Source: Tubiluchus corallicola
Taxonomy: Eukaryota; Animalia; Priapulida
NCBI GenBank assembly: GCA_030141605.1
Contig: JAQGDQ010000045.1
Coordinates: 744,001 to 808,000 of the forward strand
DNA length: 64,000 nucleotides
Direction: 5' to 3'
In this document: piece after piece, positions 1-64,000 of the stretch
How positions within the stretch are numbered: the first letter of the stretch is position 1
How the letters are laid out: the number at the start of each line of letters is the position of its first letter
Made by a program: the position numbers and the translations under genes
The notes under the pieces: model-generated
Database searches by the model: none
What the model was told of the DNA's origin: nothing
What the model saw: the letters and a program-made list of their open reading frames with translations, nothing else

Positions 1-2841
1 ATCAATTTAATTTCACTCCCGGAGCTGATTTAATTTACTGATTCATTACAAAACTTGTATAGAGATTCATTACATAGTTGCTGTTAAATTTGATTTTCTC
101 CATATGCTTAGCACTAAAAGGTGAAAACAAACTTAGAGTGAGACAGAGCAAATACATAGTGACAGTACTCAGTCCTATTTAAAAAACAGCAACGCAGGTA
201 AAGAAACCAGCCTTTGAACTTTATGACTTGGCCAACATTTTATCTGTAGATTCAAATCTGAACATCTGAACTAACAGTAACAGCTGAATTTATTTTGTGA
301 ACACGCATTCTCCAGGCTAGCACTAAATACTAGTATTTTGGCCTTGCATGATAAAAGATGTCGATACATTCACAAATTTTCTATTGGATTTCATAACGGT
401 TTTTGATACAATCATTATATTAGCACAGGTCGTTTAATTGACTCGTTGCAATTCAATTTTACTGCATTTTGTTAAAGTTCACATTAACTCACAATCGCAG
501 TTAACAACTGGTATAATCTACATCCACAGACAGCTCAACATCATACCAATTTCTTGTAGCCTTGTAAAAGGACGTACGTGTATAGAGGAGGGTGATAGTT
601 TGTGTATACACAACAAGTGGCAATTATAGTACCTTACAAATAGTTAAGTACTAATTAAGCTTAAAAAAGTTCAGATATAAAAACACATGCCAACAATTCC
701 CAACAATAATAAATGACACCCGTCATGTCTCCAATGAACTGCACTTCAAAACGTGGCTTGAAATCAAATTGAGTGAATAAAAAGCAAAACTCGACAAGCC
801 GCTTCTAACTTACGGTGAATTAAACTTCAACAAGTAATAGTCCACGGAAGCTGCTACAAAAACAAATGTGTATGCAAAATTGTCCATAACGTCATAGATT
901 ACAAAGCAGTTTATGCCATGTCACGAAATCCATGAAAGATGTTTGTTCTACAGGAAGACATTAAAAAAATGTTTTCTCATTAAAACTAAAAATGACTTAA
1001 ATTACCTCTGATGCAAAGCCCACAGCGAGTACTCATCATATCTAAAGCTTCAATAACCGCACAATACGGGCAATCCAAATATAAAAGGTAAGAAGTGGCA
1101 AGCATTACGTAGATGCGTAGTGTGCAGTTCTCCAAACTAGAAGGGTTCAAACCAAAATTTTAAATTATATTTCGCGAAGTTTTGTCGTCTTTGGCATAGA
1201 AACCAGTCTCTCTCGATCCTTCGCTAAGAAGCCAGTCTCTGTGCAATCTAAAGCACTTCCGTTGTATTTGCGAAGTATGGAAGCAAATCTAGCATTTCCT
1301 TCTTCATCAGACACAAATGGTTGACTTCTTTGACATTTTTTCTTACTTAAAAATCAGAAATCAGACCACGTTTTATAACTGCACCTTCACACAAGCACTG
1401 CTGGCTGCAATTTGTGACACTGAAGGTCTAAAAACAGCAGAAGTTCTCATACGAAGCAGAAAACTTTAAGCTCTTGTTGGTTCATGTGTAATCCCCCAGC
1501 CTCAGAAATAGCGTCAGACCTACGATATGACTTCAAAGTTTCACCAGCGGCAAAGTATTTTGAAAAACTGGGATACGTGATATTAGCATTGAACTGTGTC
1601 CAACCATAGCTTGCCAGTACAAGAAGCCAGCAAGCAACATAAACAAACTCCGCCACGCCACACTATCTAGTCAGGGTCAGTATGTTCAGGAAAAGGTCAA
1701 AACAGACCGTTCAATTTAATTTAATCCTACATAATGTAACTTGGAGGTAATGTACATTAACTAAGTCAATTACAGCAAGCTAATAATGGTTTTATTTATA
1801 ATCTAAGATGCACCACGACAGCTACCGTAACGGGGGGAAAATGTTCTTTATCGACTTACGACAAACATAAGTGTTACGAAGGTCAAGAACTATATTTCGG
1901 TTTCACAAAACTTTTGCAAGAGGATAAAAATGACTCGCTACCTTTAACACGTGATAAGAGAATATATTACCATGTAACGGATGGCGTTTAACTGGTTATG
2001 AACACTCATATTTGTACGGTTTGTTTGCACGTAATCTGGATTCTAGAACAAGTACAACCGAAACTGAATGCGTCAACGCACATAACCCAATCGCTTACCC
2101 TATAATATAATACAGGAAAAAGTACATATATTTGTATTTTGTGGTATAATTTATGAAAGGTATTCTCGGGATTTCTCTTCCAGAGTAACGACAATTGATA
2201 ACTCATTTTACAGTAGTTTCTCTTGATTTTGCCCAGGGTATTTGTTATAGACATTGTAGGTCTATGAACGTGGGTTTTCCCGCGGCATCTAATTTGCGTG
2301 CACAGTTCTTTACCAGAAAAAGTTGCTTCCTTGGCTCTTTTCCACAATTTTATTTTTCTGGTCCTACATCCATATTCTCGGATGATAGATTAAAATCTGC
2401 TTAATGGGCAAGTTTGATAGTGTTCATTGCAAAGAGTCAATGATTTACGGACAAAATAAACACCACATTGACAGTATTGTAGATTCTTTCAAGTCAATCT
2501 ACACAGTCAGAAAACAGCGAATGTAGCAGAAGTAATGCAACAGGCCTGTGTGGCAGCAACTAACAAGTGGCGCCTTCATACTTCAAGCAGCGCAACTTCG
2601 CCGGATCGGATTTACTGTTTTAGCTTTTAAGTACACACATAGCTATACGAAACTTTTTATTTAAACAAAATGAAAAGGAAAAATAGCACTAAAGATGAAT
2701 TTAAATTAATAAAATCCTTAATAAACGGCATTTTTAATACTTGAAATGTTTTGCTCTAAGTTTAACACTTACTCTCAGACTACCATCTTCTCAGTAGATA
2801 GCAAATAAGTATGACAGTACAAATATTTACTTAGTATATAC

Positions 2842-3001
2842 CTTGGTAATTCTCCCAGTTATCATCATCAACAGCAAACATATCAGAGACATCATTAGCT
2901 ACTGCCATCATGTATCCAAAATTAAGATTGCGCAGCATCATCAACATCTTCAACATCCGAGGCAGTTTGACGTGTAAACCAAGGAAACGGAAGCGAATCA
3001 T
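2842..3001 (-). other. Possible alternative first coding exon of an unidentified minus-strand gene that continues beyond the left edge
   Basis: ATG at 3001 opens 53 codons + 1 nt (MIRFRF...MMAVANDVSDMFAVDDDNWENYQ) ending at AAG|gtatat. No homology recognised and the donor is weak. Confidence 0.2.
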
Positions 3002-3411
3002 TTATATTACTAATAAATCAATGCACGCGTTAGTGCACTATAAACATAATACAGTATTTCATTCTACCTAGCCGCAGCTCCTTTTCAAATTAAGTGCATC
3101 TTCGGGTATACCTCGGCACTTAAAAGTGTGGCACATGAATTCTTTTGCCATATAAAAGTTACTGTATTTTTCGAGGCACCAAAGGCTTTCCGTGAGTACT
3201 GATTGGCATACTTCTGCATAAACACAAGGCAAAGAGCTGATAACAAAGTACAACACACACACACAGTACTTATTTAGTGATAATTAAAACTTCATAGCGA
3301 ATTTTATATGTTGGTAGGGACTTCGTGAAAGCGAGGTTTTAGCTCACGTATTAGCATTCTTACTCGTCTTTCATTCAAAGTTTTAACAGCACCGTTTGTA
3401 AAAATAAGCAA

Positions 3412-3514
3412 TTGGAGAAATATTTTCCATCCTAGTTGGGCAATGGCGTTCATATATCCCTACGTTGGAGAAATATTTTTCCATCCTACTAGGGTAAACG
3501 CGTTCATATATCCT
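3412..3514. repeat. Imperfect tandem duplication, unit about 53 bp
   Basis: TTGGAGAAATATTTTCCATCCTA...GCGTTCATATATCC occurs at 3412 and 3465. Confidence 0.8.
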
Positions 3515-6500
3515 AACATCATGTTTAGCTGGTTTAGCAACATCCACAGAACTCAATCAGACATTTTGACACTATCATACATAATAATTATATAATTCAT
3601 CCACGGTCCACATAGCAATTTCCCAAGCACATTAATTACAGGGAGCAGCTTAAAGCTGTCAAAATTAGCACCGTATAATCAACACACACCGTAATGAAAC
3701 TGAACGTCAGTATAGTTGTAAATAAACTCAGTATGCAAATGAAAACAGTTGTTGGAAAACGGTGAGCTTAAACGTCTTGTTAAAGCAATCATCACGGCAC
3801 GGCTCCAGCCACATGATACAAAACACAGCCACTCAAAAGATAAGCAGAGGCCAAACAAACTAGTGTTGCAAGCCTGGTACCGAAACTAGGCCTATTCCAG
3901 TAACTAAATGACAGCTTATTCAAATAAGAAGACACCTAGTTAGCGATAGCACATATTTGTTGGAAAGTTGATTTGTATTGAAGCTGTTTTTGTGTTTCCC
4001 CAAAAATTTCCATCAAGAAGTTTTCACTTGAGAGTTTAGACACGGTACATCCTTAGTTATACAAGCTGCAGCTAAATGTTTGCACTATTTTCTAAGAATC
4101 ACAAAAAACGCCAGCGCGTCTCAGCAATCATGAGCTGAATGGGAACCGCATGCACACAAACTCAGTATCAAAATCCATAACTCCTCCAAAAATAGAGCGT
4201 ACGCGCTGGTTTTAAAGAACGTATAAAATTCGTGCAAGCTGGAGGTAATGGACGAAAGAGTTCTAATGGCCTGTGCTATGAATATCTGCAACTCTGTAAC
4301 TGGCCAGCGTGGATCATCGTAAAGAATTTGGAACATAAATGATTATAAACATTATGATAATTCATAAAATGAAAGTCCAACAAGTTTGAAATTTGCATAT
4401 TACAGATTTACAGTTATTTTTGACTACCCAAAACCAAAACATTCAAACCTAAATTAATCATCATACCACTCTTGACTGGAGCATGCGAATTGATCAATGA
4501 AAGACTAGAATTGTGTACAGTAAAATTCCTAATGAACATAAAAACATAAATCAGATACACAGGAGATGTCATAGAAACGGATACATTGAACGCGTAAATC
4601 TAGCATTGAAAATCCTTTAGGTGAACTGATTTATTATGGCATTCTATCCGAAACTACATACTTCTTAGCTCAACTAGTTGCTTACTTACTATCATTCAAT
4701 GTCATGTGGGAGTTGAACATTTCGAATGTGCCAGCAGGCAGCGGTCTAGGTTCATCTACAGTTGGAGGTAATCAATAAACTAAGGCAAAAAATACCAAGA
4801 TATAAATTAAACACTCCTTTTGCAAAAGCCTGGTACCAGATTCATGTAAGTAGTAACTTTATGCCCTTAAGTGAATTTTCTTACGACACTTCTAAGACAG
4901 TGTTGTAAATCGCATTCATGTAGCTGTCTTAAACCAGCTATACGCACGGTTTTAACTAAATGTGTTTGTGCAATGTTTCAAATTATCATAAATTTATATA
5001 TGACTACATAAAATTCAGATTTCGCTTAAATACCAGCCGAGCTAGTACTCGCAAAAATTCTATTTCACCCGAAGAATTTTAGTAGCAGAAAGTAAAAACC
5101 CTTTGGGACAAGAACTTCTGTATTGCAGTGGTTTCGTTAGGAATGTTGAAAAGACTCCAGCATTCGATAGATTTTCACATATGCAAGTCATTAACTTCCT
5201 CCTTGCTGGTAAACATGTCCTTAGAAAAACGGAGCAATCCACTCGTTAGATAAGTCAAGTAACGCGTTCATATGATAACACAGAATAAAACTGAGATGGT
5301 ATTAGACATAGAGTCTACCGTAAAAATGATAAAGTGAGATGGCTCTGTATACAGGCTCAAGAGTTTACAGGCATTTGGTCTAGATAATAAAACCAGTCTT
5401 TTGAAAATCAGTAAAGATACTGAATCTGATCAGTGAACGTTTAACTCACTGCAAGGTTACAAACAACAGGCAGTAGGTAAAACTGTCAACTGTCAACATC
5501 ACAAACAACTGTACATTAATTACACGTTAAAACGAAATACATGTATGCCCAGGAAGTGTGATAAAATTAATAGCAAAGCAAAAATTGAGAGGTAAGATAC
5601 AAACGAGCTTCATATTGCGAGGGAAGTTCAATAGATTACCACAGTTTACGTGACAGGCTAGGATGATTTGAGGGAGTGCTTCAACCCATTTTTGTTTTTT
5701 GATAGAAAGATTACACGAGATGAATGAACTGTTAGCAATGTACATGTCATTCAAGATTTTTTGTTTCGTTGACAAGATGATTAGCCAATTTTAGAACTGT
5801 TTTGAAATAATGTTCATTTTATTGATTTATGATAGCCTCTTGAACCAATTTTCACTGCAAACAATTTAGACTTATGCGTGCATTTTACTGCCATTATTGT
5901 AACCCTACGCTATGCTGTCTTCAGTGACTCTTGCTGTAGGGCTTACTTGAGTTTAGAAAAATGCTAACTTTTCATTCTGATGAAAAGATATAAGATTTCT
6001 CACTAATTAGAATTCAAAACGGTAATGACAAATATCATAAAATAGATATTTTTAGAATCGCGTATAAAACCCTATTGGTAAACCTTACAGCAAAAATTAG
6101 TAATTATTTTCAGAATACCTTAAAAAATAGAGAATTGTTTAAATATAATGAAGCCACATATTGCTAAGTACTGTGTATTTATTACATGGCAGGTGGGTAT
6201 AATTTGAAACCAGAACGTTATCCGCGTATGAAGTCATTAACATTGAAACAGGTCAAGGAGTTACGAACTTCAGTGAAGGAGATTTAGAAGGCAAATGAGG
6301 ACCTTTACTGAATTCAATATTCATTGATACAGCAATATCTGCTCAACTGCTACTGGGACGCCATATAAACCAGTGTTGCCTAATGAGTCACACAGATGAG
6401 TGTACATGTAGTTAATGCAAGACTAGCATGAGAGATAAGCTTTATTTTGAGCGTTATGAGGATTTTCTCTTCTCAATATCTACAAGTATCCATAGTGCCT

Positions 6501-7964
6501 ACAAAAGCGCCACAAAAAATATTTAAATGATTAACTGGCATTCAATTAAACTTGCAGTAACCTGCATTATCATCCAATAGATATACGATTTCAGAGTTTT
6601 CTATTTACTTGCAACTTCTGTGGTTTTGTTCGCAACAGGATTTGTTTGCATGAAAATCAGCTAGATTGTAGATGTTCAATTAGGATATATATAAAAGTAT
6701 TTTTAGTTAAATTGTTCCTCATGTAATATAATTATATAATGAACAATATTTCTGTCACATATTTCGCAGGAAAGACCAATTTCGCAGCTAGTTACTTCCC
6801 CCTTCATTTGAAACTCTTACAAGCACAGAAGAGACAAAAATAATATTGAATAATGAACAATGAAGTGCTAGTTTAGCCTAGGTAGGTAATTAAAACTCGT
6901 ATTGCCAGCGCCAGATTCCAACTCTGAATAAGCTTTTCTTCGTTGATCATCAGTCATGAAACTAAGCACTTGGGAATTTTAAGGGATCATCACAAATGTT
7001 AATGGCAGGCACTACATACACTAAGGCTAAGCATAAATCAAGATACTTGAACTATTCTGAATTTAAACTCTTTAAGAAACTGAAAAGTGAAGCTTCTATT
7101 TTGTTTTAGGGAATAACAGGGACAATACGAAAATGTCGACAAAAAACTATAAGAGACTGTACATGGTATTTATTTTATTCTTATTTATAACTCGATTACA
7201 ACTTTGAAAATGCTGCATTTAACAGGAACTTACTATGAAGCACAAGTACGGAAATTATAAGTGTAAATTTTACTGCATGTTCGGCTTATATCCTATACTA
7301 CAGTAGTTTAAATGCTTAATGATTAATGAGCATAATTTTGTCATAAGGCTATGCTACATTGTGCTATAATTGTTTTATAATAAGAATCAAATTTTGCTTG
7401 CCGTTAGTGTTAAATTTTTGCTAACGGTCTTACACAAATTTAATAAGCTTTTAGTACTTTAATTATATTCAAGAATTAAAGAAACTCAACAGCAAAATAA
7501 AAACTGTTAAAGACACTGATTTGATTAATGTACATATAACTATAATCTTAAACTTCTTGCACTAACTTCTACATTTTTCAAAATCAAAATTCAAACTTTT
7601 TATGTTTTGTAGGTCCACTTTGTAGGAAACTTCCCCGTAAGACACTAAAAGACTGCATAACCATTTTCTTTGTTTACATTGTTATATAGGGGAAACTTGC
7701 TTTTCCATTGTTCATGTGATAATTTTGGTGAAGTTGGTGTCTGAAAAAAGCTTTTATATCTTACAGGGTGCAGCCATCCTAAATCGAAGTTTTCAAAGTT
7801 TGATGGTTTAGCCAGGTTTACTATTTACATTTTTGGTACAGATTCTTCTTGAGTTCTTCTAGTTTGACCAGCATTGGCACAATGACAACTATGCATCAAA
7901 TTAGAACCTACATTTTTTTATACTAGACCTACTATAAATAATGCGACTTAAACATAGCACAGCC

Positions 7965-8560
7965 ATAGATATAGACATAGCATCTTTATTGGACATATAA
8001 TTATGCTATGCATAGTATACATAAAATTTGTCGTCTATGCTTTGCACAGACTTAGCTAATTAAGCGATTAAGTATTGCACCTATAAGGCAACAAGCAATT
8101 AAGCAACAAGTATGCACCTATAATTAAATTCAACTGTAAATAAATCTAAATGTTACAATTAAAATAAAGCTTAAAAATAGAACAAAATAATAATTATTGA
8201 AAAGTGTTTAGCTACTACTGAACTGCAATTAAGTGCTTTAATTAATGCTTTAATTGATTGGAATGGAAAAAAATTAAAATTTAAAGCGGTTTGTTTTTGA
8301 AAAGTTCACATTTAATCTTACTTTGTGCAGGGAAAATAGTGAATTGTTCATGTAGCGGATGATAGGTGCCTTCCATAATATTCTTTAGCATCTTCGGTAC
8401 CATTACACACAATACAGTAGGCCTACGGTCAGGAATTAAATGTTCATTAATCATGGATCTAGAATTACCCACAAATCTTACCTACTTAATGCATATTCTC
8501 TTTAGTCTTTCCAAATTAATTTCTAAGGTAGAGTTTGTCAGCATATAAAAAGTGCCAAAT
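7965..8560 (-). mobile_element. Degenerate 3' end of a non-LTR retrotransposon (L2/Rex-like)
   Basis: Minus-frame KMLKNIMEGTYHPLHEQF resembles the HPLH motif at the C-terminus of L2/Rex ORF2. AATAAA plus a short (ATGTCT)-like tail lies near 7970-7990. Confidence 0.4.
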
Positions 8561-8717
8561 TTACATTAGTTTAGAAAAGAAAGCTGTTTTATAAAACACA
8601 ATTACGTATACTGCTATTAGTATTAGTAAAACTAGCGAAGTATTGTTCATCAACAAACGCAAACAAAACAAAAAGAAAATTATCGATTTTAATAATAATT
8701 TTGATGCTGCCACTTAC

Positions 8718-8935
8718 CGAATGGCTTCTGGTAACCTAGTGAGAATGTAAACGAAATTCCAACATGTTTCGCTAATGTTTTTCCGTAATGCAATCTAATA
8801 ATGACAATCTTAGCACTCCCATTTTCCATTTTACAACCCCAACATTTTCATGTTTAGCTGAGGCGACTTACATCGTAATTTCTGATTTATCGACAGAGGC
8901 AGTTGGTTATTCGTGATTGTTGTTAACCAATCACA
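8718..8935 (-). promoter_or_regulatory. Putative Pol II promoter and first exon of a leftward transcript, divergent from the tRNA
   Basis: Consensus donor CG|gtaagt at 8718/8717, AAAATG at about 8829 and a CCAAT box (AACCAATCA) at about 8925. Product unidentified. Confidence 0.3.
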
Positions 8936-9012
8936 AAGATTCATACAAAATCGTTACGCCTTGTGAGCAAATCTTGCTCAACAGCGCTGGAATTTGCTGA
9001 GAACTAAGAAAT

Positions 9013-9084
9013 GGTTCTATGGTGTAATGGTTAGCACTCTGGACTTTGAATCCAGCGATCCGAGTTCAAATCTCGGTAGAACCT
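9013..9084 (+). tRNA. trnQ-TTG: tRNA-Gln (anticodon TTG)
   Basis: 72-nt cloverleaf: acceptor stem GGTTCTA/TAGAACC, anticodon arm CTGGA-CTTTGAA-TCCAG, T arm CCGAG-TTCAAAT-CTCGG, canonical A and B boxes, TTTT terminator at 9089. Confidence 0.98.
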
Positions 9085-9086
9085 GA

Positions 9087-9156
9087 TGTTTTGCAAATGA
9101 CTATAAGTGAATCTGTTTACGTGTTTTGCAAATGACTGTAAATGAATCTGTTCACA
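9087..9156 (+). repeat. 35-bp tandem duplication containing the tRNA Pol III terminator
   Basis: TGTTTTGCAAATGACTRTAARTGAATCTGTTYAC at 9087 and 9122. Confidence 0.85.
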
Positions 9157-10404
9157 TATTCTGCGTTTTGCTTTAGCGACATTATCCATTATTTTCAGAA
9201 ATTTTCCATTGCATATGTTTGAATTCTTTTGACCAGTATCACACTAACCTCTATTCTTCGTTGTTCAGAGTTGCATTGTTTGGTCAGCGTATTGATAGAA
9301 GTACATGTAGAACTATCTATACTGAAACGTGAATTCGGAAGGAAAATGCCGTAATATTGTTACGTTTTAATTTTGATTTGACACCTCTCACGATTAAATT
9401 TTTGAGAAAGGAACATGGTGCCCCACTGCCAGGCTTTAAATAATCTGACATCATCCTTGCACTGCTTCAATTTTCCACAGGTATAACCAAAGCTATCAAT
9501 TTTATTTTAGTAGCAATGAAAAATACGAGACTACACATCATTAGTCTGTGTCCTAAAGCCACAAGGAACTATTATAATTGATTTGTTAAGCCATGGACAA
9601 AAAATAGAAGAGAATGCGTTTAACATTACATGCTACAAAGGATTAATCTTTTGTAGCATGTAGTAATTTTTAGAAGCATTTAAGCGACATTTGAGTGACC
9701 ACTGTTCACGACTGTTTGAGAATAACTGCAAGTGAATGGTTATAAATAGCTAATTTGAATTTGCGCTGTGTATAGGTGTAGACTGAAATTCCTTATTCCT
9801 TATGGTCACCACACCTGGTTATTCCATCTTTGATGGTAGAACTTCATGCTTATAACGTTATTCTAATCGATCTCTTAGATTTGTGCAGGAGCATATTTAC
9901 ACATTCCAAGCTTGCTATTTCTCAGAGGCACACTAAAAATACAAAATAGCTCTCATTACCTAGCAGCACAACTGTAATTTGACATCGAGTTGGTAAGACA
10001 TTAAATCGGAGCTGAATTAAATTTGTTTGCTTATATATGCTGTCTTGTATGCCTACAGCCTACAACAAATTTAGCAAAGCTGTTTGATTTGTCCTTTCCA
10101 GTATTTTAACCCAACCTATATTTGTATTACAATTTTATAGTGTCTAAAAGATTGCAAGTTACAGTTGCAACAGATATTAAATTCATCAGAATTTTAGTAA
10201 AACGCTCAAAAAATAATATCTGTTATTGCATACAAATTTCTTACAATTTATTGGTAATATATAATATAAGTATATAACATAACGCAAGGCAGATCCTTTT
10301 TTACAACTATACAGTTTATGATAACTATGGCAACATCATAGAAAACGGAAAATTTACATGGAGGTGAACCATACATACAACAATAATTATTATTATCAAA
10401 AATA

Positions 10405-10443
10405 GATATATATATATATGTGTATGTGTGTGTGTATATATAC
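10405..10443. repeat. (TA)n/(TG)n compound microsatellite
   Basis: Seen directly in the sequence. Confidence 0.8.
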
Positions 10444-11341
10444 ATGTACTCTGCTGTGCTTTCAAATGGTGTAACGTAGAATAGTAGGTACTCACTGAAA
10501 AACTTAAATTTACATGATTTACATTGACTGGCTGCAACATCAGCAAAGCTATACAAATTTACACAAATACTCAAAGTCAAATAAGCCTGATAATCTACAG
10601 AATATAAAATTCTAAATTACACTCTTTAAAATCATTTTAGAATCACTACAAAAATGCATCAATCGCTTTAAACATCATACAACATAAATATTGTACGGTA
10701 ACTTATAGCAACAACAGGGTAATTATGGCAACATTATTATTATGAGAAAAAAGAGAAATGAGTGTAAACACACAACTGTGAATTTCATACAAGTAAATGA
10801 ACTGATGACATTCATTAACATATTTCATTAACTTTACTAAATAAGTCAAGCATAACTGAACACTGAAATACAATTTGGATTACTAGGCATAATTCAGTAC
10901 GTAATTTTCATCAGGCATGTATGTAAAGAAACTAAAAAAGCATTGACAATGCCCTCGTGTGTTTCTAGAGTCAAACCAATTACTTTATCTTTTATCAAGA
11001 TTGAATAGTTCAACTACTGTCCAAAAACCAAGATAAAAATATGTATAATAAATCTCATAACGGATACATATTTAAGATACTTTTAAGAAATAATTGTTTG
11101 AGTTAAAATTACAAATTCCGAAAACTGTACCCTTCTATTCCTTTTCAAGATTAGTTTCTAAAGCACTAACATACTCATTGAATCGAACATGATAAAAATT
11201 ACTTTTTATGCAAACAATTGCCACAGTTGTTACACCAACTTATGAAAGCAGATAAGATCTTATAATACGCAAAAGAACTTGAATGTGCACACCAGTACTG
11301 GTGAACAATAATGTATGTAAAACCCCACTGATAAAGATATA

Positions 11342-11796
11342 CCGTATTTTCCCGTGTATAAGAGACCCTTGTGTATAAGAGACCCCTTCAATTTTTAGGC
11401 AAAAATTCTGGAAAAAAGTTTTTTCAGACGGACATTTTTAGAGGGCAGAGTACAACTTTTTTCAACTCAGTGCGGTACTGAAAACAAAATAAAACCAGTT
11501 AATGTGTTGTAGAAAAAGAGTACTGTTATATATTAAAGTGCGTACCTGCAAACCTGTAACAGGAAAAGAGAAAACGAGGAGATAATGCCTGTGTCACGAT
11601 GCTTGTATTGCTTACAACCGCTTCATAGTCGAACGCGACACGCAAAACAGTTGTAGAGCACTTATTTCTTTAAAATCATTAGTGTCACAATTTATGCATC
11701 TTATTGAAAAGACTTACTCCCATGTATAAGAGACCCCCTATTTTTAAAGTGAAAATTCTGAGCAAAAAAGGGTCTCTTATACACGGGAAAATACGG
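11342..11796. mobile_element. Tc1/mariner-superfamily (pogo/Tc2-like) MITE
   Basis: Perfect 29-bp TIRs CCGTATTTTCCCGTGTATAAGAGACCCTT / AAGGGTCTCTTATACACGGGAAAATACGG, TA target duplication at 11340-41 and 11797-98, subterminal GTATAAGAGACCCC repeats, no transposase ORF. Confidence 0.92.
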
Positions 11797-13371
11797 TAAT
11801 TAACTTTCTGACACTCTTTAGTTAAATGTAAAAGTAAGTCATATACGATTGATTCAACATAACTAAAAACATACAACTTCCCTGGCATGTAGCAGCCTTT
11901 AACATAAAGCAACACTTACAATTGTCTTGTCAATTATTGCACTTAAGACACAAATTGACGAGCTATTCCGGGCACCAAAAATCACCTCTAAAAGAATTCT
12001 GTATGAGCATAAAACTGGTGTTTCTGCTAAATTTTACTTGGAGTAAACTTATTAAAAACACGATGCTCAGAAACATGTAACGGTTAAAGACATCATACAG
12101 ATATGAATGGCAAATTAAAATAAATTAAAAATGCTGAGTTTACCAAAAAGCAACACAAAAACAATTGTTTCCACATGACAGCTGAGTCATCAAAAGCAAA
12201 TTTATCTTAGTAGGTGAACACGAGGAATTAGACAGAAAATTAATTAATTATAAAATACTCTGCCAACAAAAATATAACTTAGGCAGCAAACAACGCTATG
12301 GACCGCCAGTCAGTACAAGTGTCTGAATATGTACATACATAAGCTAAGCAAACAAAGTATAAAGAAAATGCAAATAAATGACATGTAAAATCACAACAAT
12401 CACAACAATTCTTGAATTAGATGGCTGAATTAAAGACAGTTTTGCATGAATGTCAACCTCTTTCAAATGAGATAAATTAAAAAATTTACATGACGTCTGA
12501 AAAAAAGGCAGAATTCACAATCACCATTAAATAATGTTCTAGCTAACATGATTTAAAATCATTTACTCCAGTGCATTTACCTTTTTTACAACAAAATCCT
12601 CTGATACTAGTAGTGACAGATTTCACAATAAAAATTAAAAAAAATTCTCTGGCAATCATTATAAAATATACAATAAAAAGTAAAAAAATCATCTTAAAAG
12701 ACATTTTCATAAATTTCATTTTCTAAGACCAGCTTCAAAGCAGTCCAGTTAAGCTATGAAGTTACTCTTGATTACCCAACAAACTTCTAATTGGAAAATG
12801 TATTCCCAATGTAAACTTGCTTTTTTTTAATTTACACTTCATTGTATTGTGGTGTGGTGTTTAATATGAAATAAGCCGAAAATAATCCAACAAATTTAAA
12901 TGCAAAAAGCATGAAACGCATACTACACTTAGTGCTATGAACAAATCGAGAAGAAAACCATAAATTACAAAACGCATATTCCAAGCAAGTAGTTGATACA
13001 AACAGTAAAAAAAACAAATTGAAAATTCCACCATATCTGTCAATTATAATCCATGATTTGATAATGTCCAATTTAAGAACAAGAAAAATGCTACTTAAAA
13101 CCAACTAACCATAACAACACCATTTCTCAATCAGAAAGAGGTAGTGCCACACTGTTTGCACCATTTGCGTCATGGTAACACAATTATTGCTTAATACATG
13201 TCACGACAGTACTAAATTTCCACTAAAAATGTCTAAAAAATCTAGTAATCACTAATGAGGCACAATCATTTTCAAACAATGCATTAAAAAAGCTTGTTCT
13301 TAACGACTTAGCAAGTGACAAAACCCAGCATCAGGTGTATATGTCAGGTGTATATTGATTACGCTAATAAA

Positions 13372-15710
13372 TTAAAATGGTGGCAAACCTGTATTTGAAT
13401 GCTGTTGTTGCTGCTTTGATTTGCTTGTTGTCGCATATAGCTGTTTCTGAAAATTTTGAAACTGTACATTGTAGGCTGGATCAGATGAGACGGGCGGATA
13501 ATACGGCTGGTTCGGATCTAATGGCTGCATTGACGAGTTTATGTGCATTGACTGCGACATCCCCGGCATATTTTGTTGCATGTGAGCTTGCACTGACATC
13601 TGAGGATCCGGCATCATAATTTTTGGGCCTGGACCTGGTCCGGTAGGAGGTAGGCCATGCTGCATTCCACCGGGCATGTGCACAGACGCCTGCATATGCT
13701 GAGTGGGCACTGCCATTCCTGGATGTGCTGCCATTCCAGGACCAGTAACCATATTTGGATTATTAGGTCCTTGCATGCCCATACCTGGATGACCGGTAAC
13801 CTGATTCGTCCCTCCTACAGGTTGCATTAGATGTTGAGATGGATCCATTGGATTCTGCACATACATACCTCCTGTTTGAGGCATTACTTCTCCTTTCATC
13901 CCAACACCAGCGGGAAAATACTGCATATTTTGTTTTGAAGTCTTCTTCTCCATGGTTCCCATTGGCGATGCAAAACGCTGAAGAAAGTCAACATTTGGAG
14001 GTCGATTGATACCCATAGTTGGCCGAGGATTTGCTGGACGGTACTGAATTGTGTTTGGTGTATTAGCTTGCACCTGTACATTGGTACCTTTGAATGGTAC
14101 AGTAGGGGTAGGTCCACGCCGACTTTGCTGTGACATGCTAGTATGCATCAAACTACCCTGGCTAGCACTAACTGTTGTATAACCACTTGGTACCTGTGGA
14201 ACACCCATTGACATTGACTGATGCATTGCCATGCCACTTTGTGCCATGGCATTAGCATGATGAGAACTAGCTGAATCGTTTGTTTGTCCGACCTGCATAT
14301 TTGCACTATATGCAGAGCCTGGAACATTTTGAATGTTCAGCTGCTGTATCGACATTGTAGCATTCACATACGTGTTGTTCACAGTTGGTGGCATATGCTG
14401 AAGTGGTTGCCGTCCAAACTGTTGAGCATCGTGAGGCACTAATTCACCTGCGATCGTTTCTGGGTTAGGTCGAGGCACTGCACTACCAGGTGGATCAAAA
14501 TGAGATAGGCGACTACCCTGTAAATACACATCTTGCCCGTGTATTAAACCTTGCTGAGATGAGATTTGAGCAGGCACATTTTGCGGAAAATTCGGATCAC
14601 CTTGCACATTAACTGTACCAGGGAGTACCCTTTGCGTAACTGGCGAACCAATTCTTTGATTCATCATACTACCGGGCAAATTTGCGTGTTGTGGCACATT
14701 AGTATGAATTAACTGACCCGACTGATCAAACTGCCCATCCCCAGGAAACATTTTTAACTGTTCATCGACGTATCCTACAGAAGTTGGCACATTTGGTTCC
14801 ATATATGCAGTATTCAACTGCTTCTGTATTGTCAACTCTTGTGAATCAAATGCACTCACATAACACATGGGCTGTGGTGACGGCACTGGTATGACATCCT
14901 TCCTAAGGTCCATGTCCTTTACTTTGTTTGCAGCTTGCACATATGCTGGTGGCTTAGGCCCATAAATGGGTTCACCGGGTAATGGACTAGGAAAATCCTG
15001 AGGGCTTCTAGGCATCATCATACCGCTTTTGTACATTCGTTCTTGCTGCAACTTGGAAAGCATTGGGTCTGGACTGTTGTAGTTTTGGTCAAGGCCACCA
15101 GGTGGTACTGGATGTCGAGGCGGGGATCCCACTCCAGGACCCCGAGGTCCGAATTCGACTGGGCTTGGAAACGATTGAGGCATATGCGGTAAAGGGAAGT
15201 GCGGTGAGGTAGGGGAGGCTCTACCATTAATACTGAGTAAACGATGTCCTAAGCTTTGATTGTAAGAAGGCGGTGGGCCAGGAGGGCCAGATACATTTTG
15301 ATTCATCAAATGGCTTGGTTGTAACTGACCTTGTACTTGAACGGGCATGCCATGCTGTGGATGACCCTGTGGTGGTAAGCCTGCTTGTGGATGTCGATGC
15401 ACATGGCCCATAGCCACTGCCTGTTTTTCACGAGCATACTGTTCTTGCAGCCGTTGCCACTCAATCTGAGCTTGATTTTGTTCTGGTGATTGAGGCTGAG
15501 CCATGCGATGAGGCGGCATGCCCATCATTGGACGCTGCTGCATACCAGCCATCATGACAGGCTGCTGCTGTGCATAGTAATTATCTGGTGGACAGCCAGA
15601 GTGCTGGACAGGCGGCTGACACTTTTCTGGAAATAAAACTTCCTGCATACGTCTTATTTTGCGAAGTTGTTCCTCCCTCCTCTGAAGGTTCTGAGGTGTG
15701 AGATTCTCTC
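13372..15710 (-). CDS. BCL9: BCL9 terminal exon: HD2, HD3 and P/Q/M/G-rich C-terminus
   Basis: 779-codon part of the 788-aa ORF; acceptor ttttag at 15711; phase 1 (G|GA). Confidence 0.95.
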
Positions 15711-18700
15711 CTAAAAGAAAATATGTTGTTATTGCCATAAAATACTCAGATGAAAAACTAAAATAATCAATACTATATACTCATTAACAAAGTGTTTTGA
15801 TTATAGAGAAGGTACAATTTGTCAAAAACACTTTTTATAAAGTATTATTAATTAGATTTATAAAATATGGCTTACTCGTAATTGGTATTTTACTAAATAG
15901 TGTCAAAAGTTCTCATTTTTCTGCAGGAATTTCTGCGATAAAGCAACGCTGATGGAAATATTAGGAAGCAAATTTCTTAATATGATTATACATGGTCATG
16001 TTTGCTTTGACGTTCATCATTAATATTATCACTTAATTTTTAATACATCCATATTACCTGCTTACATAAACAAAGCGGAAAAACTATGAAGACCATAATA
16101 ATCTGTTAGCTCAACAAATTAAAATTTTAATCATTCTAGTGCTCACAATTTTCATACAAAAAATATTGGAAACTGAGAAAATCAAAAGTAACCAAGCTAG
16201 CAATAAACTGGCTGCTAAGTTGTTTTTGTAAAAATGTAATAAGCCGCTAACACATTATAGGTGCTACATTATAGTCTTAAACCATTGCAAAGATACAAAC
16301 ACGCAATAACCAGCTGCTCACAAATGGAAACAAATCTTAAAATCAGCAAGAATAAAATTTAGATAACAAAACTATCATAACAGTAAGGAGTTGTCTCATC
16401 CAAAAACACACAAGAAAGCAAGCACCATTGCCGACTATTCCTACTTGATCTTTAAAATCAGCAAATCAGTAATTTGTACTGCTTGAAAATGCCTCTTTTT
16501 AACACAGTTAATACATTCATAAAACTGTGTGTTGTACTCGGGGTAACTAGCTGTAAACATGGCATTAAGCTGAAAATGCAAATGTACCACCACCATTAAC
16601 TATGCATGAACCTACATACCTTTTGACATAACATTACTTTCGGCAGACATTGGAGGTCCTTGATTAACACCACTTGGGCTTGAGGTAGCTCCCCACGAAC
16701 CAGGTTGATTAGGCCATTCATTACCTAACTGGTTGACTTTGTCTTGCAGCTGCTCAAGTGGTCTTGATGACCCTGTAAATATTAATGGCACCATTCTTTA
16801 TAATACTGCACCTATAATATTACATATTATATACTACGATTGTTGAATTATTCTACAAAAGATGATAGACAATTGTTCACAATGAATTTTAGAATATCAA
16901 CAGTTTAAGACAAAAAACTATACAAATTGCATGCATTTCACTTATAATCCTTAAATTCTCAATGTTAAATTTAACATGTGAGACATCAAATTGCAAAACA
17001 AATTGCTATATGGTAGTAAATACTCCATACAAGAACACTAAAATGAATGAAAAAAATTTTACATCAATAAAGAAGAAATGAAGTGTATATTAGTTCTCAC
17101 AGTTGAAATAACAAATCTGAGTTTTTACCTTATACATTAGTATATTCAAAAATATTATATTACAACTTGATAATGCCCGGAAATATGTTTTCTAAAGTTA
17201 AGCCGTAGCTGTAATAAAAATCTTTCTTTAAAAAATTCAGAAAACACGATTACTTGTCAAGCAACAGACATGGCTGTACTCTTTAGAGAAGCACTTACCT
17301 CAGCACTATAATTTACAAAACATACAAAGAGTATAAATTCATGTTTTGTTACAGGATAACAGAACAATTTCTAGACCACAACTCATTCTGACCCATGGTT
17401 TACAATACACATTTCATTACCTACAATATTACCAAGATGCTCTGATAATTACGCACTTAGACTGTAATTAACTAATGCAAGTGTAAGTTAATGATACTTC
17501 ACAACAAGGAAAAATTTTCCAATAGCAACCACGTTTATGACAGCCAAACAAGTTTCCAAAAATAAAAACATGGCAAACTTTCAAGTACAAAATTTCATTA
17601 CTGGAACAATAAAGTTAAAAGAATTAGGTTTGCACGGTAATAATCTTCTAAAGTTAATCTTCAAAACAATATTTTCTCTTTTGATATTTTATAGATGAGA
17701 TCATTTTGGGCTATGATCTTAAATTGGTTATAATTTTCCTTTAATATAACAACTGAGAAGTTACATACCGACTGGCACAGAGCATATTAGTCCAGGTTTA
17801 CTACCAGTTTGATTCATTAATGGAGTTGAGAACCTATTCCACTGCTGCATCTTCATAGGGTATTTCTAAAAAAGTATCTGCACTTTAATTGTCAAATCTT
17901 TTTTTTTCTGCGGACAGACAAGTTCATTTACGTAATGGATGACAAACAAATCGCACATGCTATAGAGAATAGACTGCTTTGCATGACAAAGGTAATCCCA
18001 AATAAAGTCCCAGAGATTTTACAAGGAAACTATGGGTCGAAGTAGCTTTGAAGTTAATTGGAAAGGTAGCAAAAATTTAAGCCTGATTTTGCAATTCTAC
18101 GATCCGTACATTTTTTTTAAATTCATAGTACATAGTTATACATGCTGCTGCCCTCCTGAAAATGTTCTTGCATAGTTATGCTGTCATAATGGAGAAAATT
18201 ATCAGTTTCAAAACATTGTTAGCTGTATAATAAAAGCCACTTTTTTATTTGAAGTGAATACAATGTACTAGTTTATTTAAACTCCAATGGAAAACGCTGT
18301 AAAAAATTGTAAACAGGGGCATGCAAAATAAAGTTTCGTGCAAGATTTCTTTGAAACTGCGACTGCTTGGCTTTACCACCAAGTGAAAGAAACAAAGTTA
18401 AAGGCAACCAGTACTTTGCCGGGGCACAGAGTCAGCAGGAGATACGAAGTAATTCATGCAAGCTTGTCTGGTACTCATTACTGAACGCTTTATTGGACGC
18501 TATCCAAATTTTTATTGCAAGCCTTATTAATAATTACAATTAGATATTAATTATATAAAATATGGTGCATGTATAATAATAATAATCAAACTTTTATATG
18601 ATAACTTCGTGTTAAGGGTCAGTTAATTAATTGTTGGCTTTGTCTACCTTAACGTAACAACAAGGCACTGTTCATGTGAAATACAATTCGGAAGGTTGCA

Positions 18701-21700
18701 GGCTGCATTCTCAAATTACTTAGGCACTTTTCTTTGTGTATTTACAACTTGTTGCAATAAATAATGATAATTGCCTTACTGTTTACAGTTTTCCAAAATT
18801 GGGTGAACCCAAAAACGGTGTTGTCGCCTCCTGTATAGCCTACTTGGCTTTTTCTTTAACTACCACACCAAAATAAAAATCATCTTTCTTCTACAAAGTC
18901 TCATGTCTAGAATTTCATGCTAAAAATTTTGCCCCGTTTATGACATATTGTATGGAATGAGTACAGACGTAGTGGAAATAATTTTTGCGGATGTAAAACA
19001 TGCAGATAGAAAACTCTGAGTGTGTGCGTGCCTGTGCAGACGCAGTGGAAATGCCGTAGGGCCCCATAGATAAGCAAAAACCAAATCCTGTTGATATATC
19101 AGTTCAGAAGGTTAATTATAAGCTGACCTGTAACGTCATAATGCTTAAAAACAAACAGGAAAATATCATATAATTTCCAATGTCCCAGAAAAAACGTGAG
19201 GTTAACCTCCAATTTCCTATATTTAGATAGTTTGAAACATTGAAAAAAAAACAATAAACTGACCTCATAATCTTATTTGTACATTTGTACTACATTAAGA
19301 CCACTCATTTTGATGAAAACAACAAAATATACTTATTTCATTTTCTGGTAGCCGATTAAACAAAATTCAACACTGTATAAACAAAATTCAACACTGTATA
19401 AACAAAATTCAACATTTCACCTGTACAGCACATCTTTATTACTTGGTTTTCATGTTTTAAATTACACGTGAATTTTGCCTACAAATTACACTTGAAATTT
19501 ACCTGCAAGAAGTTTTTAGTTAGAGGCTGTGCACAATGAAAAGCAATTATTGATGGATAAACCGACTGCATCACAAGCTCGGCAGCCTTGTTAGCCATTT
19601 GTGTTGTGAAAACAAATATTTGACTCTGTTGTTGCATATATTGGGGATCTGTCGAAGATTTCGCTGTATTATTCATAGCCTGCAAGAAAACAAAAACAAT
19701 GCAACTACGACACTACAAAAGAACAAACTAAAAATACAAGCCAAATTATGTTTCAGTTTTGCTTTTGTGTAAAAGTCACATTTACATCGGCCTATAGAGG
19801 ACCATACACATATAACAATACCAAGTTCAGGGTAGGCAGGTGACAGAAAATGTGACGCACTATAATGCAAGGTAGGTAAGTGATTTTGTCATAAAATATC
19901 GTTATCAAGAGTTGGAACAAGGAATGGCTGGCTGTAATCGGCCGTGAGGAGGAGGAATCTGCAGAATGGATCGATGAGAATGCGTTCAAGTGAATTACGG
20001 CTGCCACCGACTGCACTGCTGATGCCAGTAGAATCCACTGATGGTTTCCTTTAATTAACACAAATGATGCTGTTGCCTGTCTTTGGGAGGAGGTAAGGAT
20101 AAAATGTAGAAAAAGCTACATCGGCCGTGTGATATCAATTTCAATACAAGGGACAGGTAGGTGGTGAGGCATATGATAACGTCATTATAATACAAGGTAA
20201 GGTTGCTTATAATACAAACTTGCTATCGTTATATGTGGATGGCCTCCAGACAGAAGATGGGTATATAGAAAACGAGTATGTAGGCTAAATAGGGCATGCA
20301 TGACAAAACCAAGCTACTATAACATTAAGTTCTCATTTAATGACGCCTCAGTAGTGACGAGTCGTTTCTGAAAGATGTTACATTTTAGTCATAAATTGTA
20401 TTTCATTCTACATCTGTGGCAGGAAGCCCGACATGTGGCATGTGCATTGTACATATGCCTATTATGACATTTGTTGAATGCTGGTGCACGACGAAGAACT
20501 TCATTTGTATAAAAGCAATGAACGTCGAGAACTGCATTCTCGAGAATTATAAAATGACAATCCAAGCATTTTCTGTTTTTTTTAATAAGCTACTACTAAA
20601 TGAAGTGTACAAAGTCTAATAATTATTGATTCAAAGATTTTTCAAAAACCATTGTGAACAAACCTGTGGCGTGTTCGCCGTTTGATTTTTCCCACTATTT
20701 TGCCTCTGTACTTTTGTAGATGAAACATTAACTTGTGATGGAGTCTGTGGTGTTGACACTAACATTTTAAGATCTAAATTCTTTTTATCGTCATTTCCGC
20801 TTGAAGGCTGACCTGCACATATAAAAATATCCACAAGTGTAATATAATGATTACAATACATGATCCAATGTAACGTTTGTAATACAATATAATGGTATAA
20901 TGATCCTATAGTAGAAATGTTTGCACAATACATGATAATCATCCATTACAACAAAATGTATATACGCTATAAATACATTTAGGAAAAATGTTGACAAGGA
21001 AAAAGCTAGTACATGTTAACTCTGTTTAATTTTTTGGTTTAAATAAATAGGTCTATTGTGATTTGCATATTTACGCTAATATTGTCTGAATATTTATTTA
21101 CAAAATTGTTATAGTTTTCGTTACAAAACACTAAAATGTGAACTATAAACCACGTTTTTTGAAGAAATTAACAGTACTGAATTAACAAGGACTTTTCTTT
21201 TAGCTTAGCACACTAATACATCTACTGCTTTGGTAAATGCTTTTATTGTTACTATGGTTATTGCCATAAATAAAGACTAAGATATGACGATGATCTATTA
21301 AACGAAGGCGCTATCATAACTTATTCACGTGCTTTATTTAAGTCCATTATTCAATGAATAATGTTGTCGGCCTCGTCACCGTCTTAATCTGTGATGAGCA
21401 GGCAATCACAACAACAAGGAAGAAGGCAAGGAATATTAAGATGAAGTCTCATAATGTTATTAAGATAATAATAAAGCCAGCTGATAATCAAACTAAACAA
21501 ATGGAAATTAACGGTGAAAAAGTATGAGCAAATCTGCAATACCCTGTGATTGTGGTGTAGCTGGTGTACTGGGCATTATTTGACCAACAGATGGTAAACC
21601 AACATCTCCACTGTCTGACACCTCTTTCTTTATATCATCAGACTTAACAACTGTAGAGTCATCAGTTTCACTATTACTAGCACCTGGCTTCTTGACAATT

Positions 21701-23949
21701 TTTGTCATTGCTTCAACTCGTTCGCGCTTCGACAACTTATTATTTTCTATAAAACCTTTCTGATCCTTGGCTCCTTCTTTTGCCTAAAAACAGAAAATGA
21801 AACAGAATTAGACATAACACTATTTTAGCAGCACTACTGCGATAAAAAACAACACTAAATAATGAATTCAATTAGTGAATGAGTTATGGTTTCTACAACT
21901 GGGCTTTTCAATAATAAAGCAAAATGCTACAGTCCCAGCATTTCAATACTTCTTCAAAACAGTTCTTTTTCAAAATATTTTATACTAGCTATGTACTGTT
22001 TGTCATAATTTTGGCAAGTTTATTTTGAAAGACAGGGGCAAAACTGACCCTTTAAAAAATAACTCAAAATTTTAATTATAAATGTGTTATTGGTAGGCAG
22101 CGTGCTGAACATTTATCAGAGTTTGCCTGTCTGTCCATGTAATATTCAAGAAAATCTTGAACATACTTTAACCAAATTTACCAGAAAGACTGACCAGATT
22201 TAGGTGATAATTTATTTGACAATACCAAAGAAATCAACATTTGCTGATTACTAGTTTCATGGAAGGGCTCTAATTCTATCTGTCCTACTAGTTTCATGGA
22301 AGGGCTCTAATTCTATCTGTCCAAGATGTTTATCTTAAGGAGTTATGGATAGATTACAATGACAAAAGGGCTACAATCAAAGAAAAGCTGACTATATTTT
22401 GAGATGAATGGCCATCTGAAAATAACTTAATTGAATTATCATGGATGTCTACGTGATGTCATAAGAGAGTGCTGTAGAAAACTTCCAAAAACAAGCAAAG
22501 AATCCCAAAGAACAATTACTGCCATACACACTATACATTTTTTATTTTGCCAAGTCTTAAAAGTTTAAAACGTTAGGGTGATGCTCACTATGCCTAACAA
22601 GTTATTGACAATTTTTGGTCAAGGGACTCTACCCAAATCTCTACTCATCTGGAAGTTGTTTTTGTTGTTAGGAAAGAGCTTTTGAAAAAAAGGCTTAAGA
22701 CTCTGTGAACTCGCAGCGGATCTTCCTGAAACTTTATACTAGAACAATTTCCACATTGATTGGCAAATAGCATTTTCCATCTGCCATTTTGAATACGAAA
22801 TTGCGACACCATTTTCGAAAAAAGTCTAAGGCTCCGCCAATTTGCAACAAATCGGCACGAAAAATAGGAATATACTAGAATGAATTCTGCATCGATTAAT
22901 TTGAACTTCAATTTGCCATCTTAAATTCAAAACAGTGACAGTTCAAGTTGAATTTACTCAATATCATAATTAGTTGAGTCTAAAAAATATAACTACCTTC
23001 AACTGAGGTTCTATCACTGGAAAAAGTGTTTCATTCACGTATGCGAATAAATCCTTCTCTGCCGGACACGTGCTGTTCTGATACTGCTTGAGAAAGTTTT
23101 GCCAGTGCAGCAGCGTGGAACATATACACTCAAAGTCTCTCTTTACTGGCTTCTTTGACGTATTTTCCTTAAACAGTTTTAATTCTGCAACACAAAGTTC
23201 AATAATTTAGTAATAATCAAATTATAAAAAAAGAGTAAGAAAGGTAAATGAAATAAAAACTCACTCGCAAATGAATTGCCAAGTAAAATTTATTAAAGCA
23301 TTCAGCAGATTCTCCGATATGAAACATTTATACTTTCTACTGTAAAAGGGTGTACAATACATGAAAATTTAATGAAGAGCTTTACAATGAAATCGCTGAT
23401 ATCAATGTAAATATTTAAAGGAGAAGCGGACGATTGTGTAGATATTAGTTCAAAATAAAGTATGCTCTAAAATATAGAAAATTACAACAGCTTATTTTAC
23501 ATCAAAGCTTAGATTAAATAATAATTACTTCTGAATGTTAAATTTTGTTAAACCTACGTGCAGCTCAGCGAACATACTAAGACTGGCAATGGAGCCTTTT
23601 TGTCACATTTGTCATATATGAGCAATAGCAATCTTCGCTTAAGCAGACGTGTTTGACGTGCAGGGAAGATGCCTACCATTGCACAAGCTGTGGTTAGTTT
23701 GTGGCATAAGCGACAGCTGTGTTCAGTTGCCTTTTCATTAACTTTCCAAGCTAATTATTCAAATACTAGAAACAACTGCTAGCGTTTATAGGTAAGAAAA
23801 TGTATATTTTGAGCAGCAAATTAAAATGACATATGTCTAATCAGTCGTATAGTTTTTCTTTATTTCACTAGCTAATCACTAAAAAACCTCACATAGTAAT
23901 ACAGTGTAATAATGATAGTGATAATTATGTTTAATAATGATGATGATGG

Positions 23950-23989
<40 letters not shown>

Positions 23990-25902
23990 AATAATAATAA
24001 TAATAACAGGCTATTAAAATGATACAAAACACGTAATGCACTACATATTATAAGTGCAGAGTACATAACATTTGAAATGAAAATAAAAAAAATCTGGTTT
24101 GCTTAGCTCTAAATATGAACTTTCTTTAAACACACAAACAGTGATGAGCTGAACAATTATTCAAAAGTCCAGGTGCTTAAATTATGAAGATAAGAATACT
24201 ATGCAGGTAGTATATTCACTTGTTAGATGCTTCCCTTGAAAACATGCTGGACAATAATGTAAATTAAGAATTTTTTCAGAAAAACTTATATAAAGGAATC
24301 AATATACACTTAATAGGTTGACCGTAACATAACTTGCAAATGACAGGCAAGTTGAAGCAACAGATTAAGAACTGGGCACCCAACCATAACCATAACTTGA
24401 AAATCAGGAATTGCATCTATTTACACTTTTGAGAAGCAAGTAATTATACATAATTTCATCAGTACAATCCTCCGTCTGTCCTAAATACAAAATTTCACGT
24501 ATGGCAGGTGATTGTTGACACTAAATAGAAGGAGCTATATAGGCAATATTTAAAATGCTTTTTAGTCAATTACTTAGTAATTTCAGTTATCCTACAATGT
24601 CACTTAACCTCTTAAGTTGTTTTAAAAAATGTAATGAGCACTTTTAGTGCATCTGAAGTAAAATACAGCTCTATGATAATAAAAGCCCAACACTTAAAAT
24701 TATGATATTAACATTATTTCTTTTACTACTTTTGTGCCATATTTTTCTGGGTCTGTATGCTGATGTGCATTTTATAATATTATTTTACTTGCACATCGAA
24801 ATAAAAATAAAAATGTAAAATTCTAAGTTATTAACTTATTGTGCAGAAAGTAAATCTTTTTAGGGACCAAACTGAATGCATAATTCACGCATAAACTTAG
24901 TTCACGAAATGGAATATTTCAGCCTTTTTTTCAATTCAGTTAATCAGTTACAAGAAACTCTTTAGAAATTAAAAAATGTTGAAACATCTAACTTAGTTAA
25001 TACTGTAAATCCTTTATAAAATACTAAACTAAACACTTCAGCAGAAATATTTTTGTACTCACTCATTGCAATTTGTAAAGCTAATCAAACATTTACCAAA
25101 ACTTGAAGAACATAATTTATGAACTTTTATGATCATATCATGAACTTTGCAATTCAAGATAATTTTTTTTGGTAAATAATTCACACAATCGATGTTTTAC
25201 ATTCATATCCGCAGAATTAGTACGTTGGTGAGAAAATCACATTCCTAATATTTTTCTACATTTATATACATACTTTTTTCTATACAAGTACATATACAAG
25301 AAAATAAATTTTTCCTAGAAAAAGCTAAAGACGTCGCAATAAATAAACTATGCACTTACCATTATACCAGTACTTATTATTAAAAGCATCCTGACCAATC
25401 ACCATACCATAATACTAGAAAAAAGAGCAATTTAGAATATTTAAGGAACATTATATAAAGTGTTGAAGAAATTATAAATTTTTGATAGAATCCTATCATA
25501 TATTAATCAGAATGAATCTATCAAGCTAATTTAAAACTAATCTACTTTTATACCAACTGATATACATTTTTCATTGCTCTGCATTGTTCAGATTATAAAG
25601 CCAGAACAATTATTCACCAGCATTGTACTGTTCACAAGTTACACAAAACTTAATGTTTATAAGCAAAGAGCTGTAGGATAGATTGTAGAATCTATTCAAA
25701 AACACTGATTCAGAAAATCCTAAAATTTATTCTTTTTGAAATCTATGGTAATTTACACAGTAGGCTAGACAGTAATGCGACTACCATAAAGAAAATAAAG
25801 AGTTACTAATTGGGAAATCAAATGCTTTGCATTAAAAAGTACTAAAAATGCACAAACTCACAAGATGTAGTTTATGAATTGTATTACTCAGAAACATACC
25901 AT
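13372..25902 (-). CDS. BCL9: BCL9/legless Wnt-beta-catenin coactivator with an N-terminal WHIM2/WHIM3 module (9 coding exons, about 1133 aa)
   Basis: complement(join(13372..15710,16620..16772,17769..17865,19503..19679,20664..20812,21543..21783,22997..23184,25360..25414,25900..25902)) = 3402 nt, all GT-AG with matching phases. Motifs: HD1 (IFVFTTQMANKAAE...SIIAFH), HD2 (LTPQNLQRREEQLRKIRRMQEVLFPE), HD3 (QIEWQRLQEQYAREK), protostome Legless blocks PVPSPQ..AFDSQELTIQKQLN, PNTIQY and FQNFQKQLYAT. Confidence 0.9.
16620..16772 (-). CDS. BCL9: BCL9 coding exon 8
   Basis: tttacag|GG TCA...AAA G|gtatgt; open frame, phase 1/1. Confidence 0.85.
17769..17865 (-). CDS. BCL9: BCL9 coding exon 7
   Basis: ttttag|AAA TAC CCT (KYPMKMQQWNRF...) GTC G|gtatgt; phase 0/1 bridges the flanking exons. 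Confidence 0.85.
19357..19414. repeat. 21-bp tandem repeat, about 2.7 copies
   Basis: Unit TAAACAAAATTCAACACTGTA. Confidence 0.85.
19503..19679 (-). CDS. BCL9: BCL9 coding exon 6, HD1 (Pygopus-binding)
   Basis: QQQSQIFVFTTQMANKAAELV...SIIAFHCAQPLTKNFLQ; cttgcag acceptor, gtaaat donor. Confidence 0.95.
20664..20812 (-). CDS. BCL9: BCL9 coding exon 5
   Basis: gtgcag|GT CAG...CCA CAG|gtttgt; phase 1/0; S/T/Q-rich. Confidence 0.8.
21543..21783 (-). CDS. BCL9: BCL9 coding exon 4
   Basis: tttttag|GCA AAA GAA...CAG G|gtattg; phase 0/1; open frame. Confidence 0.8.
22249..22322. repeat. Perfect 37-bp tandem duplication
   Basis: TACTAGTTTCATGGAAGGGCTCTAATTCTATCTGTCC x2. Confidence 0.9.
22997..23184 (-). 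CDS. BCL9: Coding exon 3: WHIM3-like motif
   Basis: gttgcag|AA TTA...TTG AAG|gtagtt; translates as LKLFKENTSKKPVKRDFECICSTLLHWQNFLKQYQNSTCPAEKDLFAYVNETLFPVIEPQLK; phase 1/0. Confidence 0.8.
23932..24006. repeat. (GAT)n(AAT)n microsatellite
   Basis: Seen directly; explains the poly-S/L ORF 23872..24066. Confidence 0.95.
25360..25414 (-). CDS. BCL9: Coding exon 2: WHIM2-like GxD motif
   Basis: ttttttctag|TAT...AAT G|gtaagt; translates as YYGMVIGQDAFNNKYWYN; phase 0/1. Confidence 0.8.
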
Positions 25903-26045
25903 TTTCAATACCGAGCACGCTTAGCACAGATGGCATATACAAGTTTTCTTGCTAACTGAGATCTCATGAAGTATGTTTGTAAAAGTGAAGTTCCACTTCC
26001 TCCACCGGCCTTCAGACTCCTTAAATGCCCATCTTCTGGGTGGTC
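25900..26045 (-). other. BCL9: Mostly untranslated exon ending in the putative BCL9 start codon
   Basis: GAAAATG|gtatgt at 25902-25900, in-frame TAA 7 codons upstream, T-rich acceptor ttttttgag at about 26046. Confidence 0.6.
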
Positions 26046-27299
26046 CTCAAAAAACAAAAAACAGGGTAAGCACAATGTTTATGATTAAAATAAATTTATG
26101 TTTACTTTCTCAGTTATCAAAGTTAAGTGTTTATAAATACCTTTGTATCAAAATCTCAGTAATTCTGTAAATAAGCACAATGAAATGCCACTGCAAAACA
26201 CGATGTGCCAATAATGCCTTACATTCTACGTCAGTCAGTCATTAATTCAGTCATTAACGTGCACTGCAAAACTTTTCCTGAAAACCTCAATTATGCACAG
26301 CGAAAGTAAATTATGATTATAAATATTTACAGAAACAAAAACTGCAGTAAAAACAAATTTAAGTTCATGTTTAACATTCCCCACCTGGTGTTAGCTGTAA
26401 TAATACCAACTATTTTCAATATTTAAATAGCATTGTAATTGTTCGAAAAGGTAAATAAAATACAACTATTACAAACAAATAACAATGATGTAATTGCAGC
26501 AAGCAAATTGCAGTGCTTATGCTAATTTTAGTAAGTGATGTTATGCAGCACAGAAAAACTTTAAACATTAAATAATAATTGTCATTAGTTGATATTTTTA
26601 ATATAAGTATCTGAAATATGACGGCTTCAGATAAATTCTAGAGTTATGAACTAAACATAATGTGAAAGTTATTGATTGTACAATAATTAATGCTTTAGAA
26701 ACCGTCATGCAAATTGATTAAATTTGAAAATCAAGTTTTGCAAATTTTCCAAGTGACCTAGTCATCACTGTGCACATAATTTGTAATAGTGAAGACACGA
26801 AAGGTGCAACGAACTTGTGACATTTCATCAGATTATTTGACTCCGCAAGAATGTAGCATCATTAATTATATTTCAGATAGTTATACCACAGGTAGAATAA
26901 TTTAATGTCATCGTCTATTATAAACAGCTCTCGCAGCATTTTGCCCAAACTAATTATTTAAAGCACTTCTTGAGGAGTTACGATTTTAAATGAGAAAGTG
27001 AGACAGCTTTGAATGTTGTCTCTGAGCAGAATAAGAAAGAAATGTAACAATTAGCATTCTGTTTAACTGGCCTTTAAACAGTAAGACTTTAAACGAGTCC
27101 TCAATCAGTGTTGTGCTTCAGCATTTTTTGGGTGTAGAAAACTACAAACCTAGTTAAAATACAGGTGTGTTTGATGAAATGGACGGGCAACGTTTGGAAA
27201 GTCTGTATTCTGAGAAAACTGACAATTAGACAATCAGCAAAACATCTCATCTTTCATGCAACAGAAATCATACTGGTTCTCTATACTCATGATAATGTG

Positions 27300-27656
27300 T
27301 CTTGTAAATGTGCAAGCATACAGGGACAATGTATAGTCTTAATACTATAGTGGAAAACTACTAAAGCAATGTCAGTGCAAGAGCATAAGTCTATATCAGG
27401 ATATACCAAAGTTTTGATCACGTTAGTGTAAATATAAAATAACCAAATTACCCGAATCTTACCACATTGATTTTACAGACATTTAAGTATGGATACCAAA
27501 AATTTTAGGTGATTCTGTTAGATGTATCCAAAGGTACAGAAGTTCTAAATCAACAAGTCAAAAAATAAAGTGCAGGAAAAAAATTGCCGCTATCGTTAAA
27601 ATTTACAGCAAGTGCTCTTGTAAATGTGCAAGCATACAGGGACAATGTATAGTCTT
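27300..27656. repeat. Perfect 41-bp direct repeats separated by 275 bp
   Basis: TCTTGTAAATGTGCAAGCATACAGGGACAATGTATAGTCTT at 27300 and 27616. Confidence 0.9.
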
Positions 27657-28239
27657 GCACACATAAAGCAAATTTTAATTGTCAGTTTTAAACTTTGGCA
27701 ATAGTTTAATGCATAGTACAGACTACATTCTGTCAGACTACATTTTACCACGCTTTGTCAGATTATATTTTTACGTAAATAAAATGTTCCGCCTAAGCTT
27801 ACAGATATGCTTTCAGCCATAGGCCCTAGTAAACTTGCCATGAATTGTGCAGGTATGCAAAAAAAAAACAGGCAAGTTCAAATCTGAAAAAGCTCACAGT
27901 CAAACTTGTAATACACATTTCAGAATTCAAAAACACAGCGATGAATTCTTAATACTTGACACAAATCTACCCTGGCTGGTATGCTATCCTAGGCCAGTAT
28001 AAAATTCTGAAAAAACACTGATAAATGGTGGACAGAGCAGAGACATCGTACAGATTAAAATCTTTAAAAATTGTGATTTATGAATGTTATTCCATTTAAG
28101 TAGAATGTGTGCGACAAATAACAAGTATGACAACTTGTGCTTTGAAGATTATTTTACAGTAGTATAAGGCATGAATAATTTCAGACACGAAGGCCTGGCT
28201 TTTAAACCAAATTCCATAATCTACAGATCTGTCATTTTA

Positions 28240-28435
28240 ACATGGACGTATCCATGTTCCACAATTTATTTCATATTTTCGCCTTTTTGTGGACACATCC
28301 CTGTTGCACAATCTACTTAAAATTTTCACTTTGCTGTGAATAAATCACTGTTCTGCAATCTACTTCAAATTCGCCACGTTACCGTGGATGTATCGCTTTT
28401 ACAAGTCTGCTGATAATTTGTCACCTTATCATGAC
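28240..28435. repeat. Degenerate minisatellite, period about 46-47 bp, about 4 copies
   Basis: Recurring GTGGA..ATC.CTGTT..ACAATCTACTT.AAATT units. Confidence 0.6.
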
Positions 28436-31400
28436 ATATGTTTTCAAATACGGCTTAAACAATTTAATATTCACCAATACAGTACGAAATAACTCAGATT
28501 TTATTCAAATATAGAATCGGTCACAAATACAGTATCAGATTATGTCAATAAACGTTGTCAGCAGTACGGATATTGTAGTTAAGGGTCAAAGGTAAGATCA
28601 ACGGTTAAGAACTCGTGAAATTGATGTTGTCTCAATAATCACTGCTCTGAGATTTCAAAAAAGTATTAATTTATCCAGATATAAATTAGTAAACAGATTA
28701 CGAGACGAGCAATCATGTCAAACTAATTTGATAATCACAGTGAATCAAGTTGAACGGAAAAAGCGACAAAATCAAACATCGGCACCATCAGATCACCAAC
28801 TCTGATTAATCTATAAACAAGTTTATAGCGAACGTCATGCAACAGCTAAGTAAAGAGTCTATCAAATACTTCATCAAATAAACCACTCAAGATCAAGTGC
28901 CCGCCACTTCTTAAAGCTCATCATCTAGAGTTGTTGATACATTCTCAATAACAATTTTCGGCAAAGTGCATATACTAGGAATAGATCCATATTTACCGAT
29001 CAATCAAATGGCGATTTCCATCTATAAATCAGACTGTATAATACGCGCATGTTACAAATACTGTAAAAACTCAAATGCACTTCCATATATCAAATGCACT
29101 ATCACACGTTTACAAGACGAACACAAGTTTTCTACTACTCTATGCAGTAAATGCGTACACAGGCAATAATGAATTCAGCCAAGCAGCGCGGCAGGTCAAA
29201 TAAACCTGAACATACTACCACTACACGTCTGCGAACTACAACAGAGAAATACTTGTACTGGCCAGACAATACGACTCCAGGCTATGTGTGAATAAAACGG
29301 ACGCCGAGAGGTATATCATGGGGCAAAATAAAACCTAGTTGAAGGTATCAATGTCAAGAGAGTTATAATAAGCATTCCACGCACAAACGTGATAACATCT
29401 GATGTAATTAATTATAATTCATCTTAAGAAAATAGCTGGGCCATTAGGACTGCTGAAGACTTGACAGCGAACGATAATACTAGTGAAATGTCACTCACTA
29501 CAAAAATAAAAGTTGCAAATAGCTAGTGATTAAGCTTTCTATTCAGCATATGTAACTTGTCACACAGGGCCACATAGTAACTCGTCTTACTGTACATGAA
29601 CAGGGTAAGAATGGATGCAACACTTTTTCCTTAAATTCAATTCAGAAAATGAGAACTGTAATGAGTGTAATCATTTGACTCAAGCCACTCAACAGTCCAC
29701 GTGCCACCTGCATAATGCAACCATCTCATAATAGAAATTTAATTGCAAGAGCGGTTCCCTAAGTGGACATTCAGTAGCCAAAATACAGTGAAACTGCACA
29801 AGAAAACGTCCTCTTTTTAATCATGCCCAAAACACTACCATAGCGACGTTAGTGTGTATGATAAAAGGACGTCAAGTTTTGCTAATGAGGCCTGACACTC
29901 ACGAGACCACTAAACTGACATGCAAAATACATATAATTACTAGTAAATAATAATACACTGTGTCAAACTGATATACTGGCAGGTGTATTTTAAAATATAT
30001 GCTGCTAAACGTGGTACTTACGTAAATTAGTAAGGACGGAGTGTGGAATACAGATAAATATGCCATTACAACGAACATAGAAATTTAAAATTAAATTATC
30101 GAATAAAGTTTTTAAGATATGTAAAAATATTTTTCTATCTTCTTGTCTCAATATCTAATAGCACAAAATTCTTCGCAGCGTTACAAAACTTTTAAAACCT
30201 GTTCACAATTTCTGCCTTGATCACTACCAAACTGGTTATTTGGACATTCTTCTAAGCCCTGAATGCTCAGAGTTTACTCAGGAATTGCCATGGCTGGCAG
30301 TGGTGTTCGACTTGAATCGAAATGTAAACACAAAAAAGACAAAACTCGCGTGTGGTTTGAATGGTCTACCATAAGGACAACTGTGGTCTTAACTGATATA
30401 CCAAATAGATTTATAAAAAATATCAATAGTTACTATTAATTTGGACTTTGGCAGTTAACAATGGAGCAATGAACAAAATTTAACAGTTGAAGAAATAATT
30501 TGCGCCTTTTTAAAAAAATAAATATGAAAATAAAAAAGCGTCAGTCTCTAATGGAAAGGCTTGAAATAGTTGTCATGGTTGCATGCTACTTTAATATTGT
30601 TTCATTAATCTTGCATTTTTTCAGGGCTTAACGCACCAGATTAATTATTTTAAGCATTTACCTAGTTAACTTGTCCCAGCCCTGCAGCAAAGATTTGAAT
30701 AAGGGACTTAAAGATACTTTATTAATGATAGAACGCATTCACGGTTATTAAATAAAATAATGTTGGAAAGAGAGGAAGTTTAAAAAGTCTGACTGCGCCT
30801 TTAATTTGATCCAAAGATAGAGGTTAAAACTATAAATACGGCAATTGCTTAATACTTGATTAACTGTAGTTCATTTTCCTCCCAAACGTACATAAAAAGC
30901 AAACGGTGAATCATGCACAGTGAAAAAAGCTCGTGTCTACCACATCACGAATACCCGTCTCACTTCTGACGAGGCGAAAAGTGCATTTGACACTCTCCGA
31001 GAAACGACGTCCTGAAAACGTGAAAGCTCTCTCTCAAGGCCACAACGGTGAAAAGCACGGTAGATTTGCCATGACCCCATCCGACCTGCCCACAGTCAAT
31101 TGACGTCTGCTTGAGGTGCAAGCTATTGAATACTTTGCTAACACAATAAACATTTTACACAGAAAAAACAGATTTCGTCTACTTTTCTCTCTTCGTGGCT
31201 GTACACATCGCACACCAGCTGCAAATACAGAAATAAGAAAAAGGCAACAATTCGGAATTATCATACAGAGGCACAGAAGTTTAATCCCATAATTTTTTGG
31301 AGTTGAAAACTTACAAGGCTACTATGCTAGAGTATAAGTGCTGCCATAAAATACAGGATTTTTGAAAACTTGTTCTTCAATAAACAAATCCAAATAAAAT

Positions 31401-33896
31401 GTTTTTAAAATAAGTGCACTTTTAAAGACCTTTTAATAATTAAGTTTTTGGTAAATCAGTGAACATTCCTTTACAAGACAAAAACGAAACTTCCTAACTT
31501 CCAGAACATCAACTAAGACACAAGAAATACTAGTGAACATTCTATCGCCGAGAAGGCTCACCGGTAGCGTGCTTGCTTTCCACTGGGTCATGAGTTCAGT
31601 TCTTTGGCCAAGTAAGCTATATACCAAAAGCTCAAAAGTGGCACTGCTCGTTCTTACATCTAGCTTAGGATGTGGTATATGGAATAGCACGCGGATAATT
31701 TAAACCCCTGTTAATTATAGGTTTCATTTATTAAGCTTTAAGCCTATGTTAACTATTGTTTACCTCAGTCCCAATACAATTGATTACAGTGCTAATACAC
31801 CGCAAAAGCTTTAGGAGGAAAATCACATAAATATTTAAAAAGCTTTAAAATTTGACTGAGTATGAAATAAATTGATTTTTGATTACCTGGAGAAGGAGAA
31901 ATACGATGATTGGTACTGAAACCTGCTGCCTGCAGTTACATAATTGAGTAACATACATACCACAACAAACTAGAAAGTTATAATAATCCCATTTTGAAAT
32001 CAACTAAAAACTAAGCAAATTAGCCAAATCAAAAACCAGCTTACAACTCAGAATTTATTCAGATAAAACTCTTCAATCAATATTACTCTATACGATAAGT
32101 TTATTACGGGCATGTACCTCTCTTTCTCCTTTAACAATTTCTTAAAACATTCTTTGAGCTAAAATATCAAAACAAAAATATACATTTTCCAAAATAACAA
32201 GGGATATTGAAAGTGACCTTGATGGTAGAGCTATCTTTAAACGATTACTCAATGTGTAGCCATCTGTTCATCCATGTGAACATAGCTTATACCAACTTAC
32301 TCTTTTTGGTTTAAGCAACAGACTTCTCACGATACAATGCTATAATTCAGCCTAATTCTTTTTACTAAATTCAACGGCATAATTTCACCACTAACAAACA
32401 AAATACACCTCGCATTTGCTTATTTTTGAGACCACTTTCAAAACACTAATGTGCACCTTGGTAGCAATGTCTTAAGTAGTTTTACAATATGGATTGTTAT
32501 CAAAACAAACCATTTAAAACTGTAGTGAAAACGAACCCCTGATTAACTGAATCAGTCTCTACCTACTGCAACATTCAGACGTGGTGTGAATGGTATGCAT
32601 GCCAAAGTGAGTTTAAATCTCAAATGACCCTATTGTGTTTTTGGTTCCAATCCTGGTCGACCAACAATGTTACAGGGCCTTCCTCCTCCAAAATTTGACT
32701 GCTGATTAAAGACAATGTTTGGCAACATTAAATTTCTGTACAATTACACAACGACTGAGCTTGCTTCAAATTAAAATGTGTACATTAATCTATGGGCTGT
32801 AAAGTAATAAAAAAACTCAAATTTTATTAACAGTTATCAAACAATATATCACGCAGGGTCACTGTCAATATATGAGTGTTGATTGGCGCACACACAGCAC
32901 ACAGTGACAGAACAACTGTTGAAGGCTTGAAGCAGAGCGCATTAAAATGCTTTATAACTGACTGCTGTACATCGCGATCCGCGCAGCATCTGCTGGAGTT
33001 TTCCATTTCACCATATCGCACAACGTCCTTGTTGCCGAAGCTCACATTACCGAAAACATACACAGACTCCTGTCAAGTCTAGCTGCTGTTGTAACACACT
33101 GCGTGAATATACCCAGCAATGTGCATAGTCAAAATCGCAAACGCCACAATGCATATTGTATCCGCGAACTCGTCAGACAGATTCCCCACAATTTTAGTAA
33201 TTTATTTCTCAAAACGAGCACCGAGTGGCTTGTGAAGCGTTGAAACGAGCAGCTAGTAAAACAGTGCAGGGGAAGGCATTTTAACAGATGTGCGACACAT
33301 GGCAAACAACCAAAGCCAGCTAATTTGTACCAATAATTTGCAAAACTGCTCTAGAATATATACCTTGGTGCATATGGGCCGCTCACAAAGGTCACGTTTA
33401 AAGACGTAGAAAAAATGAGTTACTATTTATCCATAACGATGCACGTGTTATTAGAAAATATGCTTGCTACTTAATTAACAATTAACTCTTTTAGACTGCA
33501 CGGAAGCTATGTGTTCTTTTATAATTAAAGCTCTGTGGCAGACATGCTAATTTTCCATTTATGAAAGCATAATTAGTTACATTTCTGTAAGCGACATCTA
33601 AGAGGTTTTCGGTTCTTCGAAACAAGCCATCCGTAGAGTAAAAGAATCACAATGATTAAATTTCCGACATCAGAACTGAGCTAAATGGAAGAAATGTAAA
33701 CCAATATCCTATGCATTATAAGTCCGTGATTCATTAGACAACACCTGTGCAATGTCCAAATAATGCAATGCGACGCAGTCACAAATTCAATCCTATGTAG
33801 TATAATATTTAGTAGTAAATCACAGCAGATTACATTCGTAGCAGACGTTAATTCATTGCTGCTTATTTGTGAAATTCGACATGGCTAGCACTCAAC

Positions 33897-34030
33897 GTGC
33901 CTCGTGATCTAGTGCTTATGACAATCGACTTGAAATCCAAGGAACCCTGGTTCAAATCCAAGCAAGATCCTGACATACGTTTTTCCAGGTCACTCAGGTC
34001 CGTTAGCCTTAAATAGTTATTGAACACAAG
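33897..34030 (+). mobile_element. tRNA-derived SINE head or tRNA pseudogene
   Basis: A-box-like TGATCTAGTGC at 33905 and B box GGTTCAAATCC at 33949 with tRNA spacing, but the stems pair poorly. Confidence 0.55.
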
Positions 34031-36405
34031 TGCTGATTATTAATGAAAATAAATGTTACATTGTCATATTACTGTAAATTACCAATGACCATTAGAGTGT
34101 GTCATAATTAATCACAAACAGTTAACTGCTTTCAAGTAAGTCATTGCAGAACGTCAAGTCCCAGGACAAATAGGTACTACGCATTTTTCGCCATTAAATC
34201 ATAATTATATTACTATCTAAAGCCAAATGTTAGTAAGGCAGATTAATATAACAAGATTCGATGCGCATGGAACGCGAAAAAAATAAATGAATTCGCTACA
34301 AATGCAGTGTATGGAAACGAACTGACACCGAAAGAAAAGGCACTACACATGGCACAATCAGCAATAATAACCACATACCATAATGTTACAAGTTAGGGAC
34401 GGGTAAGCGGTATCCCAGGCTCTGTTAATCCACTACCACTGGCTTCACGAAATCCGCGAGTTCTGGTAGCATGATCTGACAGCAGCATTCATATATTGAT
34501 AAAACAACATACAATTACGAGACAGTGTAATAGAAAAGTAAATACTACTTAAGAGAATATTGAATTTGCGGTTCGCACAAGCCTGAAAGATTCTCGCCGT
34601 TTCCCATGATATTACGTTTGTGAGGTACAGCTGCCGGCTTCGGCTATGATTCTCTATTAACGTAATGACTGCCGAGCATGCAGTCACTATAAATGTAAAT
34701 GGGACTCGAATTAGCAGCTCGCGTAATGAAATCGAATGAAATGTTGAACTTCGCAGTACCCTTGAATATGCACTCATCCAGGCACAAATGTATACATTCT
34801 GATATGAACTCAAGTCAGTCTGGTTCTGGTACTTCTCTTAGACTAAAAATAAGTTTGTCCGCAGCACATTTGCTGCCATTTATCATAATTTTAACAACGT
34901 GGCAAACAGCTGAAATTCAAATGACATGACCGTTTTGTTGTTTAGTTCTCTTGCGAATTGCTGGTGCTTTCTAGCTTTATAATACAACCCAACACAGTAA
35001 TTTTCAACCAATAATGTTGAAAATAATGTTGGCGATTACATACACAATTTTACAAGAGCAAACTAATCTTACCCGCAATACTACCAAGTTACTAAGTTTG
35101 TTGTAACGATCAAAAAATTAACACATTTCACTGATGCACATGTGCAGTAACTTTTAAAAATTTTCAAATCTATGTATGTATATATACTTCGCTAGTATCT
35201 GTACATATCTACGTAATTCAGCAATAGACCAAAGATCTTTTATTTTCAATTTATTCTACCTATGATAGCACTATTGTGCAGTAGTGGGTTAATGATTAGA
35301 TCCAGGTACCATCTATGAACGGCTACGTTCATTTAAAAAATTGTATTTTAACCATACAATTAAGTTGCATAAGCTTTTGGCAGTACTTACATTTTAAAAA
35401 TATCGTAAGACTTATGCCCTTCGGGATCGGGCTTGCTTTTTAGACGCAGACAGTCTGTCTGCGATAAGTCTAAAAGACTAGGAACCGATGTGTGTTGGCT
35501 ATTGACCAATCAATTTCTACCATGATTATGGAGCACGGAAAAAAGATCTTGTCATCTGCAAGAACTCGATGAAGAAACGATTCGCCTAGGACACTATTGA
35601 TCAACACTACAGCACACAAAACATCATTAAAAATGCAACAGTATTTGTTTGAAATACATAAGCAATTTCAGCTCGCTGAGGAGTGACATTAATGCTATCA
35701 GGTTCTAGCTTACTGTCACTGAAGTTAGCCTTCGAGGCTTTTGAAATAATTGTAACTTTTCTAGATACATACTAATAACAACAAAATTAGCTGTGCACTA
35801 TTTTGGCGCATATACGAGAGTGATATCTTTTAACGATAGAACCAAAAGCAAATTAGCCTTGAAAACATATTCAGTTTATTGCAAACGTAAGTAATAATTG
35901 ACAAAAGCTAACTCAATACAGGTGCTCAAAAAGCAGTAGTCTACAATGGTGTCACTGCTTAACATCAAACCATAAAAGCTACCGTTTTAAGCTTTTCAAG
36001 TGCTATTTGTGTTAATCAAAGCACCAGCAGCCAACCTCTGGTAGAGTTTCTCATGGAATAGCGACATTTGACCAAAACGTTACATTGAAATATGATCGAA
36101 ATCCTTTCATAAAGCACACTTGGTCGACAAAAACGACCGCTGCTGTTGAAGAAAGCCTATCAAAATCACGCTCGTTTCTAAGCAGTTAAAAATGCTTTTG
36201 TGACGCGAATGAACCTCGCCTCAGACAAATCACCTCCCACTGTGTTCTACGTAAAAGAACAGCAAAAGAATGGCGGCAGTTGACATAGCTACATCACGAT
36301 AGTCGAGAATCACACCTGTGAGCACAAGGACTACATGCTAGCTGGGCCAACTGTGAATATAAAACTTGCATCCTAACAGCCAGCTAAACCAATTACTAAT
36401 ATAAG

Positions 36406-36725
36406 ACCTACATCCTACCTATACCATTTGCGACTGCATTATAGCTGTTCCAGCTGCAAAAAAGATCTGCATCTAAAGGCTAACTATACCAAACTACAAA
36501 AAACCAAAAGGTGAAATGTGCAAGATAAAAAGTATGGGCCCTACAAACGAAAGCTTGTCAAAAAAACCTACATCCTACCTATACCATTTGCGACTGCATT
36601 ATAGCTGTTCCAGCTGCAAAAAAGATCTGCATCTAAAGGCTAACTATACCAAACTACAAAAAACCAAAAGGTGAAATGTGCAAGATAAAAAGTATGGGCC
36701 CTACAAACGAAAGCTTGTCAAAAAA
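36406..36725. repeat. Perfect 160-bp tandem duplication
   Basis: 36406..36565 is identical to 36566..36725 by eye. Confidence 0.95.
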
Positions 36726-38112
36726 CAAGGTCTCTTTTTCACAAATTACGTAGCATAGTCAGTATAGGACAAAAAAACCAAAAATTAATAATCTACTTTT
36801 TTAATCTTCTTATCCAGGCACTGATCAAAGAGCTGCAGTTGTAAGGCAATAAGGCCTTTCAAGAGAGTCAGTAAATTACTTGGTGCTCAGTAGCAGTAGT
36901 ATTTACGCCTTGCCAGTGCTCACTAACCATTCACTGTGTATTACGGACAAAACACGGCTTATTACCGATCCAATCATACAGGTAATTTCAATAAAAGCCC
37001 GGTATTACTTCCCTTCCAGCAAAATTGCTTTGTCAAACGACGCATTTTGCCAAAGTAACAAAATGAGGCGCACTACTAACTCAAGTGCTGTAAGGAAATA
37101 GAGGGAAATCTAGTTGTAGATGTCAGAAAAGCGTAAGAACATAGCATGATTTGCTGTCTTGCACGTGTATCAGTACTATACACCTAATTTGAATGTTTAA
37201 TAACGTGCATAAATGCAGCAAGTCGATAAAAAGCGTAATTTTGTTAACCCAAAAGATTAACGACATTATGAACGTAGACGTCTTTGTAATTGAACACTGA
37301 TTAAATTTTTCTCTTTTTAAAACTCCCAAGTACAATAATTTTCTCCGTAACCTTTCTGCGTCTTTCAAAAGTGTAAAATTAAATATGGATTACATAAGCC
37401 ATGGTAATTGAAATAGCAAATTATTAAAGCGCATACCTGACTGAGTAAATTCAATGGAGGTAACCATGGAAACCTTTTGTATGCATTTTTCCACATCATA
37501 AATAAAAACAAAATTTATTAAAAATGATCTGCCTTAGTGTATTATTCCTGTGAAGTTTTACCATGGCGAATTATTAAACAAATGAAACTTGCTAAGACAA
37601 TGTAAGCTCGCCACAATAACTAAAACAAATGACTATTTTTGTACACCATACTGTTGTTTAAAATAATGTTTTGATAAGTCGTTGACGTCAAAGAGAGCGA
37701 AGAGTTTCAACAAAAAAGAAAAATCAAAAATAAAACTGTCATGCCTACGCTGCTATCTGAAAACCACTTGTATTTACGAAAGTGCTTAACCAGCGTAATA
37801 TAGGTTTAGCATCTAAGCATGATCTAAGCACTAGTTTAATTCACTTAGACCAGAATGAAATTTTTGTTTTACTTTTCCTTGCAATGCAGTTGTAAACTAT
37901 ATAGTATTGTATGTAGTAGACTATAGACTATTATTACTGAAACTATTTGGCTCCCACCAAAACAAATCAAGGACCGAACAGCCCATTTTGGATCCAAATC
38001 TGAAAAGACTTTAGTTACTGCATGTCACGACAACTGCAGGATCTAGTCTTGCAACCGTCAGTCGCTAAATGAAACTTGAGGAGACAGCTTGAATAGTCTG
38101 TTCAATGAGCAA

Positions 38113-38360
38113 TAGGGCGAGCATTCTCTACCAAAAAGTGATTTTCGATTTGAATCGAACCAAACTTCAGTATTTCGAATACGAACTGAGTTTGACAGAT
38201 TTTCAGATAAGTTTTCGAACCATCAGTAAAAAGCTGTATTACAAAGATTATACATATTACTCGATTTTGTTCTGCAGTAAAACCACTAATAATTTGTTTG
38301 AAAATTGAAAACAAAATTCTATATCTATAGCATTTTGAGCTCAAATCGAATTCGAACAAA
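38113..38360 (-). mobile_element. Partial copy of the TTCGAA-rich TIR element also present at 60256-61508
   Basis: TAGGGCGAGCATTCTCTACC... resembles the reverse complement of 61400-61508; 38240-38305 resembles the reverse complement of 60630-60690. Confidence 0.65.
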
Positions 38361-41300
38361 AAAATATCAGCAATGTATTGACATTTTTTTCATTCACAAG
38401 TTACTTAACAATAGGAGACGTGCAATACAGAACTGAAACCTCAGATTAGATAAAAAATTACACACCGAGTTATACCGATAAATCCAGTAAGCCACCCCCT
38501 ATTATTATGCCCTTAGCCTGCCGCTAAACGTATGATGGTAAAGTGAACTATTCCACAGTTATCCTAAGACTGTAAGCTAGTAATATTCTAACGCAAGACT
38601 TCTAAGATATCAAAAAAAAATTGTGCCACATCAGAATACTCAGTGTGCAAGACAATTCCTTAAACTGTTTTACAGAATATATAAACAAGGTTGCATAGTG
38701 TTGTTAAAAAGTATTACCATAAATCTTCTATCCAAATTGGCCAATATCGTAAAAAATTCTTAAATATCAGGCACTGATATCTGGACTAGTCATTTAGAAT
38801 ACTAATGCTGACTACACAAATTTCAAATATAATATTAAGATTTGAGGCTTACATTGTAGTGCAAAATAAATTCTTAGCATCATGCAGAAAACTAATGTTA
38901 CTGGCGAATGTACTATTTTGATATTAGATTCTATAATCTATAATATTAGATTAATTACTAGATCTGTTATTAGGTGTTATTTCTTATTACAAAACACTAA
39001 AATGAAAGTTGGAAAAATAATGTATAGAATATTTATAATGACTTGATTGAGTAATGAATGTTTTGAAGGACCATAAAAATTTAATAATTATTCTCTCACA
39101 TGTCAGTACCGACCGGTTATTATAATTTCTAAAATAAAATGCCAAGTTACCTGGTCAATTCTGCACCTGGTTTTGCATTATGCTGTGTTCACCTTGTTAT
39201 TTTCCCCCCAGTCCCTAGGTACAGCACACGTGTATGTGTATGGCTACGAGGATGTTCAAATTTCCCTGGGGCAAATACCTAATCATGCTCTATGACAACA
39301 AACGAATTCTTGAAAAGCTTACAGTTCTCCCATAACTTTATTATGAAGTTTCAAAAGAAAGACTGACTCACAATGTGTCTGTAAGTGTATTGAGCTAGTT
39401 GTATTAATATGCCTATTGTAAAAATATGACAAAAATCTTCAAAAAATTACTTGAGTTCAGCCAAAATCACCATTTAGGAAATCAAAACCAACAAACCATC
39501 AGTGCCATACGTGTAAAATTAATAACAGCCGTCCCTTCACTGTAATAGGTTTAGAACTGAACAGCATCAGATCTTAGTTTCTGGCTATATGCATCAGTCC
39601 ACTAATTTTGAACAGTGAAACAGTTTGAGGTGTGTAGCAAATTACATTAATTGTTCTGTTTGTATCAAACAGATTTTAATGAAAGAATGATGTACATTTT
39701 CACACATACAGTAAAAAGTTATGAGCAGCACAGTTATACATATGCTGAACCATTGTTTTTGTGTTCATATCAAAAGCAAAAATCTGACAGCAAAAAGTAA
39801 TATAAATTTTGCGAAATCGCGAATGAACTCCTATTTATTGTCTAATATGCCAAGAGTGCAATTTGGAAGTATTTGGACTGATAACATGTCAAGCACACTG
39901 GTTATGTCTTAAAAAACAAAAGAAACCTTTAAAGGATAAAACAGTAACTCGTCTAGTTTATAATTTTTTTCAACGTAATAACAATTTGTATGTATGTTTG
40001 TGTTGCTGTGGAATAAATTCATAATTCATAATTAAAATTAGGCATGCTTGAGGTCGCTCATTGTCTCATGTTCTAACACTGACAATTTTTTAAATTTTTA
40101 TCATTGCTTTTCTACTGCTTTTTGAAAAAATTGAGATTGTGGCCAAGTAAATTTTAGATGGTTCAGACCTTCACAAGCAAAAGCAAAAATTCGTGAATAG
40201 CTATTTACGATTCATACATGTAGTGTTTTCTCAATCAACTTTACTACTCTTTTAGGCTACTTACTACTTTTACTAAAGCCTATGCATGTGTAGGTGCACA
40301 CAGCAACATTAAAATACAGAATTCGGAAGAGGTTCACATATAAATACAAAATAATAATAGGATAATATTAGCACACTTCATACAATAAAGATCAAAAATG
40401 AGGAAGTGTTTCATTGACATTCTTAACATTGAAATAACCTAGACTAAAACATGCCAAACAAGGGAACATTTGTTTTCTCAGAGATATTGCATTTGTGATC
40501 TGACCATACTGGGCTTCCTTTTATAATTAATATAACATACAGCATTCCTAAAAACACTTTAGACAATTTTAATTATCATTCTAATTAGTTGGCTGTTAGC
40601 TACTGCCATTTTAATGTAGAATAAAATGTAGCTATGACCACCTAAATTAGAATGAGAACTAAAAATTATATATTTACATCAATTCTGATTACCTGACAAT
40701 ATATGTACCAGTGTCTACCTGCAGCAAATTATGCTTTAAGTTATAAAATGATTAACAAAACAAATCAGATTATATAGTTTATATTTAAAAATGCATGCAT
40801 GCTTGTCAGTGTTAATATTTTTGCAGAAATAGTTTGCAATGAATTGCAAAGTGGTAGGAATAGAAATTTGAAATTAAAGTAAGACAGGCTTACCATATGC
40901 TACTAAATTACTGATTTTATGTGTCTTTCTGGTCTGTATAAGCTATGACAGTGCCATTAGGCATTTGCAATTTTATTGAAAGAAAACAGGATAATTTTTC
41001 AGATACGATCCTATTATGATGTACAGTAAAAGTGCACATTTTATCACCTCTAATAATGCCAAAATGTTCCTGATAATTATTTAAATATTAGCTTAGAAAC
41101 TTAATTAATGGCCGGTAAGCACAGCTAGTGATAATATCACAAGTTCAGAAGTGAATATAAGATTTTGTAATGGCAGAAACATTGCTTGAGCATGTATGTC
41201 CCACGCACTCGTGAGAGTAAAAATTAAAATGGAGCACTACTATAGACTTGTACGATACACACCAGCTCGGCATTTTTATGTTTAATTTTTTTTAAATTTC

Positions 41301-42782
41301 AAGTTTATCATTAAAAAATTTAAATTTTAATTTCACACTGTATCAACATTTAAATTCACTAAAGTGTAGTACGTTACAAGAGAAATGTGTTCCATAATCT
41401 GATACAGTGTCTATTTTTTGTGCAATGATTAGTAATTAAGCTCAGAAGTTAGGGGCAGCAATCTTAATGGTTACTGCGTAAAGCACAAAAAGAACATACA
41501 TCAAGAACACACTTCACCAACTAAACAAATGTATGGAGTCCGCATTGTCTGAGATAGTGAAACACAGGTTTGGCACAAGCATTTTAAATTATTAAGAATG
41601 TTCTTTTTCGATTACATTAGTCTTTCCAACTGGTAAGCACAAAACTAAGTAACACAACGTTATATGCAAAGTTTCTTGGAACATACTTTAAAACTACCCT
41701 TTCTTCCCCTTTAAATTTTGGAATTTGTGTTTTTCAAGTTCGTGTAGAGCAATTTTACATCAAATTTTGTTTGGATTAAAACTATATTTGATAAACCAAT
41801 TGAGCAAAAAAGTTAGTATCGCAAAATAATTTTGATTGTGGTTTTCATCACTAAATATCTAAGGCTGTATCTTGAAATCAGTTGTGCTTACTACTAACCA
41901 ATGCTCCAACAAATTTTGCTGTAAAGGTTTAGATGTTGCAAATGGCTCTAGTAAGCTGTGTACTAAAGCCCAAAACGTACCTAGTTGCTGCTCACTCGGG
42001 GATAATGGGTGAACTCTGCAACTATATCACAACTATTTGAGTGTTATTTTACTTGCATGGAAAGTTTTTTTTGGGACATACTTTAAAATTACCGCTCTCT
42101 TCTCTTTGGCAACTACAAGTGCCAAAAGAACTTGGAATATAAAAAGCCAGAAACAAAAAAAATAACTAATGAAAGTAAAAAAATCACACATTTTTCTTAA
42201 AATACAGCTCAAAAGGATTTTACACACATATCACAATTTAATATTTTGCTCAGATAAATTAAGGGAATTACTAATTATTATTATATAACAACACATTCTC
42301 ATTAATTTTACATTGTTAATAATATTAACACAACACATTCTTATTCATTTTACATCGTTAATAACATTAACAATGCAAAACTAAAACTAGTAATAGGCAT
42401 AACAAAGAATTAAACCAGAAAGTGTGGTTAATGCGCCGAATTTAAACCTTTTTAAGGAGAGATTGAGGGCTCCACGATACTCGATAGTCATGCTTTAGGA
42501 AGCCAAATTTACTATGAATGATAAACTTAACAAGAACAAGCTTAACTAGCGAAATCAGATGTCTGACGGAGGAAATAAAATCAATAAAGCCAACACAATT
42601 TAAATCAGGACCGACTTTTTGCGCTATCCTTGTTACTGAAGCAGGAAAGTAATTGCATTTACATACATACGATAATTGAATAAAGATATATTATTATTAC
42701 TACTAAAGTATTTCCTGTGACTTTGCGATCAATTAATTATCGCTCTATATAGTCAGTGATGAGAAGCAAAATCGTACCTTAC

Positions 42783-42950
42783 CTTTAATAAGCCTATCAT
42801 ACGCCTCAGAAAGAAATCAGTTCAAAAATGAAACATTAATACACTTTACCGCTTCGTGTGACCCACAACTAATTCATTGCCACAAGCGCCATGATGCCAA
42901 TAACTTGCGTTTCTGTCACGTGGTGTATAAACTTATCCATGATTGGACAG
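42783..42950 (-). promoter_or_regulatory. Putative BCL9 promoter and non-coding first exon
   Basis: Strong donor AAAG|gtaagg at 42783, E-box GTCACGTGG at about 42915, CCAAT (GATTGG on plus) at 42941; lies just past the PINX1 3' end. Link to BCL9 is inferred. Confidence 0.45.
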
Positions 42951-44573
42951 GAGATTCTTTTGCGTTTACTCTACGACTCATCTGTTGTGAAACCAGTCAC
43001 TACTTAGTACTCACTAGAAACACTGTTACAATGATTTTTAACTTTTAGCAGTAAAATGCTTTCTGCACTAATATCAAAACAGCAAATAAATACAGGAAAT
43101 CTTTATTCCACACTCTTCAGCAAATTTATTTCACTATTGCAATTATGAAGAAGCAAAAAATTATTGTGAATGGATAATATTATAATCAATATTCAGTTTC
43201 GGAAAGGAAATACGAGTGCACTTTCACAAGGATTGGAAGAAAAATTTTATTCAAAAGTTCTACGCATTTCAGTGATTGTAATTAATTTGAAAGTTACAAA
43301 AATCGCTTGGCAATTTTAGTAATAGTAATTATACACTTTGGTAATAAATATCACCGGACAATCTAGTTAACTGACTTTCTTTTCTTTTGTTCATTGTCCT
43401 GTTGTTATTCCAATTCTTCGCTAATTACGTTGCCTGCTTTATCTGTATTATTATTAATAATTGAATGTATATTTAACACCTTAACTATCTCAAACACCTT
43501 AATAATAAATATCACATCTTTCTAATTTTTTAAAACCATGTTTGAATAGGGTTAATATCATACAAGATGTATATTTAATAATAGTGTCTAGTAGTTTAAG
43601 GTTACATCATTCCATGTCACTCAACAATTGCTTTTCTTTTTATTATTATTTCTTATTCATTAAGTTTAAAAACAATCTTATCATACAAGTACATACTATT
43701 TCTGTTTCACAGGTACTCTTGATTAAATTTTTAGATATTTGCTTATATTTACCTACTACTAGTATACTTTTACTTATTTAATACTCGTTTACTTTAATTT
43801 TGCACTTTTGTTTTGCATAATTTCCATAATACATGTATTATATTTCTTTTGCAGTTGCTTGCCATCAATTTAACTTTAATTCTTTTCCTACACTCTTTAT
43901 TTCTTGCTAAATACTGGAGCACTGAGTAAAGTCATCGAAAAAAATTACTTTGTATGTGTACTAATATCATCAAATTTCAATATCAGCAGTATCACCAATA
44001 CTATAATAAAAAGTGTAAGCTGGAAGTTACTTGTAACTTTGAAAGCCGCAACTACAAAGGCATATTGCTAGCATAATATTGTGAAGATGTGTTACTGTTA
44101 CATTTTGTAGTTGCTACTGTCAATGTACATGTATACAATAGGGTGTATTCAGTCACAACTTGTTATAGGTGCCATTATACTTGTCTACAGCAGCTGCACT
44201 AAAATAGAATAGAAAATCCATCTACTTAAAAGTCCAAAAACTGTGTTCAGTAGAAAAACATGATGCAAACAGGCATTCCATTCTAGATGAATTTAAGCAA
44301 CCATAACAGGATAATAATAATAAAACAGGATGACAATAATAATGTATGTCATATGCCAATATTTTCCCTAAACAGTTATTCATCAGGCCAACTACTTTAA
44401 GCAGGTTGTATGAGAGTTATCAATCAAATAAACAATGGCACATACAAAGCAAGTTAAATTATCTATTGTTTTATCGAAAAAATAAGACATACTTGACAAA
44501 ATTACAAAACTAGATGATATGCCGCCTTTTACAACAACTTTAATTAGATCAAATTTCCTAGCTTTGCTATGCG

Positions 44574-44960
44574 TCAACAGCGAGTTTTGTTGGAACATGT
44601 TTCTTTGGATTTACGACAATCTGAGATCGCTCTTTTTGCATTTCTCTTGCATTTTCCCGTGCTTTTACTGTTCTTAATGACAACAGCATCATCCTGCTTG
44701 GTCTTAAGTTCTTTCTTCTTTTTATTAAACATTAAACCATCTGTGACAGGCATTGACGTGTCTGTACTAAATAATTTTGGCAAACAAGAGCCATCGTTAT
44801 CTGCTTTATCTGACGATATACTTTGGGTCCGCTCTTGTTTAGACTTTTTCTTCAATTCATCCATTTTCTTTGAGAAGTAGTCCTGTAAGGACATTGTCGA
44901 GGTAAAAAGGGGCTCGTTTCTCTCTTCTTCAAGAGAAGCAGAATCAGCACTGTTAACTTC
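44574..44960 (-). CDS. PINX1: PINX1 exon 5 (K-rich C-terminus)
   Basis: ttttttag|GAA GTT...; contains SLQDYFSKKM; TGA at 44574. Confidence 0.88.
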   Translation of the reverse strand, partial: EVNSADSASLEEERNEPLFTSTMSLQDYFSKKMDELKKKSKQERTQSISSDKADNDGSCLPKLFSTDTSMPVTDGLMFNKKKKELKTKQDDAVVIKNSKSTGKCKRNAKRAISDCRKSKETCSNKTRC

Positions 44961-47900
44961 CTAAAAAAAGCAAAGCAAATGAATGTGAGACTGTTTCTCA
45001 AAAAAAGATCAACAAAAAAAGTGTTCAGGGTAACAGGGCTAATTATCACTTGACTATGCCTGGTCTAGTATGTGTGAGATGATTCAGTAAGGTAATGCAG
45101 AGAATCACTAGCTTAACAGTTGTACACACAATTTGTTTAGATTGATAAGCTAGGCTTAACAGGAAGAGATAAACTTCTTTTGACTTTTTAGTTAAACTCA
45201 ATGCGGCTCTAAATCACATTATGTTATAAATTGCAACACCTGTTAGCTTGCGTCACATGCGTGGGTACACGAATATTACATTATAGAGAAAGTTCTTCAC
45301 GTTAAAGGTAAACCACTGAAGCCAGGTCTTCATCTGAGCAGTTTCACCTGGATATTAGGCCACTCAGTAGAGAGTGGTTTTCTGTCTTAAACAGATGTAT
45401 GTTTACAGGTCAAATACTTTTCATCTCATATCCTGTGCTCCCAGAGTTCTGATGCATGTCTCACAGCCCTAAGGAGATGCTAGCAATCACAGAAAGATGT
45501 AACGGTATAACACATCTTATGCTATTACTGTCATAAGTCATCAACTGTTAAATGCTATTTGGTGAGTCAGCACGACAGGGATGATAGACTATAAATTAGT
45601 CAAATTCACTTGAGGAGTGAGATGGTTTGTTTCTATCGGAACCGGTTATCGACACATAGATGTTTAACCTGCTGGAAACGTTGTCGGTGAGACACTGTCA
45701 TACAAACATCTGTAAGCTGTGACTGTCAGTGTAGACTATCTTATTGAAAGTGAACATTCAGCAGAACAAGGGTACCTCGCCAATATTCTGTGGAACAGGT
45801 TTTCCTTTTTTGTACATTAATGCTCACTGTCATTTTTTTTTAATATTTGTAATCCTATTAAATTAGTTGCTACATGTCATTAAATAGTACCTTTCTTGTT
45901 TATTATGAATTAGGTAAAATGTCATTAACAGAAGAAAGAAAACAACCCATTTTTTTTATAAAACTATGAACAGAATATTTATTCTGTTTATAAAATTAGC
46001 ATAAATAATCAGCTCAACATCTTTCGGCGCAAGCTACATCAAAACTGGTTTTCGAGTATCAACAATAAATAACTTAGCAGCAAGCACACATTGTGACCAC
46101 TCAGCTACTTTTTTCCATTGTTGGGTCATTAATTTTATCATACTGAAGGCTTCAACAAGTGGTACTGCAGCAACTACTGTACTGCTATAAGTTCAATGTG
46201 CATCATGACAGCAAAAAAACTAGATCGAGTGGGCATGAAAGGCTTGAGGAATTTAAATGGAGTAGTCATCTCCAGGCTCTTCAAGGTAAATGAACACACT
46301 GCACCATCAACAACCTCTTACCGTGGAATACTCCGAACCGACTTAAATACAGTATACAACAATGAAGAGTGCAAAGGCAGACAACTTCTCTGGAGAATGT
46401 TCCACTTTTTTGCAAAATACACAAAATTCTAGTTAATATTTAGAGTATCCTAAGAATGAAGTTAACATACCTGAGAATCTAGCTGCACAGTTGAGTTCAT
46501 CAAAGATGGACGATTCCCTAATATGCACGCTATGTCATTTCTGGTAGCTAATGACAAATCTTTCCCTCGGGTGAACTTGTGATAACTGTTACAAAAACAC
46601 CAATATGTTATACATGGATATGGTTAAAAAAGCTTACTAAGTACTAATTAGAATATATTTCATTAATATATATATACTAAACTATTTGCAATTTTAATTA
46701 GGCACTTTGCGAGAAATATATATAGGATAGCATAACACATATACCACTTGGTACAACTGTGTAACTTAGGTGATCATATATCATGTAACAATTAAAAATT
46801 TATGTATGAAGGTTTGGTCACAAGGTTCTATATATTGTACATCATGTCTGTAAACTATATAGGACCTAAAAGGTATTTTGCTTTTCACTTCAGCAGTTTC
46901 TAAGTTATCACATCATATATTACCAACACCCAAACCTTCACTAAATGTGACACACTTGCTTTACTGTAGTACATTATGTTACAAACGGGTCAAAGTTGCC
47001 TCAATGGCAAAAGATTGCTGAAACATGTCACAGTGTCGTGAAACATAATTTAATTCCACAGTACAAGTAACACTTACTGCACACGTCTTTTAGATGTTTT
47101 TGACTGCTTCTCTAAACTTCTAACTCGCTGTTTTGCAGTTTTCACATTCGTACTTGTTGAATGTGTTTGATTCAAGTCATCTAGTAACTTGTTAAAGTCA
47201 TCCTGGTGTGCAATCCACTTATCTTCATCATTTACCGTAAACCCAACACCTAGCGTTATTAGAAAGAAAAATCACGTACAGATTCTGAAAATTTGACATA
47301 AGTTAATTATTGTTTTATAAAGCAACTTTATGCAACAGACATGAAGGAACAGCTATTGCTATCAGCTCTTGTTAAATCAACATATGCAAACATATAATAC
47401 ATACATACACTAATGTTTCCATTGGGTATGTGGGTACACATTACCTGTATTGTTTATTACCCGAGCTTAATATCTCTACCCAGTTAATGAAAATGCAGAC
47501 ATTATTTGTACCCATTGTTAGAGAATTTAAAATTTAAATGCTATCTTCTGCTGTGTGCTTTTACAGTAGGTACATACTAGCAAACTATTAAATGCTGTTG
47601 CATTGGTAGTGCAACAGGCCAACATCCAGTAGGGACATGGCAGATCAAACCATTTTGCTGTAGGCATGACTTACAAAAAACAAGCTATAATTTACTTACC
47701 AAGAGGTTAATTATCCAAATGAAATTTATTATCAACTTTTAGAAATCTACTTCAGGCCGCTAACAAGGATAAATGGATAGTAAAGTTTAATAGCACGTAA
47801 AAAAGATAATATAGATTACTTTATTCCCCTAATCCCCATGCTGTATTAATAGTGCTCAGTGTGGTACTATCTAGGTTGACGTAGCTGACTCATTGATAAA

Positions 47901-50900
47901 GTGTGCAGAGAAGTAATTAAGGTCTAACAGATAAAACTCAGTCAAATGAATTGTGTCGGGAAAACACTAAGCTTTGCAACTCACAGCTTGTGTGTTCATG
48001 CTTTCAGAGTGTAATAAATTAATGCCTGTTGTTAACATAACAGTGTAGTTAGTTAAAATACACCAGTTGTTGTTTTTATTTATGAACATAAATGATTACA
48101 GTTTCTTTACTGCCGCTGAATCTTAACAATCGGGTGCCCAGGTACCTGACGGGTATAAAGAACAGGGTAGCTGAGTCTGACTTTTGCTGTCCGTGCAAAC
48201 ACTAACATACATGTGAATTTACAATGTAACATAGCAAAAATGTCATATATGCTGATTTTTCAGCAGTTATTACCTTTATTATCTTCTTTCATATCTAACC
48301 TAACAAAATCAGGATTGCCATCTTCATTTGCGCCTAGTCCTTTGCCTTTGGTCCATCCCATTCCTTTGAGCATCCGTTCACCAATTTTATTGGTGTCTAA
48401 AATATAGAACACTGTTCAAAGACAAATCTAATACAACTATAAATACAGCCATTGGCCGAGTGGTTAGATAGCATTTCAAAAGTATATGGTCACACTCTAT
48501 GTGACTAGATATATATAAAAAATGTAATATTTAGATAAAAAAAATCAACCTGGTTTTTGGACAGAGGTGATTACAATCTTAGTGATAAAGAATAACAGAC
48601 AATAGCAGCAAAATTCTTGAGCAGCTGGACTATCATGCCAAGACATTTAAGCAATACATTACTAACTGGGCAACTTTATTTATACACAAAGAAAATAAAG
48701 GCATAAAATGATTAGGTGAATCATGTGTTCCAGACACATGGAACTAAGGTTGGCCATTGAATGGAAAATTTCGAATTTGTGTAGAATACATGCAATTAAT
48801 TTTAAAATGTTTTGAACAGAATTTTAATCGAATAAAAACTTACATTATTGATTTAAAGTAAGAAATTGACTAATAAATTATTAATAATGATTTCCGATTT
48901 GTTACTGTAGAAAAGTTAGCAGCATTTTTATAGTTTCAAAAATAATGTAAAGATGTAAATTTAGGCCTACTGCTAGCTGATCATCTGTTTAACCTGTTCG
49001 TTAGAATAAATTGTGCTACTACTTGTAAATTTTCGATTTCAAAAAATATCAAATTTAAAAGTTCAACTTATTTAAGCCCTATCTGGATTCGAGGTATTCT
49101 TTCTGCAATTTTGTAGCTTTTAAACAAGCACAAGATTGTGAAATTTGTTCAAGGATTACCAGATGAATGCAAACTTTTCTGCCTTTTATTACACTAAATT
49201 AAGGCATTTACAATCGACAAACAAGATAACATTGCCTGATCAGTAACAACAATGTGATTTCCTTATGACAATCAGGCAACACAATTCTATGAATTTTTCG
49301 AATGTGGGACGCAGTCGAATCAAATGTTTTTAAAGGAAAACCATTTGCAGTTCTACAGCAACAGTATGATAAGTTTAAAAGCTGGAATCCATCGAGATTT
49401 TTAAGACTGCAATCGTTCTTATTTACTGAACAACAATGTCAAGTCACACACGAAATCTGCATGTCAGAGTGGGACAAATATTTAAAGTCTATTTTCAAGT
49501 AGATATTATTTGTAGTGTTCTTTAATATTATTATTATTATTTTGTAATACGTATTGCATAACTGTGATTTATTTGTGTTTAACCCAATAAGTTGAAATGT
49601 AAGTATGATACAGAACGAGTCTAGAAGTCTAGCACCGATTATTTTTCTAAACAGGTCTGATACTATGTCAAAGACTTCAGAAGTACAGTTCCCGAAAATC
49701 GAGCAGCATCGACTACGATGAGTGCCAGCTACTTTTTTTCTTACTTGTATGCCAGTCAAATAAAACATTAGTACTTAACAGATTTAGTAACCAGAACAAT
49801 TTTACACACCTCACCAAAAACCACTAGCCTAAAACATTGAAACATTATAGAGTTCATAATTCTTTTCAATTACAATTACAACAAAATTCGGTTCAGCTTT
49901 GGTCTGATATTTCAATTCTAACTTAATATTTCATTCAGAATTCAGTTCGGTAGCACAGCCAATCGTTCAGTTAAGCTTCAGCTTCGTGGCACCCAAGCAT
50001 AAAAAATCGGCTTGGGTTTGGTTGGTGAAAATGTGCCTTTGGTGCACTTCTAGGCAGCTCATGTACATTCAACTTGTTAGATGCTTTAAATGACCCTGAC
50101 TGGAAATTGAACAAGTTTGGAATACAGATGTGATATATAATGACCCTCAGAAGTATTTGAGGTTCCCCTTAAAAAAACCTCTTTTGAAACTGCAGTGTTT
50201 TTTATATTTACTTGGTAACATCTTGGTAAGGATTCAAGATTTTTTACCACTTCAGTTGCGGTATGTAATAATCAACTCTAATAAGTCGCCCGATGTTGTT
50301 ATAAAGAGCGGAATGCACGGGCCTTTGTTATTTCTTATCTGCGCCAATGACTTACTTGACAAACTAACATCAACAGTCAAAATGTTTGCTGCTGACATGA
50401 AGATATGTAAAAATATAGCCAGTTCATGGTCGTACACACTCCGGCCAGATATATCAGTCATGGATGCATGATCCAGAAAGTGGAAAATGTCATTGAAGAC
50501 AAACAAGTGTATGTAAAACTACATCTAGGGAACAACCAAGTCAAATTTAACTATATCGTGAGTGATATAACGCAAACTAAGTATCAAGGGGATCTCGGGG
50601 TACGTGTGGATAACAAGTTATCATTCAACCAACATCTGATGGTCACCAAGAAACAAAGAAAAAATATTTGGTTAATTAAAAGAACTTTTGGTTTCTTTTC
50701 ATTTCTCTAGACCCTCTAGACCTTTCCGATTCCGTATAAAACATTTGTCTGTCCTATTCTTGCTCTTCTTGACTACAGAGATGTCGTATGGAATCCATCC
50801 AGATTCCAGACTGAATGCAATCGGGAAAGTGGAATCTATGCAACGTAGAGCTATAAAAATAGTTCCTGTCATGAGACATATAACATGTTCAGAACAGATG

Positions 50901-52927
50901 AGGAGTTGGGAACCCCTTAATGACATTTTAAAGGAAGAATTAATTAAATTTTGAATTATTTATTTCGAAATCTAGTCCATAAAATACAAATATATAAATA
51001 TATATACATACAAGGATATAAAATACTACGAAAACTAATTTAAGAAAATATTTGCAGCATAATTACATGGATATTATTACACTTATTTACAAACAAAATC
51101 CTTCTCCATTTGTTAAAAATATAAGAATTCATACTATATCAGAATTTAAAATATATTGTGTTAAAATGTTACCAGAGCAATCTAGAATCGACTTTTAAAA
51201 GATTAAAATGCTACTAGAGCAATCTAGAATCGACTTTTAAAAAAACAGCTTTTCAGATAATTACTCCAAAGTGCTGAAGAGAGGCGATCTGATGCTGATG
51301 TTTCGTATGAGTTAGTATTTCAATAACAATCCACGAGGTAGAGGAGCTGGATATAAAGTTACTAAACCCAGATGCAAAAACAGATTTATGTTCAGTTTGA
51401 AGGAAGCAATTTGACCAATATACTGTTTAAAGGAGAGACTGTTATCAATTGACATACCAATCACACAATCAACTTCATGCAAAACATGATCTTCTATGTT
51501 AGGGTTTTCACTAATCATAATTACGATAAATTCCATCTGATTTATTGTGCCCCAGCTTCAATACTAAAAATTTACAGAATGAAATTCAAGCTTAATCCAG
51601 GATAAAATCGTTAGTGAGCACGCAAAATATGGAAATGCCACAAAATCTTGAATAGTAAAATCAGTGCATTATAACATAGTTTTGGGTCCTTTACACGTGA
51701 GGCTACCAACATTAAAGCAAAAGCTAAGTCTCTCGGAAAGTTCTGCATAATCTAATATTTGAGAAAAAAAGAAGTCTCAGCAATGAAACTGTGATAAGCG
51801 CCTCATGTAATTAATAATTTCAATTTGAGATCACGATCACTTCACGCTTGGGGGTGCTCATTTTGGTGCAAAATGTTGTCATCTGGTTACCGTGCAATAT
51901 ACACAGTTATTCTGCCAAGTGCTTCAGCAATCTTTTTTTTGACTTATAGAGCGAACTCTATAAACTAAGTAACCCACCTGGTATCCTACTGTTAAGTGGC
52001 CATAAAACAGATATAGAAAGTTAGAAGATAACACTTAAATTCAGACAAGAAAAATATCTTTATTAACTGAGCACTTTACACCAAACTCGCCGTTTTGCTA
52101 TCCTAGCATGAACTTTACATCTGGCGCATTGCGCCATCTATTAGTGTTCATACAAAACATGCAACACCTACTATACGCTTGCAAGTTTACACATGTATCT
52201 GAAAGTCAACAAAAATCTGTAAATTAATTACACTTGCACAATTACTACTTACACATTTTACAGTATAATCCTGTCGGTAAAGGCTATTAACCACTTTAAT
52301 ATTGGTCGTGATTGATCAAATGACTAATTTTTACATAAACACAGTTATAATACAATGCTATAATAACTGAATTTCTGAGTGAACTGTAGAAATTTCTCAA
52401 CGTGTACCTTAGTAACAGCTGGTCTTCACAGCACTAACGCTGCCCAGCAGTCACCAGCATACGCCACTTTTTTCAAATATGAAGACAGCAACGTTTGTTT
52501 GGCGGGAGATAAAAAATATTTAAATTTCTTTTACATTTTTAAGCAAAGCATTCTATGCGCATATCTTGTGTGGCGATTTCAATACTTTTAACTGCATATT
52601 AAAATGCAATAAATGTTGTTCGAGGGTTGGTTCTCCGCTTAATGCCAAAACAATGATTGATAGGTAGCTGCAAAGGTGAGTTTATCCTAGAATTTTACTG
52701 TTAGTTTTCAAACACCTCTGAAATTTAAAAAAATGTGTGTATTCATTTGCCACATCTATGAATCCGTGCATTCTGCCACTTCCTAATGCGAGCATGCAGT
52801 TATATTTGATATTTAAAATTATATTTATACTATAGTACTAGTACTACCAACTACCATTCAGCCAAGCTGTGTTCCTCGGATCTTTTGAAAACCGCCTTTT
52901 TATCTTCTTTTCGGCAAGCATCGCCAT
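44574..52927 (-). CDS. PINX1: PIN2/TERF1-interacting telomerase inhibitor 1 (G-patch protein; Pxr1/Gno1 homolog), 5 exons, 289 aa
   Basis: complement(join(44574..44960,46471..46585,47078..47249,48274..48396,52855..52927)) = 870 nt with consistent phases. Motifs: MAMLAEKK...DPRNTAW, G-patch KIGERMLKGMGWTKGKGLG, WIAHQDDFNKLL, RVHYHKFTRGKDLS, SLQDYFSKKM. Confidence 0.95.
46471..46585 (-). CDS. PINX1: PINX1 exon 4
   Basis: YHKFTRGKDLSLATRNDIACILG; phase 2/0. Confidence 0.92.
47078..47249 (-). CDS. PINX1: PINX1 exon 3
   Basis: GVGFTVNDEDKWIAHQDDFNKLLDDLN...SLEKQSKTSKRRV; phase 1/2. Confidence 0.93.
48274..48396 (-). CDS. PINX1: PINX1 exon 2 (G-patch)
   Basis: DTNKIGERMLKGMGWTKGKGLGANEDG; phase 1/1. 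Confidence 0.95.
50240..50955 (+). mobile_element. Frameshifted CR1-type LINE reverse-transcriptase fragment in PINX1 intron 1
   Basis: Across three ORFs: GPLLFLICANDL, KMFAADMKI (eroded FADD), DLGVRVDNKLSFNQH, IKRTF, KVESMQRRAIKIVP. Confidence 0.88.
51161..51242. repeat. 42-bp tandem duplication
   Basis: TTAAAATGYTACYAGAGCAATCTAGAATCGACTTTTAAAA x2. Confidence 0.85.
51290..51720 (-). mobile_element. Second, more decayed CR1-type RT fragment in opposite orientation
   Basis: Minus frames give LEFHS..VLKLGHN, IGMSIDNSLSFKQYI and LLLKY, echoing CR1 RT C-terminal motifs. Confidence 0.6.
52855..52927 (-). CDS. PINX1: PINX1 exon 1
   Basis: MAMLAEKKIKRRFSKDPRNTAWLN then G|gtagtt. Confidence 0.93.
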
Positions 52928-53049
52928 CTTCTGAGTTTTCACAATTTAAAAGTAAAAATGTTTTGCATTGAAAACCAAAAAAGCTTAATAATAAACCAAC
53001 AAAAACTACAATCAATCACAGCTGTTATGGTTATTTCCACTGACTTTCC

Positions 53050-53075
53050 CACGTGTTAAGCGCATGTCACATGAT
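53050..53075. promoter_or_regulatory. E-boxes in the PINX1 promoter
   Basis: CACGTG at 53050 and GTCACATGA at about 53066, about 125 bp upstream of the ATG; typical of Myc-regulated ribosome-biogenesis genes. Confidence 0.45.
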
Positions 53076-54396
53076 GTCATGACCACAAGTAACAAGAAAA
53101 TATCCGAATGTCTTCTTCACGACCAGCACACTGTTCACGACTAATGCATTTATTAGGGCGAGGATGAATGGACGTTGTGGAATATTCAAACACAGTACAC
53201 AAACAATTAAAATAATCATTATTAATTTTGAAATAATTGTTTATTCAAGTAATGTATGTTTAACTTACTTGAAACTTGCCTGCAATTTATGTGCTAAATT
53301 CAGATACCATTTACAGCATCAAAAGATCAAAGCGATTAATGTGAAAATGTTATGTGGACACTGGACAGAGAAGTGATTGGACTGATGCCGCTAGATGATA
53401 TTCAATTGAGCCTTTGAACAAAAGAGGCTGGTATAATAATCATTTGAAATAGTGTGTTGGTCTGTATCTCAAATGCCAGTGTTTGAAATACATATTCCAA
53501 ATTTTAACATAACAATTTATAACATTACTCTGGCTATTTCTTCTAATAAGTTCCTTAGAAAGGCAAATTGAAAATAATTATCTAATCACATCTTCTTTCC
53601 TTAATAAGGAAATTTTTATTCACTTCACTTCAAAACGAGTGTACGTGTAGCAGATTTAAATCATAGTTTGTTTACTTGCACTACAAAAAGTGAAGAATAA
53701 AGTTCAAAGAAACTGTTGTTATTTTAATCAGTGACTAAATCCTAAAATTTTTTTTAACAGCTGGTTTAGTTGTTTAAGTTTTAGATATTTTAATATTGCT
53801 TATTTTGGACAGTTTGCAACTTAGATTTAAATTTTTACATACAGCAGTCCATATTGTTTGTACTCACATGTACTGTATAAAATGAGTAAAAAAAAAACTG
53901 CAATAACAAGAATAAATATAGATAGTGTTCAAATTTCGGGAGCCAAATGATCACCAGTAAGATAGCTATTTTCAAAAAATGAAATGGGCATTTATAATAA
54001 TACAATAAGGTGCTTGATTTTCCTGTTACAATGATACATTTAAATGAAAAGCTAAGCCTTCTGGGAAAATAGTCAGGAAAGTAAGGCTTATTTCAACGTT
54101 TGCTAAAAATGTTAGAGTTCAGTACTAAAAGTGCAATAAGCATCTCGCGCAATAAGTGATAATATTAACAAAATCACTTTAAAGTCGCAATCATTTCACA
54201 CATGAGCATTTCTGTTCTCTCACCAATGACATCATTCTTTAACCGAAGAAAATCAGAGTAGAGGTTTTAACAAAAAATTACATTTGCAATATTTCTATGT
54301 GTGCATTAGGTACATTGCAGAAATTTGAAGTAATTTAAGTGGCATGCACTTACAAAAAGCCACTAGATACGTCATCATTTTCAAGTGAATGGCAGC

Positions 54397-54466
54397 TAGC
54401 ACATATCCTGAAAATTTCTCTACAGTGGTAGTAGCACATAGCCTGAAAATTTCTCTACAGTGGTAG
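54397..54466. repeat. 35-bp tandem duplication downstream of cyclin B3
   Basis: TAGCACATAKCCTGAAAATTTCTCTACAGTGGTAG x2. Confidence 0.88.
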
Positions 54467-55155
54467 TGTAAATTCACTTTGTCCTTTTTAGGCATTTTTT
54501 GCACATTTCTTTGTTATATTTTTCCAAGCTTAGGTGATAGCGGTAAAATAAGCCCTATGTCTTTTCCTTTAATGACTGAATTGAGCTAAATTTAAACAGG
54601 GCTGCCTGGAAATAGAAGCAAATACTTGCATTCACGCAAACATACAATATACACTTAAAATACTCACACAAAAATTAATTAAAAAATACGGCAAAAAAAT
54701 TTTGGCCACAAAGTTTACAAAACACAATATGTAAAATCGGCCTTACCGTTTTCACAATTTATACAGTGTATAACGCAAACTGCATTTTCAGTTATCTACA
54801 AGAAGTATATGTCAACTACTACTGGCTCACAATAATTTGCAGAAAACTACACTTCCTATAACTAACAAGAAAATTTCGAGTCAAAAACAGTACTTAATTA
54901 AATTACAACTTAAATAAGATAAAATCTAAAAATACATAATTTGTTATTATGTAACAGTACTGCCTGAAATGTTTAACCAGAAGTAAAATGTAACTGAATA
55001 TACAAGCAATTATTAGATTTGTCATTAGACTCTGAATTTCCATAATATCATGACCCATTATCGAAATGTTACATAAACATGTCCTTGCAACATCCGCTGC
55101 TTATTATAGCATAGTTATTTTCACTCTTGTTTTGCACATGATTAAAAACTGAGCT

Positions 55156-56409
55156 TCATTTGTCAAAATTTGTTAGTGGCGGAACTTTGGCAACTTCAAA
55201 GAATACTTTATGAGAATATTTGGTTCTTACAGTTTTCAATGACTTAGCCATAGATGTCTGAAATGACAGCATACTGTTTAATTTTTTAGCCAATGGCATT
55301 AGTTCATTCTCTGTGTATCCCGTATAGTATTCCATTGTGTTTCCCCAACTTTTACAAGATTTCATTTTCATGGCTAAAAACAAAGATGAAGCTGCCATTT
55401 CACTCTCTAAATAATCTATTAGGTCATATTCTTGCAATGATAGCTCAAGAATATAACGTCCCAGTGTTAAAAGTTCCATGTTGGCTTTTGCACACTTGGC
55501 ATATCGTCGCAGGAAACGATATGAACTTGGAATGCCAAGATCGAAATCCAGAATACGTAATAACGACATTTCCATATTCAGCAGATCTCGTTTGTTGTAA
55601 GCATCATCGCAGATATACAGAAAATCATCAACAAGAGGCGGGCAGCGCTCATCAAATTTACATGCTACAAATAATGCCGTTGATCCAACTAACTGCAATT
55701 GCTCCTTCTTTATGACTGTTTGCGATAAATAAAGATCAAGTATTTTCACAGCCAAATAAAGTGTTTCATGATTTAACTCAAAGTTCTCCTGAACCTCCAC
55801 CATCCAGTCAACTAGAATAGCTCTCATTGTCTTATTAACTTCTCCTTGCTCGTCCATGTACTTTTTGATAACAAAATTTGACTCTCTAAGTTTGTAATAC
55901 TCGAAGATATCAAAAGCGTACTCTGGTACATGAAAAACATCGTTCTTCATTTCCTCATCAATATAATAATCAGGTTTTATCTTTTCTTGTGTTTTCGGCT
56001 TCCACGATTCATCTCTGCTCAACATATGTTCAATAAAGTTGTCGTCAGAATCAGAGGAACTCTTCTGACTTAGTCTTAAACACAAAGATTCTGAATTTTC
56101 ATCAGATGACTGTGATGATCGGAGGACGGGTAACGTATTAGCGTTACCACCAACAACTGATTGGTTTTTCTGGTTCAATTCACGTTTATCTTGTAACACA
56201 TGCTTCTTTTTTCGTGTAGGATTAACAAGCACTTTCTTGTTTGGCTCTTTTTTCGTGTTAAATTTTGCATTTGTCAAATCATCAAATGCTGATCGCTTTT
56301 TAGGTATTCTTTCTGGTGAGTTCTCTGCTGATCTTTTGCATTGCAGGACACAATTGTTTTTGTCAGGTGCATTTAACCGCCCTCGGTGAATCGCTTTCAT
56401 GTCCCCCAT
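55156..56409 (-). CDS. CCNB3: G2/mitotic-specific cyclin B3, single coding exon, 417 aa
   Basis: D-box RSAFDDLTN, cyclin box MRAILVDWMVEVQENFELNHETLYLAVK, KFDERCPPLVDDFLYICDDAY, SYRFLRRY and C-terminal KYSHKVFFEVAK are B3-type motifs. Confidence 0.97.
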   Translation of the reverse strand: MGDMKAIHRGRLNAPDKNNCVLQCKRSAENSPERIPKKRSAFDDLTNAKFNTKKEPNKKVLVNPTRKKKHVLQDKRELNQKNQSVVGGNANTLPVLRSSQSSDENSESLCLRLSQKSSSDSDDNFIEHMLSRDESWKPKTQEKIKPDYYIDEEMKNDVFHVPEYAFDIFEYYKLRESNFVIKKYMDEQGEVNKTMRAILVDWMVEVQENFELNHETLYLAVKILDLYLSQTVIKKEQLQLVGSTALFVACKFDERCPPLVDDFLYICDDAYNKRDLLNMEMSLLRILDFDLGIPSSYRFLRRYAKCAKANMELLTLGRYILELSLQEYDLIDYLESEMAASSLFLAMKMKSCKSWGNTMEYYTGYTENELMPLAKKLNSMLSFQTSMAKSLKTVRTKYSHKVFFEVAKVPPLTNFDK

Positions 56410-56527
56410 TGTCTAATCGCCGATTTTAACTGCAAATCTGCCAGTCTAAACACTTAAAATAATAAAAGCCCGGTACTGTTAAATAAGTAGTTGTCGCAAG
56501 CACAAATTATTTATAATTATGAATCAA

Positions 56528-56550
56528 ACCAACCGTTTAAAATTCGAAAC
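56528..56550 (-). promoter_or_regulatory. Candidate CHR-like and Myb sites upstream of cyclin B3
   Basis: TTCGAA (56543) and TTTAAA (56536) next to CAACCG (YAACNG) at 56530, about 125 bp upstream of the ATG. Confidence 0.4.
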
Positions 56551-56789
56551 TGCCTCTCTTGAAATTCTAGCCCTTGAAGGCACCATCCACGACACTGAAT
56601 ATAGATTTCGTGCATAATTCACGTGCAGTACGTTACTACGTCGGCTAGGTAGAAATTTTATGAGAATTGAGTAAGAAAAACTACGAATTCTAAGAAAAGG
56701 TCAAATAAAATCAGTAACACTGACAGCTTAATTTGTATCAGAATTTCAACAAAGGTGCGCACAACATCCCAATGCCCTTTGAGTTGGAC

Positions 56790-56915
56790 TAGAGTGCATA
56801 GCAAGAAATTGAAGAAACCACATTAAAGGACATGTTTTAGGCAACGTTATTTCTCATTGAGGATTGTTAATCTGTGGAATTCATTGTCATATCATGTTGC
56901 CACTACCCATCACTT
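56790..56915 (+). mobile_element. CR1-like 3' fragment
   Basis: Encodes RQRYFSLRIVNLWNSL, the typical FFS.RV...WN.L end of CR1 ORF2. Confidence 0.6.
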
Positions 56916-56917
56916 AA

Positions 56918-58200
56918 TATAGACATAGACAAACATTTTATTTATCTCCTCATTTACACCAGTGTACAAATAGACTATTATTGCTATCGTTATTAATTAA
57001 ACAGGATAACTTATGCATAAAGGAAAGAGTTAGGGGGGGCGCAGGAGAAAGGGTAGCGAAAGACCAACTGGTCATCAAGTCAGCTACCCTTCTCAGGTTA
57101 GTGTAAATTGTAAAAAATGTGTGGCGCTGCTAATTAAACCACGTAATATAATTACGAAGCAGGTTAAGAAAATCAACTGTTAACATAAATTTATGAGGGA
57201 AGAAATTAAACTTGAAAGCGAAATGACTAAATAGGCTATGCAACAAGGAAACATTAAGATAAAATGAAAAATATGAAATAATGATCAACCAAACACGTAA
57301 AGCATTTAACTAACTGATTAAAGCATAAACAAATTAGAAAAAAGTCAAACCAAAAGAAAAAACAAAACATAAACAATAAATCAGTGAGGGAAACAAAATG
57401 TGCATGATAGAAATCAAACTAAATATAATAAAACAAAAGTGCAATAGTGGTTAATCAAATTATGTCAAGCATAATGCCAACGACTGTGGAACGCAAGAAC
57501 TAGTACAGAAAAATGCAGTAAACAAAATATGTAATGAAATATGAGTAGTGACTAAATAGACAATATGATTCAATAAAAAATATAATAGGACTTAATAATA
57601 ACTGGGAAACAATGAGCAAAATAATTATAATAAAGTGAATATATATGTAGTGAAAAAAGCATAATATGTAAGCAAAAATACGTTAAGTGGAGCAGGATGC
57701 ATGATGTATAAAAAATTATGTATGAGAGAAAAAAAGTGTTGTTGCTGCTGGATTTGCTTGAGGATTGTGTAAGACCTATTTCAGTTATACTTCGACCTAT
57801 TATATTGCATGTTTACCTTCCCTTTTCATAGCTGCAAAGAAATAATAATAACAATTATACATTTTGATGAAAAGATGTACTATGACAACATAATTATAGT
57901 TAATTGATTAGTACAAGGGGAATACATTAAAACTAACAGACGCGATTTATTAGAAATAGATCTTAGCAGAAAAATCACACATGCTAATTAGAAATAAGGG
58001 TGGATTGATAGTTCATTATCAAATAGCTATGTGTGCCATTTTTTAGTTCTCTAGGCAAACTTTTCCACAACATAGCACCTCGATAAGTTAGAGATTTTTG
58101 CCCTTTGTTAGTGTCAAATCTTTGTACATAGAAGGTTTGGTTAGCGACAAATCGTGTATGATACTTGTGCATCTGGGCTACTGATTTATAGCAATTCTGG
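56918..58200 (-). mobile_element. 5'-truncated L2/CR1-group LINE (ORF2 end plus 3' UTR)
   Basis: HKYHTR...TNKGQKSLTYRGAMLWKSLP; 3' end with GGGTAGC...GCTACCC hairpin, AATAAA and (ATGTCT)n tail near 56920. Confidence 0.7.
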
Positions 58201-58425
58201 AAGAATTGCTATAAATATTATAGGCTATATGCTATATGTTATTATATGCTATAATATATTGCTATTAATACATTGAAGGTCAGGTTGGGTCAGTACTGGA
58301 AAAGGTTTTGGTATCAAAATAGGCCTATATCCTTTTCCGCCAGGCGCACACAGAATGTCACGATTTTACCACTAGTAGAGATGTCGAGAACGTTGCACGG
58401 GTCTAAGATCTTAGTCAACACATCA

Positions 58426-58968
58426 TAAAAGTAAAGTAAAGTAAAGTAAAGTAAAGTAAAGTAAAGTAAAGTAAAGTAAAGTAAAGTAAAGTAAAGTAAA
58501 GTAAAGTAAAGTAAAGTAAAGTAAAGTAAAGTAAAGTAAAGTAAAGTAAAGTAAAGTAAAGTAAAGTAAAGTAAAGTAAAGTAAAGTAAAGTAAAGTAAA
58601 GTAAAGTAAAGTAAAGTAAAGTAAAGTAAAGTAAAGTAAAGTAAAGTAAAGTAAAGTAAAGTAAAGTAAAGTAAAGTAAAAGTAAAGTAAAGTAAAGTAA
58701 AGTAAAGTAAAGTAAAGTAAAGTAAAGTAAAGTAAAGTAAAGTAAAGTAAAGTAAAGTAAAGTAAAGTAAAGTAAAGTAAAGTAAAGTAAAGTAAAGTAA
58801 AGTAAAGTAAAGTAAAGTAAAGTAAAGTAAAGTAAAGTAAAGTAAAGTAAAGTAAAGTAAAGTAAAGTAAAGTAAAGTAAAGTAAAGTAAAGTAAAGTAA
58901 AGTAAAGTAAAGTAAAGTAAAGTAAAGTAAAGTAAAGTAAAGTAAAGTAAAGTAAAGTATAGTAAAGC
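58426..58968. repeat. (GTAAA)n pentanucleotide array, more than 100 copies
   Basis: Near-perfect array with one extra A at about 58681. Confidence 0.99.
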
Positions 58969-59589
58969 AAAGGCTATAGGACAAACACTTGTAAATAAAC
59001 AATGACTTCAAGTAAATAAACAATTACTTCTCCCCTTATGGGAAATTATAGCAAATTGTTGAAACCTGTGAAGGACCATCTTTCTCGACATACCTAAATT
59101 TATCTTGGTGTATATAAAAATATCATAGTGACAGTAGATTAAATACGAGTGACACAATCTCGTGGCTGGCGCACTACGAAGATACATGCTTGGGGAAGTG
59201 AGCTCAGTTTAGAGAGGTGGTGTTGGCAATGTTTAATGATGTTTTGTTTCTTTGTTTCATGATGCTGACGACGACGATGATGATCGAAATGAGGCTGTTG
59301 GCAAAAAGTAAACCAAGAAAATTCCCTGGTGGTGTAACAGATTTTATAACTCAGGTTTATATTGTAAACTTGTTGCCTCTCAAAAATTTTATGCACATTG
59401 CATTCTTAACTTTCATTTTGGGAATGACAACAACAGCTGTAGCAGCAGCAACAATAACAACAGCTATAATAAAGGTTGTTTTTCTGCACTTAACCTACCC
59501 CATACTTGCCATAATTTACTTTTGTTAACTCTGTCATATGCACTTGTGACTTGTCAGATCTTGCAAAACCTCCCATAGTTTTCTGTTTT

Positions 59590-60240
59590 GAGTTTTAGCG
59601 AGGAAAGTGTTTCCCTAAGCAAGGAACTATTATCGTATTATTTTCTGATCCTCTATCTGAACAAAACTTATTTCGCACATCAGATACAGCATTGTTTGTG
59701 GTCTTCTGTTGCCTTCACCAGCCAATCTTTTAAAATACTCGATAGAAGCTTGCACATTACTGATATTATTACAAAGTTTTTACAATTGTCTTCCCTCTCA
59801 AAATCATCTTTTTTTTTATAAATGAGACTAATCAAATCACCCTTCCATGAATAAGGAATACATTTGGATGAAAAGATATTGTTAAAATCTTTGCACAAGT
59901 GACATTAATTTTGCCTGGTGCTGCAGTAAACCCAGGAGATGTTCACCAGCAATTTGATCACTACCACATGCTTTACCTTTTTTAATTCCTTTCAAACGAT
60001 TTTCTAGTTCATTTTTAGAAATTTCTTGTATATAGTGAATGTTCCCAGTAAGCGCTCCAAAGACTTATCAGACAAATCACCCAAGTTTATATCTCCCGAT
60101 TTTTAAAATTGACTACTCCAAACTCGTAACAGCTCATCAGCTATTTGTTCTTCATTGCCTGTTCTTTAACCAGTTTCATAAGACATGCGTACTAACATCA
60201 AACGTGTTAGCATACTTTTATTAAAATGCATCCAAAATTT
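59590..60240 (-). mobile_element. Decayed non-LTR retrotransposon RT N-terminal fragment
   Basis: IPYSWKGDLISLIYKK-D...NCKNFVIISVMCKLLSSIL matches the eroded P..WK...I..I.KKGD....NYR.I......K RT motif. Confidence 0.8.
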
Positions 60241-60255
60241 CTTCTTAGTTATACC

Positions 60256-61508
60256 TAGAGGTGAGCATCGAATGTTTGAGTTCGAACGAGCTTTTTTAGT
60301 TTCACTTAGATTCGAATCTAAAATTAGCGTTTCAGCCTCATATTTTTTGTTTATAATTAAAATGTTTGAAACAGCATGCAGTTAGCACAATTTAGCTGCA
60401 GTTTCTGTGCAATATTTTTAACAAACTAATAGTTGCTCTACTGCAGAGCAAAATTGAATAATATGCATGAGGGGTGAGCATCGAATGTCCGAGTTCGAAC
60501 GAGCTTTTTCAGTTTAACTTAGGTTTAAACCTAAAATTAGCGCTTCAGCCACATATGTTCATTATAATTAATATGTTTGAAACAGCATGCAGTTAGCACA
60601 ATTTAGCTGCAGTTTCTGTGCAACATTTTTAACAAACTAACAGTTGCTCTAGTGCAGAGCAAAATTGAATAATATGCATGATCTTTCTAAGACCATTATT
60701 TTATGAGTAAAGTTTCAGGTGTTGTTCACAGGTTGCACAGGTCTTACCTCTCCTTCATAAAATTACTAAAAAAACCTGTGTAGTTAAATGTCTGTCTTAT
60801 CAGTATATTGAGAATTATATTATTTAGTATTATTGTTCAAGTCAGTAGATTTATTAGTAATCAATAAGCCTAGAAATAATGAAGTTGAACTCAAGTCAAA
60901 ATGTACTTAACTCCGGTTGTTGATTAATTGCATTATTAACTCAAAGTATTTTTATCATTTCATAACAATTTTGACCTGTGTTTCACAAAAAATCTAAATG
61001 CAATTTTTAGTTTACCCAAGATTGACCTTAATTTGTTGCCCACCAATTAAAGTACATGTATTTTCTTTACTGTGTGTTTAATTATACAACAAATGTCATA
61101 ATTTTAAAATTATTAATGTTTCCTAAATTAAACTGATAACATTAATGCTCACCAGTGTCTGAAAATCATTTTATCTATATTCGGTAAAGGATAGCAGACT
61201 AGGTGACTTTATAGTTTTTCGCTATCCTTCTAGTAATTCTAGATCTATCTATTCATTTTAACCATTCTTCAAAACTTATTAGCGAATCTTTTATTAATCA
61301 TGTTTTATTGCAGTATTATAAAGAGATAAATAAATTAAAATTGAATTGAATATTACAGCCTGATTCGAAAACTTTTTCGAAAATGTTTCAAACTTAATTA
61401 GAATTCGATACTGATTAGAAATACTGAAATTTCGTTGCGATTCGAATTCGAAAGTCACAAATTCGATTCGAATTAGCTTTCTGGTAGAGTAGAGAATGTT
61501 CACTGCTA
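60256..61508. mobile_element. Non-autonomous TIR element (hAT-like) with an internal tandem duplication of about 212 bp
   Basis: Ends TAGAGGTGAGCAT / ATGTTCACTGCTA; imperfect 8-bp flanks GTTATACC / CTTAGGCC; TTCGAA-rich subtermini; 60260-60469 resembles 60472-60681. Confidence 0.6.
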
Positions 61509-61696
61509 CTTAGGCCTTACTGGGCATTGGCAACATAACAGGTTCAATCGTTTCAGCAATACTTTAATTTGCTGAAGTGTTTTGTATGTCAATGTTTGTT
61601 TTTGTACCCCTAGGAAAACTTATGTTGCATCCTATTATTACATACATAGCTGGGAATATAACCCTTGCTATAGTTTTTTGCTGTAACTATGTGATA

Positions 61697-61798
61697 TTAA
61701 CTTTTATATGGTTACTATTACTCTGTTAGTTTAGTTTATTCCTGCTAATTAAATTAAAACTTTGAAACATTTTTTCCATTTTCTATATAAAAAGTTAA
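61697..61798 (+). mobile_element. About 100-bp mini inverted-repeat element, copy 1
   Basis: Ends TTAACTTTTATAT / ATATAAAAAGTTAA; about 75-bp core nearly identical to the reverse complement of 63440-63516. Confidence 0.7.
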
Positions 61799-61934
61799 TG
61801 ACACAGGCTTAATGAAGCTCCGACTGTATCAAAGATATCATCATGCATAATAATATTTCTAACGTAATCTCATCTATGGACATCATGCTCAAGTACTCAT
61901 AGATATGTTTACTCGAGCCTTTGCTTGAAGGCTC

Positions 61935-62042
61935 ATTGGCCCGTTTAAATGGTATTCGTCAGCCAATGGCAATGTGCGATTTTCGTGCAGCGTATCCAAT
62001 CATAAAACGTGTACCATCTAAACAACACCGATTATATTTGAA
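61935..62042 (+). promoter_or_regulatory. PLK1 G2/M-type promoter: three CCAAT boxes plus CHR
   Basis: ATTGG at 61935, CCAAT at 61963 and 61996 (33-bp spacing), TTTGAA at 62037, 90 bp before the ATG. Confidence 0.7.
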
Positions 62043-62126
62043 AGCACAATTTTGATCTCGATTGTTAGTGTTTTAAACAAAGTTTTTTTAGTTCATTTAT
62101 GTTTTTTCGTGAGGATATTAAAAAAG

Positions 62127-62225
62127 ATGTCAAGCAAGCCAGATCTTAAGGTAAAGGAAGTACCAGAGATTGTTATCGATCCAAAATCGCAGAAAAGATA
62201 TACTAGAGGTCGATATTTGGGAAAG
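62127..62225 (+). CDS. PLK1: Polo-like kinase 1, first coding exon (gene continues beyond the window)
   Basis: MSSKPDLKVKEVPEIVIDPKSQKRYTRGRYLGK|gtattg matches the PLK1/polo KEIPEVLVDP...Y.RGRFLGKGGF kinase entry. Confidence 0.9.
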
Positions 62226-62594
62226 GTATTGTACGTTTTACGTTACTACTACTAGATTGCAGTCTGTAGTATTGTATAACTATACTTTTTATTTTTTAAT
62301 TAAACAACATTTAGCAGTTGTGAGATTGTTCATTGTCTTATCAAATTAATATTATGACTAATTACACAAACCGTGTTGTGGTTAGACTTCTTAAAGCTTC
62401 ACAAGCAAGCAAGTACACAATGTCGAATTAAATTTGCCGTAGATCGACAGGGCGATGCCTATAATTAGGCTTTTTACCCATAATTATGTCTGGCATTTTA
62501 TGTTTATGTTTTCTCTCAAAAATTGTCTGTCGGATGTATCCTATGTAATATCATGTATATCGGAAGTTATATCATATTCATAATCATGGCGATT

Positions 62595-63395
62595 AGTAAC
62601 ACCGCCATACTGGGGATTAGTAACTGAAATAGGCATATGGCCTCTAAAACATAAAGTGAATTATAGGAGATTGATGTTTTATCGGAATTTACTGATTAGT
62701 AAACAAAGAGATTAGCATCAGAGGTACTCGAAATGCAAATAAACAGTGCACGTGAAAGGTCATGGTATAATGAAGTAGTTGAGGCTGCAAAATATATACC
62801 ATAGATGCTAATAAAGAAAGGGTGAAGGTCATGAAAAAGTCTGAATGGAAGAAATAAATAAAGAATAAGATTGAATGTTGTATACAGAATGAATGTGCAG
62901 AAAAATGCAGGAGCAGCACTAAATTAAGATTTTTAAGGCATACCGAGTGGAAACGACAAAATTACATGGACACATGCAAGCGAGAAGAAGTTAAAGATAT
63001 ATTGAAAATAAGACTGAATATGATTAAAGTTAAAGGGAACTACAAGAATGAGTTTAAGGATCAGTTATTATGCCCAGTGTGTGTGGAAGATGATGACACT
63101 AAGAAACATATGCTTAGATGTGACAGATATAGAGAATGGAAAAAAAATTTGAACTCAGATATATTAATGAATAGTGAAAAGAAAAGATTGCTAGAAATAA
63201 GAAATCTAGTGAACGAATGCATGGAGTACAGGATAAAGACATTAAACTTGGAAAAGACAACTAAAAGATCAGCGTTATAGAAGAATAGACTTTGCACCCT
63301 ATGAAGGTGCCCGCCTCTAATAGGTGGAGAGAGTCGAGTATCGCAATCGCAATATGTTCATAACGTGTAATATACAAATATGGTTACAAATTGTG
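62595..63395 (+). mobile_element. 5'-truncated non-LTR retrotransposon (RTE-X-like C-terminus with zinc knuckle) in PLK1 intron 1
   Basis: PYWGLVTEIGIWP...RRLMFY, ILKIRLNMIKVKGNYK, CPVC-x8-H-x3-C; 3' hairpins GCACC..GGTGC and CCGCCT..AGGTGG. Confidence 0.75.
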
Positions 63396-63409
63396 TAATA
63401 TATATATAT

Positions 63410-63513
63410 TTAACTTTTTATATATATAACTTTGTATATAAAAATGTGTCAAAGTTTTAATTTAATTAGCAGGAATAAACTAAACTAATAGAGTAATAGT
63501 AACCATATAAAAG

Positions 63514-63516
<3 letters not shown>
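63410..63516 (-). mobile_element. About 100-bp mini inverted-repeat element, copy 2, embedded in (TA)n
   Basis: Inverted near-copy of 61697-61798, with TA runs on both sides (63397-63409, 63515-63545). Confidence 0.7.
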
Positions 63517-63548
<32 letters not shown>

Positions 63549-64000
63549 AAGACATCAGTGATTTATACGTGAAACATATATTTGGAACATGGGAATATGG
63601 GAACATGAGTGGAATCACAAAAAATTCGTTGTATTGTACACAATTAAAATATCAGTAGAGAACAGGCATTACGAGCGATCGATGGATTTACCTCTAGCTT
63701 TAAACGTTGGATATGGACATGGATATACGTAGCCAATCAAATTGTAATTAGTTTGTAATATTTTTGAAAGGGTTAATGACAGTTGTTTTACTTTTGCCTT
63801 TTGACAGTATTTTTGTAACCACCACACTGTACCATGGTTTGATGTAATTTTGCATTGCTTGTAAACTTTTATGTCCACTGTCGAAATGACTAAATTTTGA
63901 AATGACAATAAGAGAATGAATATGAATTAAAAGATAATTTTAAATATGTGTATAAAGCTTAAGCTTTATATACCCAGGGCTATTGGTTTGCAAAAGTTAA

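Follow-up and report, generated by a model that had tools for sequence, protein, structure and literature searches.

In flies and vertebrates, where it has been studied, BCL9/Legless is a cancer target and an adaptor protein that is disordered over most of its length; its HD1 binds Pygopus and its HD2 binds beta-catenin. To our knowledge, human BCL9 and fly Legless carry no N-terminal module. ISWI and ACF1 are said to have a role at Wingless targets. Passages of PMC5352222 and PMC10287724 describe BCL9 as the adaptor from Pygopus to beta-catenin within the Wnt enhanceosome. The human ISWI subunits listed in an excerpt of PMC8567610 do not include BCL9. According to an excerpt of PMC11789628, which also describes the GxD signature of WHIM2, the Paramecium proteins ICOPa/b bind ISWI1, with only a distant WSD match detected.

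The window (the whole 64,000-nucleotide stretch of Tubiluchus corallicola DNA that was analysed) contains a BCL9/Legless gene on the minus strand. Its exons are given below; relatives are the BCL9 proteins of other animals that carry the N-terminal module.

25900..26045, minus strand: candidate first coding exon, placed on sequence grounds; largely 5′ leader, in which short upstream ORFs occur, its sole coding content being the ATG (25902-25900), followed by a GT donor.
25360..25414, minus strand: exon 2, 55 nt; hairpin resembling WHIM2, containing YWY and, as its GxD signature, GQD; 18.9 bits in the relatives' profile.
22997..23184, minus strand: exon 3, 188 nt; end of WHIM2, then a WHIM3-like strand and two helices; 76.7 bits in the relatives' profile.
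21543..21783, minus strand: exon 4; charged helix and beginning of a low-complexity linker; an X2 contig crosses its 3′ junction.
20664..20812, minus strand: exon 5; linker; both junctions bridged by a single X2 contig.
19503..19679, minus strand: exon 6; HD1.
17769..17865, minus strand: exon 7; end of the HD1 block and linker.
16620..16772, minus strand: exon 8; linker, placed by splice sites and phase only.
13372..15710, minus strand: exon 9; HD2, Pro/Gln/Met-rich region, conserved C-terminal block and stop.

Joining these exons gives a coding sequence of 3402 nt (1133 residues) whose sole stop is at the end. An in-frame stop lies 7 codons 5′ of the ATG at 25902-25900, and a second in-frame ATG is found inside exon 2, at 25405-25403. 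On inspection, the acceptor of the candidate first exon at 26046 reads GAG, which is uncommon.

The downstream exons identify the protein as BCL9/Legless. The HD2 helix (PF11502) scores 31.2 bits against a cut-off of 25, and HD1, located upstream of it, is 54-73% identical to protostome HD1. The tick HD1 matches the Legless/BCL9 HD1 chains 3zpv and 2vpe in the PDB. Within a 17-protein set, the C-terminal block is 45-58% identical to arthropod BCL9 C-termini (E 1e-10 to 1e-5). By family analogy, the window protein would be expected to bind Pygopus and beta-catenin. Arthropods are closest for its HD1 and C-terminus, and HD2 is about equally close to annelid and chelicerate sequences.

Exons 2 and 3, absent from the open reading frame list, are flanked by AG acceptors and GT donors, and their phase fits each other and the downstream BCL9 exons. 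Their joined first 85 residues were compared with a profile of 12 relatives from which the window row was excluded. The score was 99.6 bits, against 11.6 for the best of 1987 scored shuffles (2000 were made). With the same profile, exon 2 alone scored 20.2 bits, exon 3 alone 73.2 and the reversed sequence -0.3. The window is identical at 20 of the 32 profile columns with at least 80% conservation, and exon 3 finds tick BCL9 by tblastn with E 1e-13. The 3′ border of exon 3 also looks conserved: at this column a Val (GTN codon) is present in all seven short database ORFs, not established as BCL9, that extend past it, which is consistent with a donor read through. Transcript-like evidence covers the next exons. 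X2, an RNA-like run with about 5% divergence, spans the junctions 21541-20810 and 20664-19679; a span of 22997/21783 is absent from it. At likeness levels of 88% and 80%, X2 yielded no contig for exons 2-3 or the region 5′ of them, a result that counts neither for nor against these exons. On their splice borders, open frame and chance test, the two small exons are confirmed as real at the level of sequence.

The same unit is found in BCL9 of many invertebrates. A WHIM2+WHIM3-like unit precedes HD1 and HD2 in Rhipicephalus, Tachypleus (two genes), Limulus, Centruroides, Liolophura, Owenia, Tubulanus and Branchiostoma belcheri, and precedes HD1 in the sea spider Nymphon. The hosts therefore comprise tick, horseshoe crabs, scorpion, sea spider, chiton, annelid, nemertean and amphioxus, and the module stands at the BCL9 N-terminus in five phyla. 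In the relatives, DDT-like and WHIM1-like helices are located N-terminal to the unit. Two Logan contigs, which we infer to be of transcript origin, carry module, HD1 and HD2 in single uninterrupted ORFs (P0013, 1761 aa in 6082 nt; P0024, 1686 aa in 7036 nt). A full HMMER search with exon 3 returned 19 matches, two of which were discarded as spurious (P0032, a phage tape measure protein, and P0034, KIND repeats); in a word-index search, exon 3 had no match. The module is absent from all three insect BCL9 proteins examined. These absences could partly be due to annotation, since eight chelicerate-type predictions also lack a WSD match, and those inspected begin downstream of the WSD region.

That exons 2-3 belong to a separate gene, are pseudo-exons or form a recent lineage-specific chimera is thus very unlikely. 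Some database entries (Strigamia, 128 aa; Branchiostoma lanceolatum, 479 aa) do have the module without HD1/HD2. However, the exons join in phase within a single open frame, and the order recurs in five phyla and in the long Logan ORFs. Moreover, the window unit is about 45-52% identical to chelicerate, chiton and annelid modules, near the 54-73% of HD1. The sequence-only reading had recognized both exons, their clean splice sites and phase, and a WHIM2+WHIM3 (WSD) unit joined to BCL9, all of which held up; it had also proposed a chimeric or lineage-specific scaffold, and this fell because the same unit begins BCL9 across chelicerates, mollusc, annelid, nemertean and amphioxus. What it overlooked was the complete DDT-WHIM1-WHIM2-WHIM3 module of the relatives. 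Nor was the architecture already widely annotated in invertebrate BCL9: databases give PF11502 only, with names such as 'uncharacterized' or 'BCL9 homolog', and no report of BCL9 with a DDT-WHIM architecture was found in the literature searched, a set without Aravind and Iyer 2012.

The assignment of the module to the DDT-WHIM class draws on motif order and fold. In window exon 2, GQD followed by YWY corresponds to the WHIM2 GxD signature before an aromatic strand. The Pfam families matched by most of the 13 alignment members were KIAA2026_hel (5), DDT (4), WHIM1 (4) and WSD (4), in the expected order. All of the relatives' scores lie under the curated cut-offs, the best among the rows shown being 17.5 against 22 for DDT, 16 against 19.1 for WHIM1 and 17.3 against 25.4 for WSD. 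Exon 3 alone gave no match to Pfam WSD (PF15613). Atlas neighbours of the module were WHIM1/DDT/WSD and RSF1-like clusters at 0.87-0.80, which serve as leads only; a search with exon 3 returned only unnamed clusters at 0.80 or less. The module may be close to CECR2/RSF1, RSF1-like being also an atlas lead. When PDB sequences were searched with a profile of the module, only GPR4 came up, at E 0.4-0.6.

The model of the relatives' full module (pLDDT 80) matched yeast Ioc3 along the greater part of the model, with Z 9.4 over 210 residues (rmsd 15.3) and, in another alignment, Z 7.7 over 228 residues (rmsd 17.1). The isolated WSD model (pLDDT 88) had a best fold match of Z 5.4, with none clear and Ioc3 not among the 50 rows shown. 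With Foldseek, neither model had a match that reached E 0.001. The Ioc3 match was equalled by calponin-homology chains (Z 7-9.7). Ndc80, augmin and other CH domains align to residues 13-135 with Z 7-9 and rmsd about 3, as would be expected if the relatives' front helical bundle were a calponin-homology domain binding microtubules or actin. We give this hardly any credence: the sequence signals favour DDT/WHIM1, the clean CH alignments stop near residue 135 and leave the β-sheet half unaccounted for, and the front bundle is missing from the window. The full module is instead predicted to fold like an ISWI accessory subunit.

Complex prediction was carried out with the full horseshoe-crab module and an ISWI HAND-SANT-SLIDE fragment from another organism. 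The complex score was 0.85, compared to 0.10 for the best of three controls. Runs agreed on at least 94% of contacts, partner pLDDT was at least 85, and 35-37 contacts were confident. On eukaryotes, the complex-score mark is reached by 71 of 105 solved pairs and by 2 of 126 unrelated pairs, and in an older test of the tool none of 84 distant cousins of true partners passed. A solved Ioc3-Isw1 complex exists, so the docking score may reflect likeness to it. The predicted contacts join the ISWI SLIDE tip to DDT helix 1 and to the stretch ahead of WHIM2. Published Itc1/ACF1 models place their contacts at these same positions, as presented in part of PMC12093815. Docking of the full module on the SLIDE tip is thus a prediction, and the link to ISWI suggested by the sequence-only reading is plausible in view of this model, the match to Ioc3 and the Pfam and atlas signals.

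Alternatively, a module derived from a DDT-WHIM ISWI subunit may have taken on a new role in BCL9, contacting DNA/nucleosomes or a different partner, and the prediction for ISWI would then reflect family likeness only. We consider this unlikely. In its favour, conservation at the predicted contact positions is no higher than the module average (0.59 vs 0.58, p 0.46), the WSD half persists without DDT in the window, and flies and humans run Wnt transcription with BCL9 forms in which the module is absent (three insect proteins examined) or not known (vertebrates). The isolated WSD model also resembles partial PH/EVH1 folds (Z about 5). However, the complex scores 0.85 with 35-37 confident contacts at the canonical SLIDE tip, the tool passed 0/84 distant cousins in its older test, and Q27, R147 and W161 of the predicted interface are kept in 7/8, 8/9 and 8/9 relatives, respectively.

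The window protein keeps WHIM2+WHIM3 only. No DDT/WHIM1 exon was found within the 64-kb window, where the best other peptide reached 4.0-5.5 bits; by the same measure, upstream pieces of eight of nine held-out relatives scored 12-56 bits. In segment scans, each of the eight upstream segments scored lower in the window than in the weakest relative. The conserved D-L-R directly before WHIM2, a predicted contact, is replaced, and 12 of the 19 predicted contact positions lie upstream of the window protein's start and have no counterpart there. A DDT-helix look-alike at 35243 (16.8, against 40 for the weakest relative) and a weak match spanning the 26046 acceptor were both dismissed as chance. The window gene thus appears to have lost its front half, which bears most of the predicted ISWI contacts.

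We consider it as unlikely as a repurposed module that the gene has a full DDT-WHIM module, with front exons that escaped the scans through divergence, shortness or a gap in the assembly, and that its protein binds ISWI as in the relatives. Some 18.5 kb separate the candidate first exon from a PinX1-like gene that ends at 44574, and that first exon contributes only an ATG behind an uncommon acceptor. An ancestral coding exon probably stood upstream, since the intron preceding exon 2 lies near the divergence point of two Centruroides gene models. In a relative as diverged as a tapeworm, only one of three upstream pieces would exceed background, leaving two hidden. Yet the window's exon 3, at 77-83 bits, is on a par with Tubulanus and Branchiostoma; the upstream pieces of these two reach 12-46 bits, while no other window peptide exceeds 5.5. 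The eight segment scans and the replaced D-L-R likewise argue against a hidden front half.

Taken together, the N-terminus of the window BCL9/Legless is probably a remnant, the rear half, of an ancestral DDT-WHIM1-WHIM2-WHIM3 module. Many invertebrates keep this module whole, and it is predicted to grip the ISWI SLIDE tip. Because it occurs at the BCL9 N-terminus in chelicerates, mollusc, annelid, nemertean and amphioxus, the module is most simply ancestral to bilaterians. Ancestral bilaterian BCL9 may itself have belonged to ISWI as a subunit and held a nucleosome slider at TCF enhancers via Pygopus (HD1) and beta-catenin (HD2), and the module would have been lost in insects and vertebrates. 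In the window copy, DDT and WHIM1 would be gone; the WSD domain would still be under selection and likely fold alone, and binding to ISWI would be weak or absent, a midway stage in the loss of the module. We see about even chances for the wider proposal: that the bilaterian ancestor had in BCL9/Legless a dedicated accessory subunit of ISWI, that chelicerates, molluscs, annelids, nemerteans and amphioxus still do, and that the Wnt enhanceosome of most animals would thus have its own nucleosome-sliding motor, the two studied model lineages having lost the module and the window representing a half-lost state. If most other bilaterians do carry BCL9 with an ISWI-docking module, an unlisted ISWI complex exists, and a nucleosome remodeller was hard-wired to Wnt-responsive enhancers and then lost in the model species. 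The module would also offer a physical route for the reported ISWI/ACF1 role at Wingless targets.

Like BCL9/BCL9L and Drosophila Legless (PF11502), the window protein has HD1, HD2 and a conserved C-terminal block in the same order. It differs from them by a folded N-terminal WHIM2+WHIM3-like domain, to which the relatives add the rest of a full DDT-WHIM module. The comparison group for this module comprises the DDT-WHIM ISWI subunits (ACF1/BAZ1A, BAZ1B/WSTF, BAZ2A/B, BPTF, RSF1, CECR2, yeast Ioc3 and Itc1) and KIAA2026. With the subunits, as portrayed in parts of PMC8536118 and PMC12093815, the relatives' module shares GxD and predicted SLIDE-tip docking, and it resembles them in the order of its sub-threshold motif matches and, as a model, in its likeness to Ioc3. 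Unlike them, it is joined to Wnt adaptor helices rather than to PHD/bromodomains and scores below all Pfam cut-offs, and the window copy lacks DDT and WHIM1. Paramecium ICOPa/b offer a precedent for sub-threshold WSD proteins, but these are ciliate genome-editing factors; in their models a separate pair of helices makes the ISWI contact, and GxD was not required.

The BCL9 gene of the window opens on the minus strand with an ATG at 25902–25900, directly followed by a GT donor. The exons on which the following relies are:

25414–25360, minus strand: exon 2, AG/GT borders
23184–22997, minus strand: exon 3, AG/GT borders
19679–19503, minus strand: HD1 exon, located by sequence comparison

Exons 2 and 3 are in phase with six more exons and form a single frame of 1133 residues whose only stop is terminal. 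A Pfam scan identified PF11502, the BCL9 HD2 family, in the last exon (31.2 bits, cut-off 25). With a profile built from 12 relatives, the first 85 joined residues reach 99.6 bits, while the highest of 1987 scored shuffles attains 11.6. Splice borders, frame and score confirm the sequence-only reading that the two small exons are real and in phase with BCL9. A single contig from X2, an RNA-like sequencing run about 5% diverged, spans both introns 21541–20810 and 20664–19679. Since no X2 contig lies on exons 2–3, the exon 3/exon 4 junction is supported by frame and homology rather than by reads. High-copy repeats, likely small mobile elements, are located within the BCL9 introns at 23412–23830 and 19880–20224; summed contig depth is in the thousands at 23164–24131, and many joints fall at 19886–20224.

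A protein database search with HD1 returned 15 proteins. Four tick-type entries open with about 230 residues, the rear part of which matches exons 2 and 3 at 68–69 bits. This N-terminal region used as query gave 8 matches, and exon 3 gave 19, of which 2 were discarded as spurious. Matches were named through cluster look-up. They come from Tachypleus (two genes), Limulus, Centruroides, Nymphon, Strigamia, Liolophura, Owenia, Tubulanus, two Branchiostoma species and two Hymenolepis species. The module, a DDT-WHIM1-WHIM2-WHIM3-like unit whose last two elements form the WSD part, is present in 13 of the 16 named proteins compared and absent from the 3 insect proteins. The profile drew on most of those 13 carriers, so their profile scores are circular; blastp with the window's own segment recovers the same 13.

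Module, HD1 and HD2 are found within one protein in Rhipicephalus, Tachypleus, Limulus, Centruroides, Liolophura, Owenia, Tubulanus and B. belcheri. The Nymphon protein carries the module with HD1 only, and the Strigamia and B. lanceolatum module entries are fragments. In the database proteins P0013 and P0024, module and HD blocks share one uninterrupted ORF (1761 aa within 6082 nt of contig for P0013, 1686 aa within 7036 nt for P0024), and both contigs appear to be transcripts. The Hymenolepis proteins P0018 and P0019, with an N-terminal module, a weak HD1 and no PF11502 match, are probably unrecognised, diverged flatworm BCL9. A WSD match was found in 3 of 14 further proteins, the other 11 being the 3 insect proteins and 8 chelicerate-type predictions. 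Truncated gene models are a real caveat for absences, because the WSD-less chelicerate-type predictions inspected start downstream of the module. The module is thus present in four protostome phyla (five with tapeworms) and in a cephalochordate, which points most simply to one fusion to BCL9, at or before the bilaterian ancestor. The architecture had been proposed to be chimeric or lineage-specific; this distribution argues instead for an ancestral module, which insects and vertebrates would have lost.

The commonest Pfam families among the 13 aligned members are KIAA2026_hel (5), DDT (4), WHIM1 (4) and WSD (4). Their order is the expected one, and every match among those listed is under cut-off. 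Atlas neighbours of the module are WHIM1/DDT, RSF1-like and WSD clusters (0.87–0.80), taken as leads only. In the AlphaFold model of the Tachypleus module (pLDDT 80, pTM 0.55), a helical front half is followed by a four-stranded sheet and two helices. The model aligns to yeast Ioc3 with a Z of 9.4 (210 residues, rmsd 15.3), and a second module-model alignment to Ioc3 gave 7.7 (228 residues, rmsd 17.1). Calponin-homology chains match equally well (Z 7–9.7), with a clean alignment on the front half only. The isolated WSD part of a relative's copy was modelled as a compact domain with a four-strand sheet and two helices (pLDDT 88), for which fold comparison gave no clear match, and Foldseek found no match at E 0.001 or better with either the full-module or the isolated WSD model. 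Given the calponin-homology tie, the blank Foldseek searches and the lack of a clear WSD match, the fold evidence for likeness to ISWI subunits is suggestive, not decisive. The isolated WSD model partly resembles PH/EVH1 folds and PipX (Z ~5). Tachypleus residues 13–135, the DDT+WHIM1-like bundle, superpose on the calponin-homology domains of Ndc80/Hec1 and augmin (Z 7–9, rmsd ~3), a possible fold link that may have gone unnoticed.

An ISWI fragment from locus L054, containing HAND, Myb/SANT and SLIDE by Pfam, was co-folded with the Tachypleus module, the two chains coming from different animals. The pair scored 0.85 in three runs, compared to 0.10 for the top of three controls, with a contact agreement of at least 94% and a partner pLDDT of at least 85. 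Among microbial pairs, 51 of 78 solved and 2 of 108 mismatched ones reach the complex-score mark; among eukaryotic pairs, 71 of 105 solved and 2 of 126 unrelated ones do. The full module is predicted to dock on the SLIDE tip (229–232, 265–277) through module residues 20–31, 130–148, 161, 163, 173 and 174. The score may reflect likeness to the Ioc3-Isw1 complex, since this solved structure resembles the predicted pair. Conservation at the 19 contact positions is not raised (0.59 versus a module average of 0.58, p 0.46).

Six-frame tblastn, phmmer, profile search and segment scans of the 64-kb window matched the module at exons 2 and 3 only. In leave-one-out tests, 8 of 9 relatives have upstream pieces at 12–56 bits, and the tapeworm pieces score 17.6, 2.6 and -0.3; no other window peptide exceeded 5.5 bits. 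The upstream neighbour of BCL9 is a minus-strand G-patch gene (44574–48400, PF01585 at 41 bits), which ends at 44574 and which we take from its motifs to be PinX1-like. The first residue of the window protein corresponds to Tachypleus residue 145, so that the protein lacks 12 of the 19 predicted contact positions, and the conserved Leu-Arg at 146–147 is substituted. The coupling to ISWI proposed for this gene is plausible as a prediction for the full Tachypleus module, most of whose predicted contacts are missing from the window's copy. The front half of the module would have been lost in Tubiluchus. The remaining WSD part is 45–52% identical to most relatives, which together with the compact WSD model suggests that it is likely still functional.

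Other features of the window include:

58428–58972: 5-base tandem array, ~109 copies
36406–36725: perfect 160-base duplication
60260–60681: 211-base duplication

An uninterrupted 418-codon cyclin ORF (55156–56412, minus strand; Cyclin_N and Cyclin_C), presumably B-type-like, is intronless amid intron-rich neighbours and is possibly a retrocopy. Two short plus-strand frames (50100–50954 and 62858–63280) have no Pfam match and look like decayed LINE retrotransposon pieces.

Liu et al. in 2008 reportedly placed ISWI/ACF1 at Wingless targets, and Aravind and Iyer are said to have defined the WHIM motifs in 2012, in work that could list a BCL9 fusion. Our search, which covered mainly freely accessible papers, found no paper on BCL9 with a WHIM or DDT domain, and titles and abstract openings on BCL9 and ISWI mentioned no BCL9 architecture with an ISWI module. 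PMC5352222 contains none of the words 'ISWI', 'SMARCA5' and 'invertebrate', and PMC12419801 names BCL9 in its references only.

Gene structure, family, and the presence and position of the module across phyla are direct observations, and we regard as a real feature an unannotated ISWI-subunit-like module of invertebrate BCL9, probably ancestral and apparently truncated in the window. The location of BCL9 at TCF enhancers via Pygopus and beta-catenin is established in fly and human (PMC5352222 and PMC10287724); there, BCL9 would recruit ISWI as its accessory subunit. Matches below cut-off in the module of relatives' BCL9 follow the DDT, WHIM1, WSD order of ISWI subunit families, and the predicted SLIDE-tip contacts of the Tachypleus module agree with published models of the Itc1/ACF1 type, in which DDT, WHIM1 and WHIM2 touch the SLIDE tip (PMC12093815 and PMC8536118).
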